A stretch of DNA of 64,000 bases from Bauldia litoralis (GTDB lineage: Bacteria; Pseudomonadota; Alphaproteobacteria; Rhizobiales; Kaistiaceae). Location: assembly GCA_945882315.1 (NCBI GenBank), contig CAMCWB010000001.1, forward strand, positions 1,560 through 65,559. The letters are read 5' to 3'. The notes beneath the pieces were generated by a model, which had not been told where the DNA came from, searched no databases, and was given only the letters and a program-made list of their open reading frames with translations. Shown here one piece after another: positions 1 to 64,000 of this stretch. The position numbers and the translations under genes are program-made. How positions within the stretch are numbered: position 1 is the stretch's first letter; every line of letters begins with the position of its first letter.

Positions 1-82
1 ATCGCGGCCCGCGGACTTCTGCTATGTTCCGCCAGCATTCTTAGATTTCCCAATGCGCCGCGTTCCGGCTGGAGCTTTATGT

Positions 83-1849
83 ATGAGCCGTTTCCGCCTG
101 ACCCGCCGCAGCGCCATCGCAGGCCTCGGCACCGTCGCACTGGCTGGCGTGATTGGCGCGGGCGTTGCCCGCCACCTTCAACAGGGAAGGGAGGCGAGAC
201 TACTTGCCCTCGTGCCGGAGGCGTCGCCTGGGTGGACCAGTCGGGTCAGCGAACTCCATGACCGGCTTGGCCGTGGCGACTTCGCCGCGGCAGCCGAAAG
301 CGCGGGATACCTCACGGACGAAGCCTTCGCGCGCGCCGATAGGGTTGTCGAATGGTGGCTCGCCAAGCGTAGCAACTATCGCAACATGCTGCCACGCGAG
401 GCGCTCAGACAGACGCGACCGGTTTGGAATTACCGGGATTGCGCAGCGGATATGTATTGCCATTTCGTGATCCAGGCATCGCTCATGGCGCCGAGGCACC
501 TTGAAAATCTGCGAGAGATTCTCGCAGCGGAACGCGCCCTTTCCCGAGACCTCCCGCGAGCGATCTATCTCGACACCGGCGATCGGCTCGACGACACCCT
601 CGACGAACAGATTTTTGGCGCGGTCGAATATGCCAAGGACGGGCTGCTGCCGATCCTGGAGCGGGTGGGGCCGACGGAATGGCTCGATCGAATGCATGAA
701 GTTGTCGATGGGATCATCAGTGCTTCACCAGTCGAAAGCCGTCATGGCCGTCTGCCTAGCGAGGGCACTGAAAAGAACGGTGAATTCCTTCAGGTCCTGG
801 CGCGCCTTTATCATCGAGAGCGCGATCCGAGCTATCTGGTCGCCGGGCGCGCCATTGCGGATGCCTATACGCAGGAAGTTCTGCCCTTTGGCGACGGGCT
901 TCCATCCATGACCTGGGACTTCAAGGCCGGAGAGCCGCGCTCGCGCAAATTCCGCGTTCGCGACCATGGTAATGAGATCATCTCCGGGCTCGCAGAGTGG
1001 ATCGTGGCTGAGTCGGTTGCGCCAGAGGGCCAGGCCGAAAAATATCGCCCGGCCGTCGAGCATATGATGGACAAGTTGCTGGACCGCGCCCGCGATGCGT
1101 CCGGCCTCTGGGATGACAGGATCCAGACCGAGCAACGGCCCCGGCCAAACCATCCGGTAAATGACAATTGGGGTTATCTGACCGCTGGCTATGTAGGCTA
1201 TGCGCTGTCGCTGCCGGAGTCCTCGCCGCTAAGGCGACGCTATCTCGACGAATCGACCCGCGCACTTGCGTCGGTGATCGGTTACCGCGGCTCGCCTTGG
1301 GAACGGGGCCGGATGGACGGGTATGCCGACACCATAGAGGGCGGCTGCTACGTACTGCCCTATCTTGACGTCGACGGCGCCGCGCGTTGGATCGACGACC
1401 AGGCCGGTATCTTGATGGCCTATCAGCAGCCCGAAGGGTTTGTCGGCGGCACCTATCTCGATGGCAATTTCGTAAGGACGTCGCTTGCCTATGCCTTTTA
1501 CCGGACTCAGGGCGCGCGCCCGGATCCTTGGCGGCCCAGTCTTCGGCTCGGCGCTGTCACGTCCCCTCATGGCTTGCATGTATCGATCGCAAGCGGCGCG
1601 CCGTGGAGCGGGCGACTGGTCTTCGACAAGAACCGGCATCGCGATCATCTGAGGTTGGAGAAAGAGTATCCGCGACTGAACGGATGGACGGAGTGGTTTA
1701 CGATCGACCCGGCGCTGCAATATGAGGTGACCCGCAGCGCTCCGGATGTGCCAGCCGAAACGATGCTCGTCGACGGGGCGACCTTGGCTGCGGGCCTTCC
1801 GGTCGAGGTCACGAGACCCATGTCGCTTACGATCGCACGGCGGGCCTGA
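83..1849 (+). CDS. Secreted (Tat-signal) protein of unknown function
   Basis: ORF 53..1849. ATG at 83 follows GGAG (71-74). N-terminus MSRFRLTRRSAIAGLGTVALAG is a twin-arginine signal. No catalytic motif recognised by eye. Confidence 0.6.
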   Translation: MSRFRLTRRSAIAGLGTVALAGVIGAGVARHLQQGREARLLALVPEASPGWTSRVSELHDRLGRGDFAAAAESAGYLTDEAFARADRVVEWWLAKRSNYRNMLPREALRQTRPVWNYRDCAADMYCHFVIQASLMAPRHLENLREILAAERALSRDLPRAIYLDTGDRLDDTLDEQIFGAVEYAKDGLLPILERVGPTEWLDRMHEVVDGIISASPVESRHGRLPSEGTEKNGEFLQVLARLYHRERDPSYLVAGRAIADAYTQEVLPFGDGLPSMTWDFKAGEPRSRKFRVRDHGNEIISGLAEWIVAESVAPEGQAEKYRPAVEHMMDKLLDRARDASGLWDDRIQTEQRPRPNHPVNDNWGYLTAGYVGYALSLPESSPLRRRYLDESTRALASVIGYRGSPWERGRMDGYADTIEGGCYVLPYLDVDGAARWIDDQAGILMAYQQPEGFVGGTYLDGNFVRTSLAYAFYRTQGARPDPWRPSLRLGAVTSPHGLHVSIASGAPWSGRLVFDKNRHRDHLRLEKEYPRLNGWTEWFTIDPALQYEVTRSAPDVPAETMLVDGATLAAGLPVEVTRPMSLTIARRA

Positions 1850-1895
1850 AGCTGATGGGAACGTCGCGCCTTCGTCAGTAGGCCTGATTTGTCGG

Positions 1896-2010
1896 CTAGA
1901 AAAGAATCTCGTTGATGTCGACCTCGTCGGGCTGGCTGATCGCGAAGGCGACGCTCCTCGCGAAGGCGTCGGCTAGAATGGCCAACTCGTAGTCTTCATG
2001 GATGTGAAAT
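1896..2010 (-). pseudogene. C-terminal remnant of a short-chain dehydrogenase/reductase-like gene
   Basis: Minus-strand translation ends ...LAILADAFARSVAFAISQPDEVDINEILF-stop (TAG = cta at 1896-1898), resembling the conserved SDR C-terminus. No start codon and no ORF over 60 aa in that frame. Confidence 0.3.
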
Positions 2011-2522
2011 CGCTTCCAATAATTGGGCGCGAATTTACAGGCTGGCAGGCTTGGGCTGATCTGGGCAAATACCAAGATGGGCCTTGGGCCACAAAGAGCT
2101 TCGCCAAACTCTTGAATGCGGTGCGCGACTCTCAGACGAAAGGCTGGACAGCCTCAAGAATGAGTTCGGCAACTTCAATCTCAGAGGTCCCTGCATCGGA
2201 CGTGACTTTTGGGCGAACGCTGACGAGATAGCCAGTGTCCGCAGCGGAACTTTCAAAATGGAACCCGTGTGGGAGCCTTTTAGCGCGTATCGCACACTGT
2301 CAACTGGGCTGGTCGCATTTCTAGCGGCCGCGGCACTTACTCTCACAACGTTGGGGGTTGCAGTGATCGGCAGTTGGGTGTGGGGACAGCGGTAACCGTG
2401 TCGCCGCCGCCGGCTTCCTTTGTAGGGGTACATCATGCGCCGCCTCCAGGCGATGAGGGCTTTGGTACTGCCGGAATCGAAATCAGTTGCCGAACTCGAT
2501 CCCTGACATTGATCTGCAACGA

Positions 2523-3146
2523 TTATTTCTCAGGGCTATTCTTCCTTCCAAGCAGCCGTGCGAGCAGCATGAGAGTGCCGTCATTGAGGGTCTCCTCGTA
2601 GCGGTCGAATTGCTCCTCGGCCCGCCTGTACGTCGACCACCGCATCCATTTCGGCTTCGGCGGAAAGTCCCACTCCTCAGGATTGAAGCCACCGATTGAG
2701 CATAGCCGCGATTTAATCCGCGCCTGGCCCCGGTGCGCCAGATCGTCGGGGCCGAGGAATTGCGAATTGTAGGCGACTTGCCGTCCCCATCGTTTCCGAC
2801 AGGCGAATGTGCCAGCGCCCGGCGGCCTCCAGAGCACCATGCAGCGTTGCTGGAGATACGGGCAGATAAAGAACCATTGCCGACCGCCGAAATGGCGCGG
2901 ACGCGCGACGAGGTCGATGTGCTGGTCGAGGTGTCCAACCTTGATCTGAAACCAGCCGTGCCCGTCCTCTCCGCGCATGTCCGCGGTAATGGTGCCGGTG
3001 GCGATCTCGCCCCAGTAGTCACTATTCCAGGCAATGCCGACGGGCCCGGTAGCGGCGCCGGGGCGAATAAATCCACGACGAGCAAGGCGGTTGATGTCGA
3101 GCTTCAGCCCGCTCTCAAGTCGGGCCCGGTGGCCTGGTCGGGGCAT
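2523..3146 (-). CDS. Hypothetical protein (207 aa), last gene of the primase/ATPase module
   Basis: ORF 2523..3146. Its start lies 2 nt after the stop of the upstream ORF (3149). The sequence looks like real protein (WFFICPY, RKRWGRQVAYNSQF). No family recognised. Confidence 0.5.
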   Translation of the reverse strand: MPRPGHRARLESGLKLDINRLARRGFIRPGAATGPVGIAWNSDYWGEIATGTITADMRGEDGHGWFQIKVGHLDQHIDLVARPRHFGGRQWFFICPYLQQRCMVLWRPPGAGTFACRKRWGRQVAYNSQFLGPDDLAHRGQARIKSRLCSIGGFNPEEWDFPPKPKWMRWSTYRRAEEQFDRYEETLNDGTLMLLARLLGRKNSPEK

Positions 3147-3148
3147 AT

Positions 3149-3505
3149 CTAGTTCCTCGGCCCGTTCATGCCTTCAACCTCGTCCATTCGACCAGCTAAC
3201 GACGCGGGCCGCCTAGATCCCCAGCCCTGACATGCACGGCATAGGGGCTCGATCAACAGTTGCGCTGCCGTGAGGCGTGCCCAGGTGGCGGTGTTGTAGG
3301 GCCACTTAGCCATGCCGCCGCACCTCATCCGCAAGGTGGTGCAGCCCGGCGACGATCTCGCTCTTGTTCTCGTGAAAGCGTTCCGGCGGCGCGGATGCGG
3401 GGTCATGCGCTCCACACGATAGGCGAGGTCCAGCAGCTTCTTATCCGGCCACTGGTCCTTACCCTCGATAAGATCGGTAAGAAAGTAAGAAGCCCGGTCA
3501 CGCAT
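3149..3505 (-). CDS. Small ORF of doubtful integrity; the 3-prime part encodes an HNH-like N-terminal motif
   Basis: ORF 3149..3505 overlaps the upstream ATPase stop by 8 nt. The middle (HPRRRNAFTRTRARSSPGCTTLRMRCGG) looks like off-frame, Arg-rich translation. An alternative frame gives PPERFHENKSEIVAGLHHLADEVRRHG-stop, whose TAA overlaps an ATG at 3313 (ATGGCTAA). That ATG opens MAKWPYNTATWARLTAAQLLIEPLCRAC, an HNH-nuclease-like N-terminus with no HNH core downstream. Confidence 0.35.
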   Translation of the reverse strand: MRDRASYFLTDLIEGKDQWPDKKLLDLAYRVERMTPHPRRRNAFTRTRARSSPGCTTLRMRCGGMAKWPYNTATWARLTAAQLLIEPLCRACQGWGSRRPASLAGRMDEVEGMNGPRN

Positions 3506-4628
3506 TGCCCCAAGCCTCCGGGTCGTCCTTGTCCTCGTATCTTATCTTCTTATCGTTCTTATCGGGGGTAGAGGGGGAAACAGGGATAAGAGTGCTCCGC
3601 TCAGGGTGCACATACAGCCCGCGCCCTGCCTTTAGCACCTCCCCGGCCTTCGCCATCTTGAACAAGAGTTGGTCGGTGTTGTTGCGAGGCATCCCCGATG
3701 CAATGGACAGGTCGCGAGGGTTCATCGGCTCAGTGGCTTCGATAAGAACCGATAAGATTTCCTCACGCTCGTCGGTGCGGCGCACCTCGCTCGCCTTGCC
3801 CAGGGCACGCCAGCGGCAAGTCAGCTTCTCGAATTGCACCGCTGTCTCGATTTCCTCGATGTCGCGGCCACGGCCGTAGAGCGTGCATCCGTTCTGGTCG
3901 CGGTCGAGGATGATGGTGGTGTCGGCCGCGCCGGACAGGCCCAGGGTGCCGCTCACCTTCTCGAATGGGTCCGACTCGGCTCCGCTCTTGCGGGTGTGGT
4001 GCACTACGACGATCGCCACGCCGGTTTCCATCGCGAGGCTTTGCAACTCCTTGATGGCCAGATAGTCGGCCTCGTAAAGCGTCTGGTCCTTGCCCTTGGC
4101 GGTCGCTTTGAACATGGCCAGAACGTCCACGATCACCAGCCGCGCGGCGGGGTGCGCGTCGATCCATTCACGGATGGCAGCAACGCCCTCAGTCGCTCGC
4201 GGCCATTCTGTGGCGAGGTGAAGCCGATCGGGCACGGGGGCGTGCACCATGGCCTCCAGTTGCCAAAGCTTGCGGATGCGAGACTGGAGCCGCCGGCGGT
4301 TGTCTTCCAGCGCCAGATACAGCACGTCACCTTGCTCGCACCGCACGTCGCCCAGGCACACGCCGCCCTCTGCAACGGCCAGCCCGATTTCCATGCAGAA
4401 CCACGACTTGCCGAGTTTCGGCTTGCCGGCAAAGAGCGTCAGGCCTTCCGCTATATAGCCGGGCACCACATACTTGATCGGGTCAAACTCTAGCTCGCAT
4501 AGATCGCGAGCGGAGATAAACCGCGTGGCCTTCGCGGTCGAGCGCTTCTGCCCTGGAGCGAAGCGGGTGATGTTTACGCCTTCCACCTTGGGAAAGCCCT
4601 CCGGGGTCGTCTCAGCGTGATTAAGCAC
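3498..4628 (-). CDS. RecA-like AAA ATPase (AAA_25/RepA-type, replicative helicase-like)
   Basis: ORF 3498..4817. Walker A is GKPKLGKSW and Walker B is VLYLALED; IVVVHHTRK is also present. I place the start at GTG 4628, which overlaps the primase stop by 8 nt, because the 4817 start would overlap the primase by about 200 nt. Confidence 0.7.
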   Translation of the reverse strand: MLNHAETTPEGFPKVEGVNITRFAPGQKRSTAKATRFISARDLCELEFDPIKYVVPGYIAEGLTLFAGKPKLGKSWFCMEIGLAVAEGGVCLGDVRCEQGDVLYLALEDNRRRLQSRIRKLWQLEAMVHAPVPDRLHLATEWPRATEGVAAIREWIDAHPAARLVIVDVLAMFKATAKGKDQTLYEADYLAIKELQSLAMETGVAIVVVHHTRKSGAESDPFEKVSGTLGLSGAADTTIILDRDQNGCTLYGRGRDIEEIETAVQFEKLTCRWRALGKASEVRRTDEREEILSVLIEATEPMNPRDLSIASGMPRNNTDQLLFKMAKAGEVLKAGRGLYVHPERSTLIPVSPSTPDKNDKKIRYEDKDDPEAWGNA

Positions 4629-5484
4629 GGCGCGCCACCTTGTCGTTGAGGTCGGCACCAGCTTGGGTCGGTGCGAGAATGATGGTTTCGACGCCGGCCG
4701 CGTGAAGGCGCTCGCCTGCGGATCGAGCGGCGTTCTGGCCTGTCCCTGAGGCGTCGTTGTCGGCCGCGATCCACACGGATTCGATGCCAGGCAGGACGGG
4801 GAAGGCCGCGATGCCATTGGCGCTCAGGACGGGCCACACCGGCATGTTGCCCAAGTCGGGCAGTTCGCGGATGGAAAGGGCGGTCTCGATGCCCTCGCCA
4901 ATCGCGATAACCTTGGTCACGTTCGCGTCGTCGGTCAGCTTCACGGCACCGCCGCCGATCGGCCCATAGGCCTTGCGGTCGATCTTGCGGCCGCTGGCGT
5001 CGATCGCCGTCCGGTGGATAGCCTGGGGCTCATTGGTGACGATATTGCGCACCAGCCCGATCATGCAGCCGTGGCGCTCGCCCTTGCCGAACGGGCAGGA
5101 CGGATGCCAGCGCAGCGCCTCGCCCTGATAGGACACGCCACGGCTCGCGAGATAGGCGACGGCCGGTGTGCCCCCGATCGGTAGAGCCTCGCGCCAGAGA
5201 GTGCCGGCGCGCTCGATACGGTCGCGATCCTCAGGCGTCGGAGTGACGATAACCGCGGAACGGGTTTTGGCTGGGGTGAAGTCGCCCAAGCCAAGGCGCT
5301 CGCGCACATGATCCTTGCAGGCCCGCCAGTCGTCGCCGGCATGAGAGAACACGGCGAAGTCGTCGCCCGTGAAGGTGACGCTCAGCGAGCGGTCGCGGCG
5401 CGAGTGTCCGGGGCCAGGGCATAGCACATTGTTGCGGCCGGCCAGGTCGCCGCCCAGGGCTTTCGCAGCATAGGAGACGTTCAT
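4621..5484 (-). CDS. Toprim-domain primase-like protein (P4-alpha-type zinc-binding N-terminus)
   Basis: ORF 4621..5484. N-terminal LCPGPGHSRRDRSLSV is a zinc-ribbon-like motif. Toprim-like motifs are IAIGEGIETALS and WIAADNDASGTG. Confidence 0.65.
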   Translation of the reverse strand: MNVSYAAKALGGDLAGRNNVLCPGPGHSRRDRSLSVTFTGDDFAVFSHAGDDWRACKDHVRERLGLGDFTPAKTRSAVIVTPTPEDRDRIERAGTLWREALPIGGTPAVAYLASRGVSYQGEALRWHPSCPFGKGERHGCMIGLVRNIVTNEPQAIHRTAIDASGRKIDRKAYGPIGGGAVKLTDDANVTKVIAIGEGIETALSIRELPDLGNMPVWPVLSANGIAAFPVLPGIESVWIAADNDASGTGQNAARSAGERLHAAGVETIILAPTQAGADLNDKVARRA

Positions 5485-5713
5485 GCCGCACCTCCCATTG
5501 CCGCGAGGGAGGCCGTGCTATATTTTCTGCGCTTGGAATTGCTGCTCGCCTTTCCAAATCCACCGCCGTTCCTGATGCCAGTCGGGGCGGCGGTTTCATT
5601 TTGGGCAGGAAGTCCATCGCGGCGGTTTGCAAAGCGATGGCTAACCGATGGATTGTCGGTAGCCTCTTTCGGGGTCGGTTTGCAGCGAAGGCGAGAGAAT
5701 TCAACAACTGGCC

Positions 5714-5763
5714 TTAGACTACGAATCTGGGGGCCGGGAGTTCGAATCTCTCCGAGCGCGCCA
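5714..5763 (+). pseudogene. 3-prime fragment of tRNA-Arg(ACG), anticodon arm to CCA; candidate att site remnant
   Basis: Anticodon stem TTAGA/TCTGG flanks the loop CTACGAA (anticodon ACG), followed by variable loop GGGCC. T-arm is GGGAG-TTCGAAT-CTCTC, then acceptor 3-prime strand CGAGCGC, discriminator G and CCA at 5761-5763. The required 5-prime acceptor strand GCGCTCG and a D-arm are absent upstream. Confidence 0.7.
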
Positions 5764-6192
5764 ATCATTTCAATGTCTTAGGATTATTTCGCGGCCGGTT
5801 CGTTTGTCGACGTTGAGCATATTTTTAGCACGTTGACTGACGCCCAGAAGGCGCCGAGGTCCTGGACGTCAGGCCTTCGATAAATCGACAGGGGTCTCAC
5901 CCGCGCGCGCCAAGTCAGCGTTGAGATAGACCTAGCATCATGATATGCGAAAAACGCATGACTATCTCTACCGGCTCAAACCGAGGGTAGATTCGAGCCG
6001 GATCTTGCAGTCGATCCCAAGTCTATAGGGTATAGAAAAGCCGCGAGAATTTCCGCAAGGAGGAAATCGGGCGCGGAATACCCCATAGACTTTCTAAGTA
6101 TCTGTTCTTATTCTCTTTTTCTTTTTTGCCTCCCGTTGGGAGTAAAATAGTAGGGTAGAGAGAGGTATATGTACTCCCCTCACCTGGAAATT

Positions 6193-6233
6193 CTCCATCT
6201 ATAGGTTAAGAGTTATTTTACCTATAGATGGAG
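6193..6233. repeat. Perfect 13-bp inverted repeat (hairpin) CTCCATCTATAGG-N15-CCTATAGATGGAG followed by TTTTCTTT
   Basis: Read directly: arms at 6193-6205 and 6221-6233. It lies inside a 17-bp inverted repeat with one mismatch (6146-6162 and 6264-6280). Confidence 0.8.
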
Positions 6234-6292
6234 TTTTCTTTAGTTATTGGGATCACCTATCTACTCTCCACCCTACTATTCAGGAAGTCCCA

Positions 6293-6811
6293 ATGGGCCG
6301 TAGACGTGAGTCATTTCTTAAACGCATAGCCCGGCATGTCGGGCATACCGAGGAGAGCCTCACGGCCTTCCTCACGGCAGAGACCAAGAGCTGTCTGATC
6401 TGGACCGGGACCTTCAAGCCTCGGATTACGAAGGCAGTGCTTAAACAGATGGCTGGGCTCCAATTCCCCAGCATCCGCTACCCACGGCCGACGCTTTCAC
6501 CTGATGGCTTGAGCCCTACGCGACTGCTCTTCTGCATCTATCACGAGCTGCCCGAGCTAGACCCGAAGGTGTTCCTGCAGCGGCAATGCACCGATCCCGC
6601 GTGCATCTCACCATTTCACCGGACGCCGAAGGTCACCTTCAAACACGGTGAGAGGCAGTTCGCCGTCATCCCGCCTCTCAAATCGAGCCCGATTGATGGA
6701 CTGGTGGACATGTTCCGGGAGTGTGAGGAGGACTACCGGCATCATCCGGAGAATCTCGTTCATTACCCGCCCGAATTGGTAGCCGCTGCCTTTTCGAGGC
6801 TCGGTTGGTAA
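6293..6811 (+). CDS. Hypothetical protein with HNH_3-like Cys motif, lower GC than flanks
   Basis: ORF 6293..6811 with AGGAAG 5 nt upstream of the ATG. SCLIWTG...QCTDPACISPFH resembles the C-x-W-x-G ... C-x-N-P-x-C-x-N-P-x-H pattern of phage-type HNH_3 proteins. Weak call. Confidence 0.45.
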   Translation: MGRRRESFLKRIARHVGHTEESLTAFLTAETKSCLIWTGTFKPRITKAVLKQMAGLQFPSIRYPRPTLSPDGLSPTRLLFCIYHELPELDPKVFLQRQCTDPACISPFHRTPKVTFKHGERQFAVIPPLKSSPIDGLVDMFRECEEDYRHHPENLVHYPPELVAAAFSRLGW

Positions 6812-7010
6812 GCCTAAGTAAACGAGCTCGCTTTCCTGATTGCTCTGTCGAATTTATCCTCCGTCCGATCCAACTATATGGCCTGTTGCCGACTCTCGGA
6901 CGCCTGTGGAGTCGATTTTTTACTCTCCATCTGGAGTACCTAGGGAAAAGCACCTACGCGCCTCCAGAGGCATCCGCACCGGTGGGCAACTCCAATACGG
7001 CCGCTTGTCC

Positions 7011-7039
7011 AATTACCCTGACGAAAGGTCAGGGTAATT
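7011..7039. repeat. Perfect 12-bp stem / 5-nt loop hairpin AATTACCCTGAC-GAAAG-GTCAGGGTAATT
   Basis: Read directly. It lies just downstream of the minus-strand ImmA-like fragment. No U-tract on either strand. Confidence 0.8.
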
Positions 7040-7066
7040 CAATCACAGTCGCCATGCCGGGTCGCT

Positions 7067-7405
7067 CTACCGCGCCCAGAGGATATAGCCGTCGCAGGAG
7101 ACAACGAGGATCGCCCGTTTCCGGGTATAGCCGAGCCAGCGCAGGACCGCCGCGATCAGCGAGACGTTGTACCGCTCGGCGCAAGCGCGGAGAACGTCGA
7201 TATCGACCCTGGCGTCATCGGGAACCTGGCGGCGGAAGTCGTCGAGCGGCATCAGGAAATTGCAGCGGGGCCGCTTTTTGCCGATCAGACTGCCGATGGC
7301 GAAGAAGCGAGCGGGACCATCTATGTACTCCGCAGCAAATCCGACCATCCGGTTGTCGCGGCCAATCGCGCCATTCTGCAGCGACGTCGCGCGCCGCCTC
7401 GTCAA
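7067..7405 (-). pseudogene. Fragment of an ImmA/IrrE (DUF955) family protein lacking the HExxH region
   Basis: ORF 7067..7405. ...RCNFLMPLDDFRRQV...LRACAERYNVSLIAAVLRWLGY... resembles the region downstream of the metallopeptidase motif. No HExxH is present, and the N-terminal residues look like off-frame sequence. Confidence 0.4.
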
Positions 7406-7727
7406 CGCAAAACTCGATCCGACATTCCTGATGGCGGATGTGGAGATCGTGGCGACCTACGAGCTTTACAACATCAACCGAACGCGGCTCGAAAACCTCA
7501 TCCATCGCATCTTTGGCCCCGCGCGGCTCGACATTGAAATCAAGGATCGCTTTGGTCAGCCGGTAATTCCGCGTGAGTGGTTCCTGGTGCCGATTTTCGT
7601 CGTCGATCAGGCCGTCGACATGATCAAGGACGGCACTATCACCGGCTACAGGTACGATCCGAAGGCCGCAAAATTGGTGCAAGCCGACGAGCGAGCAATA
7701 ATTACCGATCGTATGTTTTGCGTGTGA
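7401..7727 (+). pseudogene. C-terminal fragment of a GIY-YIG / T5orf172 (MUG113) family protein
   Basis: In ORF 7167..7727 only the part from about 7401 looks like protein: DPTFLMADVEIVATYELYNINRTRLENLIHRIFGPARLDIEIKDRFGQPVIPREWFLVPIFVVDQAVDMIKDGTITGYRYDP. The upstream part is antisense to the ImmA fragment. The GIY-YIG N-terminal half is missing. Confidence 0.55.
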
Positions 7728-7732
7728 GTCCA

Positions 7733-8347
7733 CTACGAGGCGGCTCGCGCCGCCTTCGGCAAGCTCAGGCACGATGCCGCGCTTTTCTCACCGATGACGG
7801 CCACAACCTGGCTAATCCGATCCGGCGGAACGCGCATCCGGGCCTTTTGTAGAGCGCCGAGCACGGCGTCTACATGGCCTCGCTGCCCCAGGGCGCGGAC
7901 CACGGCTTCATGCAGAAGCAATTGGACCGTCGAAACCACCAGCATGTCAGGAAACCTGTCCGCGCACAGGTTCATGGCCTTGCGCTCGTCGATAAGCGCG
8001 ATTCCGCCGACCTCGTGCGCATAGCCTATGGTTGCCGCTTCGCCGTCGTCTAGCGTGCGCAGGGCAGAGCCGTCGATCAGCGCTTCGTAAACTCTGCCCC
8101 CATTATCCCCAAGGCCGACAAGGTCTATAACACCGGCGTCGATCAGCGTTTGAAGGGCACGGGCATCGTCATGTCCGTTACGCATTCCGCCGACCAGTTC
8201 CGCCAGCGCGTTCGCCGTTACAGCCCATCTATTCGGAAAGGCCGTGATGATGGCGCGCGCGCATCCGGTGGCGTTGAGATTGATCACGACGCTGGCATCA
8301 GCCACGAGAACAGGACGAGGATCAGTGAGGAAGTTTGACGAGCTCAT
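7733..8347 (-). CDS. PIN-like nuclease domain protein
   Basis: ORF 7733..8380; the first ATG is at 8347, preceded by GGAGG. Conserved acidic positions are VLVADASVVINL, ALAELV, DDGEAATIGYA and LIDERKA. It overlaps the upstream gene's stop (8322) by 26 nt. Confidence 0.6.
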   Translation of the reverse strand: MSSSNFLTDPRPVLVADASVVINLNATGCARAIITAFPNRWAVTANALAELVGGMRNGHDDARALQTLIDAGVIDLVGLGDNGGRVYEALIDGSALRTLDDGEAATIGYAHEVGGIALIDERKAMNLCADRFPDMLVVSTVQLLLHEAVVRALGQRGHVDAVLGALQKARMRVPPDRISQVVAVIGEKSAASCLSLPKAARAAS

Positions 8348-9503
8348 TCGCTTCGCTTTCCTCCATTTCCGCGCCGTCAAGAACCTCTCTCATGTCATGC
8401 CGGTCGAGGTGCAGCAGGCGAGCGAGCTGACCTTCGCTATAAAAGCCGCGCTTCCACGTCTCGCGCGCGAGTAGGGCAAGGCGCGGCGGCACGAAGCCCT
8501 GCGCCTCAACGGCGTTCAGGCTACGATCTGGCAGTTCGCCCAGCACCCGCCGTGCCTGCTCGTTGGTGATACCGCCGTTGTTCTGGAACCAGTCCCACGT
8601 CCCGCTGTTGGCAAGAGACAAGTCCTCTAACCGGCGCACGATGGCCTCTCGCGCCAGCCCGAAATCATGTGCGAGCAGGATGATGTGGCGGCGCGTCAGG
8701 TGCGATTGTCCCGCCGTGATTTCTGCAAAGCGTTGCCGCACAGCGCGTGCGGGCGCGAGAAATGAAGGAGCGAAGGCCTTGGCATAGCGCTCCTCCCGCG
8801 ATGAAAACTTCTCATCCTCGGTCAGGGCCTCGGGCTGGCGGCGCGCCGATATGAAATGCGCCAGCTCGTGAATGCCCGTCTGCCGGAAACGTTCAGACGG
8901 ATGGCTTGCATTGAGAAGAATGCACGCACCAACCGCATCGTCATAAGCGAACAGACCCGACACTCTTCCATCAAGCCGCCGCACATAGACGCGGATGCCG
9001 AGCTGATCGAGGATGGACACGATATCAAGCACCGGGCCTGGACCAAGGCCCAGCCAGTCGCGCAACTCCTGCGCATCCTGTTCGGCTTGCGCGCGCACAT
9101 CGCCCGGGAGGATAGGACGCTCCGGCGGGTAGTTGCGGGCGCGCTTTATACCGAGCGCGTTTTCAAGCTCGACCTCGGCGCGGACAAGGTCATTCAGAAG
9201 GCGGGCTGCATTCTCAATGGCATCGCCGCCGCTTTGCGGGAGCTTCCGAAAACGCGGCACCATGTCGAGATGCACGGCTTCCCGCCGCAGGATGGCATTC
9301 GCTGAAGTGCGATAGAGGGTCGCGAGCTTTTGCAGTTCATCCATCCGCACGCGCCGCTGGCCTTTTTCAATCGCGACGATGGTCGTGCGCGCGACGTCGA
9401 TGGCTTCCGCCGCCGCCGACTGCGTGAATTTCTCACCCTCGCGGGCAACCCGCAGCCGCTCGCCGATCTCTAGGTCCGATAATTTCTCAGCATTCTCGGT
9501 CAT
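8322..9503 (-). CDS. XRE-family HTH fused to ImmA/IrrE (COG2856, M78-like) zinc metallopeptidase
   Basis: ORF 8322..9503. N-terminal HTH is IGERLRVAREGEKFTQSAAAEAIDVARTTIVAIEKGQRRV. The HExxH motif is IHELAHF. The start overlaps the upstream stop as ATGA (9500-9503). Confidence 0.85.
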   Translation of the reverse strand: MTENAEKLSDLEIGERLRVAREGEKFTQSAAAEAIDVARTTIVAIEKGQRRVRMDELQKLATLYRTSANAILRREAVHLDMVPRFRKLPQSGGDAIENAARLLNDLVRAEVELENALGIKRARNYPPERPILPGDVRAQAEQDAQELRDWLGLGPGPVLDIVSILDQLGIRVYVRRLDGRVSGLFAYDDAVGACILLNASHPSERFRQTGIHELAHFISARRQPEALTEDEKFSSREERYAKAFAPSFLAPARAVRQRFAEITAGQSHLTRRHIILLAHDFGLAREAIVRRLEDLSLANSGTWDWFQNNGGITNEQARRVLGELPDRSLNAVEAQGFVPPRLALLARETWKRGFYSEGQLARLLHLDRHDMREVLDGAEMEESEANELVKLPH

Positions 9504-10874
9504 TGTTCAGTCCGCGCCCATTGTCTTACGAACGAGTGCGCTCCTAGCGAATTCATGTAGGACTTCCATTCTTCTGCGTGCTTGGTGAGCAGGGCAGCGA
9601 GCCGGTCGCACGCCTCCTGCGGGCCCAGCCCGAGAGCTGGCCCCAGTGTTGCCGCGTGACGGGTGACTTCGGACCTCTGTTCCGCCGTCGCCATGTCCGC
9701 GAGGTGGTCCATGTGGAGGATACCGGCCAGTGCGTATTCGCGGAATGCGCCCCCCGTTTTCGTGAAACCCGGTTCAACGGCGGCATCCAGCGTGGCTGCC
9801 GTCATGTCTGAACAGATGTACGTTTCTGGCGGCTCGGTCAGGCCAGCGGCGTGAACGCTGACGCGTCGTAGCATGCAGGCGGCACAGACGCCGCATTGCC
9901 GCTGCTTCCCGTTGATCGAACTCCACTGGTTGTTGCGCCAGCAGGATTTCGTCTTGCGCCAGGTGTCGGTACTGTCGATCGCCACATACGCGCGCAGCGT
10001 CTCGCCTTTGGTGTTCCAGATGCGGGGGGAAGACGTAGCTGACGTCCTTGTCGAGCAAGGCTTTCAGGAAACGCTCCATGCGCCGCGTGAAGCACGGGTG
10101 GTTACGGAAGTCGGGGTAGGCGTGGCCCACCGTCAACAGGGCGGGGCCGACAGCGCCTTGGCCGCTCTCGGGAATCACGATCTCGATGGCGTCGGTCAGA
10201 TAGGCCGCAATGCCGCTGATGAGGGCGAACTTGAATCCGCGCGTACGAGCGCTGGTTTCCCGGTTCGGCATGTCTGACGACACATCATAAGGCACGGCGG
10301 TGAAGGGCTCGCGTTTGCCCTTCTCGCGCGGGCGGTCCGCCGTCATCGTGCCGACACGGACACGGACGAGCTTTTCGCCCAGCGTTGCGCCGACGAGCCC
10401 AGCGACCGCGCGCGAGTCCATGCCGTTGCTGAACGCAAGGATGGCCTGCGTCGGCACGGTCAGGGCAAGCATGCCCAGCGACAGGGCGGGTTCAGGCATA
10501 GTGCGTTTTACAAAGCTGATGGCCCAGACATCGCCGGTCAGGAATCCGAGCGCATCATGCAAGGCACTTGAAACGTCCGGCGCGCTCCAGCGCGCCGGAT
10601 CGTGGACGGGAATGCGCAGGGTCAGGCGACGCCCCCAGCCATGCGGGGGGCATTTGACGATCTTGTCGGCATATTCGACGGCTGCTGCGACAACGAGCGC
10701 ATCGTGAGTCACGGGTTCCCACCGCGCGAACCCGAAGGATTCGAGCGCTGCCGTCGAGAAGCTGACATCTCTGCCGAGGTCGAAGGCGATGTGGTCCTTA
10801 CGGGCACGGCGGCCCGGTTCGACGACGTCGATGTCCTTCGCGGGCATCCGCATGAAATAGGGTTCCGCGTTCAT
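9500..10874 (-). pseudogene. QueC-like PP-loop ATPase (about 457 aa if repaired) interrupted by a +1 frameshift in a G6/C6 run
   Basis: ORFs 9774..10874 and 9500..9985 are two frames of one gene. The PP-loop variant is AFSNGMDSRAV. The C-terminal Cys cluster is KSCW...QCGVCAACMLRR. Removing one C at 10024-10029 joins ...VSYVFP to RIWNTKGETLRAYVAIDSTDTW.... Confidence 0.75.
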
Positions 10875-11431
10875 AGGGTCGGCCCTTCATCAAGGCCGGT
10901 ATGGCGGGGCAAGTGCGCCGCGCCGCGCGGCGATTGCCCGCCAGACATGAATCTGGAAGCGATAGATTTGAAATCGCATTGCTGGCGCGCGGCATCGAGC
11001 CGGTCGCGCACGTACTGCGCGCTGCGCGCGCTGGCCTCGCGGTGGTAATGCTCCTCGACGCTGCGAAATTGGCTCCGCACTTGCGCTTCGCAGGCAGTCT
11101 CCAGCGGAGCCCGGTAGGCGGCTTCGCCGATCAGACCCCCGCTGACGGCCTGGATGGCGCAGTCGATGACAACATTGCATGCCGCCGAACGCGTGCTCGC
11201 CTGCCGGACAGCTTCCAGCCGTTCGATCTCGTTGTTAGCGAAAAGGGAGCCTTGATCGCCACTGAGGATGTCCCGGATCGCGGCGAGCGGCGCTTCACGC
11301 AAATCCTTTTGCAGGGCAACCGGCAAAGCTTCACAGACCTCATCCGCGGAATAAGCGGCCTTCGCTGCCCGCTCCACGAGGTTTCTCCAGTGCCGCCGCA
11401 TCGGCAGACTTCTATGAGGCCCGTCACTCAT
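10871..11431 (-). CDS. Hypothetical, apparently alpha-helical protein (186 aa), first gene of the operon
   Basis: ORF 10871..11431. Its stop overlaps the QueC-like start as ATGA (10871-10874). No motif recognised. Confidence 0.6.
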   Translation of the reverse strand: MSDGPHRSLPMRRHWRNLVERAAKAAYSADEVCEALPVALQKDLREAPLAAIRDILSGDQGSLFANNEIERLEAVRQASTRSAACNVVIDCAIQAVSGGLIGEAAYRAPLETACEAQVRSQFRSVEEHYHREASARSAQYVRDRLDAARQQCDFKSIASRFMSGGQSPRGAAHLPRHTGLDEGPTL

Positions 11432-11443
11432 GGCGATTCTCCA

Positions 11444-11479
11444 TGTCAGAAATATATCTACAAAATACTGACAATGTCA
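11444..11479. promoter_or_regulatory. Candidate operator: TGTCAG-N18-CTGACA plus adjacent TGTCA half-site in an AT-rich promoter region
   Basis: Half-sites at 11444-11449, 11468-11473 and 11475-11479, starting 13 nt upstream of the ATG at 11431 of the minus-strand operon, which encodes an XRE HTH protein. Confidence 0.35.
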
Positions 11480-11787
11480 AATTTAAACGCGGGGCGGACG
11501 CGGGGTGGTTTGAATGAGGCCGTCGTTGCTAAGGCCGGCTATGCGTTTTGGCAGTCTTTCAACCTCGGGTCGCCGCCGTTCCTCGCCGCGCAGCGGGCTT
11601 GAGTTGCGCATACGGGCCGATGCGCGGGGAAGAGATAATGTTCAGTATTGCAGGCTTTACCTTCTTTAGTGTTCATGAATGCGAACGTTAATTGCAAAGA
11701 GCGGTCGAGGCTGAGGTTTTTGGGCTGCTTGCCTTATGTTCATAATTGTGTACGCTAAAAGACTTATTGACCAGCAATGTGAACGCT

Positions 11788-12129
11788 ATGGAAAAGACCA
11801 ACTCTTATGACCTGCCGCTTCCCGTTCGCCGTGCCTTGCGCAAGCTGGGGCAGGATATCCGCGACGCGCGGCGGCGGCGGCGGATTCCGTCCGTCGTTCT
11901 GGCGCAGCGCGCCTCCATAAGCCGGACCACCCTGGTCAAGGTCGAGAAGGGGGAGGCAGGCGTATCCCTCGGGATTTATGCCACGGTTCTGTTCGTTCTT
12001 GGTCTGGTCGACCGCTTGTCCATCCTCGCTGATGTCCGGCACGACGCGCGCGGGCTGGAGCTTGAAGAAGAGCATCTGCCCCAACGCATCCGTCGGCCCA
12101 AGTCAGCGCCCTCCCAGGAGCGCAGCTGA
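11788..12129 (+). CDS. hipB: HipB-like XRE-family antitoxin
   Basis: ORF 11746..12129 (TTG); I prefer ATG 11788. HTH is RRIPSVVLAQRASISRTTLVKVEKGEAGV. The stop overlaps the hipA ATG (TGATG at 12127-12131). Confidence 0.8.
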   Translation: MEKTNSYDLPLPVRRALRKLGQDIRDARRRRRIPSVVLAQRASISRTTLVKVEKGEAGVSLGIYATVLFVLGLVDRLSILADVRHDARGLELEEEHLPQRIRRPKSAPSQERS

Positions 12130-13388
12130 TGGACCGCGAAGCTCTTGTCCATGCCGACCTGAATGGAGAGCCGCATCTTGTCGGCCATCTGTGGGCTCAT
12201 ATGCGGAAGAACCGCGAAAGTGCCACCTTCGAGTACGCACGCTCGTGGCTCGACAGCCCTAGCCGGTTTGCCCTTGAGCCAGCCTTGCAGCTTGGGCAGG
12301 GCGCTTTCCATACCGCTGCCGATCGATTGCTTTTCGGCTCGATTGGCGACTCCGCGCCGGATCGTTGGGGGCGCGTGCTGATGCGCCGCGCCGAACGCCG
12401 CCGCGCCGACAAAGCGGGGGAGGCACCCCGGACCCTGCGTGAAATCGACTATCTGCTGGCCGTGGATGATGAAGCACGGCAGGGCGCGTTGCGGTTCACC
12501 GGGGAGGACGGCGGTCCCTTTCTCGCCGATCATCAGGACGCCACGCGCATCCCGCCGCTGATTGAGCTGCCCCGTCTTCTGGCCGCCGCCGAGCGCATCG
12601 TCGATGACAATGACGACGATGATGAAGACCTGCGCCTGTTACTGGCACCGGGCTCGTCACTGGGAGGAGCGCGTCCCAAAGCGTCCGTCCGCGATGAAAA
12701 CAGGCGACTGGTCATCGCCAAATTCCCTCACAAGGAGGATGAGTTCAACACGGTTGCCTGGGAAGCTGTCGCTTTGAACCTGTCAGCCAAGGCGGGAATC
12801 CGGACAGCCGCCTTCCGCTACGAGCATATCGCCGGGAAGCCCGTGCTTCTGCTCCAGCGCTTCGATCGCGATGGGAACACGCGGATTCCGTTCCTGTCCG
12901 CCATGAGCATGCTGGGCGCAAAGGATGGAGAGACGCATAGCTATCTCGAAATTGTCGACGCCCTGCGGCAAAGCGGAGCAAGGCCGAAGGAGGACATGCA
13001 CGAGCTGTGGCGCAGGATCGTGTTCACCGTCCTGATTTCAAATGTCGACGATCATATGCGCAACCATGGCTTCCTCTACACGGGGCAGGACGGGTGGGTT
13101 CTCTCGCCCGCCTACGATCTCAACCCCATGCCGGTGGACGTAAAGCCGCGCGTACTTTCAACCGCGATTGATCTCGACGATCAGACGGCGTCGCTGGACC
13201 TTGCTCTGTCCGTCGCCGGTTACTTTGAGCTGAAAGCCCCGGCGGCGCGGGCGATAGCCGCCGAAGTTGCCGTGGCCGTGGCAGGCTGGCGAGACGAAGC
13301 CGCCCGCATCGGTCTGACGAAAAGGGAATGCGACCGGATGGCCTCGGCGTTCGAGCACGAAGACCTGCAAGCGGTCCTGAAGCCGTAG
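12129..13388 (+). CDS. hipA: HipA-family serine/threonine kinase toxin
   Basis: ORF 12129..13388. Motifs GSSLGGARPKASV and NVDDHMRNHGFL, with a HipA N-terminal coupling region. Confidence 0.9.
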   Translation: MDREALVHADLNGEPHLVGHLWAHMRKNRESATFEYARSWLDSPSRFALEPALQLGQGAFHTAADRLLFGSIGDSAPDRWGRVLMRRAERRRADKAGEAPRTLREIDYLLAVDDEARQGALRFTGEDGGPFLADHQDATRIPPLIELPRLLAAAERIVDDNDDDDEDLRLLLAPGSSLGGARPKASVRDENRRLVIAKFPHKEDEFNTVAWEAVALNLSAKAGIRTAAFRYEHIAGKPVLLLQRFDRDGNTRIPFLSAMSMLGAKDGETHSYLEIVDALRQSGARPKEDMHELWRRIVFTVLISNVDDHMRNHGFLYTGQDGWVLSPAYDLNPMPVDVKPRVLSTAIDLDDQTASLDLALSVAGYFELKAPAARAIAAEVAVAVAGWRDEAARIGLTKRECDRMASAFEHEDLQAVLKP

Positions 13389-13496
13389 GAGATAGCAAGC
13401 TGCGCGCGGCATGTGGACGTGGGTTTAACAAGCACGCGACGATTTGGGAGATGCTTCCAGCCGATCAAGACGCTGGCCGATTGGTCGACAGCATCC

Positions 13497-13841
13497 TCAA
13501 AAGCGTGCTGCCATTCCCGGCTGATCTCGGGCTCTGATCGACACCGCGCCCGCGACCAACACATCTATGATCTGTTCAAGCCGGGAATAGTCGTAGCTGC
13601 TTTCGCGCTGGCGCTGCCGTAGGAAGACGCGCATGTAGCGCGTCTTCCCCTCAAGCTCGCCCTGATAAGCGCCGATGGCTTGATTGTAGCCCGTCCAACG
13701 GACCTGCGCCCTTTCATCCAGATCAAGGAAGCACTCAATCGCGGCTGCCCGCCCGTTGACGTCGCTGGCGCGTTCGCCATCCGGGCCGACAGTCGGAAAT
13801 GCCGCGAATTCAGGAAGGTTTGGAAGACTGAGGATTCGCAT
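13497..13841 (-). CDS. Hypothetical protein (114 aa), possibly a fragment
   Basis: Within ORF 13497..14042 only the part from ATG 13841 looks like protein (MRILSLPNLPEFAAFPTVGPDGERASDVNGRAAAIECFLDLDERAQVRWTGYNQ...). No family recognised. Confidence 0.35.
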   Translation of the reverse strand: MRILSLPNLPEFAAFPTVGPDGERASDVNGRAAAIECFLDLDERAQVRWTGYNQAIGAYQGELEGKTRYMRVFLRQRQRESSYDYSRLEQIIDVLVAGAVSIRARDQPGMAARF

Positions 13842-13912
13842 ATTGGCTGGAACGTTGAGTCTTCGAATGGACGCGCGAGCGGAAGGCCGTCGACCGGCGC
13901 GGTGCCGGTCCG

Positions 13913-14938
13913 ATGAATGCCTCGATCTTCGGCCGCGGCGCCGGCGAGGGCTTCGGCGTCCAAATCTGCACCGGCCCGATGCATGTCCAGGGCGCCGAGC
14001 CGGGGGACATCCTGGAAGTCGAGATCCTCGACATCCATCCACGCCCCTCGGCGAAATACCCGGGCAAGTCCTTCGCCTCGAACGCGTCGGCCTGGTGGGG
14101 TTTCCAGTATCACGACCTGCTCGAGCAGGAGGCGAAGCGCGAGACCGTAACCATTTACGAGATCGACCTCGCCGATCCGTCCTTCGCCACCGCGCTTTAT
14201 TCCTATGAATGGACGCCGCAGACCGATCCCTTCGGCATCGTCCACCGGACCATGGATTATCCCGGCGTGCCGGTCGACCATGCCTCGGTCAGCAAGCGCG
14301 AACGCGTCCTCGACGGCATCCGCATTCCGGCCCGTCCGCATTTCGGCTTCATCGCCGTAGCGCCGCGCGAGGCCGATATCGTCGACACGATCCCACCCGG
14401 CTATTTCGGCGGCAATATCGACAATTGGCGGCTGGGCGCCGGTGCGCGGCTCTATCTGCCGGTGGCGGTCGAGGGCGCACTGCTCTCGCTCGGCGACGGC
14501 CATTTCGCCCAGGCCGACGGCGAGATCAACGGCACCGGCCTCGAATGCTCGCTGACCGGTACGATCCGCATCCGCTTGCACAAGGCCGGCGCCGACGCGC
14601 TGCCGCACCACCGCGGCCTCAACGGCCCGCTGATCGAGACGCCGACCCACTGGGTCGTGCAGAGCTTCAGCTATCCCAATTATTTCCGCGAGCTCGGCAA
14701 GAACGCCCAGTCGGAGGTCTATCAGCGCTCCACCGTCGACCTGGCGCTCCGCAACGCCTTCCGCCAGGCGCGGCGCTTCCTCATGGATGTCTATGACCTG
14801 CGCGAGGACGAGGCATTGACGCTGATGTCGCTGGCCGTCGATTTCGGCGTTACCCAGGTCGCCGACGGCAATTTCGGCGTGCATGCCACGATCGACAAGT
14901 CGATCTTCGCCGGGCGCATCGCCCCTGAAGCCGAATAA
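13913..14938 (+). CDS. Acetamidase/formamidase (FmdA_AmiF) family protein, possibly 5-prime truncated
   Basis: ORF 13913..14938. The GPMHVQGAEPGDILEVEILDI motif sits only about 20 residues from the start. An in-frame stop at 13856-13858 prevents any longer N-terminus. Confidence 0.8.
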   Translation: MNASIFGRGAGEGFGVQICTGPMHVQGAEPGDILEVEILDIHPRPSAKYPGKSFASNASAWWGFQYHDLLEQEAKRETVTIYEIDLADPSFATALYSYEWTPQTDPFGIVHRTMDYPGVPVDHASVSKRERVLDGIRIPARPHFGFIAVAPREADIVDTIPPGYFGGNIDNWRLGAGARLYLPVAVEGALLSLGDGHFAQADGEINGTGLECSLTGTIRIRLHKAGADALPHHRGLNGPLIETPTHWVVQSFSYPNYFRELGKNAQSEVYQRSTVDLALRNAFRQARRFLMDVYDLREDEALTLMSLAVDFGVTQVADGNFGVHATIDKSIFAGRIAPEAE

Positions 14939-15010
14939 GAAGATCGCTTAGCCGCCTTCATCCTATTGTCAAAATGCTAGTGTTAGCGTCGCCGTCCCCG
15001 GGATGAGACG

Positions 15011-15496
15011 ATGCCAGACACCGAAACGATGAATGAATACGCGCCGCCGCCAGGCGACAGCAGACGCCGCGCCGCGCTCGCCGTGCTTGTCCGCGCCGAC
15101 GCGAGGGAATTGGCTACCGCCTGGAACGCGTTGTCGCCGCAGCCCTCTTTCGAAACCGTGCGCCGGCCGGAAACCGGCCTCGTCATGGCGCGCGGCCGTA
15201 TCGGCGGCGGCGGTGCAGCCTTCAATTTCGGCGAGGTCACGGTAACCCGCTGCGCCGTGAAGATGGCCAGCGGCGAAGTCGGCTTCGGCCATGTGCTCGG
15301 GCGCGACCTGAAGCGCGCCGAGCTCGTCGCCTGCTTCGATGCGCTGCTCCAGAGCGACCGCTATCGCGCCTATGTCGAGGAAAAGCTTCTCGGCCCCGTC
15401 GCGGCCCGTGCCGCGGCGGAGGACGAACTGAAGCGCAGACAGACGGCCGCGACGCGCGTCAACTTCTTCACCATGGTCCGGGGAGACGACGAATGA
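15011..15496 (+). CDS. phnG: C-P lyase core complex subunit PhnG
   Basis: ORF 15011..15496. Assigned by position and size at the head of the phnGHIJ run, with ATGA overlap to phnH. Confidence 0.9.
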   Translation: MPDTETMNEYAPPPGDSRRRAALAVLVRADARELATAWNALSPQPSFETVRRPETGLVMARGRIGGGGAAFNFGEVTVTRCAVKMASGEVGFGHVLGRDLKRAELVACFDALLQSDRYRAYVEEKLLGPVAARAAAEDELKRRQTAATRVNFFTMVRGDDE

Positions 15497-16101
15497 TCGC
15501 CCCGGAAATCCTGACCGGCGGCTTCAGCGAGCCGGTTTTCCAGTCGCAGGCGGTCTTCCGCCAGGTTCTCGACGCCTTCGCGCGGCCGGGGAGGGTGGTC
15601 GCGATGCCCTCCGTCGTCACCGCGCCCTCGCCGCTCTTCACGCCGACGGCAGCCTTCCTCTGCACTTTCGCCGATGAGGCGACGCCGGTCCATTTCGAGG
15701 CCGGCCTTGCCGGTGGCGCGGCCGCCGCCTGGGTGACGTTTCATACCGGCGCGCCGCTCGCCGAGCGCCCTGACCTTGCCCAGTTCGCCATCGTCACCGA
15801 TCCGCTGGCTTTGCCGGATTTAGAGACTTTTGCGCTGGGGACGCAGGAATATCCCGACCGCTCGACGACCATCGTCATCCAGGTCGAGAGCCTCTTCGGC
15901 GGCGACAGGTTCCGCCTCGAAGGGCCGGGCATCGACGGCGCTGCCGAGGCGAGCCCGGCGCCGACGCCGCGGAATTTCCTGCCGGCATTGGCGCGGAACC
16001 GGATGCTTTTCCCGCGCGGCGTCGATCTCGTGTTGGCCGCGCCCGACGCCATTCTGGCATTGCCGCGCTCGACGCGCGTCACCGCGCTGCGGGGGGCATA
16101 A
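15493..16101 (+). CDS. phnH: C-P lyase core complex subunit PhnH
   Basis: ORF 15493..16101. GFSEPVFQSQAVFRQVLDAFARPG is the typical PhnH N-terminus. Confidence 0.9.
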   Translation: MIAPEILTGGFSEPVFQSQAVFRQVLDAFARPGRVVAMPSVVTAPSPLFTPTAAFLCTFADEATPVHFEAGLAGGAAAAWVTFHTGAPLAERPDLAQFAIVTDPLALPDLETFALGTQEYPDRSTTIVIQVESLFGGDRFRLEGPGIDGAAEASPAPTPRNFLPALARNRMLFPRGVDLVLAAPDAILALPRSTRVTALRGA

Positions 16102-17216
16102 TGTACGTCGCGGTCAAGGGCGGCGAAGCCGCGATCCGGAATGCTCACCGTCTCCTCGCCGAACGGCGGCGCGGCGACCGCTCGGTACCCTCGCTCACCA
16201 TCGCGCAGATCCTCGAGCAGCTGACGCTCGCCGTCGATCGCGTCATGACCGAGGGCTCGCTCTACGACCGGCGGCTGGCGGCGCTTGCCATCAAGCAGGC
16301 GCGCGGCGATCTCGTCGAGGCGATCTTCCTGCTTCGCGCTTACCGGACGACCCTGCCACGCTTCGGCAGCTCGGTGCCGCTCGATACCGGCGCCATGCTG
16401 ATCGAGCGGCGCATTTCGGCGACCTTCAAGGACCTGCCCGGCGGCCAATTGCTCGGCCCGACCTTCGATTATACGCACCGCCTCCTCGATCCCGACATGG
16501 AGGATGACGACGAGCCGGTCGATGCCGGTACGGTCGCGGTCGAGCGCGAGGCGGTCCCCCGCGTCACCGATCTGCTCGGCGGCGCCGGCCTGATCGAACC
16601 CGATGGTGTCCACGATCCCGAAATTCCGGTCGGCGACCTGACCCGCGAGCCGCTTTCCTTCCCCGCCGATCGCGATCTCCGCCTGCAGGCGCTGGCTCGC
16701 GGCGACGAGGGCTTCCTGCTGGCCCTCGGCTATTCGACCCAGCGCGGCTATGCCCGCAGCCATCCCTTCGCCGGCGAGATCCGCATGGGCGAAGTCGAGA
16801 TCGAGATCGAAATCGCCGAACTCGATTTCCCCGTGCCGCTCGGACGCATCACCGTCACCGAATGCCAGATGGTCAACCAGTTCAAGGGCAATGGCGACGC
16901 GCCGCCGCAATTCACGCGCGGCTACGGCCTCGTTTTCGGCCATGCCGAGCGGAAGGCGATGGCGATGGCGTTGTGCGACCGGGCGCTCCGGGCGCGCGAG
17001 CTTGGCGAGGAACTGACCGCGGCGGCGCAGGACGAGGAATTCGTTCTGTCGCATCTGGACAATGTCCAGGCGACCGGCTTCGTCGAGCATCTCAAGCTGC
17101 CGCATTATGTCGACTTCCAGGCCGAGCTCGATCTGCTCCGGCGCCTCCGCGCCGAGCATGAGGCGCGAAAGGCCGAAGACGCAGCGGCTGTCCAGATCCG
17201 CGAGGCCGCCGAATGA
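16101..17216 (+). CDS. phnI: C-P lyase core complex subunit PhnI
   Basis: ORF 16101..17216. MYVAVKGGEAAI start; the stop of phnH overlaps this start. Confidence 0.95.
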   Translation: MYVAVKGGEAAIRNAHRLLAERRRGDRSVPSLTIAQILEQLTLAVDRVMTEGSLYDRRLAALAIKQARGDLVEAIFLLRAYRTTLPRFGSSVPLDTGAMLIERRISATFKDLPGGQLLGPTFDYTHRLLDPDMEDDDEPVDAGTVAVEREAVPRVTDLLGGAGLIEPDGVHDPEIPVGDLTREPLSFPADRDLRLQALARGDEGFLLALGYSTQRGYARSHPFAGEIRMGEVEIEIEIAELDFPVPLGRITVTECQMVNQFKGNGDAPPQFTRGYGLVFGHAERKAMAMALCDRALRARELGEELTAAAQDEEFVLSHLDNVQATGFVEHLKLPHYVDFQAELDLLRRLRAEHEARKAEDAAAVQIREAAE

Positions 17217-18121
17217 CCATCCGCGACGAAAGCCCGGCCGCGGACGAGAAGCGCTCGCCCTATAACTTCGCCTATCTCGACGAGCAGACGAAACGCATGA
17301 TCCGCCGCGCCATCCTGAAGGCGGTGGCGATCCCCGGCTATCAGGTGCCCTTCGCCAGCCGCGAGATGCCGATGCCCTATGGCTGGGGCACCGGCGGCGT
17401 CCAGGTGACGGCGGCGATTATCGGCCCCGATGATGTCCTGAAGGTCATCGACCAGGGCGCCGACGACACCACCAACGCCGTCTCGATCCGTGGCTTCTTC
17501 GCCAAGACCGCCGGCGTCGCGACGACGACGCGGACCACCGAGGCGACGATCATCCAGACGCGCCACCGCATTCCCGAGGCGCCGCTGTCAGAAGACCAGA
17601 TCATCGTCTTCCAGGTGCCGATCCCGGAGCCGCTGCGGTTTCTCGAACCGCGCGAGACCGAGACCCGAACCATGCACGGCCTCGAGGAATACGGCCTCGT
17701 CCATGTGAAGCTTTACGAAGACATCGCCCGTCACGGCCATATCGCGACGACCTATGCCTATCCGGTCAAGGTCGAAGGCCGTTATGTCATGGACCCGTCG
17801 CCGATCCCGAAATTCGACAACCCCAAGATGGACAACTCGCCCGCCTTGCAGCTTTTCGGCGCCGGCCGCGAGAAGCGCATCTATGCGATTCCGCCATACA
17901 GCTCGGTGAAGAGCCTCGATTTCGAGGATCATCCCTTCGAGGTCCAGCGCTTCGAGGCGCCTTGCGCGCTCTGCGCCGCGACCGGCGTCTATCTCGACGA
18001 GGTCATCCTCGACGATCGCGGCGGCCGCATGTTCGTCTGCTCCGACACCGACAATTGCGAGCAGCGCCGCGAAGCCGGCCACACCGGCACGGCCGCCGGC
18101 ATCGGTGGAGAATCGCAATGA
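17213..18121 (+). CDS. phnJ: C-P lyase PhnJ (radical SAM-type alpha-D-ribose 1-methylphosphonate 5-phosphate C-P lyase)
   Basis: ORF 17213..18121. YNFAYLDEQTKRMIRRAILKAVAIPGYQVPF and a C-terminal Cys cluster (CALCAATG...VCSDTDNC). Confidence 0.95.
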   Translation: MTIRDESPAADEKRSPYNFAYLDEQTKRMIRRAILKAVAIPGYQVPFASREMPMPYGWGTGGVQVTAAIIGPDDVLKVIDQGADDTTNAVSIRGFFAKTAGVATTTRTTEATIIQTRHRIPEAPLSEDQIIVFQVPIPEPLRFLEPRETETRTMHGLEEYGLVHVKLYEDIARHGHIATTYAYPVKVEGRYVMDPSPIPKFDNPKMDNSPALQLFGAGREKRIYAIPPYSSVKSLDFEDHPFEVQRFEAPCALCAATGVYLDEVILDDRGGRMFVCSDTDNCEQRREAGHTGTAAGIGGESQ

Positions 18122-18573
18122 GCGTCATGATCCGCCAGGCTGCGGAAAGCGACCTCCCGGCGATCCTCAGGCTCTACGCGCAACCCGAGATCGACGACGG
18201 CGACATCCTGCCGGTCGAGGATGCGGCCAAGATCTTCCGCCGCTTCGCCGACTATCCCGATTATCACCTCTTCGTCGCCGAGCAGGATGGCGAGGTCGTC
18301 GGCTCCTATGCGCTCCTGATCATGGACAATATCGGCCATCTCGGCGCCCGCTCGGCGGTGGTGGAAGACGTCGTCGTCGATCCGAAGCGCCAGGGCGCCG
18401 GCATCGGCAAGACCATGATGCGCGCCGCGCTGACCGAGGCGGCCAAGAAGGGCTGCTACAAGCTGGCGCTCTCGTCGAACCAGAAGCGCGATCGGGCGCA
18501 TGCCTTCTACGAGTCGCTGGGCTTCGACCGCCACGGCTACAGTTTCCTCGTCACGCCGGAGGAGAAGGCATGA
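18118..18573 (+). CDS. GNAT-family N-acetyltransferase (PhnO-like position)
   Basis: Inside ORF 17962..18573. ATG 18118 overlaps the phnJ stop (ATGA). Acetyl-CoA motif is RQGAGIGKTMM. Confidence 0.75.
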   Translation: MSVMIRQAAESDLPAILRLYAQPEIDDGDILPVEDAAKIFRRFADYPDYHLFVAEQDGEVVGSYALLIMDNIGHLGARSAVVEDVVVDPKRQGAGIGKTMMRAALTEAAKKGCYKLALSSNQKRDRAHAFYESLGFDRHGYSFLVTPEEKA

Positions 18574-19343
18574 GCGCGCCGCTTCTCACCGCCGAAGGCC
18601 TGACCAGGCTCTATGGCACGCGGATCGGCTGCGCCGCCGTCGATCTGCAGATATGGCCGGGCGAAGTGCTGGCGATCGTCGGCGAATCCGGCTCCGGCAA
18701 GACGACGCTGCTCAACTGCCTCTCGGCGCGTCTGCAGCCGAGCGCCGGTCGCATCCTCTATGCGATGCGCGACGGCGTCACGCGCGAGCTCTTCGCGATG
18801 AGCGAGGCCGAGCGCCGCTTCCTCATGCGCACCGATTGGGGTTTCGTCCACCAGAACCCGGCCGACGGGCTGCGCATGTCGGTCTCGGCCGGCGCCAATG
18901 TCGGCGAGCGGCTGATGGCGGTCGGCGAGCGCCATTACGGCCGCATCCGCCAGACGGCCGAAGGCTGGCTGGAGCGCGTCGAGATCGACATCGACCGCAT
19001 CGACGACGATCCGCGCAGTTTTTCCGGCGGCATGCGCCAGCGCCTCCAGATCGCTCGCAACCTCGTCACCGCGCCCCGCCTCGTCTTCATGGACGAGCCG
19101 ACCGGCGGCCTCGACGTCTCGGTGCAGGCAAGGCTTCTCGACCTTCTCCGCGGCCTCGTCGCCGATCTCGGCATGGCGGCGGTCATCGTCACGCATGATC
19201 TGGCCGTTGCCCGGCTCCTCTCCGACCGGATGATGGTGATGAAATCCGGCGAGGTCATCGAGGAGGGCCTCACCGACCGCGTCCTCGACGATCCGCGCGA
19301 GCCCTATACCCAGCTTCTCGTCTCCTCGATCCTGCAGGTATAA
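18570..19343 (+). CDS. phnK: Phosphonate C-P lyase system ATPase PhnK
   Basis: Inside ORF 18105..19343; the real start is ATG 18570 (ATGA overlap with the GNAT stop). Walker A is GESGSGKTT and the ABC signature is FSGGMRQR. Confidence 0.9.
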   Translation: MSAPLLTAEGLTRLYGTRIGCAAVDLQIWPGEVLAIVGESGSGKTTLLNCLSARLQPSAGRILYAMRDGVTRELFAMSEAERRFLMRTDWGFVHQNPADGLRMSVSAGANVGERLMAVGERHYGRIRQTAEGWLERVEIDIDRIDDDPRSFSGGMRQRLQIARNLVTAPRLVFMDEPTGGLDVSVQARLLDLLRGLVADLGMAAVIVTHDLAVARLLSDRMMVMKSGEVIEEGLTDRVLDDPREPYTQLLVSSILQV

Positions 19344-19348
19344 GCGCC

Positions 19349-20050
19349 ATGCCGCCGAGACTTGAATTTCGCGACGTCGCCAAGAGCTTCACCATGCATC
19401 TGCGCGGCGGCCTACGCCTGCCGGTCGTCGCCAATGTCAGTTTCCACGTGGCGCCGGGCGAATGCGTCGTCCTCGGAGGCCCTTCCGGCGCCGGCAAGAG
19501 TTCGATCCTAAAAATGGTCTTCGGCAATTACGCCGTCGACAGCGGCGCCGTCCTCGTCGCCAACGACAATGCCCTGATCGACATCGCCACCGCATCGCCG
19601 CGCGAGATCCTCGCTGCGCGCCGCACCACGATCGGCTATGTCAGCCAGTTCCTGCGTGTCGTGCCGCGCGTCGCCGCGGTCGACGTCGTCGCCGAGCCGC
19701 TGATCGCCGCCGGCTGCGAACGCGGCGAAGCACTGGAGCGAGCCAGGACCTTTCTCCGCCGCCTGAACCTGCCGGAGCGGCTCTGGGACCTGCCGCCGGC
19801 GACCTTTTCGGGCGGCGAGCAGCAGCGCGTCAACGTCGCCCGCGGCTTCATCACCGGCCGGCCGCTGCTTCTCCTCGACGAACCGACCGCCTCCCTCGAT
19901 GCCGAGAACCGCGCGGTCGTCGTCGAACTGGTCGGCGAGGCGAAGGCCGCCGGCACCAGCTTCCTCGGCATTTTTCATGACGAGCAGGTCCGCGAGGCGG
20001 TGGCCGACCGGATCATCGACGTCACCGGCTTTGCGACCGCCGCCCCATGA
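19349..20050 (+). CDS. phnL: Phosphonate C-P lyase system ATPase PhnL
   Basis: ORF 19349..20050. Walker A is GPSGAGKSS and the signature is FSGGEQQR. Confidence 0.9.
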   Translation: MPPRLEFRDVAKSFTMHLRGGLRLPVVANVSFHVAPGECVVLGGPSGAGKSSILKMVFGNYAVDSGAVLVANDNALIDIATASPREILAARRTTIGYVSQFLRVVPRVAAVDVVAEPLIAAGCERGEALERARTFLRRLNLPERLWDLPPATFSGGEQQRVNVARGFITGRPLLLLDEPTASLDAENRAVVVELVGEAKAAGTSFLGIFHDEQVREAVADRIIDVTGFATAAP

Positions 20051-20679
20051 CCCGCCTCGGACCGCAACCGCTCGTCTCGCCGAGCGCGCTGGTCGAGGAA
20101 AGCACCCTCGGCGCCTATGTCGAAATCGGCGAGCGCACCCGCATCAGCCATTCGCGCTTCGGCGACTACAGCTACATGATGGAGGACGGCCAGGTCCTCT
20201 TCTCGACGGTCGGCAAATTCTGCTCGATCGCCTCGAATGTCCGCATCAACCCGCCCAACCATCCGATGTGGCGGGCAAGCCAGCATCATTTCACCTATCG
20301 CGCCGCCGATTATTTCGAGGGCGCCGATTTCGACGAGAGCGTCTTCGCCTGGCGCCGCGAGCATGCGGTGACGATCGGCAACGATGTCTGGATCGGCCAC
20401 GGCGCCACCATCATGGCCGGCAATTCGGTCGGCGACGGCGCCGTCGTCGCGGCCGGTGCGGTGGTCACCAAGCCGGTCGCCGCCTATGCGATCGTCGCCG
20501 GCGTGCCTGCCCGCAAGGTCAAGGATCGTTTCGCCCCGCAAATCGCCGAAAGACTGGCCCGACTTGCCTGGTGGAACTGGCCGCATGACGAAATCCACAG
20601 GGCACTCGCCGATTTCCGGCAAATGGCGATCGCGGACTTTCTCGAAAAATACGAGCGCGAAGAACGCGCTGGCGCTTAG
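20047..20679 (+). CDS. Hexapeptide-repeat (LbH) transferase associated with phosphonate operons
   Basis: ORF 20047..20679 with ATGA overlap to phnL. Hexapeptide repeats: IGNDVWIGHGATIMAGNSVGDGAVVAAGAVV. XAT-like fold family. Confidence 0.8.
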   Translation: MTRLGPQPLVSPSALVEESTLGAYVEIGERTRISHSRFGDYSYMMEDGQVLFSTVGKFCSIASNVRINPPNHPMWRASQHHFTYRAADYFEGADFDESVFAWRREHAVTIGNDVWIGHGATIMAGNSVGDGAVVAAGAVVTKPVAAYAIVAGVPARKVKDRFAPQIAERLARLAWWNWPHDEIHRALADFRQMAIADFLEKYEREERAGA

Positions 20680-20803
20680 GCGGCGTAGCACGCGGCAGGC
20701 TTTATCCTCTGTCGCGCGACTGTCATCAAACTGAAGACGAAACGACAGACTGCCCGGCTAGTCATGGTTATCGAACCTTGGTCCAGCCAACGGGTGATGC
20801 TGC

Positions 20804-21646
20804 GTGCCTGCTTTATCGGTGACGAAACTTTCCAAAAGCTTCGGCCAGAAGAAGGCCCTGCGCGAGATCGATCTCACCGTCGAGCGCGGTGAGATGGTGG
20901 CGCTGATCGGCGCCTCCGGCTCGGGCAAGTCGACGCTCATCCGTCATATCGCCGGCCTCGAGCGCGGCGACCGCAGCTCGGACGGCATCGATATCTTCGG
21001 CCAGTGCATGCAGAAGGCTGGCAAGCTCACAAGCGACGCGCGCATGATCCGTCGCGATGTCGGCGTGATCTTCCAGCAGTTCAATCTCGTCAACCGCCTG
21101 CCGCTCCTCACTAATGTCCTGATCGGCTGCCTCGGCCGCGTGCCGGGCTGGCGCGGCACGCTCGGCTTCTTCAGCCGCGTCGAGCAGTTGCGGGCCATGC
21201 AGGCGATCGACCGGGTCGGCATCGCATCAGCGGCCCGCCAGCGCGCCTCGACGCTGTCGGGCGGCCAGCAGCAGCGCGCCGCGATTGCCCGTGCGCTTGT
21301 CCAGGGCGCCAAGCTTCTCCTCGCCGACGAGCCGATCGCTTCGCTCGATCCGGCCTCCGCCAAGCGCGTCATGGAGGCGCTGTCCGACATCAACCGCCGC
21401 GACGGGATCACCATCGTGGTGTCGCTGCATCAGGTCGAATATGCCCGCCGCTACTGCCCGCGCACGATCGCGCTCCGCGACGGCACGATCGCCTATGACG
21501 GCCCGTCGACGGCGCTGACCAACGACTTCCTGCGTTCGCTCTACGGCGAAGCTTCGGAGGAACTGATCCTCCCCGATGCAACGCTGCATGAAGAACCCGC
21601 CCTGCGTTCCTGGTCCGTCGGCCGGCCTGCATTGGCTGCGGTCTGA
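20804..21646 (+). CDS. phnC: Phosphonate ABC transporter ATP-binding protein PhnC
   Basis: ORF 20804..21646 (GTG start). Walker A is GASGSGKST and the signature is LSGGQQQR. Confidence 0.9.
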
Positions 21647-21684
21647 TTGCTCCGCCTTACCCGATCCCAACAAGGAGACTAGCG

Positions 21685-22683
21685 ATGAACATGCTGCTGA
21701 AAGGCCTCGCCGCGACGGCGATCGCCGCGACGCTCGCGACGCCGGTGCTCGCCGAGACGACCGAAATCAATTTCGGCATCATCTCGACCGAGTCCCAGTC
21801 GAACCTGAAAACCATCTGGGACCCCTTCCTCGCCGACATGGGCAAGAAGACCGGCCTCAAGATCAACGCCTTCTTCGCCTCGGATTATGCCGGCGTCATC
21901 GAAGGCATGCGCTTCGGCAAGGTGCAGATCGCCTGGGTCGGCAACAAGGCCGGCATGGAAGCCGTCGACCGCGCCAATGCGGAAGTCTTCGCGCAGTCGG
22001 TCGCCGTCGGCGGCGAGCCCGGCTATTGGGGCCTGCTGCTGGCTCCGGCCGATAGCGCCCTGACCTCGGCCGAAGACGTCCTGAAATGCGACAAGTCGCT
22101 GAATTTCGGCCTCGGCGACCCGAACTCGACCTCGGGCTATCTCGTCCCGATGACCTTCCTCTTTGCCCAGAACGGCAAGGATCCGAAGGAGTGCTTCAAG
22201 ACGGTAACCAACGCCAATCACGAGACCAATGCGATGGCGGTCGTCAACAAGCATGTCGATGTCGCGACCAACAACACCGAGAACATGATGCGGCTCACCA
22301 AGACCAACCCGGAAGCCGCCGCCAAGATCAAAGTGATCTGGAAGTCGCCGCTGATCCCGTCCGACCCGATCGTCTGGAACAAGGAACTCGACCAGCCGAC
22401 CAAGGACAAGCTCGTCGCCTTCTTCATGGGCTATGGCCGCCAGGGCACGCCCGAGCAGGTCGAAGCCGAGCGCGGCGTCCTGAGCGGCCTGCAGTGGGCC
22501 CCCTTCCGCCCCTCGTCGGATGCGCAGCTCTATCCGATCCGCATCATGGAAATCACCAAGGCCATGTTCACGCTCAAGGGCGACGACAAGATTTCGGCCG
22601 AGGAGAAGACCGCCAAGCTGAAGGAGCTCGAGGCCGAGAAGGCCAAGTATGACGCGCTCCTCGTCAAGGTCCCGCAGGCCTAA
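21685..22683 (+). CDS. phnD: Phosphonate ABC transporter periplasmic binding protein PhnD
   Basis: ORF 21685..22683 with AAGGAG upstream. Signal peptide is MNMLLKGLAATAIAATLATPVLA. Also has the FGIISTESQ motif. Confidence 0.9.
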   Translation: MNMLLKGLAATAIAATLATPVLAETTEINFGIISTESQSNLKTIWDPFLADMGKKTGLKINAFFASDYAGVIEGMRFGKVQIAWVGNKAGMEAVDRANAEVFAQSVAVGGEPGYWGLLLAPADSALTSAEDVLKCDKSLNFGLGDPNSTSGYLVPMTFLFAQNGKDPKECFKTVTNANHETNAMAVVNKHVDVATNNTENMMRLTKTNPEAAAKIKVIWKSPLIPSDPIVWNKELDQPTKDKLVAFFMGYGRQGTPEQVEAERGVLSGLQWAPFRPSSDAQLYPIRIMEITKAMFTLKGDDKISAEEKTAKLKELEAEKAKYDALLVKVPQA

Positions 22684-22701
22684 GCCGCAGCAGCAGAAAG
22701 A

Positions 22702-23553
22702 GTGGCGGCGTCCATCCAGGCGCCGCCGCCTCCTTGCACCATGCATCAGACAGCCAACCCGCCGGCGCCAAGCGTCGCCATTCCTCCGCGCGATTGGAGG
22801 CAGTCTGCCTTCCGCTATCTCGTCTGGGGCGTCCTGGTGGCGGTGCTCGCCTGGGGCTTCGGGCCGGCGGAGATTTTTCGCGCCGTCAATCTCATCACCG
22901 ACGCCGACAATATGGCGGAATATGCCAGCGGCTTCCTGAGCCCCAATTTCCGCGACCTCGACTATTACCTCTCCGAGATCGTCCTGACGGTTCAGATCGC
23001 TGCCTGGGGCACCGCCCTTGCCGTGATCGCCGCCGTCCCCTTCGGCATATTGAGCTCGAACAATATCGCACCCTGGTGGGTCTACCAGCCGGTGCGCCGC
23101 CTGATGGATGCCTTCCGCGCCATCAACGAGCTGGTCTTCGCCGTGCTCTTCGTCGTTGCCGTCGGTCTCGGGCCGTTCGCCGGCGTCATGGCGCTGTTCA
23201 TCCACACGACCGGCATCCTCGCCAAGCTGTTTTCCGAGGCGGTCGAGGCGATCGATCCCCGTCCGGTCGAGGGAATCCGGGCCACCGGCGCCTCCAAGTT
23301 GCAGGAAGTCGTCTATGGGGTTATCCCCCAGGTCCTGCCGCTGTGGATCTCGTTTTCGCTGTACCGGTTCGAATCGAATGTACGCTCCGCGACGGTGCTG
23401 GGGCTTGTCGGCGCCGGCGGGATCGGGCAGGTGCTCTTTGAATCGATCCGCGGCTTCTACTATGCGGAAACCGCGGCTCTCCTGATCGTCATCGTCCTGA
23501 CCGTGACGGTTGTCGATCTCATATCGCAGCAATTGCGGAAATTGGTCATCTAG
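22702..23553 (+). CDS. phnE: Phosphonate ABC transporter permease PhnE
   Basis: ORF 22702..23553. Start is uncertain (GTG 22702 or ATG 22741). Multi-TM protein with an EAA-like loop ([17 protein letters not shown]). Confidence 0.85.
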
Positions 23554-23557
23554 CATC

Positions 23558-24271
23558 ATGCGCTTCGCTATTTTCTTTACGCCGCCACCGGAGCATCCGC
23601 TGTCGAAAGCGGCAGCGCTTTGGCTCGGCCGCGATGCCTTTTCGGGTGAGGAATTCGCCCAGATCGGCGGCGAGGGCTTCACCGACAGGGATATCCGCGA
23701 GCTGACGGCGGCGCCGCGGCGCTACGGTTTCCACGCCACCTTGCACGCGCCGTTCCTGTTGTCCGAAGGGGCAACCGGCGAAGACGTCGACGCGGCGTTC
23801 CGAACGGCATGCCGCGAGCTGCAACCGGTGCCGCTCTGGCGCCTCGGCGTCGAGCGGATCGGTTCGTTTTTCGCCCTGACGCCGACCGCATCGTCCTCCG
23901 AGCCGGTGAGCGCGCTCGCCGCCGATCTCGTCCGCCGCTTCGACCGACTGCGCGCCCCGCCGAGCGCCGCGGAGATCGAACGGCGGAACCCGGAGAAGCT
24001 TTCGCCGGGCCAGCGCCGCAATCTGGAACGCTGGGGCTATCCCTATGTGTTCGACGATTTCCGCTTCCACATGACCTTGACCGGACCGGTGCCGGAGGAG
24101 AGCCGCCCCGCCATGCAGCGCCTCCTCGAAACGCGCTTCCGCCCGCTCATCGAGCAGCCGGTCGCCATCGATGCTCTTTCCCTTTTCGTCGAGGCGACAC
24201 CGCCGGGCGATTTCCTCGTGAAAAGGCGGTCGCCTCTGGCGACCGTTCCCCAGCCGGTAGACGCCGCATGA
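23558..24271 (+). CDS. DUF1045 putative phosphonate metabolism protein (2H phosphoesterase-like)
   Basis: Inside ORF 23510..24271, starting at ATG 23558 (MRFAIFFTPP). Contains HATL and HMTL, a pair of H-x-T/S-x motifs. Confidence 0.75.
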   Translation: MRFAIFFTPPPEHPLSKAAALWLGRDAFSGEEFAQIGGEGFTDRDIRELTAAPRRYGFHATLHAPFLLSEGATGEDVDAAFRTACRELQPVPLWRLGVERIGSFFALTPTASSSEPVSALAADLVRRFDRLRAPPSAAEIERRNPEKLSPGQRRNLERWGYPYVFDDFRFHMTLTGPVPEESRPAMQRLLETRFRPLIEQPVAIDALSLFVEATPPGDFLVKRRSPLATVPQPVDAA

Positions 24272-25413
24272 CCGAAACCGTTTTCCGCAACGCCCGCATC
24301 GTCCAGCCCGATCGGATCGTCGAGGGCAATGTCGTGGTGCGCGACGGCGTCATCGACGAGATCGACGAGACCATCGTCCAGATGTCGGGCCCCGGCGTCG
24401 ACCTCGAAGGCGACTGGCTCATTCCCGGCCTGGTCGAGCTCCACACCGATCATCTCGAAGGCCATTACTCGCCGCGCCCGAAGGTTCGCTGGAATCCGGT
24501 CGCAGCGGTGCAGGCGCATGACGCCCAGATCGCCGCCTCGGGCATCACCACGGTCTTCGATGCGCTGCGCATCGGCATGGACGAGGACACCAGGCTCGTC
24601 GCCAACGACATGCAGGTGCTCGGCGCCGCCATCGCCGAGAGCCGGGCCGCCGGCCGCCTGCGCGCCGACCATTACATCCACCTCCGCTGCGAGGTCAGCG
24701 CCAGCGATGCGATCGAGAGCTTCGAGCATTTCCTCGATGAGCCGCTGGTCCGGCTGGCGTCGCTGATGGACCACACGCCCGGCCAGCGCCAGTTCACCTC
24801 GCTTGACGCCTACAAGACCTATTATCTCGGCAAGAGCGGCATGACCGAAGCCGAGCTGCTGGTCGTGATGGAAAAGCGCATCGCGCATGCCGAGATCTAT
24901 TCGGCAAAGCAGCGCCAGTTGCTGGCCGCGAAGTGCCGCGAGCGCGGCATCGTGCTCGCCAGCCACGATGATGCGACCATCGAGCATGTCGCCGAGGCGG
25001 CCGGGATCGGCGTGCTGGTCGCCGAATTCCCGACGACGATGGAAGCGGCGCGGGCCTCGCGGGACGCCGGCATGAAAATCCTGATGGGCGCCCCCAACAT
25101 CGTCCGCGGCGGCTCCCATTCCGGCAATGTCGCCGCCAGGAGTCTCGTCGAGGCAGGCCTGCTCGACGTTCTTTCCTCCGATTACCTGCCCTTCAGCCTG
25201 CTGCACGCGACCTTCAGGATCGCCAATGAGGTCGAGGGCATCGACCTGCCGCAGGCGCTGGCCTTCGTCTCGCTCAATCCGGCGACGGCCGCCGGTATGG
25301 ACGATCGCGGCGCCATCCTCCCCGGCCGCCGCGCCGATCTCGTCCAGGTCAGGACCGACGGCGACGTGCCGCTGGTGCGCACGGTCTGGCGTCAGGGCCT
25401 GCGCGTCGTTTAG
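24268..25413 (+). CDS. phnM: Alpha-D-ribose 1-methylphosphonate 5-triphosphate diphosphatase PhnM
   Basis: Inside ORF 23809..25413; the real start is ATG 24268 (ATGA overlap with the upstream stop). Amidohydrolase motif is VELHTDHLE. Confidence 0.9.
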   Translation: MTETVFRNARIVQPDRIVEGNVVVRDGVIDEIDETIVQMSGPGVDLEGDWLIPGLVELHTDHLEGHYSPRPKVRWNPVAAVQAHDAQIAASGITTVFDALRIGMDEDTRLVANDMQVLGAAIAESRAAGRLRADHYIHLRCEVSASDAIESFEHFLDEPLVRLASLMDHTPGQRQFTSLDAYKTYYLGKSGMTEAELLVVMEKRIAHAEIYSAKQRQLLAAKCRERGIVLASHDDATIEHVAEAAGIGVLVAEFPTTMEAARASRDAGMKILMGAPNIVRGGSHSGNVAARSLVEAGLLDVLSSDYLPFSLLHATFRIANEVEGIDLPQALAFVSLNPATAAGMDDRGAILPGRRADLVQVRTDGDVPLVRTVWRQGLRVV

Positions 25414-25424
25414 GGTTCCGGACC

Positions 25425-25997
25425 GTGACATCCGAAGCGCCGGACAGGAAATCGGGAATGCTGGTTCTGGTCATCGGTCCGAGCGGTGTCGGCAAGGACA
25501 CGCTCATCGCCTATTGCCGCGCGCGTCTTGCCGGCAAGGCGACGATCGTCTTTCCGCGCCGAACCGTCACGCGTCCGGCCGGTGACGAGACGGAAGATCA
25601 CGACGCGGTTTCGGAGGAAGAGTTCCGGCAGCGGGATGCTGCCGGCGCTTTTGCGCTTCGCTGGCAGGCGCATGGCCTGTCCTATGGCGTTCCGGTGCAG
25701 ATCGATGACGATCTCGCGGCCGGGCGGACGGTGGTCGCCAATGTCTCGCGATCGATCATCGATGAGACGCGAGCGAAATATCCGAATCTCAGGATCGTGT
25801 GCGTGACCGCATCCCCCGAAATCCTGGCGCGCCGCCTTCAGGGCAGGGGCCGCGAAGGCGAGGCAGAGATCGCCAGGCGGCTGGAGCGGGCCAGGTCCGT
25901 TGCCGTCGAGGGACCGGATGTTGTCATTCTCGACAATTCCGGCGCGCCGGAAGAGGCGGGCGGCAGGCTTCTCGAGCTTGTCATGCGCGCCGGTTGA
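25425..25997 (+). CDS. phnN: Ribose 1,5-bisphosphate phosphokinase PhnN
   Basis: ORF 25425..25997. P-loop is GPSGVGKDT. Start is GTG 25425 or ATG 25458. Confidence 0.85.
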   Translation: MTSEAPDRKSGMLVLVIGPSGVGKDTLIAYCRARLAGKATIVFPRRTVTRPAGDETEDHDAVSEEEFRQRDAAGAFALRWQAHGLSYGVPVQIDDDLAAGRTVVANVSRSIIDETRAKYPNLRIVCVTASPEILARRLQGRGREGEAEIARRLERARSVAVEGPDVVILDNSGAPEEAGGRLLELVMRAG

Positions 25998-26104
25998 GCG
26001 CCGCCATCATTCCAAATTGCCTCAAATCCGCTGCCACAAGAAGGCGAAAGGATAAAAGGGTTCCTGATAGAGCGGGCTGTCCTTTCCTGATGTGAGGAGT
26101 GCCC

Positions 26105-26650
26105 ATGAAGTTCTTTCTGCTCGCCGCGGTCTTGCTGGCCTCGTCAATTGTCACCGGCGCGCAAGCCCGGGATACGAACCAGACGGCCATCGATATCTGC
26201 ATGCGCTCGGTTTCCGATGAGGTGCGCTTCGAGCAGCCTGGCGCCAGCCGCATCGGCTCCGACAATCCCAAGGTCAAGAAGATTTCCGGCAGCGAAGCCG
26301 GCGTAAGCGGCGCCGGCCAGTTCAACAGCGGCAGCGGCAGCGTCAGGAATTTCTATTATCGCTGCACCTACAACGTCAAAACCGGCCGGGCCTACGGCGT
26401 CGATATCAAGGTCAAGGACGATTCTCCGCAGAAGCTCTCCAAGACGGATGTCGGCGTGGCGGTCGGTGCCCTCGTGGTCGGCGCCATTGTCGACGGCCTC
26501 GCCAAGAAGAAAAAGAAGCATCCCAAGCAGACCGATGTCGGCGGCATGGCCGGCCGCGAGCCCGACAACGGGACCTGGAGCCCGGCGAGCGGCGTCCTCT
26601 GTGACGACTCGCAAAGCGCCTGCTATCTGAACGGCAATTTTTCCGCCTAG
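26105..26650 (+). CDS. Secreted hypothetical protein
   Basis: ORF 26099..26650. ATG 26105 lies 5 nt after GAGGAG. Signal peptide is MKFFLLAAVLLASSIVTGAQA. Confidence 0.6.
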   Translation: MKFFLLAAVLLASSIVTGAQARDTNQTAIDICMRSVSDEVRFEQPGASRIGSDNPKVKKISGSEAGVSGAGQFNSGSGSVRNFYYRCTYNVKTGRAYGVDIKVKDDSPQKLSKTDVGVAVGALVVGAIVDGLAKKKKKHPKQTDVGGMAGREPDNGTWSPASGVLCDDSQSACYLNGNFSA

Positions 26651-26721
26651 TGGACCGATCGGGTTTACAGCTACGCCAATTGATCGGGCAGGTGATCATC
26701 ATGTTTAGAGGAGTTTCGACG

Positions 26722-27165
26722 ATGCGGCTCTGGATCGTCCTGTCGGCAGCGATGGGTGTTGCTGGCTTCTGCCAGGCGGCTCTTGCCCAAGGCGAGACCG
26801 CGCCTCCGTCGACGATGATGGAAGCGCGCGAAGCCGCCATGGACCTCATTTCCGAAGACCTTTCGCATGCGGAAATCGGCGTCCTCAATCTCGTCGCGCA
26901 TGCCGCCGCGGCAGCGAGCCTTTGCGATGCGCTGGAGCTCGACGGCGATGCGGCGTCGAAGGCGATCGACGCGGCGACCGGCGAGGCGATGAAGGAGTCC
27001 TCCGACGAGTCGAAGGCCCATCATCACGATCTCGCCCTGATGGGCTATGGCGTTCTCGTCGGCCTCATGATCGCCGAAGGCAGTGAGGACAAGGTGGGCT
27101 TCTGCGCCGATGCCGTCGCCATGGCCAAGGATCCCGAGACAGCAAAGTTCATCAAGGCCAATTGA
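26722..27165 (+). CDS. Secreted hypothetical protein
   Basis: ORF 26650..27165. ATG 26722 follows AGAGGAG. Signal peptide is MRLWIVLSAAMGVAGFCQAALAQ. Confidence 0.55.
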   Translation: MRLWIVLSAAMGVAGFCQAALAQGETAPPSTMMEAREAAMDLISEDLSHAEIGVLNLVAHAAAAASLCDALELDGDAASKAIDAATGEAMKESSDESKAHHHDLALMGYGVLVGLMIAEGSEDKVGFCADAVAMAKDPETAKFIKAN

Positions 27166-27205
27166 TTCGCCAGAACCGCGGCTGCGCCGGCAGGGAAGAA
27201 CGTGC

Positions 27206-28192
27206 ATGAATCGTCGGGATTTTCTCATCGGCTCGGCGATCGGGACGGCAGCAGGCCTGCTCGGCGGCCCGGCCTTGGCGCAGACGACGGCGATCACCAG
27301 CAAGCTCGACAGCTCGCAGCTCAAGCCCGGCCAATTCCTCTGGGAGCCCGACCTCTCGCCCGCCGGTCCGGTGATGATGATCGTCTCGCTGCCCGACCAG
27401 CTCGTCCATGTCTACCGGAACGGCGTCGAGATCGGCCTCTCGACCTGTTCGAGCGGCAAACCCGGACATGAAACGCCGACCGGCGTCTTCGTCATCCTGC
27501 AGAAGGACAAGGACCACCACTCGTCGACCTACGACAATGCCCCGATGCCCAACATGCAGCGGCTGACCTGGAGCCGCATTGCGCTTCATGCCGGCAACCT
27601 GCCCGGCTATCCCGCCTCGCATGGCTGCGTCCGCCTGCCGAAGCAGTTCTCGGAGATCATCTTCGGCATCACACAGCTCGGCATCCCGGTGATCATTGCC
27701 GACGGCAAGAGCCAGCCGGCCGCGGTCGTCCACCCCGGCCTGCTCCTGCCCGACACCGCCGAGGCGGAGGGGACCCAGGCCGAGATGGCTGCGGCGAAGC
27801 GACCGCCGACCAGCGTCGACAATGTCGCCTCCGGCATCGTCTCGGCTGCCGACCGGAAGGTCTTCATGCTGATCGACGGCCGTGTCGCATGGGAATCGCC
27901 GATCGATATCCTCGATCCCGGCCAGCCGCTCGGCGACCACGCCTATTCTTTCCTCGGCCCGACGCCCGATCGTTCCGCCTTTCGCTGGACCGCGCATGAC
28001 CTCGGCGGCTCGCGCCAGGTGCGCGGCGACCACGACGCCATCCTCTCCCGCATCAAGGTCGCCAAAAGCGACGAGGCGACCGGAATCCTGCTCTCATCGG
28101 CGCCGGGCGCGACGCTCGTCGTGACGGACCGTTCGGCGACCCAGGCGACGCGTTCCGATCCCGGCTTCGTCGTCGTCGACGCCGAAGTCTGA
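27206..28192 (+). CDS. L,D-transpeptidase (YkuD domain) with Tat signal
   Basis: Inside ORF 27083..28192, starting at ATG 27206 (MNRRDFLIGSAIGTAAGLLGGPALAQ). Catalytic motif is ALHAGNLPGYPASHGCVRLP. Confidence 0.85.
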   Translation: MNRRDFLIGSAIGTAAGLLGGPALAQTTAITSKLDSSQLKPGQFLWEPDLSPAGPVMMIVSLPDQLVHVYRNGVEIGLSTCSSGKPGHETPTGVFVILQKDKDHHSSTYDNAPMPNMQRLTWSRIALHAGNLPGYPASHGCVRLPKQFSEIIFGITQLGIPVIIADGKSQPAAVVHPGLLLPDTAEAEGTQAEMAAAKRPPTSVDNVASGIVSAADRKVFMLIDGRVAWESPIDILDPGQPLGDHAYSFLGPTPDRSAFRWTAHDLGGSRQVRGDHDAILSRIKVAKSDEATGILLSSAPGATLVVTDRSATQATRSDPGFVVVDAEV

Positions 28193-28279
28193 GGCGCGAT
28201 CCGCACGATAAAAGGCGGAACGCGACGCCGTTCCCTGCATTAGCCCCTAGCTGGTGGGTGCCAATGGAGGAGTAGCGAT

Positions 28280-28495
28280 ATGTCCAAAGGCGGTAAAAAA
28301 CATATGGGCCTGGGGGCGCAGGGAAAAGGCGATGGAACCGGCGCCATGACCACCGCGGATCGCGCCAAGATTCCCGCCAACATGGTGCTCTCCAACCGCG
28401 ACAAGTCGCAGCATTCCGGTGAGCGCGGCCAGGATTCGAAATTTATCCAGACCGAGCAGATGCAGGATCACCAGGCGAACCGGATTCCCGATTAG
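28280..28495 (+). CDS. Small hydrophilic protein (71 aa)
   Basis: ORF 28280..28495 with GGAGG about 8 nt upstream. Gly/Lys-rich, no TM segment. Confidence 0.6.
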   Translation: MSKGGKKHMGLGAQGKGDGTGAMTTADRAKIPANMVLSNRDKSQHSGERGQDSKFIQTEQMQDHQANRIPD

Positions 28496-28499
28496 CCGG

Positions 28500-29357
28500 T
28501 CAGCTCACCTGCCGGTTGAGCCAGAGCGCCAGCCGATCCCGGTTGAAGAATATTCCGACGCTTGCGGCGAGGCCGACCGCGGCGCCGACGGTGACCGGCG
28601 TGGTGATGCCGATCCGGTCGGCGACCCATCCCATCGCGAGCGCGCCGACGCCGGGTGCGCTCGTGAAGAGCATCCCGTAGATGCTGAGCACACGGCCGCG
28701 AATATCGTCGGTGAGCGACAACTGCAGAAGGATCTGCGCGACGATATTCGCCAACGTCGTGCCGAAGCCGACAAGGGCGATGCAGACGAGGCCGATATGG
28801 AGTCCGGGTGCGAAGGCGAAAGCCGCCGTCGTCACGGCGCCGGTCGTTCCGGCAAAGGCCATGAGCGTAATGAGGCCGCGGCCCTGCCGCCCGGATGCCG
28901 CGAAGGCGGACATGAGCGATCCCAGCCCGAGTGAGGCGATCAGGTAGGACAGGCCGGCAGGTCCGGAGTTGAAGACGGTCTCGGCGAAGACCGGCAGCAA
29001 TTCCACCGCCGGGCGCACGAAGATGGCAAAGGTCGCGATGAAGGCGAGGAGGATGCGCACGCCGGGGTCGTGGATGACCTTCAGGACGCCGAAGGAGAGG
29101 TCGCTTGCCGACAGCCGCAGGCGACCCAGCCGGGGCTTCTCGTCGGGCCGCATCTTCATCAGGGAGAAGGCGATGACCGTGGCGATGAAGCTGGCGGCGT
29201 TCAGCGCGAAGGCCATGCTCACCGATCCGTAAAGGATGACCGGTCCGGCGATGATCGGGCCGACGACGCGGGCGGTGTTGGCGACGATGGACGCAAAACC
29301 CACCGCCGAAGCGAGCGCATCGCGTGGAATCAGGCTCGGGATCAGCGCCATGGGCAA
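28500..29357 (-). pseudogene. MFS transporter (EntS/MFS_3-like) lacking roughly the first 100 residues
   Basis: ORF 28500..29357 (TTG) covers only about 8 TM segments. A TGA lies immediately upstream in frame. A different frame adds only 27 residues (MEKEPP...). Confidence 0.55.
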
Positions 29358-29481
29358 AAACCGTCACGGCGGCGCTGTTCAGGACGTGAAGAATATCTGC
29401 GGCAGGCGCCGAAACTGGCGGTTCTTTTTCCATCGTCCCGGCTGGTTGGCGAGGCGGCTACGGCCCAATGCCAAAGCCACT

Positions 29482-29838
29482 CTATGGTTCCTGGGGGGAC
29501 TTCGAACCGTGGACCAATTCGATAACAGCGTCAATGAACTCGGCCTCGCGATAGGGCTTGGTCAACACCCTGACGCCGCTCCGCGCCGCCCCGTCGAAGC
29601 CGGTGGTGAGCAGGAACGGGATCGCCCTGTCGGCGAAGACGCCCATGAGCGGACTGGCATCGTCGCTGCCGAGCTTGAGATCGAGAATCGCCGCGTCGAT
29701 CTTCGGCCCCTCATCGAGGAGCTTGTGCACTTCCGAGATGGAATTGGCGAGGAGCACGATTTCCGCGCCGGCATCCAGCATCATTTGCTGCGCTTCAAGG
29801 GCGATCAGATATTCGTCCTCGACGACGAGGATGGTCAT
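29482..29838 (-). CDS. Single-domain response regulator (receiver only)
   Basis: ORF 29482..29892; I prefer the start MTILVVEDE at 29838. Phospho-acceptor context is AAILDLKL, and the conserved Lys sits in TKPY. Confidence 0.8.
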   Translation of the reverse strand: MTILVVEDEYLIALEAQQMMLDAGAEIVLLANSISEVHKLLDEGPKIDAAILDLKLGSDDASPLMGVFADRAIPFLLTTGFDGAARSGVRVLTKPYREAEFIDAVIELVHGSKSPQEP

Positions 29839-29987
29839 CCGGTCGAGGCTTCTTTCGGGAATGGACAAGGAGAGGGAATCCGGTGGCGCCAACGCCCCGC
29901 GATAGTGTCATCGGGACCCGGGCCTGTCGTTAACAAATGTTACGGTACGGCCCGCAGGCTTCCCGATTTCGGCCGATCCGGGGCGCG

Positions 29988-30374
29988 CTACCCACCGCGC
30001 GCCGCGATCTCCGCCATGGCCTTCTCGATCACGGCCAGGAGCGCCTTGTCCCGGACCGGCTTCTGGATGACGGCGACGTCGCCGAAGGTCGGCTTGAGGT
30101 CGTCGAGCCGATAGCCGGTGCACACGCAGAAGGGAATCTCCATCCCGGCGAGGCTCCGCGCCAGCGGCGCGCTCGATTGCCCGCGCAGATTGGCGTCGAT
30201 GATCGCGAAATCCGGCCTTTCGGTCGCCAGCCTCGCCGAGGCGTCCTCGACGGACGCGACCGGCCCGATGACGTCATGCCCGGCGCCCTCGATGATCATG
30301 GCGATCTCATCGGCAATGATGAATTCGTCCTCGACGATCATGACACGGAGCTTCTTGCCATTTCCGTCCATCAC
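29988..30374 (-). CDS. Single-domain response regulator (receiver only)
   Basis: ORF 29988..30374. Motifs RVMIVEDE, FAIIDANL and IQKP. The start overlaps the kinase stop. Confidence 0.8.
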   Translation of the reverse strand: MMDGNGKKLRVMIVEDEFIIADEIAMIIEGAGHDVIGPVASVEDASARLATERPDFAIIDANLRGQSSAPLARSLAGMEIPFCVCTGYRLDDLKPTFGDVAVIQKPVRDKALLAVIEKAMAEIAARGG

Positions 30375-32323
30375 GACACCGCCTTTCCATTCCCCTCATC
30401 CCGCTCCGCGACGAAAGGCCGGATCGTCCGCAAGGGTGCGAAGATCGTGCAGACGAGGCCTTCCGGGCGGTAGTCGACGGTCGCTTCGCCGTCCAGTTCA
30501 TAGGTGATGCTGCGTTCGATCAACAGGGAGCCGAAGCCGCGTTGCTCGGGCGGCGTCACGGGCGGCCCGCCGGACTCTTTCCAGCGCAGCATGAAGCGCG
30601 GCTCCTTGCCGGTCCTGTCGATCGACCAGTCGACGTCGACCTTGCCGGCCGACGTGGAAAGCGCCCCGTATTTCGAGGCGTTTGTGCCGAGCTCGTGAAT
30701 GGCGAGCGCGAAGGAGAGCGCTGCCTTCGGATTGAGCCGGATCGCCGGTCCGTTGATCTGGATGGCGCTGCCGGTGTCGAAGGTGCTGGCTTCCTGGCGG
30801 ATGATCGTGCTGGCGTCGGCGCCGAGCCAGCGTTCCTGGGCGAGCAGTTCGTGGGCGCGCGCCATCGCATTGACGCGTCCGAGCAGCGACTGCTCGAACT
30901 TCTCCAACGTGCGGTGTGACCGCGCCGTCCGCCGGATGATCGCCTGGATGACCTGCAGGGTGTTCTTCATCCGGTGATCGAGCTCGCGCATCAGGAGCCG
31001 CTGGGTCTCCTCGCTCTCGTAGCGGTCGGTCACGTCGACTGCCGAGGCGACCAGATGGTTCGGCTCTCCGGAGGTCGAGGTGAGCGGGCGGATCCACAGG
31101 TCGATCACCTTCCGCGACGTGCCGTCCTCATATTGCAGGTCGAAGCGGATATCCTCGCTCTTCGCCGCCTGGGCGACGGCGGCGCGCAGGCGCTCGGTCT
31201 GCACCGGGTCGTTGCTGCCGATCGGCAAACCCCAGAAGGGCTTGCCGACGCCATTCTCCTTGGCGCGGCCGAAGGTGCCGATCGCCGCCTTGTTGGCATT
31301 GACGATCGTGCCGTCGCGGGTGAGGAGCCACGCCAGCGGCCCGAGCCCGTCGAGCATGCCCCGGAGCCTCGCCCGCGCCTCGTCGACCTCGCCGGCCTTC
31401 GACAGGTTGGAGATGTAGATCAGCACCGCCGCCGTCGACGCTAGCCCGATGCCGAGGATCAGGAGGATCGCCCAAGGGGCGAAATCGCCAGCCACCGCCG
31501 CCGGCGAGATGACGACGGTCCAGTTGCGATGGCCGAACTCGAATGTCCGCTGCGCTGCCCCGGACGCGGACGGCTCGGCCCGCGCCGGCGCGCTGCCCGT
31601 CGCCTTGCCGCTTTCGACGATGTTGACTTCGGCGATGCCGCTGGCGCGCTCGGCGATCGTTGTCAGATCCTGAAATGTAATCGAGCCGGCGACGATTCCG
31701 GTGATCTGGCCGGCGCGGTCGCGCGTCGGCACATAAAGGAGAATGCCCTGGGTGCGCGTGTCGACGAAATCGACTGGCTCGCTGGCAACCAGCTCGCGCT
31801 GCTGGATTGCGTCCTCGATCGCGTCGGCGCGCGCCGGCAACGCTGCGACGTCGAGCCCGTAGGTCGGCTCCTGGCCGCTGAGCAGATAAGCGGCCTCGAC
31901 GACGAAATAGGTCGGCCGCTCCGGTGCGCGGACCGGCTTGCGGTCCTTGTCGAATTCCCAGATGCCAAGTTCGCGGGCGGGACTGGATTGGAAGCGGGCC
32001 TCGTAGTCGGCGCGATCCGCCTGCGTCACACGCCGGTAGAAGCTCAGCGAACGGATCGCCTCGCTGGCCGTCAGCGATTGGCTGAAGCGCTCGAACTGGT
32101 CGCTGGTCACGGTGTCGGTTGCATAGAGCGAGCGGACGGCATGGACCGCTATCGCGACGCGATCGAGGGCGACGCGCACCGCGTAAGCCGAGCTGTCGGA
32201 CTGGAGTTGGATGCGCTCACCGCGGACGCGCTGGTAGTAGTGTTCGGCGAATAGCCCGGCGAGGACCGTCAGTGCAATACCGACGATCAGGACTGTTGTC
32301 GCCAGCAGTCTCCGTCTATTCAC
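30371..32323 (-). CDS. CHASE-PAS-HWE/HisKA_2 sensor histidine kinase
   Basis: ORF 30371..32323. N-terminal TM segment, a periplasmic CHASE-like region and a second TM segment. PAS region is MLDGLGPLAWLLTRDGTIVNAN. H-box is LMRELDHRMKNTLQVIQAI. Confidence 0.9.
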   Translation of the reverse strand: MNRRRLLATTVLIVGIALTVLAGLFAEHYYQRVRGERIQLQSDSSAYAVRVALDRVAIAVHAVRSLYATDTVTSDQFERFSQSLTASEAIRSLSFYRRVTQADRADYEARFQSSPARELGIWEFDKDRKPVRAPERPTYFVVEAAYLLSGQEPTYGLDVAALPARADAIEDAIQQRELVASEPVDFVDTRTQGILLYVPTRDRAGQITGIVAGSITFQDLTTIAERASGIAEVNIVESGKATGSAPARAEPSASGAAQRTFEFGHRNWTVVISPAAVAGDFAPWAILLILGIGLASTAAVLIYISNLSKAGEVDEARARLRGMLDGLGPLAWLLTRDGTIVNANKAAIGTFGRAKENGVGKPFWGLPIGSNDPVQTERLRAAVAQAAKSEDIRFDLQYEDGTSRKVIDLWIRPLTSTSGEPNHLVASAVDVTDRYESEETQRLLMRELDHRMKNTLQVIQAIIRRTARSHRTLEKFEQSLLGRVNAMARAHELLAQERWLGADASTIIRQEASTFDTGSAIQINGPAIRLNPKAALSFALAIHELGTNASKYGALSTSAGKVDVDWSIDRTGKEPRFMLRWKESGGPPVTPPEQRGFGSLLIERSITYELDGEATVDYRPEGLVCTIFAPLRTIRPFVAERDEGNGKAVS

Positions 32324-32399
32324 CCGCCCATACCTGTTTGGATGCGTCTCGGCTCAGCCCGCCGCATGGTTTGCGCCGGGCCGAGCCCTGTTTTCTGCC

Positions 32400-32564
32400 T
32401 CACGCTCGCCGGAAGAAATGGGCGAGCAGCGAGACAACAAGCAAGACCAGAAAAACGAAGAAGAGGATCTGCGCGATGCCGACGCTGGTGCTGGCGATGC
32501 CGCCAAAGCCGAGGGCTCCAGCAACCAGTGCAACGACGAGAAAGACGAGAGCCCAGTAGAGCAT
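32400..32564 (-). CDS. DUF1328 (UPF0391) small membrane protein, 54 aa
   Basis: C-terminal part of ORF 32400..32900, starting at ATG 32564 after GGAG. Sequence [24 protein letters not shown].... Confidence 0.75.
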
Positions 32565-32575
32565 AACTGTATCTC

Positions 32576-32734
32576 CTAGACGCGTCCGAGGAGAACCAGG
32601 ATCAGCAGGATGACCAGTACGACACCAAGAATGCCGGACGGTCCATAGCCCCAGCCCCGCGAATATGGCCAACTCGGCACGGCACCGACGACCAGCAGGA
32701 TCAGGATGATCAGCAGGATTGTGGCGAGCGACAT
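32576..32734 (-). CDS. DUF3309 small membrane protein, 52 aa
   Basis: C-terminal part of ORF 32576..32983, starting at ATG 32734 after GGAG. Sequence ...[18 protein letters not shown].... Confidence 0.7.
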
Positions 32735-32767
32735 GTAATTTCTCCACCTCAGACGATCGGACCAACC

Positions 32768-32793
32768 AACGCGCGGTGGAACCCGAAAGTTCC
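32768..32793 (-). promoter_or_regulatory. EcfG-type general stress promoter GGAAC-N17-CGTT upstream of the DUF3309/DUF1328 genes
   Basis: Minus strand: GGAAC at 32793-32789, a 17-nt spacer, CGTT at 32771-32768. It lies about 34 nt upstream of ATG 32734. Confidence 0.6.
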
Positions 32794-32827
32794 ATTCGCC
32801 GGCACGAGAATTTTCTCCGCGATTTCC

Positions 32828-32853
32828 GGAACTTGCCCCGCTGCAACTGTGTT
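32828..32853 (+). promoter_or_regulatory. Possible EcfG-type promoter GGAAC-N17-TGTT upstream of the PRC-barrel gene
   Basis: GGAAC at 32828-32832 and TGTT at 32850-32853. One mismatch in the -10 element, and 78 nt from the ATG. Confidence 0.35.
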
Positions 32854-32930
32854 GCGGCGGTGTGGGGCTTGTTGATCTTGCCGTCGGGAGGAATTTCCAC
32901 GTGCGAGGTCTTTTTCGTGCAAAGGAACCA

Positions 32931-33797
32931 ATGATGATCCGCAAACTCTTGGCGACCACGGCGATCACGACGATCGCCCTCACCAGCGCCTATGCCGCAA
33001 ATGAACCGGCAGCAGGCGCTTCCGCCGCCGAACGGTTCGTGCCGGCGATCGGCGAGGCGTCGCTTGCCTCGACGCTGATCGGCGAGACCGTCTACGCCAG
33101 CACCGTCGACAACGCCGACAGCATCGGCGAAGTGAATGATCTCCTTGTCGACAAGGACGGAAATATCGCCGCGGCGCTGATCGGCGTCGGCGGGTTCCTC
33201 GGCGTCGGCGAAAAGAACGTCGCGGTCAACTATGACGACCTTCAGATGACGGTCGACCCCGACGGCGACCGCGTCGTCGTACTTGAGACCACCAAGGAAG
33301 AACTCGAGGCCGCGCCGGCTTTTGTCGTCGAGACGGTTGACGGTACCGCGGCCGCGCCGGTCGTCGCGCCCGACAACATGACCGCCGCCACGCCGGCGCC
33401 GGCAACAACGACCGAGACGGCTGCACCGGTGGCGACCGACCAGGTCGCAGCGCGCGACACCCTGAAATCGCTCGATATCGGTACGATCAGCTCCGACAAC
33501 GTCATCGGCACGACCATCTATTCGGCCGACGATCAGAATGTCGGCGAGATCAGCGAAGTCATCATGACCGATGACGGCAAGATCGAAGCTGCCATCATCG
33601 ATGTCGGCGGCTTCCTCGGCATGGGTGCGAAGCCGGTGGCGGTCTCCTTCTCCGACCTCGATTTCCGCTCCGACGACAGCGGCAATATCTACGTCTACAC
33701 GGCCCTTACGGAGGCACAGCTCCAGGCGGCCCCGGACTATGTCGCGGCGGATTATCCGAACAACCGCGATACCATGCTGGTGAAGTCGAAGAACTGA
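32931..33797 (+). CDS. PRC-barrel domain protein (two PRC domains, signal peptide)
   Basis: Inside ORF 32862..33797, starting at ATG 32931 ([22 protein letters not shown]). Two copies of the ...[24 protein letters not shown] / ...[24 protein letters not shown] motif. Confidence 0.8.
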
Positions 33798-33818
33798 ACC
33801 GGCTTCACGGATCTGAGG

Positions 33819-33848
33819 CGGCCCGCAGCAATGCGGGCCGTTTTTTTT
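33819..33848 (+). terminator. Rho-independent terminator
   Basis: Stem CGGCCCGC/GCGGGCCG with a 6-nt loop, followed by T8 (33841-33848). Confidence 0.85.
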
Positions 33849-33897
33849 GCTTCAACTGCCGCATTCGCTTGTAACTCCCACCCCTTGCGGAAGGGTT

Positions 33898-34058
33898 GGT
33901 CCTCCCCTGCGAAGCGGGGGAGGGGGACCGCCGATAGGCGGTGGAGGGGGCGACCGCATCCTCTGAAGCGAAAGAGACCTCTGAGATAAGCTTTCCGTGT
34001 CGCCGCCCCCTCCGTCGACACGTCGTGTCGCCCCCTCCCCCGTAAACGGGGGAGGACC
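33898..34058. repeat. GC-rich mosaic palindromic intergenic element (copy 1)
   Basis: Terminal inverted repeat GGTCCTCCCC...GGGGAGGACC. Shares an identical 30-mer (TCCTCCCCTGCGAAGCGGGGGAGGGGGACC), a 28-mer with one mismatch and an inverted 23-mer with the element at 45162-45295. Confidence 0.8.
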
Positions 34059-34189
34059 CCAACAACCGGCGTTGTGCAATGGCCGCTTCCAGGGGAGGCT
34101 GTTTCCGTCGACTGGTGAAGCGCTCCCAGCCCAAAGAAAAAGGGCCCTCCCGGCTTCCCGGGAGGGCCCTTCGCGTTTCGTGCCTGGCC

Positions 34190-36130
34190 CTAGCTGCCCT
34201 GGGCAAGCTCGGTGATGTTACGCACCGTGACCCGGCGGTTCTGCTGTTCCGCCGCTTCTGTCGGGACCTTCAGATATTGCTCGCCGTAGCCCTGCGTGAC
34301 CAGGTTCTCCGGCGGAACGTTGAAGTTGCTCGACAGCGCCACCGCGATTGCCTCGGCGCGCCGGTCGGACAGAACGAGATTGTCGTTGTCCGAGCCAACG
34401 GCGTCGGTGTGACCCTCGATCAGGAAGATCTGGTCGGGCGACTGAGTGATCGCCTGTTCCATGGCCTGGCCGACGGCCGTCAGCGCATCGAACTGCGAGG
34501 GTGAGATCGCCGCGCTGCCGAAGTCGAAGGTGATCGTATTGAGATCGACCCTCGGCATCTTGTCGCGCAACCGCTCACTGGTCCGAATCTCGTCGAGCGC
34601 ATACGGCCTTTCGATCGCTTCGACCGGCGGCGCCATCAGGGCCGCATAGATCTGGTCGCGATCCGCAGTGCTCGTCTCGACGATGTAGCGGTCCTGCGGA
34701 ATGCCGATACGCAGCGGCGGCAACTCGTCCTCGAAGCGCGTGTAGGTGGGTCGCCGACCCTCGCGATAAAATTCGCGATTGTCGATGAGGATCACCTGAC
34801 GGCCGCGTGGGTCGACGCGGGTCCGGGTCATGATCTCACCGTAGCGGTCACGCACGGTGATGATCTGCGAGCTATCGCCGCGGCTCACCGTCGTACGCTG
34901 ATAGCCGCCGGGGAAATGCTCCACGTCGACGTCGCGCGCACGGCTGAGGAACCGATCCGACTCATAGGCGCTGTCCTGGCGAATGATGACCTGATCGCCG
35001 AAGCGGATGATGAAGCGTCCGCCCAGATCGAGAACGAGGTCCGATTCAGGTGGCCGTTCGCGTTCCCAGCGACCATCTCCGTCGCGACCTGGGCCGTCGC
35101 CACGACCCTGGCCGTCACCGCGACCCTGGCCGTCTCCTCGGCCTGGGCCGTCGTCGCCGCGGCCGGGACCGTCATTCCCGCTACCGCCCTGACCTTCACC
35201 CTGACCTTGGCCCTGACCTTGACCTTGACCATTCCCGTCACGGCCGCGCGCCTGCTCGTCGCGGAGCTTGGCGCGGAGCGTTCGGACATTGTCGACGGCC
35301 TACTGGTCGCCCTGGGCTTCGAGCTGGGATTCCGTCGCGGATTCTTCCGCCGGCGGCGCAGCAGTCTGCTGTCCGTCGGGCGTGGAAGGCTGGCCACCCT
35401 GATCGCCGCCTGGCGGCGGCAGGACCGGGGCTGATCCGTCGCCCGGTGCTTGCGGCGGCAATACCAGAGTCGGCGGCGCGTCGGCGGGCGGCGGCGCCAG
35501 CGTCGGCGGTGTCGACGGCTCCTGAACCGGCGGAATCGGCGTCGGCTCAAGAACCGGAGGCGTCTCCTGCTGCAACACCGGCGGCGCCGGTGTCTCCACC
35601 GGCGGCGGCTCGACCGTTGGCGGCACGAGAACCGGCGGCTCTACCGGGGGCACGTCCAGAACCGGGGGCGGCTCTGGGATCTGCAATTGCGGCGCCGGCG
35701 GCGTCTCAATCTGCGGCACCTCTATTTGTGGCGGAGCTTCGGGCGGAGCCGTCATCTCCGGCGGTGGCGCCGGCGGCTCGGGCGGCGGCGGTGTAGCCTC
35801 CGGCGGCGGGGCAGGCGGCTCCGGCGGGGGTGGAGGCGGGGGCGGCGGCTCCGGGGGAGGCGCAGGCGGTTCCGGCGGCGGCGGGGGCGGTGGCTCCGGC
35901 GGGGGTGGCGGCGGCGGTTCCTCCTCCTTCTTTTTCTCGGGCGGCGGCGCCTCTCCCGGCGGCAGAAGAAGGAGTTCCTCCGGCGTCTGCGCAAGCTGCA
36001 AGAGCGCCGGTGCGACGTCTGGCGCCCCTGAAGCGTCAGTCGCGCCTTGGTTCTGCAACGCCATGGCTGGCGCGGCGAACATGAAAGGCATGGCGACACT
36101 GGTGAAGAGGGCGAGGCGTTTGGATTTCAT
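34190..36130 (-). pseudogene. OmpA-family protein (signal peptide, Pro-rich and Gly/RGD-rich regions, C-terminal OmpA domain) interrupted by an in-frame TAG
   Basis: ORFs 35300..36160 and 34190..34924 are in the same frame. Reading through the TAG at 35300-35302 gives ...LEAQGDQ-stop-AVDNVRTLRAK...GQGRGDGQGRGD...VEHFPGGYQ.... The OmpA_C motif is IEGHTDAVGSDNDNLVLSDRRA. Start is MKSKRL at 36130. Confidence 0.75.
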
Positions 36131-36169
36131 CCCTGATGTTCCTGTCCTGAAAATGGGCAATCGGCTGCA

Positions 36170-36194
36170 AACGTCCGGTGAGGGCGATGGTTCC
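36170..36194 (-). promoter_or_regulatory. EcfG-type promoter GGAAC-N16-CGTT upstream of the OmpA-family gene
   Basis: Minus strand: GGAAC at 36194-36190, a 16-nt spacer, CGTT at 36173-36170. It lies about 40 nt upstream of ATG 36130. Confidence 0.6.
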
Positions 36195-36208
36195 CGGTCC
36201 CTGTCAGC

Positions 36209-36233
36209 GGAACCTTCCGGGCGACGGCGCGTT
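36209..36233 (+). promoter_or_regulatory. EcfG-type promoter GGAAC-N16-CGTT upstream of the 36284 gene
   Basis: GGAAC at 36209-36213, a 16-nt spacer, CGTT at 36230-36233. It diverges from the promoter at 36170-36194. Confidence 0.6.
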
Positions 36234-36283
36234 CGAGGAACTGGACAGATTACGAAAAGAAGTACCTAGAGGAGGAGACAGCT

Positions 36284-36595
36284 ATGGCTTCGCCGCAGAC
36301 GAGAAATCAGGGCGTCCCGAAAATGTTCGAGGACCGTGTCGAAGCCGACGCGGAAACCGTGAGCCATGTGCTCAACCCGGACCGCACGACCGACAAGGTG
36401 TTCTACCAGGATCCGCGGGCTCCTTTGACAGACGGCCAGAGTGCGCCGGATTCGATGGGCGACGTCGAAATGGCGCGCCGCACGGATGCCGGCCCGTCCG
36501 AGGTGGAGGAGTCGCGGCGCGACTCGTCGCCGGCTCTTTGGATTGCCCTTGGCATTGGCGTGGTTCTCGTCATCGCCTTCATCGCTTTTATGTAG
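36284..36595 (+). CDS. Small C-terminally membrane-anchored protein (103 aa)
   Basis: ORF 36284..36595 with GGAGGAG upstream. C-terminal TM segment is ALWIALGIGVVLVIAFIAF. Confidence 0.6.
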   Translation: MASPQTRNQGVPKMFEDRVEADAETVSHVLNPDRTTDKVFYQDPRAPLTDGQSAPDSMGDVEMARRTDAGPSEVEESRRDSSPALWIALGIGVVLVIAFIAFM

Positions 36596-36606
36596 GAGTT
36601 CGTTAA

Positions 36607-36852
36607 ATGCGTAATACATCCATCGCCGTGGCGATCTGCGCTTCGCTGGCGCTCTCTGCCTGCACCACAGGGCAAGGTGCCCTGGTCGGCGGCGCGACAG
36701 GTGCCGCGATCGGCGGGCTTGCCTCGGATTCGGTTGCCGGAGCGGTCGTCGGCGCCGGCGTCGGCGCGTTGGCTGGTGCCGTGCTCATTGAATCGACCAA
36801 GGATTACTGCACCTATCGCTATCGCGGAAAGACCTATCGCGAGCGCTGCTGA
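36607..36852 (+). CDS. Glycine-zipper lipoprotein (81 aa)
   Basis: ORF 36607..36852. Lipobox is LALSAC. Gly-zipper is GGATGAAIGGLASDSVAGAVVGAGVGALAGAV. Confidence 0.75.
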   Translation: MRNTSIAVAICASLALSACTTGQGALVGGATGAAIGGLASDSVAGAVVGAGVGALAGAVLIESTKDYCTYRYRGKTYRERC

Positions 36853-36871
36853 TCCACACCCCGATAAAAAC

Positions 36872-36904
36872 AAAGGGCCCGCTTTCGCGGGCCCTTTTTT
36901 ATTT
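36872..36904. terminator. Bidirectional rho-independent terminator between convergent genes
   Basis: Stem GGGCCCGC/GCGGGCCC with loop TTTC, flanked by an A-run upstream and a T-run downstream. Confidence 0.85.
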
Positions 36905-36918
36905 GGAGAAGGCCGGAT

Positions 36919-37245
36919 CTAGCGGCGACGCTCGATCCATTCCTCTTCCTTCTGCTCTTCCTTCTGCTCTTCGCTCTGCTCGATCTCGGTCTCGCCGTCA
37001 TCGTCGTCGAGGTCGAGTTCATCGTCTTCCCACTCGGCCATCACCTCGTCGGCTGGCTTGGAAAGGTGGACATGGCTGTCGACGTGATCGACCAGAGTCG
37101 CATCAACGAAGTGATGCTGGCCGTCGGCGGAATCATTCTTCGTGAGCTTGATCTGGTCTTTTTCCAGATGGTCGACGACGCCGACCAGAATGTGATCCGA
37201 GCCATAGACTTCCATATGTTCCTTGATGGTCGCAGAAGCGGTCAT
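36919..37245 (-). CDS. DUF2171 domain protein with acidic C-terminal tail
   Basis: ORF 36919..37245. Sequence MEVYGSDHILVGVVDHLEKDQIKLTKND.... Confidence 0.75.
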   Translation of the reverse strand: MTASATIKEHMEVYGSDHILVGVVDHLEKDQIKLTKNDSADGQHHFVDATLVDHVDSHVHLSKPADEVMAEWEDDELDLDDDDGETEIEQSEEQKEEQKEEEWIERRR

Positions 37246-37280
37246 GACGCGCTCTCCCTGGGGTTGGAATGCGTGCCGAT

Positions 37281-37305
37281 AACGCTCCCATTCACGAATG
37301 GTTCA
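37281..37305 (-). promoter_or_regulatory. EcfG-like promoter TGAAC-N16-CGTT upstream of the DUF2171 gene
   Basis: Minus strand: TGAAC at 37305-37301, a 16-nt spacer, CGTT at 37284-37281. One mismatch in the -35 element. Confidence 0.45.
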
Positions 37306-37309
37306 GGCA

Positions 37310-37334
37310 GGAACCTGAACGCTGATTGGTCGAT
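37310..37334 (+). promoter_or_regulatory. EcfG-like promoter GGAAC-N16-CGAT upstream of csbD-like gene
   Basis: GGAAC at 37310-37314 and CGAT at 37331-37334. One mismatch in the -10 element, and 34 nt from ATG 37368. Confidence 0.45.
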
Positions 37335-37367
37335 CTTCGATAGGGCAGTCAAGATCGGGAGATCGTC

Positions 37368-37571
37368 ATGGATTGGGATCGCGTCGAAGGAAACTGGAAG
37401 CAGGCCAAGGGCAAGGTCAAGGAACAGTGGGGCAAGCTCACGGACGACGACCTTGACGTCGTAGCCGGGAAGCGCGACCAGCTCGAAGGAAAGATCCAGG
37501 AGCGCTACGGCATCGCCAAGGATCAGGTCCGCACGGATGTCGATACCTGGGTCAGCTCGCAAAGCTGGTAA
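37368..37571 (+). CDS. CsbD-family general stress protein
   Basis: ORF 37368..37571. Sequence MDWDRVEGNWKQAKGKVKEQWGKLTDDDLDVVAGKRDQLEGKIQERYG. Confidence 0.9.
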   Translation: MDWDRVEGNWKQAKGKVKEQWGKLTDDDLDVVAGKRDQLEGKIQERYGIAKDQVRTDVDTWVSSQSW

Positions 37572-37590
37572 TCGGCCGGAACTGCTTCAA

Positions 37591-37629
37591 AGCGGCGAGC
37601 GTCGACAAGCGCTCGCCGCTTTGTCGTTT
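37591..37629 (+). terminator. Rho-independent terminator
   Basis: 11-bp stem AGCGGCGAGCG/CGCTCGCCGCT with an 8-nt loop, followed by TTGTCGTTT. Confidence 0.8.
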
Positions 37630-37630
37630 C

Positions 37631-37655
37631 GGAACTTAAATTAAAAACCCGTGTT
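37631..37655 (+). promoter_or_regulatory. Possible EcfG-like promoter GGAAC-N16-TGTT upstream of the BA14K gene
   Basis: GGAAC at 37631-37635 and TGTT at 37652-37655. One mismatch. Confidence 0.35.
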
Positions 37656-37723
37656 CCCGGAACCGCTGTCGCTCGGGAGCTCCTTGCTCCGAGGGTGGCT
37701 TTCTCATTCTTTGGGAGAGCAAG

Positions 37724-38074
37724 ATGAACAAGATCGTCAACCTGGCACTTGCCGCCACGATTGCGGTGGCCGGCTTGGGCATTACGGCGGGATCGAGCGA
37801 TGCCCGCGAGTACCGCGATCGCCATCGCGGCAACGACTTCAATTTCAGCCTGCAGTTCGGGAATCCCTATCCGTACTACGCGCCGCGCTATTACCGGCCG
37901 TATTATCAGCCGCGGGCCTATTATGCGCCGCAGCCGCGCCGTTACTATCGTGGCGGGACGAATGCGCATGTCGCCTGGTGCCACGACCGCTACAGGTCCT
38001 ACCGCGCCTACGACAACACCTATCAGCCTTACGGCGGCCCACGGCGCGAATGCCGTTCGCCTTACTACGGCTAG
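37724..38074 (+). CDS. BA14K-family protein
   Basis: ORF 37724..38074 with a signal peptide. C-terminal motif is [33 protein letters not shown]. Confidence 0.85.
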
Positions 38075-38178
38075 AGGGCTATCGCCCCGCGCCGGCCGAG
38101 CGGGCCGCGAACGCGGGCGGTTGTCGAAATCATCAATTGACCTGTCTAAGGGACCGCGGCGTTGTCCGCGGTCTCTCT

Positions 38179-39060
38179 TTAGGGGCGCGCGGCTCTGCTC
38201 GCGCACGTAATGCGTCCGAGTTCTTCCCATCTGGCATGCCAGCGCATGCCTTCCTGCGTCGGCGGCTGCGGCGTCTGGATTTCGAGCCAGCGCACCGGCC
38301 GGCCCTCGACGGGAAAGAACGCATGCCGCGAGCCCACCGCCGTCCAGGCGAAGTCGCCGGTCTTCAGCGTGTAGGCGCGGCCGTCGAAGACGATGTCGAC
38401 GTCGCCCTCGAGGATCAGATAGGCCTCCTCGAAGGGATGGTCGTGATGATTGCAGATGCCGCCCTTGGCGAATTCGACGGTGAACATATTGAGATGCACC
38501 GCGCCGAAATCGCGGTCGACGAAATAGCGGATAGAGAATCCCTGCAGATCGCCATGCATATGCGCGCCTGGCGGCATCGAGCCGGCCGCATAGTGGCCGA
38601 GGAGTTTGCGGCGCGGATCCCCGGCCTTCGGCGCCGGCGTCAGCCTCGCCCAGTCGAGCGTCTCGATGAAGAACACATCCTGCCAGCCCCCGGCCGGCTT
38701 CGGCTGCGGCGTCGTCACCTCGACGTAGCGCGCCGGCGCCTCTGACGCATTCCGGTAGGCATGCGCGACGCCGGTCGAGACGATGCCGTAATCGTCGCGG
38801 CCGAGCGTGAAGCGCGTACCGTCGCGCTCCAGCTCCAGCACCCCGTCGAGCATGTAGATCGTCGTCTCATAGGCGCGGATCGAGCGGTCGATCGCGCCGC
38901 CGGGCTGCAGCGTGTTCAGCGCGTAGCCGGCATGGACGGAGCCGGCGTCGCGGTCGAGGAGCGTGACCCGCGACAGGCCGCGGCAATGTCCATCGAGGCT
39001 GCCGAGGCCGCCCTCTCGCATGTCCCCGGCGGAAACTACGAGATGGATCGGTGCCGGCAT
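38179..39060 (-). CDS. Bicupin (two cupin domains) protein
   Basis: ORF 38179..39060 with AGGAG 6 nt upstream. Two cupin-like cores: G.AHAYRN... and CNHHDHPFEEAYLILEGD...SRHAF. It starts 9 nt after the stop of the upstream PEPCK-hydrolase ORF. Confidence 0.75.
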   Translation of the reverse strand: MPAPIHLVVSAGDMREGGLGSLDGHCRGLSRVTLLDRDAGSVHAGYALNTLQPGGAIDRSIRAYETTIYMLDGVLELERDGTRFTLGRDDYGIVSTGVAHAYRNASEAPARYVEVTTPQPKPAGGWQDVFFIETLDWARLTPAPKAGDPRRKLLGHYAAGSMPPGAHMHGDLQGFSIRYFVDRDFGAVHLNMFTVEFAKGGICNHHDHPFEEAYLILEGDVDIVFDGRAYTLKTGDFAWTAVGSRHAFFPVEGRPVRWLEIQTPQPPTQEGMRWHARWEELGRITCASRAARP

Positions 39061-39069
39061 CCTGTGCTC

Positions 39070-41850
39070 CTACGCAGGCGCGCCGAAGGCGGCCTGGGTT
39101 CCGGCGCTTCGCCGAACATGCGGCGCGGCGAGGCTCTTCGGCGTGGCGAGGAAGCGGAGAAGCGTCTGGTTGACGAAATCCGCCGCCTCATACTGCGCCC
39201 AATGGCCGGTATTCTCGGCGATGACGCATTCCGACGACGGGTCGACGCCCTTGAGCAGTTCGCGCATGACCGGCAACCGGTCCTTGGCGACCGCGTCGCA
39301 GGCGCCCCAGATGCCGTCGGCCGGCACGCGGAGCTCGCGGAGGATCGCCGGCACGTCGGTCTTCTGCGCCAGCGCGCGGCTGTCGATGCGGGCACGGGCG
39401 GTGTTCTCCGCCTGCATGAAGACGGCGAGATCGTCGATCTTGTTTGCGTCATGCACCATCAGCGCCGCGAGGTTGCTGCGGTGGACGGAGAGCAGTTCCT
39501 TGCGGTCGGTGATGTGCCGCCACTTGGCGAGTTGCACGACTTCCGGCCGCGCAATGCCATAGCCGCCCGAGCCGATGAGGATCAGGCGTTCGATGCGCTC
39601 CGGTGCGATCGCCGCCATCTGGATGGCGATGACGCCGCCGAAGGAGAAGCCGGCGATCCGCGCCTGCGAGTAGGGGCCGAGGATCGCGTCGATGCCATGC
39701 CACAGCAGTTCGGCGATGCGCTGCGTCGAGAGATCGCCCTCGGGCTTGTCCGAGTCGCCGAAGGCCGGCATGTCGGGCGCATAGATCGTGTTGGTCGCGG
39801 CCAGGATCTCGATGTTGCGGATCCAGTGGGTCCAGGAGCCGAAGCCGCCATGCAGGAGCATGAGCGCCGGGCCGGAACCCCAGCTCCGCCAGACGGTCTT
39901 GGCGCCGGCATGTGTCGTGGTGATGCGCCGCGCCGAGGCTTCGAGCCGGGCGAGCGTTGCCGGCCGCGGCTCGGCGCCGTTGGCTGTGTTCTTCTGACTG
40001 CCGCCCTCGTCGTCGCCGGATTCCTCGGCTTCGTCGAGACGGCGGACAAGGTCGGCATGCTCGACCCAGAGTTCTTTCGGGAGCTTGTTGCCGAGCGCCT
40101 CATAGCCCTTGCCGATCGCGTCCGCTTCCGCCTTCCAGGAGGGGATATCGACGGACAGGATGAGGTCGAGCGTCGCGTCGGTGACGCCGAGGCCCTTGGT
40201 ATCGAGGGCCGCCTTGGTCGGCACCATGCCGATCGGCGTTTCGACCGCATCGGTCGTGCCTTCGAGCCGCTCGCAGATCCATTTGAGGACGCGGCTGTTC
40301 TCGGCATAGCCCGGCCAGGCGAACTTGCCGGCGGAATCCTTGCGGAACCAGTTGACCAGATAGAAGCGCGGCAGCTTGGCCGGATCCGGCGCGACGCGGC
40401 CGGTCTTGATCCAATGCGCCAGGTAGTCGCCGACATGGTAGCCGAGGAAAGGCAGCATCGCGAACGGGTCGCGGCGCAGCTCGCCGACCGTCGTGTCGGC
40501 GGCGGCGGTGCCTTCCGACGCCATGTTCGAGGCGAGGAAGATGCCGTGCTGCCAGGAAAAGGCTTCGGTTACGAGCGGTACGACGCCGGCCCGGCGGCCG
40601 CCGAACAGGAAGGCCGAGATCGGCACGCCGCTCGGGTCGTTCCATTCCGGCGCGATGCTCGGGCACTGGTCGGCCGGCACGGTGAAGCGCGCATTCGGAT
40701 GCGCCGCCGGGTCCTTTGACGCTGGCGTCCAGTCGTTTCCGATCCAGTCGGTCAGCCGGGCGGGTGGCGTATCGGTCATGCCCTCCCACCAGACGTCGCC
40801 GTCGGGCGTCGTCGCGACATTGGTGTAGATGCAATTGGCGTCGAGCGCGCCCATCGCGTTGGCATTGGTCTTGATGTTGGTGCCCGGCGCCACGCCGAAC
40901 AGGCCGGCTTCCGGATTGATCGCGTAAAGCTGGCCGTCCTTGCCGAAATGCATCCAGGCGATGTCGTCACCGATCGTCTCGGCCTTCCAGCCCGGCACGC
41001 TCGGCTTGATCATGGCGAGGTTGGTCTTGCCGCAGGCGCTGGGGAAGGCGGCGGCGATGTAGCGGACCTGGCCCTTCGGCGAGGTCAGCTTGAGGATCAG
41101 CATGTGCTCGGCGAGCCAGCCGCCGTCGCGCGCCATCACCGAAGCGATGCGCAGCGCATAGCATTTCTTGCCAAGGAGGGCGTTGCCGCCATAGCCGGAG
41201 CCGTAGGACCAGATCTCGCGGGTCTCGGGGTAATGGACGATGTATTTCGTCTCGTTGCAGGGCCACGGTACGTCGCTGTCGCCGGGCGCCAGTGGCGCCC
41301 CGACCGTGTGGACGCCGGGGACGAAAGTGCCATCGTCGCCGATCGCGGCAAGCGCTTCACTGCCCATACGAGTCATGATGCGCATCGACGCCACGACATA
41401 GGGGCTGTCGGTGAGTTCGACACCGAGCGCGCTGAAGGGCGAGCCGATCGTGCCCATCGAATAGGGGACCACATACATGGTGCGGCCGCGCATCGAGCCC
41501 CTGAACAGCGGGTCGAGCGTGGCGCGCATTTCGGCGGACTCGACCCAGTTATTGGTCGGGCCGGCGCCTTCCTTGGTCTTGGAGCAGATGAAGGTGCGGC
41601 TTTCGACGCGGGCGACGTCCTTCGGATCGGAGCGTGCCGCGAAGGAGTTCGGCCGCTTCTCGGGATGGAGCGGCATCAGGGTGCCGGCGTCGACCATGAG
41701 CCTGGTCAGCCGGTTCCATTCCTTTTCCGAGCCGTCGCACCATTCGATGCTGTCCGGCTGCGTCAGCGCCGCGATTTCCTCGACCCAGGCCAGCAGGCCT
41801 TTATGCTTGGTCGGAACGGTATCTCGCGTAGGAATGCTACCCACCTGCAT
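39070..41850 (-). CDS. pckG: GTP-type phosphoenolpyruvate carboxykinase fused to a C-terminal alpha/beta-hydrolase domain (about 926 aa)
   Basis: ORF 39070..41931; I prefer ATG 41850 after GGGGAG. PEPCK(GTP) P-loop is [12 protein letters not shown]. An acidic linker ([14 protein letters not shown]) follows. The hydrolase has HGGFGSW, nucleophile elbow GFSFGG and a C-terminal GHWAQYE. No stop and no plausible internal start separates the two parts. Confidence 0.85.
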
Positions 41851-42161
41851 TAACTCCCCGACGGAAAGTGGCTGGGGAGTTCGGAGCGTTCCCCTTCTGC
41901 TGCCAGTCTTCCTTTTTGGCCTACGAGACACGCAAACTCAACCCCGTGTCGGCAAAGACGCCTAAACACGGCGCCGCAGGGCCGGACTGCCGTGCCTGTG
42001 GCAAATCGGCCGTTTACCGGCCTCGGCGAATCCATTAAGGTGTTGTTTCGGATTTGTCCCTTATCCCGTAACTCTTCCCCTCGGCGCGCGCCCGGCGCGA
42101 CAGGCTGTGAGCATCTCATGGAGAAGAGGGGAGTGGGCAGGCTCCCGGCCGGCCTTTGAGC

Positions 42162-42187
42162 CCCGTTATACTGGCCCGTTATACTGG
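42162..42187 (+). repeat. Perfect tandem duplication of the 13-mer CCCGTTATACTGG, 8 nt upstream of the MFS gene start
   Basis: Read directly: copies at 42162-42174 and 42175-42187. Each copy contains TATACT. Confidence 0.85.
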
Positions 42188-42195
42188 AAAGACTC

Positions 42196-43674
42196 GTGAC
42201 AAGCGCCGCCCCCGCATCGCCGCCGGTCAAGGCCAAGTTCCGGACGATTGCGCCGGCGATTGCCTTACCGATGTTCCTCGGCATGGTCGGCGAGACCATT
42301 GTCGCGACGGCGCTGCCGGTCATCGCAGCCTCGCTCGGCAATATCGAGCAGATCACCTGGGTGGTCGTCGCCTATCTGATTGCCATGGCGGTCACCGCCC
42401 CGGTCTATGGTCGCCTCGGCGACGCCTTCGGCCGCCGCATGATGATGGTCGTGGCGCTGTCGATCGCGCTCGTCGGCAGCATCCTCTGCGCCCTGTCGAC
42501 CTCGGTCGAGATGCTAATTGCCGCCCGGGTCTTCCAGGGATTGGGCGGCGGCGGTCTCGTCAGCCTGTCCCAGGCCCTCGTCTCCCAGTCGGTGCAGCCG
42601 CGCGACCGCATGCGTTTCCACGGCTATATCGCCGCCTTCGGTTTCAGCGCCAGCGCCATGGGGCCGGTGCTCGGCGGCATCCTCACCGACAATTTCGGCT
42701 GGCAGTCGGTCTTCCTCTTCAACCTGCCGCCGGCGATCCTCGGCATCCTGCTCGTCTTCCGGGTGCCGCCGCGCTCGACGCCCTTCGAGCCGTTCCGTTT
42801 CGACTTCCCCGGCCTCGTCCTCTTCACGATGTTCGTCACCTCGCTCCTGATCCTGGTCGAGGAAATCCGCCGGCCGGCCGAGATGCGCTCCGTCTTCGCT
42901 ATGGGGCTCGGCGTGACCATCGTGGTTTCCCTGCTCCTCCTGATCAGGCGCGAGTTCCGCGCCACGAGCCCCCTCTTTCCGCCGGTCCTGATCCGCAACC
43001 CCAACATCTGGCGCAGCTACGCCATGGCCATCTGCCATGGCGGCTATTTCGTCGCGCTCCTCGCCATGATCCCGATCTATCTGAGCGTCGTCTACGGCCT
43101 CTCGGCGTCCCAGATCGGCTTGCTCATGCTGCCGATGACGGCCGGCATCGGCTTCGGCACCTATGCCACCGGCCAGATCGCCAGCCGCACCGGCCAGGCG
43201 GCGATCTTCCCATCGATCGGCCTCGTCGTGGTCGCGGTGATGGTCGCCGGCCTCGGCTTCCTGGGGCAACTCCCGATGTGGATCCTGTCGCCCTATCTCG
43301 GCCTCATCTCGCTCGCCACGGGCACCGTGATGGCCGTGGTGCAGGCGACCGTCCAGTCCGAATCGGGCGGCCCCCTTCTCGGCACGGCGACGAGCGGCGT
43401 GTCGCTCTCCCGCGCGCTCGGTGCGGCGATCGGCACGGCGCTCGCCGGCACGCTGCTGTTTGCCACGCTGGCCGCCAACGGCATGGAGATCTCGACCGAC
43501 CTCCAGTCGATCCTCCAGGGCAGCAGCGAGGGATTGGCGAGCATGGGGGCCGTGGTCGAAGCCGAGATCCGCGCCAATGTCGCCTTCGCTTTCCGCGGCG
43601 TCTTCTTCCTGATCGCGAGCTACGCCGCTATCAGTTGCGTGCTTGCCTGGACCCTGCCGCGCCGCACGCTCTAA
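42196..43674 (+). CDS. MFS transporter (DHA2/EmrB-like, about 14 TM segments)
   Basis: ORF 42196..43674 (non-ATG start). Motif GRLGDAFGRR and many TM segments. Confidence 0.85.
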   Translation: MTSAAPASPPVKAKFRTIAPAIALPMFLGMVGETIVATALPVIAASLGNIEQITWVVVAYLIAMAVTAPVYGRLGDAFGRRMMMVVALSIALVGSILCALSTSVEMLIAARVFQGLGGGGLVSLSQALVSQSVQPRDRMRFHGYIAAFGFSASAMGPVLGGILTDNFGWQSVFLFNLPPAILGILLVFRVPPRSTPFEPFRFDFPGLVLFTMFVTSLLILVEEIRRPAEMRSVFAMGLGVTIVVSLLLLIRREFRATSPLFPPVLIRNPNIWRSYAMAICHGGYFVALLAMIPIYLSVVYGLSASQIGLLMLPMTAGIGFGTYATGQIASRTGQAAIFPSIGLVVVAVMVAGLGFLGQLPMWILSPYLGLISLATGTVMAVVQATVQSESGGPLLGTATSGVSLSRALGAAIGTALAGTLLFATLAANGMEISTDLQSILQGSSEGLASMGAVVEAEIRANVAFAFRGVFFLIASYAAISCVLAWTLPRRTL

Positions 43675-43744
43675 CGACCAGTAAATCGGCTGACGGCCGG
43701 GCGAGGCCGCGCAATTCTTCGCCTTGACGCCCAGTCTGGAATTT

Positions 43745-43769
43745 GTCCAAATGATCAAGAGATTTGGAC
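43745..43769. promoter_or_regulatory. Inverted repeat GTCCAAAT-N9-ATTTGGAC upstream of preT (candidate operator)
   Basis: Read directly: arms at 43745-43752 and 43762-43769, ending 19 nt before ATG 43788. Confidence 0.35.
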
Positions 43770-43787
43770 GGCGGGAGCGAAGGCATC

Positions 43788-45131
43788 ATGTCGATTGCGC
43801 GAGAGCCTGACATCGCGTCCGGGCGGCTTCAGCCCGAGGACTACCTCGCCAATTTCCGCGATCTTCACCCGCCGCTCGACAAGCACCAGGCCTTCGTCGA
43901 GGCCGATCGCTGCTACTTCTGCTACGACGCACCCTGCCTCACCGCCTGCCCGACGGGGATCGACATCCCCATGTTCATCCGCGAGATCCTGACCGACAAT
44001 CCGAAGGGCGCCGCCGAGACGATCTTCGCCGAGAATATCCTGGGCGGCATGTGCGCCCGCGTCTGCCCGACCGAGACGCTGTGCGAGGAGGCCTGCGTCC
44101 GCCAAGCGGCGGAGGGCAAGCCGGTCCGTATCGGCGAATTGCAGCGCTACGCCACCGACACGCTGATGGTGGCGGGCGAGCATCCCTTCACCCGGGCTGC
44201 GCCGAGCGGCAAGCGCGTTGCCGTGGTCGGCGGCGGCCCGGCCGGCCTCGCCTGCGCCCACCGTCTCGCAACTTACGGCCATGACGTCGTCATCTATGAC
44301 GCGCGCGAAAAGGCCGGTGGTCTCAATGAATATGGCATCGCCGCCTACAAATCGGTCGGCGGCTTCGCCGCGGCAGAGGTCGATTTCGTGATGGCGATCG
44401 GCGGCATCACCGTCGAGACCGGCAAGGCGCTTGGCCGCGACATCACGCTGGCCGAGCTTCGCGAGAGCTTTGACGCGGTCTTTCTTGGCCTCGGCCTTGC
44501 CGGCGTGAATGCGCTCGGCCTTGGCGAGGAGAAGCTTCCCGGCGTCGAGAATGCCGTCGACTATATCGCCGGCCTTCGCCAGACGGCCGATCTTGCCAGC
44601 CTGCCGGTCGGCCGCCGCATCGTCGTGGTCGGCGGCGGCATGACGGCGATCGACATCGCCTCGCAATCGAAGCGCCTCGGCGCCGAGGAAGTCACCATCG
44701 TCTATCGCCGCGGCGCCGCGAAGATGGGCGCTTCCGAATACGAGCGCGAACTCGCCCAGACCGACGGCGTCCGCATCAAGTTCAACGCCATGCCGAAGCG
44801 CCTCATCGCGACGGACGGCCGCGTCACCGGCATGGAGTTCGAATATACTGCCGAGCAGGACGGCCGCCTCGCCGGCACCGGCGAGAGCTTCGCCCTCGAC
44901 GCCGACATGGTCTTCAAGGCGATCGGCCAGAGCTTCGTGCCGCTGCCGCTTGAAGGCGCATCGATCGAGTTGAAGAACGGCCGCATCGCCGTCGATACCG
45001 AGCGCCGCACCAGCCTCCCGGATGTCTGGGCCGGCGGCGACTGCATCGCTGGCGGCGAGGACCTCACCGTCGTCGCCGTCCAGGACGGCAAGCTCGCCGC
45101 CGAATCGGTCAACCGGGCGCTGACGTCATGA
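43788..45131 (+). CDS. preT: NAD-dependent dihydropyrimidine dehydrogenase subunit PreT (GltD-like)
   Basis: Inside ORF 43764..45131, starting at ATG 43788. Fe-S motif is CYFCYDAPCLTACPTGIDIP. Dinucleotide-binding motifs are VAVVGGGPAGLACA and IVVVGGGMTAID. Confidence 0.85.
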   Translation: MSIAREPDIASGRLQPEDYLANFRDLHPPLDKHQAFVEADRCYFCYDAPCLTACPTGIDIPMFIREILTDNPKGAAETIFAENILGGMCARVCPTETLCEEACVRQAAEGKPVRIGELQRYATDTLMVAGEHPFTRAAPSGKRVAVVGGGPAGLACAHRLATYGHDVVIYDAREKAGGLNEYGIAAYKSVGGFAAAEVDFVMAIGGITVETGKALGRDITLAELRESFDAVFLGLGLAGVNALGLGEEKLPGVENAVDYIAGLRQTADLASLPVGRRIVVVGGGMTAIDIASQSKRLGAEEVTIVYRRGAAKMGASEYERELAQTDGVRIKFNAMPKRLIATDGRVTGMEFEYTAEQDGRLAGTGESFALDADMVFKAIGQSFVPLPLEGASIELKNGRIAVDTERRTSLPDVWAGGDCIAGGEDLTVVAVQDGKLAAESVNRALTS

Positions 45132-45161
45132 TGGCTTCAGCCGCCGCCGCATATTCGGTCC

Positions 45162-45295
45162 GGATCCTCCCCTGCGAAGCGGGGGAGGGGGACCACGCGC
45201 CGCGTGGTGGAGGGGGCGGCCACACCGTCCGAGCGAGCTTCCGCCCCCTCCACCGCCTATCGGCGGTCCCCCTCCCTCGTAAACGGGGGAGGACC
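45162..45295. repeat. GC-rich mosaic palindromic intergenic element (copy 2), between preT and preA
   Basis: Shares modules with 33898-34058 (see that feature). The middle module CGCCCCCTCCACCGCCTATCGGC is the reverse complement of 33930-33952. Confidence 0.8.
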
Positions 45296-45340
45296 CGCGC
45301 CTCACCATTGGCTCGGTGCGCGGGCCATTAGGAGAACGCC

Positions 45341-46651
45341 ATGGCCGACCTCCGCTCCAGCTTCGTCGGCATCAAATCGCCGAACCCGTTCTGGCTCGCA
45401 TCGGCGCCGCCGACCGACAAGGAATACAACGTCGTTCGCGCCTTCAAGGCGGGCTGGGGCGGCGTCGTCTGGAAGACGCTCGGCGAGGATCCGCCGATCG
45501 TCAATGTCGCCGGGCCGCGTTATGGCGCCGTCCATTCGGGCGACCGCCGTCTGATCGGGCTCAACAATATCGAGTTGATCACCGACCGGCCGTTCCAGAT
45601 CAATCTCGAGGAGATCAAGCGGGTCAAGCGCGACTGGCCCGACCGGGCGCTAGTTGTCTCGCTGATGGTGCCCTGCGAGGAGCCGAACTGGAAGGCGATC
45701 CTGAGAGCCGTCGAGGAGACCGAGGCCGATGGCGTCGAGCTGAATTTCGGCTGCCCGCACGGCATGAGCGAGCGCGGCATGGGCTCGGCGGTCGGCCAGG
45801 TGCCCGAATATATCGAGATGGTGGCGCGCTGGTGCAAAGCCTCGACGCGGATGCCGGTCATCGTCAAGCTGACGCCCAACATCACCGACATCCGCTATCC
45901 GGCGCGCGCCGCGCATAAGGGCGGCGCCGACGCCGTCTCGCTGATCAACACCGTCAACTCGATTACCAGCGTCAATCTCGACACTTTCTCGCCGGAGCCC
46001 TCGATCGACGGCAAGGGCTCGCATGGCGGCTATTGTGGCCCGGCAGTGCGCCCGATCGCGCTGTCGATGGTCTCCGAGATCGTCCGCGATGCCGAGACGC
46101 GCGGCTTCCCGATCTCCGGCATCGGCGGCATCACCACCTGGCGCGACGCGGCCGAGTTCATGGCGGTCGGCGCATCGAACGTCCAGGTTTGCACCGCCGC
46201 GATGACCTACGGCTTCCGCATCGTCCAGGAGATGATCTCGGGATTGAACCGCTATCTCGACGAGAAGGGCTTCGCCAGCATCGACGATCTCGTCGGCCGC
46301 GCCGTGCCGAACGTCACCGACTGGCAGTATCTCAACCTCAACTACGTCACCAAGGCGCGCATCGACCAGGATCTCTGCATCCAGTGCGGCCGCTGCCATA
46401 TCGTCTGCGAGGACACCGCGCATCAGGCGATCACGACGACGCTGAACGGCCAGCGCCATTTCGAGGTGGTCGACACCGAATGCGTCGGCTGCAATCTCTG
46501 CGTCAATGTCTGCCCGGTCGAGAACTGCATCACGATGGAGCAGATCACCACGGGCGTCGATCCGCATACCGGCGCGCCGGCGACCGGCTACCGGAACTGG
46601 ACGCAGCATCCCAACAACCCGACGGCGCGCATTCCAGAGCCCGCCGAGTGA
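45341..46651 (+). CDS. preA: NAD-dependent dihydropyrimidine dehydrogenase subunit PreA
   Basis: ORF 45341..46651. DHOD-like TIM-barrel N-terminal region with two C-terminal 4Fe-4S motifs (CIQCGRCHIVCED and CVGCNLCVNVCP). Confidence 0.9.
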   Translation: MADLRSSFVGIKSPNPFWLASAPPTDKEYNVVRAFKAGWGGVVWKTLGEDPPIVNVAGPRYGAVHSGDRRLIGLNNIELITDRPFQINLEEIKRVKRDWPDRALVVSLMVPCEEPNWKAILRAVEETEADGVELNFGCPHGMSERGMGSAVGQVPEYIEMVARWCKASTRMPVIVKLTPNITDIRYPARAAHKGGADAVSLINTVNSITSVNLDTFSPEPSIDGKGSHGGYCGPAVRPIALSMVSEIVRDAETRGFPISGIGGITTWRDAAEFMAVGASNVQVCTAAMTYGFRIVQEMISGLNRYLDEKGFASIDDLVGRAVPNVTDWQYLNLNYVTKARIDQDLCIQCGRCHIVCEDTAHQAITTTLNGQRHFEVVDTECVGCNLCVNVCPVENCITMEQITTGVDPHTGAPATGYRNWTQHPNNPTARIPEPAE

Positions 46652-46849
46652 ACTATCGGCCCGGCTGCACGTTACCATCTGATCTGCCGATAGATCACCG
46701 CCTATTATATTGATTCCAAAGATAAAATTGTCGTGAAGCGGCTTGCGGCGTGAGCCGCGGATGCTATCTCCGGCGTTGTTATCCGGACATCCGCCAGCCC
46801 GCCGGGCGGAGTCCAAACAACGGGCGGCGCGGCATCAAGGATCGATCCA

Positions 46850-47266
46850 ATGGCTAACCTGGAATCCTCACTCGACCGGAGGCGCCCAGAGGCGCTCGCC
46901 GTGCTGCGCATCGTGACGGCGCTGCTTTTTCTGTCGCACGGCCTCAGCAAGCTGTTCGGCTTTCCGCCCGGCTTCACACCGGAGGCGATGACGTTGCCGT
47001 GGATTGCCGGCGTGCTCGAAGTGGTCGGCGGCATCCTCTTCCTGATCGGCTTCCAGACGCGGCTAGTCGCCTTCGTCCTCAGCGGCTTGATGGCCGCGGC
47101 CTATTTCATCGCCCATGCGCCGCAGGGTTTTCACCCGCTGGTCAACCAGGGCGAACTCGCCATGCTCTATTGTTTCGTGTTCCTGTTCTTCGTCTTCGCA
47201 GGCGCCGGCGTCTGGAGCGTCGACAGCGCGCGGGCAGCCCCGTCGAGCCGCTTCGCCTTCCGCTAG
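46850..47266 (+). CDS. DoxX-family membrane protein
   Basis: ORF 46850..47266. Motif LRIVTALLFLSHGLSKLFGFP. Confidence 0.85.
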   Translation: MANLESSLDRRRPEALAVLRIVTALLFLSHGLSKLFGFPPGFTPEAMTLPWIAGVLEVVGGILFLIGFQTRLVAFVLSGLMAAAYFIAHAPQGFHPLVNQGELAMLYCFVFLFFVFAGAGVWSVDSARAAPSSRFAFR

Positions 47267-47292
47267 CGATAATTGCCTAAGTCACGATCGAT

Positions 47293-47320
47293 CGGCGGGC
47301 ACAGTCCCGCCGATCTTTTT
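47293..47320 (+). terminator. Rho-independent terminator after the doxX-like gene
   Basis: Stem CGGCGGG/CCCGCCG with loop CACAGT, then ATCTTTTT. Confidence 0.75.
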
Positions 47321-47323
47321 CGG

Positions 47324-50300
47324 CTAATGCGCCTCGTCCCAGTTCTGCGCGGCGCGGGCGTCGACCTGGAGCGGCACCGACAGCATGATTGCAGGCTCCG
47401 GGGCGCGCTCCATGACCTTGGTCACCACCGGCAGGGTGGCCTCGACCTCGGCGTCGGGCACCTCGAAGATCAGCTCGTCATGCACCTGCAGCAGCATTCG
47501 CGCCGACAGCCCGGCTTTCGCCAGCGCGTCCTCCATGCGGATCATGGCGCGGCGGATGATGTCGGCGGCGGAACCCTGCAGCGGCGCGTTGATCGAGGCG
47601 CGGTCGACGAAGGCGCGCTCGGCCGGGTTCTTCGAATTGACTGCGGGGAAATGGATTTTCCGTCCGAAGATCGTGTTGACGTAGCCGTCCTTGCGGACCT
47701 TCGTCTTCATCGACTCCATATAGTCGCGGATGCCGGGGAAGCGTTCGAAATAGCGCTTGATATAAGCGCCCGCCTCCTCGCGCGGAATGCGGAGCTGGTT
47801 CGACAGGCCGAAGGCCGAGATGCCGTAGATGATGCCGAAATTGATCGCCTTGGCGCGGCGGCGCACCTCGCCCGGCATGTCCTTGACCGGCACGTTGAAC
47901 ATCTCCGACGCCGTCATCGCGTGGATGTCGAGCCCGTCGGCGAAGGCCTGGCGGAGCACCGGGATATCGGCGACATGGGCGAGCAGCCGGAGCTCGATCT
48001 GGCTGTAGTCGGCCGAGATCAGCTTCATGCCCTTGTCGGCGATGAAGGCGGTGCGGATGCGCCGTCCTTCCTCGGTGCGGACCGGGATGTTCTGCAGGTT
48101 CGGATCGGAGGAGGAGAGCCGCCCGGTCGTCGTCGCGGCCAGCGCATAGGAGGTGTGGACGCGTCCGGTCTCGGGATGGATGAAGCCGGGCAGGAGATCG
48201 GTATAGGTCGATTTCAGCTTCGAGAGCTGCCGCCAGTCGAGGACCCGCGCCGCAAGCAGATTGCCTTCGAGCGCCAGCTCGTCCAGCACGTCGGCGCCGG
48301 TCGACCATGCCCCGGTCTTGGTCTTGCTGCCGCCGGGCAGGCTGAACTTGCCGAACAGGATGTCGCCGAGCTGCTTGGGCGAGCCGATATTGAAGGTCTC
48401 GCCGGCATGCTCGTAGATCTCGGCTTCGAGCCCGGCAAGCTTCTGCGAGAACTCGCCCGACAGCCGCGACAGGATCTGCCGGTCGACCTTGATGCCGCGC
48501 GCCTCCATGCGCGCCAGCACCGGCACCATCGGCCGCTCCAGCGTCTCGTAGAGGGCGCTCATATGCTCGGCGACGAGCCGCGGCTTCAGCACCTGCCAGA
48601 GGCGGAGCGCGATATCGGCATCCTCGGCGGCATATTCGGTCGCCCTGTCGACGGGCACCTGGTCGAAAGTCACCGCCCCGCGGCCGGAGCCGGCGACTTC
48701 CTTGAAGGTCACCGGCGTGTGGCCGAGCCAGCGTTCGGAAAGATCGTCCATGCCGTTGCCGCCCTTGCCGGCGTCGAGCACGTAGGACATCAGCATCGTG
48801 TCGTCATAGGGCGCGATGTCGATGCCGTGGCGCGACAGGAGCAAGCTGTCATGCTTGAGGTTCTGCGCGACCTTGAGCACGCCAGGGTCTTCCAGCATCG
48901 GCTTCAGCCGGGCGAGCGCATCGCGGACGGCGATCTGTCCTTCGGCGATGCCGCCGCCGAGCAGGTCGGCGTTGCCGGTCCTGTGTGTCAGCGGCACATA
49001 GGCGGCCTTGCCGGCAGCGGTCGCAAGGCTGATGCCCACGATGTCGGATTGCATCGGGTCGGACGAGGTTGTCTCGGCATCGATGGCGATGATGCCGCCA
49101 TCGGTAGCCTCGACGATCCAGCGCTCGAGCGCCGTGATGTCCGTGACCGTCTCATAGGATTTGATGTCGATCTTCTTGTTCATCGCCGCCTGCGCCGCGG
49201 CGCGGGCGATATAGGCCGGCAGGCTTTCACCCTCGGCAACGGGTGCGGCGGCAGGCGCCGCTCCGTTCGGGGCAGAGGCTGACGGCTTGCTCGGGGCGGG
49301 CGCAGCCTCGGTGGCGTCGTCGGCTTGTCTCGGCCCGCGCACCGGTGCTGCAAGCCTCGGGTCGGGTTCGACGAACTCGATCTCGACGCCGGTCGCTTCA
49401 GCGGCACGCTTGGTCAGCGTCGTGAATTCCATCGCCTTGAAGAAACTGAGGAGCTTCCTGCCGTCGAGCGCGGTCATCCGTGTGTCGACGAGCGGCGTAT
49501 CGACCGCGACGTCGCAGACAAGGCTGACCAGTTGCCGCGACAGCCGCGCCTGCTCGGCATAGGTCGTCAGCAGTTCGCGCCGCTTGGGCTGCTTGATCGA
49601 GGCGGCATTGGCGAGGAGGTTTTCGAGGTCGCCATATTCGCCGATGAGCTGCGCCGCGGTCTTGATGCCGATGCCCGGCACGCCGGGAACATTGTCGGAG
49701 GTGTCGCCGATCAGCGCCTGCACCTCGACGACCTTTTCCGGCGGCACGCCGAAATAATCGATGACGCCGGCCCGGTCGATGCGCCGCTCCGGCCGGTAGC
49801 CAGGCTTGCCCTTGGAGCCGGATTCGAAATCGTAGAACTGCACCTTGTCGGAGACGAGCTGCATCAGGTCCTTGTCGGCCGAGACGATCAGCACGTCGGC
49901 GCCGGCGGCCTCCGCCTGCTTGGCGAAGGTGGCGATGATGTCGTCGGCCTCGAAGCCCGACTTCTCGATCGGCGACAGGCCGAAGGCGCGCACCGCCTCG
50001 CGCATCAGCGGGAATTGCGGCACGAGGTCGTCCGGCGGCTCGCGGCGGTTGGCCTTGTAGTCGCTATAGATGTCCTTGCGGAAGGTCTGCTCGGTCTTGT
50101 CGAAGATGATCGCCAGATGTGTCGGCTTCAGCCCGGCGGCGCCGTCGAGAATGAACTGGAAGATCTTGGTCGAGAAGAGACGCAACGCCCCTGTCGGCAG
50201 GCCGTCGGACCGGTAATTGTATTTCGCGTCCTGATGGATCGACTGGAAGTAGGCGCGGAAGACGAAGGACGAGCCGTCGACCAGGAAGACGTGGTCGCCG

Positions 50301-50332
50301 GGCTTCAGGGCATCTGCGGGGGATTCTGACAT
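47324..50332 (-). CDS. polA: DNA polymerase I
   Basis: ORF 47324..50428; I prefer ATG 50332 (MSESPADALKPGDHVFLVDGSSFVFRAYF). It has 5-prime nuclease, 3-prime-5-prime exonuclease and polymerase regions (RRAAKAINFGIIYG, QVHDELIFE). Confidence 0.95.
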   Translation of the reverse strand: MSESPADALKPGDHVFLVDGSSFVFRAYFQSIHQDAKYNYRSDGLPTGALRLFSTKIFQFILDGAAGLKPTHLAIIFDKTEQTFRKDIYSDYKANRREPPDDLVPQFPLMREAVRAFGLSPIEKSGFEADDIIATFAKQAEAAGADVLIVSADKDLMQLVSDKVQFYDFESGSKGKPGYRPERRIDRAGVIDYFGVPPEKVVEVQALIGDTSDNVPGVPGIGIKTAAQLIGEYGDLENLLANAASIKQPKRRELLTTYAEQARLSRQLVSLVCDVAVDTPLVDTRMTALDGRKLLSFFKAMEFTTLTKRAAEATGVEIEFVEPDPRLAAPVRGPRQADDATEAAPAPSKPSASAPNGAAPAAAPVAEGESLPAYIARAAAQAAMNKKIDIKSYETVTDITALERWIVEATDGGIIAIDAETTSSDPMQSDIVGISLATAAGKAAYVPLTHRTGNADLLGGGIAEGQIAVRDALARLKPMLEDPGVLKVAQNLKHDSLLLSRHGIDIAPYDDTMLMSYVLDAGKGGNGMDDLSERWLGHTPVTFKEVAGSGRGAVTFDQVPVDRATEYAAEDADIALRLWQVLKPRLVAEHMSALYETLERPMVPVLARMEARGIKVDRQILSRLSGEFSQKLAGLEAEIYEHAGETFNIGSPKQLGDILFGKFSLPGGSKTKTGAWSTGADVLDELALEGNLLAARVLDWRQLSKLKSTYTDLLPGFIHPETGRVHTSYALAATTTGRLSSSDPNLQNIPVRTEEGRRIRTAFIADKGMKLISADYSQIELRLLAHVADIPVLRQAFADGLDIHAMTASEMFNVPVKDMPGEVRRRAKAINFGIIYGISAFGLSNQLRIPREEAGAYIKRYFERFPGIRDYMESMKTKVRKDGYVNTIFGRKIHFPAVNSKNPAERAFVDRASINAPLQGSAADIIRRAMIRMEDALAKAGLSARMLLQVHDELIFEVPDAEVEATLPVVTKVMERAPEPAIMLSVPLQVDARAAQNWDEAH

Positions 50333-50523
50333 GGCCGGACTATGCCCTTCCGGCCGGCCTGTTTCCAGCCCGCAGGAGCGGCGGGCAAGCGCCTTTCCCA
50401 TGGTTAATGCCGTGCTAACGAGCCTCACAGGAAACGCGAGGAATTACCGCTACTTAACCGTGAATTAAGCGGCGGTCCCTAGGGTCCTCGCACGAGTATC
50501 GCGTAGCAGGGATCGTCTGGCCG

Positions 50524-52746
50524 ATGGCCGCCAAGAAGCGCCGCAAGACGGCTGAGGCCGAAGACGGGGATTTCGACGGCAGCCTGGCCTTTGGCCTCGG
50601 CGACGGCGATCGCACGTCGGAAGCCGCCGCGCCGCGCACGCGGGCGCCGACCGCCAAGCGCCGCGTCCCTGCCAAGACCGCCAAATCGCGGAAAGCCAAA
50701 GGCAAGCCGAAGCGCAAGCGCGGCAGCCTGACGAGCCGCTTCGTCGGCTGGGCGACCCGCAAGCTGATCCGCGTCGCCATGCTGGCGGTGCTTGTCGTCG
50801 GCGTCGGCGGGATCGGCGTCTTCGGCTATTTCGTCTCGAAGCTGCCACCGCTCGCCGAGCTGGAAGTGCCGAGCCGTCCGGCGACCGTCCGCATCGTCGC
50901 CGGGAACGGCACGCTGATCACGACGCGCGGCGAGAAGAACGGCGAGGCGCTGACGCTCGACGAGATGCCGGCCTATCTCCCTGAAGCCGTGATCGCCATC
51001 GAGGACCGGCGCTTCTACTGGCACTACGGCATCGATCCGATCGGCCTCGTCCGGGCGCTCTTCACCAACTGGCGGGCCGGCGGCGTCGTCCAGGGCGGCT
51101 CGACGCTGACCCAGCAGCTTGCCAAGAACCTCTTCCTGAAGCCCGAGCGCACCATCGAGCGCAAGATCCAGGAGGTGGTGTTGGCGCTGTGGCTGGAGGC
51201 CAACCTCTCCAAGCAGCGCATCCTCGAACTCTATCTGAACCGCGTCTATCTCGGCGGCGGCGCCTATGGCGTCGATGCCGCCTCGCTCCGCTATTTCGGC
51301 AAGTCGGCGCGCAACATCAATCTCGCCGAGGCGGCGATGCTCGCCGGCCTCCTCAAGGCGCCGGGCCGCTACGCACCGACGGCCAATCCCGCTCTCGCCG
51401 AAGGCCGCGCCACCGTCGTCCTCGCGGCCATGCATGAGCAGGGCTATATCGACGGCCGCGATGCGAGCCTCGCCATGTCGGCCTCGATCCGTCCGGTCCG
51501 CGATGTCGCCGGCGGCAGCGGCCGCTATGTCGCCGACTGGATCATCGATCTCCTGCCTGGTTATGTCGGCAAGCTCGATCGCGACGTTACCGTCGAGACG
51601 ACGATCGACCTGCGCCTCCAGACCGCCGCCGCCTACACCGTCTCTGAAGCGCTCGCCAAGGAAGGCGACACGCTGAATGTCAGCCAGGGTGCCCTCGTCG
51701 CGCTCGATCGCGACGGCGCCGTGCGCGCCATGGTCGGCGGGCGCGACTATACCAAGAGCCCGTTCAACCGCGCGCTCGACGCCAGGCGCCAGCCGGGCTC
51801 GGCCTTCAAGCCGTTCGTCTATCTGACGGCGCTCGAATTCGGCATGACGCCGGAGACGGTCCGCAGCGACCAGCCGGTCTCGATCAAGGGCTGGCGGCCG
51901 AAGAACTACACCGACGAGTATCGTGGCCCGGTGACTTTGCAGACGGCGCTGGCGCACTCGCTGAACACCGTATCGGCGCAGCTCACCGCCGAGGTCGGCC
52001 CCGCCAATGTCGCGGCGACGGCGCGCCGCCTCGGCATCACGTCGCCGCTCACCGAGACCCCGTCTTTGGCGCTCGGCACATCGGAAGTCTCGCTCCTCGA
52101 ACTCACCGGCGCCTATGTTCCCTTCGCCAATGGCGGCAACGGCGTCATCCCGCATGTCATCAAGCGCATCGTCGATGTCGATGGCGACGTGCTCTACGAG
52201 CGAGCCGGCGCCGGGCCGGGCCGCGTCGTCGATCCGCTCCATGTCGGCATGATGAACGCGATGCTGAAGCAGACGCTGGAGATGGGGACGGGCCGCAAGG
52301 CGGCGATCGCCAACTGGCCGGCCGCCGGCAAGACCGGCACCAGCCAGGATTTCCGCGACGCCTGGTTCGTCGGCTACACGGCCGAGCTCGTCGCCGGCAT
52401 CTGGTTCGGCAACGACAACGGCAAGCCGACCAAGAAGATGACCGGCGGCTCGATGCCGGCGGTCGCCTGGCAGCATTTCATGAATGCCGCGCTCGACGGC
52501 AAGCCGGTCATCGACCTTCCCGGCGGTTATCGCTTCCGCGAGCCGGGTAGTCTCGTCGCGGGCGGCTATGCCGCCCCGCAGCCGGCGGGCGTACAGGTGC
52601 CGTCGCGCGGCATCGAGGATCTGATCGGAACGCCGGGGCCCGTTGCCGAGATCGCCGCGCCCCTGCCGCAAGGCGACATCGGCGCCCTCATCCCGCCCCC
52701 CGAGAAGAAGGTCGGCTTCTTCAAGCGCCTCTTCGGCGGCGGCTAG
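50524..52746 (+). CDS. Class A penicillin-binding protein (PBP1A family transglycosylase/transpeptidase)
   Basis: ORF 50524..52746. Transglycosylase motifs are AIEDRRFYWHYGIDP and GGSTLTQQLAKN. Transpeptidase motifs are SAFKP, SLN and KTGT. Confidence 0.9.
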   Translation: MAAKKRRKTAEAEDGDFDGSLAFGLGDGDRTSEAAAPRTRAPTAKRRVPAKTAKSRKAKGKPKRKRGSLTSRFVGWATRKLIRVAMLAVLVVGVGGIGVFGYFVSKLPPLAELEVPSRPATVRIVAGNGTLITTRGEKNGEALTLDEMPAYLPEAVIAIEDRRFYWHYGIDPIGLVRALFTNWRAGGVVQGGSTLTQQLAKNLFLKPERTIERKIQEVVLALWLEANLSKQRILELYLNRVYLGGGAYGVDAASLRYFGKSARNINLAEAAMLAGLLKAPGRYAPTANPALAEGRATVVLAAMHEQGYIDGRDASLAMSASIRPVRDVAGGSGRYVADWIIDLLPGYVGKLDRDVTVETTIDLRLQTAAAYTVSEALAKEGDTLNVSQGALVALDRDGAVRAMVGGRDYTKSPFNRALDARRQPGSAFKPFVYLTALEFGMTPETVRSDQPVSIKGWRPKNYTDEYRGPVTLQTALAHSLNTVSAQLTAEVGPANVAATARRLGITSPLTETPSLALGTSEVSLLELTGAYVPFANGGNGVIPHVIKRIVDVDGDVLYERAGAGPGRVVDPLHVGMMNAMLKQTLEMGTGRKAAIANWPAAGKTGTSQDFRDAWFVGYTAELVAGIWFGNDNGKPTKKMTGGSMPAVAWQHFMNAALDGKPVIDLPGGYRFREPGSLVAGGYAAPQPAGVQVPSRGIEDLIGTPGPVAEIAAPLPQGDIGALIPPPEKKVGFFKRLFGGG

Positions 52747-52757
52747 ATTGACGGTGC

Positions 52758-52848
52758 GTAGGGTGGGCAAAGCTGCGAAGCAGCGTGCCCACGTGTACTT
52801 CCGGCGAGGCACCACGTGGGCACGGCCTTCGGCCTTTGCCCACCCTAC
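52758..52848. repeat. 91-bp composite palindrome of the GGTGGGCAAAG...CGTGCCCACG repeat family, between convergent genes
   Basis: Outer arms GTAGGGTGGGCAAAG (52758-52772) and CTTTGCCCACCCTAC (52834-52848) pair perfectly. Inner arms CGTGCCCACGTG (52784-52795) and CACGTGGGCACG (52813-52824) also pair perfectly. The 30-mer at 52815-52844 recurs inverted at 59768-59797. Confidence 0.85.
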
Positions 52849-52860
52849 CAAGCTACCGCG

Positions 52861-53646
52861 TTACGCCCCGATGGCGTGCAGCCCCGGCCCATAGGCGAGA
52901 AGCCACGCCCGGGCCCGCTCGTAGTCCGGACAGAGGCCTTCGACGACGCGCCAGAAGCGCGGCGAATGGTTCATCTCGCGCAGATGCGCCACTTCATGCG
53001 CGGCGAGATAGTCGAGGACGAAGGCCGGCGCCATCACCAGGCGGAACGAGAAGGACAAATTACCGGTGCTCGTGCACGAGCCCCAGCGGCTCGACGTGTC
53101 GCGGATGCGGACCGACTTGACCGTGACGCCGAGCGTTGCGGCGTGACGGAAGACCGCCGCCTCGAGGTCGCGCCGCGCCTCCCACTTCAGGAAATCGAAG
53201 ATGCGGCGGCGGTGGTGCGCCTCGGCGCCGGCGACCGTCAGGACGCAATCCTCGCCTTCCCGGATTGCCGCCACGGTGCCGCGGCTGGCGCCGCTATGGC
53301 GGATCCGATGCGGCGCGCCACGGAAAGGGATCGTCTCGCCGTCGGCGATCGGCCGCGGCAGCGGCGCCTTTTCGAGCTGGCGCAGCAGCCAGCCGGCATG
53401 GCGGTCAAGGAAGTTGCGCGCCTCGCGCAGCGATCCATGGAACGGCATGGTCAGCGTCGGGGTCGCCACCGCGCCCTTGACGCGCAGCGTGTAATTCCGC
53501 GCCCGCCGGTCGCGGCGAAGCGCCACCGGTACGAGCCCGGCCGGCGTCTCTATTTCGAGATGCTCGGTCCGCAGCAGGGCCGGCCGTGTCGGCGCAGGGC
53601 GCCGCGGCGGGTCCTTGCGAAGCGCGCGGAGGAGCGAATCAAACAT
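52861..53646 (-). CDS. M48-family (YgjP/DUF45-like) zinc metallopeptidase
   Basis: ORF 52861..53832; I prefer ATG 53646 (MFDSLLRAL). Motif is AHEVAHLREMNHSPRFW. Confidence 0.8.
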   Translation of the reverse strand: MFDSLLRALRKDPPRRPAPTRPALLRTEHLEIETPAGLVPVALRRDRRARNYTLRVKGAVATPTLTMPFHGSLREARNFLDRHAGWLLRQLEKAPLPRPIADGETIPFRGAPHRIRHSGASRGTVAAIREGEDCVLTVAGAEAHHRRRIFDFLKWEARRDLEAAVFRHAATLGVTVKSVRIRDTSSRWGSCTSTGNLSFSFRLVMAPAFVLDYLAAHEVAHLREMNHSPRFWRVVEGLCPDYERARAWLLAYGPGLHAIGA

Positions 53647-53734
53647 TCCGGGATGATCGCATGGCGGTTGCTGGAGGCTCAAAAAGAAACGGCGGAACCG
53701 GGGTTCCGCCGTCGATGCTTGCAGACGAGCTGAC

Positions 53735-54166
53735 TTAGAGCTCGATGGTCTCGCCGCCCTTGCGGTCGGTGCGCTCCCGCATGAAGCGGTCGAACTCTTC
53801 CTTGTCGCGGGCCCGGCGCAGGTCGCGGACATAGGATTCGAACTCGCGGCGCTCGTCGTCGAGCTTGCGGCGCTCGGCTTCGAGGCGCTTCAGCTCCTTG
53901 TCGCGATAGTCGTCGAAAGCGGCGTTGCCGCTGGCGCTGAAGCCGCTCCGCGACGCGTTCCAGTCGCCGCCGCGAAGGCCGTTCCACTCGCGCTTCACAT
54001 TCTCGCCGGTCGCCGCGAAGTGGCGTTTGACCTCCGGCACGCGATCGCCCCAGATGATGTAGGCGAGCATTGCAAGGCCGAGCGGCCAGAAGACGACAAA
54101 GCCCACCACCATGAGAAGAATGGTGAGCGGCGTCCACGCGGGACGCAGTGCATAGGATGTCGACAT
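53735..54166 (-). CDS. DUF2852 domain membrane protein
   Basis: ORF 53735..54166. Sequence RPAWTPLTILLMVVGFVVFWPLGLAMLAYIIWG. Confidence 0.75.
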   Translation of the reverse strand: MSTSYALRPAWTPLTILLMVVGFVVFWPLGLAMLAYIIWGDRVPEVKRHFAATGENVKREWNGLRGGDWNASRSGFSASGNAAFDDYRDKELKRLEAERRKLDDERREFESYVRDLRRARDKEEFDRFMRERTDRKGGETIEL

Positions 54167-54252
54167 GTCCTTCCCCTTCTATGACCAACAGAAGGGGACT
54201 TGGGGACGGCGCCGGGTCGATTCAAGAAAAAATCGGACGACGGCTGTCCGAT

Positions 54253-55638
54253 TTAATGTGCTGATTTGGAAGCCGGACGCTTCTTGGACTTCGGCGGTGC
54301 CTTCGCAACAGCCTTTGCCACGATCGGCGCCAGGTCGGCGGGCGCCTTCGGAACCGCGTGGCCATTACCGTTGCCGTTCTTGGCGGCGGCCATGCGGGCG
54401 ATGTTGCGCAGGCTGTGCGTCGCGATGAAATCGGCGATGCGCGGCGCGATCTCGGCGCGGTAGCGCGAGCCGTTGAAGACGCCGTAATGGCCGACCTTGG
54501 TCTGGAAATGGTGGGCGCGCTTGTCGGCCGGGATGTTGACGCAGATGCGATGCGCGGCCTCCGTCTGCCCGACCCCGGAGATGTCGTCATTCTCGCCTTC
54601 GATGGTGAGGAGCGCGACATTGCGGATCGCCGCCGGATCGACCGTCTCGCCGCGATGCATCATTTCGCCCTTGGGCAGCGCGTGGCGGATGAAGACGGTG
54701 TCGACGGTCTGCAGGTAGAATTCGGCGGAGAGGTCCATGACGGCGAGATATTCGTCGTAGAACTCGCGATGCTTCTCGGCGTCCTCGCCGTCGCCCTCGA
54801 CGAGGTGGCGGTAGAAATCCTGGTGGGCCTGCAGGTGCCGGTCGAGATTCATGCTGAGGAAGCCGGAGATCTGCAGGAAGCCCGGATAGACCTCGCGCAT
54901 GAAGCCGGGATGCGGGAAGGGCACCTTCATGATGACGTTCTGGCGGAACCAGTCGAGGTCGTGGCTGTTGACCAGCGTGTTGACCGCGGTCGGGTTGACG
55001 CGCGTGTCGATCGGGCCGCCCATCAGCACCATCGAGGCCGGCAGGTTGTTGTCGCCGCGCGCTTCCATGATCGCCGTCGCGGCCAGCACCGGCACCGAGG
55101 GCTGGCATACCGCCATCATGTGCGCGCCGGGTCCGAGCATGTGCAGCATCGAGACGAGATAGTCGATGTAGCTGTCGAGGTCGAAGCCGCCCTCGGTCAT
55201 CGGCACCATACGCGCATCGATCCAGTCGGTGATGTAGACGTCGTGGCGGGGCAGCATCGCCTCGACCGTGCCGCGCAGCAGCGTCGCGTAGTGGCCGGAC
55301 ATCGGCGCGACGATCAGGAGCTTCTCCTGGTTGAGCGGCTTGTGGCTGCCGCTCTTCTCGAAATGGATGAGCCGGCAGAAAGGTCGCTCCCAGACGATCC
55401 GCTCGGTGACCGGCAGCCTTTCGCCGCCGACCAGCGTCGTGCCGAAGCCGAATTCCGGCTTGCCGTAGCGCCGCGTGGTGCGCTCGAAGAGTTCCGCCGC
55501 CGCCGCCATGTTGCGCCCGAAGGGCGTGTGGGCGAACGGATTCAACGGGTTCTGGAAATAGAGCCGGGTCGCGTCGGCAGCCGCCCGGAGCGGGCTCAGC
55601 GCCGCATGGTTCAGTTCATAGAGCTGGTAGTAGGACAA
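54253..55638 (-). CDS. phaZ: Intracellular polyhydroxyalkanoate depolymerase
   Basis: ORF 54253..55875. The conserved N-terminus SYYQLYELNHAALSPLR suggests a TTG start at 55638 after AAAGGGG. Start uncertain. Confidence 0.85.
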   Translation of the reverse strand: MSYYQLYELNHAALSPLRAAADATRLYFQNPLNPFAHTPFGRNMAAAAELFERTTRRYGKPEFGFGTTLVGGERLPVTERIVWERPFCRLIHFEKSGSHKPLNQEKLLIVAPMSGHYATLLRGTVEAMLPRHDVYITDWIDARMVPMTEGGFDLDSYIDYLVSMLHMLGPGAHMMAVCQPSVPVLAATAIMEARGDNNLPASMVLMGGPIDTRVNPTAVNTLVNSHDLDWFRQNVIMKVPFPHPGFMREVYPGFLQISGFLSMNLDRHLQAHQDFYRHLVEGDGEDAEKHREFYDEYLAVMDLSAEFYLQTVDTVFIRHALPKGEMMHRGETVDPAAIRNVALLTIEGENDDISGVGQTEAAHRICVNIPADKRAHHFQTKVGHYGVFNGSRYRAEIAPRIADFIATHSLRNIARMAAAKNGNGNGHAVPKAPADLAPIVAKAVAKAPPKSKKRPASKSAH

Positions 55639-55755
55639 GCCCCGAACCCCTTTGTTGTTCTTGGCGGACCGGGGGCCGCCCGGCGTTATTTTGCGTTGCA
55701 GCAAAGATAGGGCCGACAAAGCCGTTAAGGCAAGGGGCGGCTCAGGGATTGGTGA

Positions 55756-56055
55756 GTCCCTCTCCCACAGGAGACCTTTGCACAACCTCGCAAGGCGCGG
55801 GACAGACCGGATTCGAAGAGAGAACGGATCGGAATCAACCCAAGAACATCCGCCTCGCTCTGTTAGGTTATGCAAAGGTCTCCACAGGGAGAGGGCCGCC
55901 GCCCTTAAAAGCGCAGCGCATTAGGGCGGCGGGGTGAGGGGCTGAAGCACTGGTTTGTGGCGATGCCCACCTGCCCTCGGCTGCGTACGCCCTCACCCTT
56001 CTCGCCTAACTCGCTCCGCTCCTAAGGCTCAAAGCCCTCTCCCCACGGGAGAGGG
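55756..56055. repeat. Cluster of GC-rich palindromic repeats (CCCTCTCCC...GGGAGAGGG type) in the phaZ / ABC-permease intergenic region
   Basis: Inverted 27-mers lie at 55756-55782 and 55871-55897, sharing TGCAAAGGTCTCC and GGGAGAGGG. A 9-bp-stem hairpin CCCTCTCCC-CAC-GGGAGAGGG lies at 56035-56055. Confidence 0.7.
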
Positions 56056-56057
56056 GA

Positions 56058-56894
56058 TCACTCCCCGATCGCCATCATCGAGCCCGCTTCCCGGGCCTTG
56101 TCGACCAGCCGGAAGAAGGCCACCGAGGCGGCGCAGATCAGGAGGATGTTGATGGCGAAGGCCCAGAGCATCAGGTCGGCGCGGAACACGCCGTCGATGA
56201 TCAGCGCCCGCATGCCCTCGAAAACGTAGGTCGGCGGCAGAGCCCAGGCGAACCATTGCAGGGCCGGCGGCAGCACCTCGACGGGATAGAAGACCGCGCA
56301 GAAGGGCAGGAGCAGGAACATCAGCGTCCAGGCGAGGCCTTCGGCGCCGAGCCCGTTGCGGATGATGAGCCCGCTGACCAGGGCGCCGGCCGCCCAGGCG
56401 GTGAGCAGCAGGTTCGCGAAGAAGGCCGCGAGCCCGAAGCCGAGACCCCAGAGATTGAAGCCGAAGAACCAGATGGCGAGCAGCGTCACCGGAAAGACGC
56501 CGACCAGGAGCCGGATGACGCTCATCGCCATCAGCGCGACCAGGAACTCGCCCGGCCGGAGCGGGCTGATGAAGAGATTGGCGACGTTCCGCGACCACAT
56601 CTCTTCCAGGAAGGAGACCGACAGACCCTGCTGGCCGCGGATCAGGATATCCCAGAGCAGGATGGCGCCAATCAGCGTGCCGGCCGCGCTCGCCATCGCG
56701 CCGCGCTGCTGCAGAAGCCATGTCTGCATGAAGCCCCAGACCAGCATTTGCACCAGCGGCCAGTAGATCAGTTCGAGGAGCCGCGGCCCGGAGGCGCGCA
56801 GCAGGTAGAAATGGCGGAGGATCACCGCGCCGATGCGGGCCGCCGAGTAAGCGCGGTAGCGCGGCCGCGTCGGGATAAGGAAGGGCGCGTTCAT
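56058..56894 (-). CDS. ABC-2 type transporter permease
   Basis: ORF 56058..56894. Six TM segments, and a 4-nt overlap with the upstream ATPase gene. Confidence 0.8.
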   Translation of the reverse strand: MNAPFLIPTRPRYRAYSAARIGAVILRHFYLLRASGPRLLELIYWPLVQMLVWGFMQTWLLQQRGAMASAAGTLIGAILLWDILIRGQQGLSVSFLEEMWSRNVANLFISPLRPGEFLVALMAMSVIRLLVGVFPVTLLAIWFFGFNLWGLGFGLAAFFANLLLTAWAAGALVSGLIIRNGLGAEGLAWTLMFLLLPFCAVFYPVEVLPPALQWFAWALPPTYVFEGMRALIIDGVFRADLMLWAFAINILLICAASVAFFRLVDKAREAGSMMAIGE

Positions 56895-57661
56895 GTCGCC
56901 TCCGCGATGAAGCCGGCACGGCCGCGGCCGCGCGCCACGTCGAGGAAGACGTCCTCGAGGCTGTTGCGGCCATATTTGTCGATCAGCGCCTGCGGTGCGG
57001 CGCGATCGACGATCTTGCCGCGCTTCATCATGATGACGTCGTCGCAGAGCCGCTCGACCTCGAGCATGTTGTGCGAGGCGAGGAGGATCGTCGCGCCATA
57101 GGTCTCGCTGTAGGTCTGGATGCGCGAGCGGATCCAGTCGCCGCTGTCGGGATCTAGCGAGGCGGTCGGTTCGTCGAGGAGCAGCACTTCCGGCGCGTTG
57201 ATCAGCGCCTTGGCGAGCGCCACGCGAGTCTTCTGTCCGGCCGAAAGCTGCCCGGCCTCGCGATCGATGAACTCCATCAGGTCGAATTCCTCGCCGAGCG
57301 CCACGATCCGCGCTTCCGCGTTAGGGACGCCGTAGAGGCGGGCGAAGACGCGGAGGTTCTGACGCACCGTCAGCCGGCCCGGCAGCGCCACATAAGGGCT
57401 CTCGAAATTCATCCGGTGGAGGACGGCATGGCGGTCGGTCGCCATGTCCTGGCCGAGCACGGCGATGCGCCCGGCTGTCGGCTTCACGAGGCCGAGGATC
57501 ATGCCGATCGTCGTGGTCTTGCCGGCGCCGTTGCCGCCGAGAAGGCCGGTGATGCTGCCGCGCGGGATGGCGAACGAGATGCCGTCGACCGCGATCACGC
57601 CCTTGTAGGTCTTGCTCAGGCCGGCGACGGAGATGGCTGGGGTTTCGGCGGAGGGGATCAT
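56891..57661 (-). CDS. ABC transporter ATP-binding protein
   Basis: ORF 56891..57751; I prefer ATG 57661. Walker A is GGNGAGKTT, the signature is LSAGQKTR and Walker B is LLLDEP. Confidence 0.9.
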   Translation of the reverse strand: MIPSAETPAISVAGLSKTYKGVIAVDGISFAIPRGSITGLLGGNGAGKTTTIGMILGLVKPTAGRIAVLGQDMATDRHAVLHRMNFESPYVALPGRLTVRQNLRVFARLYGVPNAEARIVALGEEFDLMEFIDREAGQLSAGQKTRVALAKALINAPEVLLLDEPTASLDPDSGDWIRSRIQTYSETYGATILLASHNMLEVERLCDDVIMMKRGKIVDRAAPQALIDKYGRNSLEDVFLDVARGRGRAGFIAEAT

Positions 57662-57744
57662 GGCGCCATCAGGGAGGGGGACGTTTTTGCGGTTTAGGAT
57701 GTTATAGGATCGCCGTCCGCTTTGACCAGAACGGGAACTCCTCG

Positions 57745-59139
57745 ATGCCACGGGCGCCGGTCGCCGTCGATTTCGCCTCGCGCAGCCTGCGTCTCGAAAC
57801 GCTGGTGCGGCTCCGCTGGCTTGCCGTGGGCGGCCAGACGGTGGCGATCCTGGTCGTCCTCTTCGGCCTCGGCTTCCCGCTGCCGGTCCTGCCCTGCTTC
57901 GTCCTGATCGTCGTCTCGGCGCTCCTCAACATCGCCCTCGGCACCCGTTTCCCGGCGAGCCTGCGCCTCGGCACCTGGCCGGCCTTCGGCCTCCTTGCCT
58001 ATGACGCGCTCCAGCTTGCCGGCCTCCTCTATCTGACCGGCGGCCTGCAGAATCCCTTCTCGGTCCTGCTGCTCGTCCCGGTGATCATCTCGGCGACGGC
58101 GCTCGCCAAGCGGCCGACGGTGCTTCTCGCCCTCCTCGTGATAGCGCTGGCGACGATTCTCGCCCTCGACCACCGGCCCTTGCCGTGGACGCGGGGCGAA
58201 AGCCTGCCACTGCCGCTGGTTTACGTCGCCGGCGGCTGGGTGGCGCTAGTCTCGGCCTGCCTGTTCATCGGCGTCTACACCTATCGCGTCGCCAAGGAGG
58301 CCCGCCGCCTTGCCACGGCGTTGAGCGCGACCGAACTGGTGATTGCCCGCGAGCAGCATCTCTCGGCGCTGGACGGGCTGGCGGCGGCCGCTGCCCATGA
58401 ACTCGGCACGCCGCTCGCGACCATCGCGCTCGTCGCCAAGGAACTCGAACGGGAACTGCCGCCGGACAGCCCCTATGCCGAGGATATCGCCCTTCTCAAG
58501 AGCCAGTCGCAGCGCTGCCGCGACATCCTCGCCAAGCTCACCTCGATGTCGAGCCAGGGCGACGCGCTGCTTGCCCGCCAGCCGCTGTCGCATCTGATCG
58601 ACGAGGTCGTCGAGCCTTATCGCACCTTCGACGTCGAGATCGCCGTCGAGACCGGCAAGAGCGAGGGGCCGGAGCCGGTCGGCGTCCGCAATCCGGCGAT
58701 CGTCTACGGGCTCGCCAACCTCGTCGAGAACGCCGTCGATTTCGCCAGCTCCCGCGTCGACCTGATCAGCGAATGGAGCGCCGGCGAGGTTTCGGTGACG
58801 ATCCGCGACGACGGGCCGGGCTTCGCGCCGGGCATCATCGACCGGATCGGCGAGCCCTATGTCACGACGCGCGGCCGCGCCGAGGATGGCGACGACGGCG
58901 CCGATGGTGTCGACCATGAGGCCGGCGGGCTGGGTTTGGGCTTCTTCATCGCCAAGACGCTCCTCGAGCGGAACGGCGCCCGCCTGAAATTCGCCAATCG
59001 CGACGCCCCGGCGACCGGCGCGACCATCAAAATCACGTGGCCGCGGGCTATGATGGACGCTGGCGGGGCAGGGGAAGACCGCCTTCCGGAAACCATGCCC
59101 TCCGGAACGGCTTGGCGAGCGCCGGTCAAGTCCCTATAA
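57745..59139 (+). CDS. actS: ActS/RegB/PrrB-family redox-responsive sensor histidine kinase
   Basis: ORF 57745..59139. Six N-terminal TM segments. H-box is LAAAAAHELGTPLATI. Confidence 0.85.
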   Translation: MPRAPVAVDFASRSLRLETLVRLRWLAVGGQTVAILVVLFGLGFPLPVLPCFVLIVVSALLNIALGTRFPASLRLGTWPAFGLLAYDALQLAGLLYLTGGLQNPFSVLLLVPVIISATALAKRPTVLLALLVIALATILALDHRPLPWTRGESLPLPLVYVAGGWVALVSACLFIGVYTYRVAKEARRLATALSATELVIAREQHLSALDGLAAAAAHELGTPLATIALVAKELERELPPDSPYAEDIALLKSQSQRCRDILAKLTSMSSQGDALLARQPLSHLIDEVVEPYRTFDVEIAVETGKSEGPEPVGVRNPAIVYGLANLVENAVDFASSRVDLISEWSAGEVSVTIRDDGPGFAPGIIDRIGEPYVTTRGRAEDGDDGADGVDHEAGGLGLGFFIAKTLLERNGARLKFANRDAPATGATIKITWPRAMMDAGGAGEDRLPETMPSGTAWRAPVKSL

Positions 59140-59207
59140 CCGCTCCAATTCTTGCCGCAGAGTACCGGGAGGGACGGATCCTGCTCTTAGTTTCGGAAAG
59201 CGAGCAA

Positions 59208-59747
59208 ATGAGCCAAGTCACCCAGGACATGACCCTACTCATCGTCGACGACGACAAGCCGTTCCTTCAGCGGCTGGCGCGGGCGATGGAATCGCGTGGT
59301 TTTATCGTCGAGACGGCCGATACGGTCGCCGAAGGCCTGAAAATGGCCGACGCGGCGCCGCCGGCCTATGCCGTCGTCGACATGCGTCTCGAGGACGGCA
59401 ACGGCCTCGACGTGATCGAGCTTATCCGCCGCAAGCGGCCGGATTCGCGTATGGTCGTGCTGACCGGCTACGGCAATATCGCGACGGCGGTGACCGCGGT
59501 GAAGCTCGGCGCGGTCGATTACCTCGCCAAGCCCGCCGATGCCGACGAGGTGGTCAATGCGCTGACCCGCGGCCCCAGCGAAAAGCCGCTGCCGCCGGAA
59601 AACCCGATGTCGGCCGATCGCGTCCGCTGGGAGCATATCCAGCGCGTCTACGAGCTTTGCGACCGCAACGTCTCGGAGACGGCGCGCCGCCTCAACATGC
59701 ATCGTCGCACGCTCCAGCGCATCCTCGCCAAGCGCGCCCCGCGCTGA
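59208..59747 (+). CDS. actR: ActR/RegA/PrrA-family response regulator
   Basis: Inside ORF 59037..59747, starting at ATG 59208. Receiver motifs are LLIVDDD and AVVDMRL. C-terminal HTH is NVSETARRLNMHRRTLQRIL. Confidence 0.9.
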   Translation: MSQVTQDMTLLIVDDDKPFLQRLARAMESRGFIVETADTVAEGLKMADAAPPAYAVVDMRLEDGNGLDVIELIRRKRPDSRMVVLTGYGNIATAVTAVKLGAVDYLAKPADADEVVNALTRGPSEKPLPPENPMSADRVRWEHIQRVYELCDRNVSETARRLNMHRRTLQRILAKRAPR

Positions 59748-59767
59748 GGCCCAGAGAAGCATTGTAT

Positions 59768-59797
59768 GGTGGGCAAAGGCCGAAGGCCGTGCCCACG
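59768..59797. repeat. Single arm of the GGTGGGCAAAG-GCCGAAGGC-CGTGCCCACG repeat
   Basis: 30/30 identity to the reverse complement of 52815-52844. Lies between the convergent actR and mmcB genes. Confidence 0.85.
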
Positions 59798-59806
59798 CGG
59801 ATGTAG

Positions 59807-60283
59807 CTAGAAACCCTCGGTCGAAGTTGGGTCGATCAGGCCGTGCAGCCTGAGGGCTGCGGCCTGTCCGAAGCGCAGGAGCATGGCCTTGCGCGTCGCG
59901 CCGGCCAGCCGGTGCTCGGGCGCCTCGCGCATGATCTCGCCGCCATAGGAATCGGCAAGGATGAGACCGGCTTCCTCGGGGAAGATGTCGAGCGGCACGC
60001 CGTCATGGGTGGCGAAGAACAGCCGGTCGCAGGAGATGCGGTAATCCGGCCATTTCATGTCGACACGGAAATCCTCGATCGAGGATTTGATCTCGACGAT
60101 CCAGATCTCGCCGGAAGGACCGAGCGCCACGATATCGGCGCGGCGGCCGGTCGCCAGCGGCAGTTCGGTCACGATCGCAAAGCCACGCAGGCGGAACAGC
60201 CGGCCGACGCCGCGCTGGACGGCGAGCGCGTGCGGCGATTGCCGGAGATCGACCGGCGGCACGATTCGCGAGAGATCGTTCAT
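59807..60283 (-). CDS. MmcB-family DNA repair protein (restriction-endonuclease-like fold)
   Basis: ORF 59807..60391; I prefer ATG 60283 (MNDLSRIVPP). Motif is RRADIVALGPSGEIWIVEIKSS. Confidence 0.75.
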   Translation of the reverse strand: MNDLSRIVPPVDLRQSPHALAVQRGVGRLFRLRGFAIVTELPLATGRRADIVALGPSGEIWIVEIKSSIEDFRVDMKWPDYRISCDRLFFATHDGVPLDIFPEEAGLILADSYGGEIMREAPEHRLAGATRKAMLLRFGQAAALRLHGLIDPTSTEGF

Positions 60284-60332
60284 GAATGCGATTTTGCCAT
60301 GATCGCGCCGGCGACGGAAGGCCGACAGGCCT

Positions 60333-61379
60333 TCAGGCCGGCGATGCCCCGGCTGCGGTGGGCCCACGGCCGCCGCCTTTCCAGCGGTCATGCACCCAGA
60401 GCCATTGCTCCGGATATTCGCGAACCCAGCCCTCGACGATGCCGTTGATCACGGCGGTCGCCGCGACGACGTCGATGAGGCCCTCGGCGTCGCGCGGCAG
60501 GTCGACCGGCGACGTCAGCTCGACATGGAAGCGGCCGTCCGGCTTGCGGATGGCGCGGACGCCATGCACCGGGCAGTCATACTGGCGGGCCAGCCGGGCA
60601 AAGAGCGTGCTGGTCAGGGCGGGCCGGCCGAAGAAGGGCAGAGCAGGGCTGTTCTGGCGGCGCTGGTCGACGAGCATGCCGACATGGCCGCCGCGATCGA
60701 GCACGCCGGCGATCTCGAAGACCGTGCCGAGGCGCGACGGCACGAGATTGCCCATCAGCTCGTTCCGCCGGGTCATCAGGTCTTCCGCCACGATCGAGTT
60801 CTTCGGCAGGCGGAAGAGGATCGTCACGTCGAGATGGAACCGGCGGGCGATGATCGCCGGTATCTCCCAATTGGCGAGATGCGCCGCGAAGATCAGGCCG
60901 GGCTTGTTGTCCTCGCGCAGCCGCAGGAAATCCTCGATGCCGCTCGCCGAGACAGTGCTCTTGTCGAGGTGATGAATGTGGAAATCCTCGAAGATCTCGT
61001 CGAGGAAGGCGAATTCGATGGCGGTGCGGGCGAGATTGTCCCAGACGCCTCTCAGGATCTTCCGGCGCTCCGCCTCCGATTTTTCCGGGAACGCGGCGGC
61101 GAGATTGGCGGCGCCGAGGCGGTTCTCCGGGATGAGAGGCGAGATCAGGCGCGTGAAGCCGGCGGCAAGCGCCGTGGCGCGCCGCCGGCCGAGCATGCGG
61201 CCGAAAGCGATCGCCGAGCGGATATACCAGGCGACCACCCGGTGAAACCAGGCCGTGTCACCGATCCTGCGGAGCAGCCTCCGGAAGGAGTAGCCCCGCC
61301 GTCGCCGCACGGGAAAGACTGGTTTGCCCTTCCTGCCCCGCCGGGGCGGCTTCGGCTTCGCCGGTTCCGTCTGGCTCAC
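60333..61379 (-). CDS. lpxXL: Lipid A very-long-chain fatty acid acyltransferase (LpxL/HtrB family)
   Basis: This is the 3-prime two-thirds of ORF 60333..62270. GTG 61379 overlaps the adh stop (GTGA). Lauroyl acyltransferase-like features are AAHLANWE and GMLVDQR. The symbol is assigned by synteny with fabF1XL and adhA2XL. Confidence 0.8.
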   Translation of the reverse strand: MSQTEPAKPKPPRRGRKGKPVFPVRRRRGYSFRRLLRRIGDTAWFHRVVAWYIRSAIAFGRMLGRRRATALAAGFTRLISPLIPENRLGAANLAAAFPEKSEAERRKILRGVWDNLARTAIEFAFLDEIFEDFHIHHLDKSTVSASGIEDFLRLREDNKPGLIFAAHLANWEIPAIIARRFHLDVTILFRLPKNSIVAEDLMTRRNELMGNLVPSRLGTVFEIAGVLDRGGHVGMLVDQRRQNSPALPFFGRPALTSTLFARLARQYDCPVHGVRAIRKPDGRFHVELTSPVDLPRDAEGLIDVVAATAVINGIVEGWVREYPEQWLWVHDRWKGGGRGPTAAGASPA

Positions 61380-62401
61380 AGCGTCACGATGAACTTGCCG
61401 AAGACCTGCCGCGATTCGATCCGATGCAGCGCCGAGTCGATGTCCTCCAGCCGCACGGTCGAATCGATGACCGGCCGGGTGATGCCGTCCGCCATCTTGG
61501 CGAGCGAAGTCCGGAGATTGGCGATGGTGCAGCCGAAGCTGCCGATCAGCCGCAACTGCTGCTGATAGAGCTGGAAGAGATTGATCTCGGACGAGACGCC
61601 GGTGGTCGAGCCGCAGGTGACGAGCACGCCGCCGCGCTTCAGCGAGAACATGCTCTGCTGGAAGGTGTCCGGCCCGACATGCTCGAAGACGACGTCGACG
61701 CCGCGCTTCTGCGTGATCTTGCGCACCACGCCCTCGAAGCGCTCTTCGCGATAGTTGATGACGTGATCGGCGCCCAGCGCCTTCGCCTTCTCGATCTTGT
61801 CCGGGCTGCCGACCGTCGTGATGACGATGGCGCCCACCGCCTTGGCAAGCTGGATGGCGGCGGTGCCGATGCCGCTGCCGCCGGCCTGGATGAGGATCGT
61901 CTGCCCCTCCGACAGCTTGGCGTTGTCGAAGAGCATGTGTTCCGGCGTGCCGTAGGTCACCGGCGCGCAGGCCGCGTCGACCACCGAGACGCCGGCCGGC
62001 GCCTTGATCGCCAGCCGGGCCGAGACGTTGACCGCTTCGCGGGCGAGGCCGTCGACATGGAAGCCGCGAATGCCGCGGACGTTTTCGCAGAGATTGTCGC
62101 GACCCGCCCGGCAATTCGGGCAGGTGCCGCAGGTCTCGGCGCCGTAGAGCGCCACCGTGTCGCCGACGGCCAGCCCGGAGACGCCGTCGCCGAGCGCGGC
62201 GACCGTTCCTGCCGCCTCGACGCCGACGACGATCGGCAGCTTGCGCTTGGCGAAGGCCATGCCGCGCCAACCCCAGACGTCGATATGGTTGAGTGCGACC
62301 GCGCCGATCCTGACCTGGACCTCGCCGGCGCCGGGCGGCGGCGGATCGGGCAGGTCGACGATGGCAAGCGAACGATTGTCGAGAAGCTGTAACGCACGCA
62401 T
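61376..62401 (-). CDS. adhA2XL: Zinc-binding alcohol dehydrogenase family protein of the acpXL cluster
   Basis: ORF 61376..62401. MDR/ADH motifs are GVEAAGTV and GGSGIGTAAIQLAK. Symbol assigned by synteny. Confidence 0.8.
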   Translation of the reverse strand: MRALQLLDNRSLAIVDLPDPPPPGAGEVQVRIGAVALNHIDVWGWRGMAFAKRKLPIVVGVEAAGTVAALGDGVSGLAVGDTVALYGAETCGTCPNCRAGRDNLCENVRGIRGFHVDGLAREAVNVSARLAIKAPAGVSVVDAACAPVTYGTPEHMLFDNAKLSEGQTILIQAGGSGIGTAAIQLAKAVGAIVITTVGSPDKIEKAKALGADHVINYREERFEGVVRKITQKRGVDVVFEHVGPDTFQQSMFSLKRGGVLVTCGSTTGVSSEINLFQLYQQQLRLIGSFGCTIANLRTSLAKMADGITRPVIDSTVRLEDIDSALHRIESRQVFGKFIVTL

Positions 62402-62434
62402 CGACCTGAGACCCCGACTATTTCTTGGTTTTTC

Positions 62435-63706
<1,272 letters not shown>

Positions 63707-63726
63707 GACCAGTCTCCTTCACATCT

Positions 63727-64000
63727 TCAGTCGACGGCTTCGACCAGACCCATGCCCTCGCCGCGCCAGATGCCCCATGTGGTGGCGACGATGCGTTTTG
63801 GCACCCCGCCTTCCGCTTTTTCGAAGCCGGTTTCGTCGGCCGGCTTGAAGAAGCCTTTCCGCGACAGTGCCAGCGCGCCCAACGCGATCTGCGCCGGGAA
63901 GGTCGCCTCGATGCCGCTGCCGACGACATTGGCGGTGGCCCTGACCGTAGACACGCGGCCGGCGGCAATCAATGCGGCAAGGAGGTCGCGCTCCTCCCGG
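63727..64000 (-). CDS. fabF2XL: Beta-ketoacyl-ACP synthase-like protein, C-terminal part (gene continues beyond the window)
   Basis: The open frame runs to the window edge and ends ...WGIWRGEGMGLVEAVD-stop at 63727. Symbol assigned by its position upstream of fabF1XL. Confidence 0.65.
   Translation of the reverse strand, partial: REERDLLAALIAAGRVSTVRATANVVGSGIEATFPAQIALGALALSRKGFFKPADETGFEKAEGGVPKRIVATTWGIWRGEGMGLVEAVD

Follow-up and report, generated by a model that had tools for sequence, protein, structure and literature searches.

To date, phage defense is the only role linked to QatC-type enzymes that are paired with a dedicated substrate protein (PMC13279940, PMC13329287). The minimal Qat unit is QatBC, with an essential QatB N-terminus (PMC13279940, PMC13376578, PMC13639016). 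The QatB tail, of the pattern MGTS...P..W, is indispensable and reaches into the active site of QatC (PMC13279940, PMC13376578), and the QatBC pair is enough for protection against lambda-vir (PMC13279940). The nuclease QatD is a further binding partner of QatB in canonical Qat (PMC13639016). The canonical QatC reaction has not been reconstituted (PMC13279940), which counts against the reading favored below, and an E. coli strain deleted for queC is not rescued by canonical QatC (PMC13329287). Cap9 of type IV CBASS modifies the CD-NTase at Gly2 with 7-amido-7-deazaguanine (bioRxiv 10.1101/2025.04.06.647259), so the nucleobase-protein conjugation mentioned in the initial annotation of this locus is correct. 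Two further precedents are RosmerTA, where an HTH-ImmA antitoxin and a toxin are sufficient (10.1101/2022.05.11.491447, PMC10440598), and the HTH-DUF955 and COG2405 PIN genes predicted as a toxin-antitoxin (TA)-like trio (PMC5499597; Makarova 2009, Matelska 2017).

The locus that we compare with these systems lies in a window of 64,000 nucleotides from Bauldia litoralis, in which four overlapping minus-strand genes occupy 7733-11431, with all overlaps located as the initial annotation had claimed. Gene A (10871..11431, 186 aa) is joined to gene B (9500..10874, a QatC-like QueC-family PP-loop enzyme of 457 aa once repaired) by an ATGA in which stop and start codons overlap, at 10871-10874; a second such overlap, of 4 nt at 9500-9503, joins B to gene C (8322..9503, 393 aa); and between C and gene D (7733..8347, 204 aa) 26 nt are shared, with the start ATG of D at 8347. 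In our judgment there is a reasonable likelihood that the four genes make up a single conserved conflict system, most likely an anti-phage one, which would be related to qatABCD and have a QatBC-like pair as its core. A literature search found no paper describing the four-gene cassette, which had been put forward as a candidate undescribed system, and we take it to be, in all probability, a relative of the Qat anti-phage system that has not been described before.

As a unit, the cassette is real and widespread. Scoring the partner genes beside the QueC-like homologs had been proposed as a check, and the result has no exception: among the best 80 metagenome loci, with cohesion scored only where flanking DNA was sufficient, the full A-B-C-D set is found in the same order and strand at 56/56, and gene by gene around B the counts are 69/69 for A, 66/66 for C, and 64/64 for D. 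All four genes also stand in the same order and strand in 25/25 plasmid records that carry a B of the subfamily, with B identity falling as low as 36%, in 4/4 reference genomes, and in Nitrobacter winogradskyi and a Nitrospinae metagenome-assembled genome. Co-occurrence, order, and orientation are 100% over a B identity range of 36-91%. It is chromosomal as well as plasmid-borne, and searches of phage genomes and of IMG/VR did not find it.

B is related to QatC but, judged from its sequence, belongs to a distinct clade retaining the canonical QueC Tyr-Pro-Asp that has been lost from canonical QatC. It matches the PADLOC QatC model at 2.2e-30 and the Protein Data Bank (PDB) QatC chains 9zee_B and 9vlk_A at E ~1e-13 (8.7e-14 over residues 43-370, N-terminal extension included), with an identity to QatC of only 25-30% and a score of 112.7 bits against the NCBIfam QatC model NF041925, whose cut-off is 280. 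Its extensions are of the QatC type, ~145 aa at the N-terminus and ~110 aa at the C-terminus. From the QatC motif list of PMC13329287, B has DxWxxxF, RxRxxxF (210-216), ExG, HP, P(x)4TK (283-289), and CGxCxxC..RR, and it carries PESGQG and Y253-P-D255 besides. The cysteine cluster KSCW...QCGVCAACMLRR is present, and the Zn site is C311/C327/C330/C333. The QueC-like protein with SNGMDS, cysteine cluster, and N-terminal extension that had been read from the DNA is confirmed. Most other QatC motifs are kept, but two are changed. The family segment AYPDYRNHP (Y 95%, D 100%) aligns with YPDCRD of QueC 2pg3, where canonical QatC has S-T-R-T-T, so that QatC T278/T280 become Y/D; and the PP-loop, SNGMDS at 149-154 in the window, has the family form S-[D/N/E]-G-x-D-S in place of SGG. 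ATP pyrophosphatases do not usually have Asp, Asn, or Glu in place of the second Gly, which counts against a Qat-like reading.

The window's own copy of B is split into a 366-aa ORF (9774-10874) and a 161-aa ORF (9500-9985). The homopolymer at the frameshift, which we correct from the initial annotation, is a run of C6 (a G-run at 10024-10029 of the plus strand), compared with C5 in intact relatives; deleting one C gives a B of 457 aa, as had been expected, and re-forms the QatC P(x)4TK motif. Homologs of B are nearly all 452-461 aa, in line with this length. We consider it quite likely that the locus in this genome is a decaying pseudogene remnant without present function, the system in the window being probably dead given the +1 frameshift in B. 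The window's B also has R75C at an Arg that is invariant in 119/119 homologs, and independent disruptions of B are seen in M. huakuii and on two metagenome contigs. Both an NCBI contig and an independent Logan assembly contain the identical frameshifted 366-aa product, so the frameshift is not an artefact of the window alone; a homopolymer sequencing error is less likely, the two assemblies being in agreement. Against long decay, the window's B agrees with 104/105 family-conserved columns, R75C being the exception, and with A, C, and D undamaged, any inactivation would be recent. A remnant here is a matter of the window's copy alone and does not conflict with the four-gene system proposed above.

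The protein encoded directly upstream of B is predicted to be a positional and functional analog of QatB, putatively the substrate or partner of B, without detectable homology. A is all-helical in its AF2 model (pLDDT 84.9), as had been supposed, but the statement that it has no recognizable motif did not hold, because its N-terminus is near-invariant, M-[S/T]-D-G-P-[H/Y/F/W]-[R/K]-[S/T]-L....W15, and anchored at residue 1. The family comprises 743 clusters at 50% identity, with the M.DG start in 129/136 full-length representatives; the C-terminal end, D-[E/D]-G-[P/V]-x-L, is also conserved, while the body, unlike the N-terminus, is fast-evolving. The likeness to QatB is drawn from this N-terminus, the fast-evolving body, the helical fold, and the translationally coupled position directly upstream of the enzyme. 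No family in Pfam, NCBIfam, PADLOC, or PHROG matches A, and Foldseek returns nothing significant for the model. The QatB models of PADLOC and NCBIfam do not match A, which starts MSDGPH and not MGTS; hhalign gives a probability of 0.3% against the QatB alignment, and the A profile misses the PDB QatB chains even at E<=10, whereas with the QatB profile these chains are retrieved at 1e-44 and 1e-37. The proposed QatB/QatC-like pair thus stands for B, through the PADLOC, NCBIfam, and PDB matches, but not for A as a detectable QatB homolog. Also counting against the Qat-like reading are residue 2 of A, which is Ser/Thr and not Gly; the ~12 residues that precede its first predicted helix, compared with a QatB tail of 30-90 residues; and a Roseomonas homolog of A that begins M-R-D-G, with which Met would be retained, and whose B is without the Tyr.

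The most conserved of the four proteins is C, a putative repressor, sensor, or antitoxin. Pfam finds HTH_3 (XRE-type, ~residues 12-75) and the ImmA/IrrE-type Peptidase_M78 (~166-292), followed by a conserved C-terminal region, which agrees with the 393-aa HTH-ImmA fusion bearing HELAH that had been annotated. The metallopeptidase residues are H212-E-L-A-H216 and E238, with catalytic residues at least 95% conserved in 68 sequences. PADLOC matches include 15 RmrA models (best 1.6e-22 over residues 15-299), capP (4e-13), and capH (7e-8), and PDB 9vzy_A has the same architecture. D appears from its model to be a PIN fold with conserved acidic residues, a putative nuclease that may act as effector or toxin. 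The Pfam scan of the proteins gave no PIN match for D, and a precomputed DUF3368 (PF11848) match is on record; the AF2 model (pLDDT 89.9), which has a C-terminal helical extension, retrieves in Foldseek a top 50 that is almost all VapC/PIN at probability 1.0 and target-normalized TM of 0.6-0.7, its best matches in the PDB all being VapC PIN toxins, so that the PIN-like call on the fourth gene is upheld. Invariant in 63 sequences are D17, E50, D101, E103, D120, and E121, and the four conserved acidic positions of PIN nucleases are accounted for by D17, E50, D101/E103, and D120/E121. In PADLOC, D matches PDC-S70 weakly (4.9e-5) and none of the RmrT models. The pairing of C with D is of a known RosmerTA-like, TA-like module type, and the precedent that had been invoked, Xre-COG2856 genes beside PIN toxins, is real (PMC5499597), as is RosmerTA (10.1101/2022.05.11.491447).

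Upstream of A, at 11437..11480 on the minus strand, are a promoter, a putative operator, and a ribosome-binding site. The sigma-70 scan matches 11/12 consensus positions, with a -35 TTGACA (11480-11475) that falls within the palindrome TGACATTGTCA (11479-11469) and a -10 TATATT (11456-11451), and the Shine-Dalgarno sequence is GGAGAA (11442-11437). A third half-site, CTGACA, lies at 11449-11444, giving an inverted repeat TGTCAG/CTGACA with 18-nt spacing. The arrangement TTGACAtTGTCAG-N17/18-CTGACAT-GGAG-ATG recurs in most of ~80 loci, where the proteins are 36-90% identical, and we infer that it is a putative operator bound by the HTH domain of C.

The neighborhood raises the question of whether the cassette is mainly an addiction or stabilization module of plasmids and genomic islands, and not an anti-phage system, which we regard as unlikely. 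hipB/hipA adjoin it in the window (11746-13388), and across loci its TA neighbors are hipBA, vapBC, relE, and AbiE; large Rhizobiales plasmids, often conjugative (14/26), are frequent carriers; and a TA system is what the C-D type was originally predicted to be (PMC5499597). However, chromosomal copies exist too, the neighbors across loci also include type I RM, Shedu, TIR, Fic/SoFic, HNH, OLD-like, Lit, and Eco57I genes, with RM, AbiE, Shedu, TIR, or Fic genes often adjacent, and the QatC-type pairing of enzyme and substrate protein is so far linked to phage defense only. TA and defense roles are in any case not mutually exclusive. The defense-island-like setting beside hipBA described initially is what we find, as a qualitative observation made without a matched control. 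A slightly less probable alternative, which we also doubt, is that two independent two-gene systems stand side by side with no functional coupling, A-B being QatBC-like and C-D RosmerTA-like or Xre-COG2856-PIN. The sufficiency of QatBC alone and of the RosmerTA pair noted above, the RmrA match of C, and the tendency of defense genes to cluster are all in keeping with independence. What argues against it is the invariant co-occurrence of the four genes, the B/C junction, a 4-nt overlap in the window and tight elsewhere, and the single conserved promoter-operator 5' of A, none being seen before C. Nor does any locus found have A-B alone or C-D alone; the sole partial locus is a lone D homolog that lacks the other three genes and lies among transposase fragments in a decayed region. 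Its persistence, a point against the reading favored above, is a poor fit to a simple model in which D is lethal without C. Finally, that B is a genuine 7-cyano-7-deazaguanine synthase, in a regulated cluster for deazapurine metabolism or nucleic-acid modification, is very improbable despite the retained YPD motif and the name given to the family by PGAP, JGI, and RefSeq, since B scores only 26 bits against TIGR00364 (cut-off 150) and 24 against PRK11106 (cut-off 378), and so does not group with housekeeping QueC as the initial annotation had allowed it might, Pfam QueC covers only residues 251-339 and alignment with QueC is confined to the C-terminal third and the YPD motif, QatC-type motifs stand where QueC has YxQxHxxE and VPxRN, the long extensions are present, canonical QatC does not replace queC in E. 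coli, and no queD, queE, queF, tgt, or dpd is found in any neighborhood inspected.

Under a single QatBC-related system of four genes, B would bind the small helical A, activate a carboxylate substrate with ATP, and conjugate it to the N-terminus of A, at Ser/Thr2 once Met is removed. The Tyr-x-Asp recognition motif of canonical QueC and Cap9 is retained in B, which makes 7-carboxy-7-deazaguanine the probable substrate. C and D would stand in for the ATPase QatA and the TatD-family nuclease QatD, the usual partners. Through the conserved TGACAnTGTCA...CTGACA operator, C may control expression of its own operon, and it may serve also as sensor or antitoxin, and D, the COG2405 PIN-like nuclease, would be the effector acting on some target, with the A-B and C-D halves presumably communicating.

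Set against the known systems, the locus shares with CapH/CapP and ImmR/ImmA an XRE HTH repressor and an ImmA-type metallopeptidase controlling a defense or mobile-element operon, but C fuses both domains, and its gene lies inside the presumed target operon and is not divergent. With RosmerTA and Xre-COG2856(DUF955/ImmA)-PIN modules the likeness is closer. C has the RmrA antitoxin architecture, HTH plus Zn-peptidase, and as an HTH-DUF955 fusion has the COG2405/DUF3368 PIN-like D directly downstream, the pairing of Matelska et al. 2017, with toxicity and neutralization putative; on the other side, D matches no RmrT model, and in this clade the unit is of four genes, never two, with C-D always preceded by A-B under one promoter. 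Type IV CBASS resembles it in having a QueC-family enzyme and a dedicated protein with a conserved N-terminus as likely acceptor, and B retains the Tyr/Asp deazaguanine-recognition residues as Cap9 does. It differs in that no CD-NTase with an MGGS N-terminus, Cap10 TGT-like protein, or ~185-aa Cap9 occurs in the cassette or its neighbors; the cassette is also without a cyclic-nucleotide effector, the minimal Cap9 compares with a 457-aa B with extensions, and the CBASS acceptor is Gly2 as against Ser/Thr2 in A. From Qat it departs in having the HTH-ImmA peptidase and the PIN nuclease in place of QatA and QatD, no KAP-family NTPase being present in the cassette or inspected loci and no TatD-family nuclease, the fourth gene being a PIN fold (DUF3368); the initial annotation was right that the partners defining Qat and CBASS are absent. 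A further departs from QatB in its start and its much shorter tail, and B from QatC in Tyr-Pro-Asp for Thr-x-Thr, S-[D/N/E]-G-x-D-S for SGGxDS, and a score below the NCBIfam cut-off. What it has in common with Qat is a QueC-family enzyme extended at both termini in the manner of QatC, with the Zn site and most of the QatC signature motifs; a small all-helical partner encoded directly upstream, the stop codon of its gene overlapping the start of the enzyme gene; strong conservation of that partner's extreme N-terminus, with a conserved Pro...Trp shortly after; and a nuclease gene in an operon that occurs in defense islands and on plasmids.

The four minus-strand genes at 7733-11431 are one unit. 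Gene A (10871-11431) encodes a small helical protein of 186 aa; gene B (9500-10874), a QueC-like or QatC-like PP-loop enzyme, is interrupted and has 457 aa after repair; gene C (8322-9503) encodes a 393-aa HTH-ImmA peptidase; and gene D (7733-8347, with its ATG at 8347) a putative PIN-like nuclease of 204 aa. The tight packing described by the initial annotation, with ATGA overlaps at the A/B and B/C junctions and 26 nt shared by C and D, is confirmed. The same order and strand are found in 4 reference genomes (a Hyphomicrobiales MAG, Rhabdaerophilum, Mesorhizobium, and a Sphingomonadales MAG), and the cassette is also present in Nitrobacter winogradskyi Nb-255, in a Nitrospinae MAG, and on plasmids of Pannonibacter, Labrenzia, Methylocystis, Agrobacterium, Rhizobium, Mesorhizobium, strain NT-25, and Roseomonas, with B identity going down to 36%. 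Clade-specific peptide patterns, scanned against metagenomes, gave 477 relatives. Among the best 80 of these, where the flank suffices, a relaxed test on stop-to-stop ORF coordinates places A in 69/69, C in 66/66, and D in 64/64 loci. The initial annotation had proposed scoring how often the neighbors of B homologs are conserved, and they prove to be so: all 4 genes are there in 56 of the 56 metagenome loci with enough flank. On plasmids, D is at the expected distance in 25/25 B-clade records, and B is present in 25 of 26 D records, the exception being a lone D in Microvirga sp. VF16. A phage origin is ruled out by the absence of the cassette from 50,697 phage genomes, which returned only an unrelated QueC fragment, and from IMG/VR.

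The clade to which B belongs is QatC-like. B matches the PADLOC QatC model at 2.2e-30 and the NCBIfam QatC model at 112.7 bits, which is under the 280-bit equivalog cut-off. It is far under the cut-offs for housekeeping QueC, with 26 bits against the 150 bits of TIGR00364, and on that account the name "7-cyano-7-deazaguanine synthase" given to the family by RefSeq/PGAP and JGI is likely a systematic misannotation. The sole significant matches among PDB sequences are 2 QatC crystal structures, 9zee_B (8.7e-14) and 9vlk_A, in an alignment over residues 43-370, so that the QatC-specific N-terminal extension is covered. From the list of QatC signature motifs in Libby et al. (PMC13329287), those found in B are DxWxxxF, RxRxxxF, ExG, HP, P(x)4TK, and the Cys/RR zinc motif.

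The clade departs from canonical QatC in 2 features. The PP-loop, SGGxDS in canonical QatC, is S-[D/N/E]-G-[M/L]-D-S in the clade, the second position being Asp in 84% of sequences and Asn in the window. Canonical QatC has an invariant Thr278/Thr280 pair (S-T-R-T-T-H-P), whereas the B clade has A-Y-P-D-Y-R-N-H-P, with the Tyr at 95% and the Asp at 100%. HMMER aligns the Y-P-D of B exactly onto the YPDCRD motif of QueC 2pg3. In QueC and in Cap9, the QueC-like protein of type IV CBASS, these Tyr and Asp residues stack on and hydrogen-bond to the 7-deazaguanine, and the QatC substrate is considered unknown because they are replaced in QatC (PMC13279940). Canonical qatABCD loci, by comparison, show 25-30% identity to B and have the Thr-x-Thr and SGG motifs. 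The B of a Roseomonas mucosa plasmid (L012, NZ_CP025190.1) reads EAPDLRTHP, with the Asp kept and the Tyr gone.

In the window, the reading frame of B changes within a C6 run, seen as a G-run at 10024-10029 on the plus strand; the same site is C5 in close relatives with intact B. Deletion of one C gives the 457-aa protein, 452-461 aa being the length in nearly all of the best 120 database homologs, and the repaired B regains the QatC motif P(x)4TK as FPRIWNTK. The frameshift is present in public data beyond the window alone, since the truncated 366-aa product is on record twice, in a 114-kb NCBI contig and in an independent Logan assembly of run ERR3719160. The cassette copy in the window is thus probably inactive. 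Broad decay of this B is unsupported: residue 75 is Cys in the window and Arg in 119/119 homologs (R75C), and that one difference in 105 conserved columns is within the normal range of the family. The other 104 are all matched, so the inactivation looks recent. A programmed frameshift or phase variation is ruled out, because the relatives have C5 with the frame unbroken and other disrupted copies break elsewhere. Those copies are independent disruptions in other hosts, with the adjoining genes intact: on Mesorhizobium huakuii plasmid p_2 (L020, 5001-6354) there is a frameshift near residue 204-214, and on 2 metagenome contigs (L039, 378-1763; L077, 4989-6353) there are in-frame stops near residues 53-67. 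The pattern points to repeated loss of B, perhaps owing to cost.

Protein A has no match in Pfam, NCBIfam, PADLOC, or PHROGs. Its AlphaFold2 model, from a 62-sequence alignment, is confident (pLDDT 84.9) and all-helical, with about 10 helices, and Foldseek finds nothing significant for it in the PDB (best E-value 0.29), using a library that ends 2026-04-08 and may lack QatB entries. At the level of sequence and profile comparison, the idea that A is a QatB homolog is rejected on the lack of any family match together with 2 profile results: hhalign gives a probability of 0.3% between the A and QatB alignments, and the A profile misses the QatB chains among PDB sequences that a QatB profile recovers at 1e-44 and 1e-37. 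At the sequence level, A has no detectable homology to QatB.

The most conserved part of A is its extreme N-terminus, with M1, S2, D3, G4, P5, H6, L9, P10, and W15 invariant in the 62-sequence alignment. An exhaustive profile search yields 743 clusters at 50% identity, almost all of them free-standing proteins 185-195 aa long whose match begins at residue 1. The start M-[S/T]-D-G-P-[H/Y/F/W]-[R/K]-[S/T]-L-x5-W is found in 129 of 136 full-length representatives, and the remainder are mostly visible start mis-calls. The C-terminal end is also conserved, as D-[E/D]-G-[P/V]-x-L. In pattern, A is like QatB: there too the helical body is poorly conserved, the start (MGTS) is invariant, and a conserved Pro and Trp follow within a few residues. 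The QatB N-terminal tail, which is essential, enters the active site of QatC (PMC13279940; PMC13376578). Of the cassettes seen, the most divergent is on the Roseomonas mucosa plasmid (L012, 4420-6374), where the A homolog has a GTG start and reads M-R-D-G-I-W-K-G-L-P...W, leaving only "D-G" and "L-P...W" of the motif.

Protein C joins an XRE HTH to an ImmA/IrrE M78 peptidase. It is more conserved than any of the other 3 proteins, and across 68 sequences its H212-E-x-x-H216, E238, and Y240 show conservation of at least 95%. The best PADLOC match is RmrA, the RosmerTA antitoxin (1.6e-22), followed by capP and capH. A solved 393-aa "HTH cro/C1-type domain-containing protein", PDB 9vzy_A, has the length and HTH-M78 architecture of C (E = 8e-5, residues 17-297); a literature search found no paper citing it. 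For D, there is a precomputed match to DUF3368 (PF11848), and its confident model (pLDDT 89.9) has as top PDB matches almost exclusively VapC/PIN proteins at probability 1.0. Residues D17, E50, D101, E103, D120, and E121 are invariant. Matelska et al. [quoted passage not shown] The lone D of Microvirga sp. VF16 (L106, pMVF16-1, NZ_CP069355.1, 4365-6591) is 53% identical with catalytic residues intact. It adjoins a hipA homolog and transposase fragments, with none of A, B, or C within 6 kb, and looks like a remnant; hipBA likewise adjoins the cassette in the window.

Upstream of A there is a sigma-70-like promoter matching 11 of 12 consensus positions, with the palindrome TGACATTGTCA (11479-11469) enclosing its -35 TTGACA. 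After the -10 and ahead of the Shine-Dalgarno sequence there is one more CTGACA (11449-11444). Most loci show the same layout, TTGACAtTGTCAG-N17/18-CTGACAT-GGAG-ATG, although the flanking intergenic DNA is unrelated. Such a layout would suit an operator for the HTH domain of C, and we infer that this domain binds TGACATTGTCAG...CTGACA.

The setting in the window is island-like, with hipBA (11746-13388) on one side of the cassette and, on the other, a stretch of low GC that carries primase/helicase-like genes. That flank (3498-7727) contains an AAA_25/DnaB-like gene (3498-4817) and a DUF7146-Toprim primase-like gene (4621-5484), both on the minus strand, and a T5orf172/MUG113 fragment (7167-7727) on the plus strand. 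GC dips to 52.7% at 6001-7000, and no tRNA gene is found anywhere in the 64-kb window. Neighbors of the Nitrobacter cassette include AbiE, TIR, HNH, DUF4365, type I RM, and an AAA_13 protein, and those at further loci include AbiE/AbiJ, Shedu, an OLD-like endonuclease, an Eco57I-type RM, and Lit. A Shedu nuclease gene comes after the cassette on the R. mucosa plasmid. In a qualitative sample, taken without a control set, of 139 flank ORFs from 76 distinct loci, there are matches to SoFic/Fic (6), PDC-S24 (6), PDC-S04 (6), mad2 (4), and several RM classes. Fic/SoFic-type genes recur beside the cassette also in the Nitrospinae MAG (L104, 7805-8965).

If Cap9 and QatBC are taken as models, B would bind A, activate a carboxylate substrate by adenylation, and pass it on to the N-terminal alpha-amine of A. 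With the motif fixed to residue 1 and Ser or Thr in second place, removal of Met should leave Ser/Thr2 exposed. The most likely substrate is 7-carboxy-7-deazaguanine (CDG), because the Tyr/Asp pair of QueC and Cap9 is kept in B. C would repress the operon through the putative operator and its peptidase would answer a trigger, as in RmrA, CapP, ImmA, and IrrE. The effector would be D, as a nuclease. In canonical Qat, QatB has a contact with the nuclease QatD as well (PMC13639016), so A may bridge B and D. More speculatively, C could link the cassette halves by trimming M-S-D from A and exposing the invariant Gly4, given that CBASS and Qat both use Gly as the acceptor. The short N-terminal tail of A, the unusual PP-loop of B, and the Roseomonas A that starts M-R-D-G and is paired with a Tyr-less B all argue for caution about this mechanism.

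A further-reaching reading, to which we give rather low credence, makes the clade the "missing link" between Cap9 and QatC: a B of QatC architecture would recognize CDG via Tyr-Pro-Asp and deazaguanylate the non-glycine N-terminus of a QatB-unrelated A, and the modified A would switch on the PIN nuclease D. The invariant MSDGPH tail would be modified at Ser/Thr2 or, alternatively, at Gly4, after C trims the first 3 residues in an infection-triggered licensing step. If true, nucleobase-protein conjugation would reach a third defense family, its chemistry would be tied to proteolytic sensing, and B would be a more tractable enzyme for working out the QatC reaction.

When compared through individual family models, the gene set as a whole matches no family set in PADLOC-DB v2.0.0; B (QatC), C (RmrA and others), and weakly D (PDC-S70) match, and A does not. 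A recent QueC-superfamily survey gives only KAP_NTPase and TatD as QatC-cluster neighbors, in about 34% of members. The A-B-C-D architecture is unmentioned there and in the 3 QatBC structure papers, and literature searches found no paper describing the 4-gene set and nothing relevant on QueC together with ImmA. Those 3 structure papers, all from 2026, make QatBC the core of Qat but leave aside which group QatC adds to QatB and by what means phage is stopped, a difficulty that is partly due to the loss of deazaguanine-binding residues in canonical QatC. The cassette is a large natural variant, with over 700 clusters at 50% identity in the A family alone, that keeps those residues and has a different putative substrate protein with an equally invariant N-terminus. 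It is an independent test of a QueC-family enzyme modifying a partner N-terminus and likely an easier biochemical entry into the QatC chemistry.

Another non-canonical QatC context is on Mesorhizobium sp. AR10 plasmid pMspAR10a (L017, NZ_CP080523.1 82246-93169, at 1070-6682), where a 1023-aa CHAT-domain protein, a 229-aa hypothetical protein, a QatC-like protein with the Thr-type motif FITTRHAHP, and an ASCH-domain protein are encoded on one strand. This locus points to QatBC-like cores taking up accessory sets of several kinds.

The cassette is not qatABCD, since QatA, QatB, and QatD are absent and the QatC score is under the cut-off. Membership tests do not place the cassette in type IV CBASS or B in housekeeping QueC, and of RosmerTA only the RmrA half is present. 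Relative to Qat, the accessory ATPase and TatD nuclease are swapped for a protease-repressor and a PIN nuclease. In its working, the cassette would resemble Qat and Cap9 in one part and RosmerTA or Xre-COG2856-PIN in the other, and it exemplifies modular exchange between Qat-type and RosmerTA-type defense parts.

Follow-up and report, generated by a model that had tools for sequence, protein, structure and literature searches.

Organisation of the locus

The window, by which we mean the whole stretch of DNA analysed (64,000 nucleotides), carries a gene in which a GTP-dependent PEP carboxykinase (PEPCK) is joined to an alpha/beta-hydrolase. A bicupin gene lies downstream and a divergently transcribed transporter gene upstream. 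The positions of all features are collected in Table 1.

Table 1. Features of the PEPCK-hydrolase locus, in window coordinates.
Feature	Position	Strand	Basis
Bicupin gene, 293 aa	38179..39060	(-)	Two Cupin_2 domains (Pfam); 9 nt downstream of the fusion gene; dN/dS 0.22-0.30
Single CDS, PEPCK(GTP)-linker-alpha/beta-hydrolase	39070..41850	(-)	926 codons + stop; ORF, Pfam/NCBIfam domains, 12 full-length fused homologues
Poorly conserved C-terminal tail, residues 906-926	39073..39135	(-)	pLDDT <50; pairwise identity 28%; dN/dS ~0.8-1.1
Alpha/beta-hydrolase domain, residues ~631-905	39136..39960	(-)	Abhydrolase_1 + Abhydrolase_6 (Pfam); invariant triad; pLDDT >90; dN/dS 0.24-0.27
Flexible acidic/Gly-rich linker, residues ~613-630	39961..40014	(-)	pLDDT <50; low identity; dN/dS 0.5-0.7; no in-frame start or stop
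GTP-dependent PEP carboxykinase domain, residues ~9-612	40015..41826	(-)	PRK04210; Foldseek; invariant motifs; dN/dS 0.17 (against loci L092 and L001)
Upstream promoter/leader region	41851..41960	(-)	Motif GGGTTGAGTTTGCGTGTCTCGT (41923-41944); GGGGA...CTCCCC segment before GGGGAG Shine-Dalgarno
MFS transporter, 492 aa, divergently transcribed	42196..43674	(+)	MFS_1 (Pfam)

The open reading frame enclosing the fusion gene (39070..41931, reverse strand) is 953 aa long. Judged from the DNA, the likely start is the ATG at 41850, which has GGGGAG just 5' of it and gives a protein of 926 aa; the stop codon is TAG (39072-39070). The Pfam domains PEPCK_N, PEPCK_GTP and Abhydrolase_1 share this single frame. 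One continuous frame with a PEPCK, an acidic linker and a hydrolase is also what the original prediction had described, and the ORF and the Pfam matches agree with it; its coordinates and motifs were all right. It had further held that neither a stop nor a separate start lies between the two halves. No stop is present there in any frame, and no in-frame ATG, GTG or TTG occurs between residues 560 and 663.

The bicupin gene begins with an ATG at 39060 and its AGGAG overlaps the TAG of the fusion gene, the spacing and ribosome binding site being those given originally. The two genes are probably co-transcribed.

In the upstream region the motif GGGTTGAGTTTGCGTGTCTCGT forms a conserved block amid intergenic DNA that is otherwise unalignable. 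It is found exactly once upstream of PEPCK in each close-clade locus with upstream DNA (11/11) and at none of 162 other loci, with 0.02 chance matches expected in the window. A leader RNA structure has a consensus energy of -5 kcal/mol and weak support, and a search of the window against Rfam gave no matches.

Orthologues of the MFS transporter with 60-81% identity occupy the same divergent position at every related locus with upstream sequence (L001-L006, L008, L092, L095, L098). A BA14K gene is among the other neighbours. The locus lies in conserved core chromosomal synteny with PolA, PreT/PreA and DoxX, and its surroundings contain no catabolic genes, whether for ring cleavage, aromatic compounds or other substrates. 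A housekeeping PEPCK therefore fits this setting better than a dedicated pathway.

Recurrence in fused and split form

At least 12 other fused clusters were found, having 72-84% identity over 97-100% of the length and drawn from JGI, ENA, NCBI and Logan assemblies of independent metagenomes. The fused gene was confirmed on DNA at seven loci (L001, L002, L003, L092, L095, L097, L098), of which L092 is an 84% identical relative with a gene order identical to that of the window. Recurrence, which the original prediction had left to a homologue search, is thus established. Pairwise identity between fused proteins is 81% for the PEPCK part, 69% for the hydrolase part and 32% for the linker.

At other related loci (L004/5, L006/7/93, L008, L096) the two parts are separate genes with a 4-bp NTGA overlap or a 2-nt gap between them. 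The trees of the PEPCK and hydrolase halves are congruent, and the split pairs fall within the fused clade, in three of its sub-clades. It had been pointed out in advance that homologues which are always separate adjacent genes would count against the fusion; the nearest relatives do include such pairs, but these are interleaved with fused forms. From this nesting and the congruent trees we infer that the conserved unit is the PEPCK and hydrolase pair, which has been repeatedly fused and split, and since fission has happened repeatedly, the pair can do without its covalent link. In the tree the PEPCK-linked hydrolases are monophyletic and set apart on a long branch.

At the level of sequence, these comparisons demonstrate that the fusion is genuine and recurrent, that both domains are intact and constrained, and that the two halves are inherited together and coupled. 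Every example belongs to a single narrow lineage, and the co-inheritance could therefore in part be phylogenetic inertia. The plasmid collection held no fused copy, and a genome scan gave, among the matches listed, only the wider hydrolase family. An apparent extension in Azospirillum turned out to be an alignment running through a stop codon. In the searchable literature we found no paper on a PEPCK-hydrolase fusion, in keeping with the original prediction, whose author was aware of none. To our knowledge, neither a natural fusion nor an obligate second-enzyme partnership has been described for PEPCK.

The PEPCK domain and the linker

The N-terminal part scores 967 bits with the NCBIfam equivalog PRK04210 (PEPCK (GTP); cut-off 504), the match spanning model positions 12-611 of 612; both Pfam PEPCK domains are complete. 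The kinase-1a P-loop FPSACGKTN with K275 (codon at 41026-41028), the ligand motifs for metal and substrate (oxaloacetate) and the guanine pocket NWFRK...WPG..EN all occur in the window protein and do not vary among 17 aligned sequences. We take the roles of these motifs to be those that they have in rat and M. tuberculosis PEPCK. Foldseek aligns this part with 4wou and 4wie, both M. tuberculosis PEPCK, at a TM score of 0.93-0.94 by target length and 59-61% identity. The claim of a complete GTP-type PEPCK is borne out by the score, the near-full model coverage and the invariant motifs.

PEPCK catalyses the reaction oxaloacetate + GTP <-> PEP + CO2 + GDP, and rhizobia typically use the ATP-type PckA. 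No ATP-type pckA is present among the annotated ORFs of the 64-kb window. The PEPCK half most likely serves this lineage as its ordinary PEPCK of gluconeogenesis.

The predicted acidic linker is found as an acidic stretch at about 40000-40035, and residues 614-625 are predicted to be disordered (pLDDT <50). The linker varies in length between homologues and corresponds to the former PEPCK C-tail together with the hydrolase N-leader. In the AlphaFold model of the full-length protein (pTM 0.61) both domains are confident and no fixed inter-domain interface is indicated, so that substrate channelling is not indicated either.

The hydrolase domain and its family

Abhydrolase_1 matches the C-terminal part with 62 bits (cut-off 25.8). 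The predicted catalytic triad consists of Ser736 (39643-39645), Asp852 (39295-39297) and His883 (39202-39204). Accompanying motifs are HGG at residues 667-669 (oxyanion), GFSFGG containing Ser736, GHWAQYE containing His883, and SWTHW.RN. The HGG, GFSFGG and C-terminal His noted originally are thus all there, and the expectation of conservation in this domain also holds: neither the triad nor the family motifs vary among 13 fused proteins or among 25 family members that include fused, split and stand-alone forms, and the dN/dS is low. The PEPCK-linked and stand-alone hydrolases among these 25 members have the same active-site residues. The domain is a Ser-Asp-His serine hydrolase, predicted to be catalytically competent.

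The wider family comprises at least 732 clusters (50% identity) at E<=1e-30 and occurs in hundreds of lineages of Alpha- and Betaproteobacteria. In a profile search the best 150 of 1.84 billion representatives were all stand-alone and revealed no other fusion partner; two longer outliers carry no additional Pfam domain. Furthermore, no PEPCK was found near any of 151 wider-family loci, for which at most 10 kb of DNA to either side was covered. The PEPCK association is therefore derived and specific.

Neighbouring genes were clustered within +/-6 kb over 80 genome loci, and additionally two genes on each side over the 151 loci. Across both sets neither an operon partner of the family nor a link to central carbon metabolism was found; the neighbours reflect lineage-specific housekeeping synteny only (Hsp20, Lon, DnaJ/K, GlnD and Bug-family binding proteins). 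The window hydrolase reached no threshold of an NCBIfam or specific Pfam family. Judged by these searches, the family is large, stands alone outside the PEPCK-linked clade and is without assigned chemistry.

The bicupin

The C-terminal barrel of the bicupin has a putative metal site, His206/His208/Glu212/His246, which is kept across 48 homologues; the N-terminal barrel lacks the usual His pair. The AlphaFold model is confident (pLDDT 93), and Foldseek returns generic bicupins only, with TM scores of 0.6-0.7. By sequence, the only solved structure found is quercetinase YxaG (E 3e-6), and no threshold of a curated NCBIfam or specific Pfam family was reached. The nearest named relative comes from a Xanthobacteraceae MAG; together with the BA14K neighbour, this points loosely to an alphaproteobacterium, probably of the Hyphomicrobiales. 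A bicupin gene follows the PEPCK/hydrolase pair at 8 of about 13 related loci and is absent from that place at L002, L004/5, L008, L095 and L096, while homologues with 56-64% identity occur in unrelated contexts in other genomes. From this distribution the bicupin appears to be an optional accessory neighbour and not a core part.

Interpretation

With moderate confidence we favour a bifunctional PEPCK-hydrolase that arose from a coupled gene pair, whose co-expression and co-localisation are selected and whose hydrolase acts at the oxaloacetate/PEP/pyruvate node. The ancestor would have been a translationally coupled pair, the stop codon of PEPCK overlapping the start codon of the hydrolase (NTGA). 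Loss of the PEPCK stop through a small indel could then have produced the fusion, after which the lineage would have switched several times between fused and split states. In the fused state a disordered linker of about 20-35 residues would tether PEPCK to the hydrolase. Selection would thus keep the strict co-expression and co-localisation of both activities and not the peptide bond as such. The placement of the hydrolase at the oxaloacetate/PEP/pyruvate node is inferred. As its substrate we would guess at a small anionic compound, namely an acyl ester, a thioester or an enol/keto-acid derivative, whose hydrolysis would feed or protect PEPCK; the conserved Arg, His, Asn and Gln near the active site fit this guess.

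A rather unlikely alternative is that the arrangement is a neutral by-product: the hydrolase, an ordinary member of its family, chanced to land downstream of pck in an ancestor, fusion and fission each need one indel where stop and start codons overlap, and the two enzymes have unrelated jobs under a common promoter. The repeated interconversion of fused and split states fits this, as do the almost neutral evolution of the linker and the C-terminal tail and the lack of a predicted interface between the domains. The wider family is never PEPCK-linked (0/151 loci) and has no metabolic context, the identical active-site residues of linked and stand-alone members suggest unchanged chemistry, and all cases come from one lineage. 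However, the pair is either adjacent and translationally coupled or fused in every clade member examined although dS reaches about 0.5-1.0, and it stays together where the downstream genes differ between loci. The congruent trees of the two halves and the separate, long-branched clade of PEPCK-linked hydrolases also argue against chance adjacency, and it is uncommon for unrelated enzymes to stay fused under purifying selection.

A stronger version of the functional reading, which we regard as doubtful, would be an unrecognised step at the oxaloacetate/PEP node. Here the family defined by 'GSWTHW.RN / GFSFGG / GHW.QYE' would process a metabolite related to oxaloacetate, pyruvate or PEP and be tethered to act sequentially with PEPCK, either by setting oxaloacetate free from a derivative of acylated, esterified or enol type or by removing a side-product or inhibitor of PEPCK. 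Oxaloacetate tautomerase activity was considered for the hydrolase and rejected, since the known enzyme belongs to the FAH-fold FAHD family (PMC10825186) and not to the alpha/beta-hydrolases.

The original prediction had suggested that the gene may belong to a specialised pathway linked to oxaloacetate and PEP and not to housekeeping gluconeogenesis. Read as a catabolic module, a C-C hydrolase and a cupin acting as dioxygenase or decarboxylase would convert an unusual substrate into oxaloacetate or PEP, or the reverse, and the fused PEPCK would take over from there. This we consider improbable. It draws on the close spacing and probable co-transcription of the bicupin, its 3-His/1-Glu-type metal site, its recurrence downstream of the pair, the divergent transporter, and the meta-cleavage-product (MCP) C-C hydrolases as nearest solved relatives of the hydrolase. 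Against it stand the loci without the bicupin (5 of about 13), the unrelated contexts of bicupin homologues and the merely generic fold similarity of the bicupin. The nucleophile elbow is GFSFGG and not G-N-S-x-G-G, nothing aligns with the MCP lid Arg (the lid alignment is uncertain), and core synteny with PolA takes the place of any ring-cleavage, aromatic or other catabolic genes.

Finally, a sequencing or assembly artefact, by which a lost stop or a frameshift merged two genes in the window only, is very improbable and was rejected: the closest split relatives differ by small junction changes that a single-base error could mimic, but the same in-frame architecture is found in the independently assembled homologues and on DNA, including the L092 relative, and the linker contains neither a stop nor a start for a separate hydrolase.

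PEPCK ranks among the best-studied enzymes of central metabolism, and a pair that is conserved in fused or coupled form, with purifying selection on both halves, is a classic sign that two functions are linked. The favoured bifunctional reading would offer the first clue to the function of a widespread family of orphan hydrolases. Should the link be real, the whole family could gain a function and an unnoticed oxaloacetate/PEP reaction could be revealed; if the unrecognised-step version is true, the fusion would be a 'Rosetta stone' assigning function to all members of the family. Without such a link, the locus would still be a clean example of an overlapping stop and start letting genes fuse and split repeatedly.

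Comparison with known systems

The window bicupin shares the two-barrel fold and the C-terminal His/His/Glu/His site with quercetinase YxaG, oxalate decarboxylase OxdC and YlbA/ureidoglycine aminohydrolase; in contrast to these, it matches no curated family, and its identity to the structural matches is only 13-18%.

The nearest solved structures to the hydrolase domain are HsaD and BphD (E ~4e-30, i.e. of the order of 1e-30), over the whole fold. With the MCP C-C hydrolases (HsaD, BphD, MhpC) it has in common the Ser-Asp-His triad and a Trp directly following the triad His (GHW). It differs in that Phe replaces the Asn before the nucleophile, a substrate-binding position (GFSFGG against GNSxGG; GNSLGG in HsaD), and in that its oxyanion loop is three residues shorter. 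The lid Arg (BphD Arg190, HsaD Arg192), the other of the two substrate-binding residues that are diagnostic of MCP hydrolases, has no aligned counterpart; the HsaD Arg falls in an insert state of the HMM alignment. The scores with the NCBIfam equivalogs are 57 bits for HsaD (cut-off 400) and 48 bits for BphD (cut-off 462), and the window locus has no aromatic or steroid catabolic context. The missing Asn, the unaligned Arg and these scores do not support an identity as MCP C-C hydrolase, nor, given also the variable presence of the bicupin and the core synteny, is the specialised C-C hydrolase/cupin pathway supported.

The top curated model for the hydrolase family is the AcoC-type dihydrolipoyl acetyltransferase of acetoin dehydrogenase (PRK14875), with 78-95 bits over the whole alpha/beta-fold part. 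AcoC has an N-terminal partner domain linked to an alpha/beta-fold domain, as the fusion has. The window hydrolase reaches 94.6 bits (cut-off 307) and matches model positions 86-370 only; the fusion has no lipoyl domain, and no acetoin dehydrogenase genes are nearby. The AcoC-type identity was rejected because of the score and the missing lipoyl domain.

Among the bacterial GTP-PEPCKs (M. tuberculosis Pck and Corynebacterium glutamicum Pck; PRK04210), residues ~9-612 of the fusion represent a full-length member. Whereas known PEPCKs consist of one enzyme of about 600-630 aa, the protein described here carries an additional C-terminal alpha/beta-hydrolase of 300 aa, and sister taxa have, in place of the fusion, a hydrolase gene translationally coupled to the PEPCK gene.

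The fusion gene

An ORF scan of the window gave a minus-strand frame of 953 aa. Within it, one ATG is the most plausible start, since a GGGGAG Shine-Dalgarno sequence lies 5 nt upstream and the position is common to all homologues in the alignment. Pfam places Abhydrolase_1/6 after PEPCK_N and PEPCK_GTP domains, both complete, and the protein scores 967 bits against the GTP-PEPCK NCBIfam equivalog (cut-off 504), almost the whole model being covered. No stop was found in any frame at the junction. Furthermore, residues 560 to 663 contain no in-frame ATG, GTG or TTG, and the hydrolase domain is therefore not translatable on its own. The ATG of the bicupin gene follows 9 nt after the stop codon, which its AGGAG overlaps. 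The original prediction of a fusion was right in every detail: the single frame, the quoted motifs and the spacing to the bicupin.

Start-codon calls vary among sources. The window's own database entry (P0001) has 924 aa, and the closest fused homologue (P0002, encoded in locus L092) is called as 987 aa because an alternative start further upstream was chosen for it. In P0002 the conserved start, MQEGS..., lies 61 codons downstream of the called one and equals the ATG used here.

Features of the window and of related loci (window coordinates unless a locus is named)
Feature	Position	Strand	Description
Longest frame	41931 to 39070	-	953 aa
Fusion gene	39070-41850	-	ATG 41850 (most plausible start), 926 aa
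Stop codon of fusion gene	39072-39070	-	TAG
P-loop FPSACGKTN	K275		PEPCK part of fusion protein
HGG	residues 667-669		hydrolase part of fusion protein
GFSFGG elbow	Ser736		hydrolase part of fusion protein
Acid residue	Asp852		hydrolase part of fusion protein
GHWAQYE	His883		hydrolase part of fusion protein
Bicupin gene	38179-39060	-	293 aa
Upstream element	41923-41944	-	GGGTTGAnnTTGn7CGT(..AAAAG)
Upstream element in relatives	L001 9908-9929, L002 2718-2739, L003 3834-3855
Upstream element in relatives	L004 8051-8072, L006 4111-4132, L008 500-521
Upstream element in relatives	L092 2310-2331, L095 8013-8034, L098 447-468
Leader segment	41851-41905	-	GGGGA...CTCCCC
P0002 gene	L092 2219-5182		987 aa as called
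Proline-rich ORF	35300-36160	-	286 aa
PHB depolymerase gene	54253-55875	-	about 12 kb from fusion gene
Same-strand ORFs	~13900-26000	+	high GC3
Amidohydrolase gene	23809-25413		534 aa
ORF-poor region	1-13000		GC3 below rest of window
Tandem hydrolase paralogue	L087 9091-9984
PEPCK region of A. argentinense plasmid	L173 4992-6815		607-aa ORF

Recurrence and constraint

Among 5.8 billion proteins searched, 12 other clusters of 913-987 aa proved to be fused, with the same four Pfam domains. They derive from JGI, ENA, NCBI and Logan assemblies and share 72-84% identity with the query across 97-100% of its length. The frame was single and uninterrupted on the DNA of seven loci (L001, L002, L003, L092, L095, L097, L098). 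Mean pairwise identity among the 13 fused proteins was 81% for the PEPCK segment, 69% for the hydrolase, 32% for the linker (also variable in length) and 28% for the C-terminal tail. The corresponding dN/dS values, calculated for the window against L092 and L001, were 0.17, 0.24-0.27, 0.5-0.65 and 0.8-0.9. In the AlphaFold2 model of the full protein both domains are confident (hydrolase mostly pLDDT >90), residues 614-625 are disordered and the pTM is 0.61; the protein is thus modelled as two folded units joined by a flexible segment, and no interface between them is predicted with confidence. A stop codon lost by error in the window is very unlikely, given the recurrence of the fused frame, the constraint on both domains and the two-domain model.

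The PEPCK part is a canonical bacterial GTP-PEPCK. Its first Foldseek match is M. tuberculosis Pck (59-61% identity, TM 0.94); the enzymes of Polaromonas, Corynebacterium and rat come next. Residues 446-470 are of low confidence and are presumably the mobile active-site lid. Unfused GTP-PEPCKs of about 70% identity occur in other Alphaproteobacteria and in Actinobacteria, and no ATP-type pckA was found among the annotated ORFs of the 64-kb window.

Two further PEPCK entries were inspected. P0014 (Phenylobacterium sp. MAG, HEX5380567.1) is a 729-aa PEPCK, not a hydrolase fusion, in which about 110 residues of the PEPCK N-terminal/core region (alignment A1 columns 213-325) are repeated internally in tandem, probably through an assembly artefact. 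On Azospirillum argentinense plasmid p1 (L173, NZ_CP032322.1), an apparent extension of PEPCK into the hydrolase region was rejected: the tblastn match, to query residue 703, reads through a stop, the ORF itself being 607 aa long and the gene after it unrelated.

Split relatives and the upstream element

With the hydrolase domain as query, stand-alone proteins were matched at 59-66% identity; on their contigs, their genes immediately follow those of the closest unfused PEPCKs (76-79% identity). In L004/L005, L008 and L096 the PEPCK stop and the hydrolase start share 4 bp (GTGA or ATGA), and in L006/L007/L093 the two genes are separated by 2 nt; both arrangements imply translational coupling. 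By alignment, the linker of the fused proteins is equivalent to two pieces of the split forms, the C-tail of PEPCK and the N-leader of the hydrolase. Separate neighbour-joining trees for the PEPCK and hydrolase parts are congruent, and the four split pairs turn up in three different sub-clades, interspersed with fused proteins. It follows that the halves have been co-inherited since the origin of the clade, with several interconversions between fused and split states. The fusion evolved from a translationally coupled gene pair and reverts to such a pair; selection seems to maintain coupled expression, not the covalent bond.

The intergenic regions between the MFS transporter gene and PEPCK are largely unalignable apart from one conserved block, GGGTTGAnnTTGnnnnnnnCGT, about 75-95 nt upstream of the PEPCK start and followed by a conserved A-rich stretch. 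Each of the 11 close-clade loci with upstream DNA has this element exactly once, at an unchanged position, and none of 162 other loci has it (chance expectation 0.02 matches in the window). It is probably a promoter or operator of the PEPCK-hydrolase operon. Downstream of the block, the CTCCCC of the leader segment can pair with the GGGGAG Shine-Dalgarno sequence and could sequester it, the structural support for this being weak; the segment has no Rfam match.

Genomic context

The bicupin has two Cupin_2 domains (Pfam), a confident model (pLDDT 93), a conserved His/His/Glu/His site in the C-terminal barrel and a dN/dS of 0.22-0.30, i.e. purifying selection. Its resemblance to YxaG, OxdC and YlbA is generic only (13-18% identity). 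It follows the hydrolase in the window, L001, L003, L006/7/93, L092, L097, L100 and L130, and is absent downstream in L002, L004/5, L008, L095 and L096. Homologues of 56-64% identity are found in unrelated gene contexts. From this patchy presence and these contexts, we regard the bicupin as an optional neighbour. A DHA2-like MFS transporter gene is divergently transcribed at every related locus that includes upstream DNA, and PolA, PreT/PreA, DoxX and an epimerase further out are likewise kept. The fusion locus belongs to the core chromosomal synteny of a single lineage and is no catabolic island.

Elsewhere in the window, an intracellular PHB depolymerase is encoded (PHB_depo_C, 329 bits), and no evidence linking it to the fusion gene was found. 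An ORF at a local GC peak of 71-76%, almost all Pro-rich repeats (PPPPEPPAPPPE...) after a signal-like N-terminus and with no Pfam match, may encode a secreted or cell-envelope proline-rich protein; the other-frame ORFs overlapping it are probably spurious. Judged from its translations, the plus-strand run of ORFs resembles a phosphonate-utilisation operon of the C-P lyase (phn) type that includes ABC transporter genes, Pfam being used on the amidohydrolase only. The first 13 kb or so, with few confident ORFs, may be a degraded or mobile region.

The hydrolase family

The hydrolase belongs to a sharply defined family with invariant HGG.GSWTHW.R, GFSFG elbow, HR.N, Q..N, acid Asp and GHW..E motifs, which recur in its members whether fused, split or stand-alone, even at identities as low as about 38%. 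Among 1.84 billion representatives, an exhaustive profile search gave 732 clusters at E<=1e-30. The top 150 are all stand-alone (212-387 aa), and no extra domain was found in the two longest of them. At 151 wider-family loci (Stellaceae, Ramlibacter, Hoeflea, Xanthobacteraceae, Cupriavidus, Pigmentiphaga and others; DNA up to 10 kb on each side) neither an encoded PEPCK nor a consistent operon partner was found. Tandem paralogues of the stand-alone hydrolase occur at five of these loci, including L087. In Stellaceae and related MAGs, a single alphaproteobacterial lineage, the hydrolase adjoins Hsp20, Lon, DnaJ/DnaK and GlnD, an arrangement that probably reflects lineage synteny and not a functional link.

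No curated NCBIfam model reached its cut-off for the hydrolase, the best being AcoC (PRK14875) with 78-95 bits against 307. The nearest solved structures are the meta-cleavage-product (MCP) C-C hydrolases HsaD, BphD and MhpC (E about 1e-30 to 1e-22). The domain was not filed as an MCP hydrolase, because it has Phe where those enzymes have Asn before the nucleophile, and no residue aligns with their lid Arg. As many conserved Arg, His, Asn and Gln residues lie close to the catalytic centre, the substrate may be small and anionic.

Discussion

The fusion is a single polypeptide with two intact, constrained, predicted catalytic domains on a flexible tether. Its PEPCK part would carry out the ordinary gluconeogenic conversion of oxaloacetate to PEP, and the hydrolase part a serine-hydrolase reaction whose benefit would depend on equimolar, co-localised expression with PEPCK. 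A hydrolase reaction at the oxaloacetate/PEP/pyruvate node is the most attractive reading, itself unlikely. The main rival, somewhat doubtful in our view, is that the operon or fusion is a neutral accident and the two activities are not metabolically coupled. The specialised cupin/C-C-hydrolase pathway of the original prediction is poorly supported and improbable: the bicupin is optional, the locus is core synteny, the MCP Asn is replaced and the MCP lid Arg is unmatched in the alignment. A role as oxaloacetate tautomerase has no support, since the proteins known for that activity are of the FAHD family, with the FAH fold (PMC10825186).

A literature search gave no published account of a PEPCK-hydrolase fusion, and sources label the fused homologues simply 'phosphoenolpyruvate carboxykinase (GTP)'. 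The partnership is restricted to a small alphaproteobacterial lineage, and the pair offers a concrete starting point, open to testing, from which a large orphan hydrolase family might be given a function. What is new is a domain architecture and a partnership for a very well-known enzyme, not a categorically new system.
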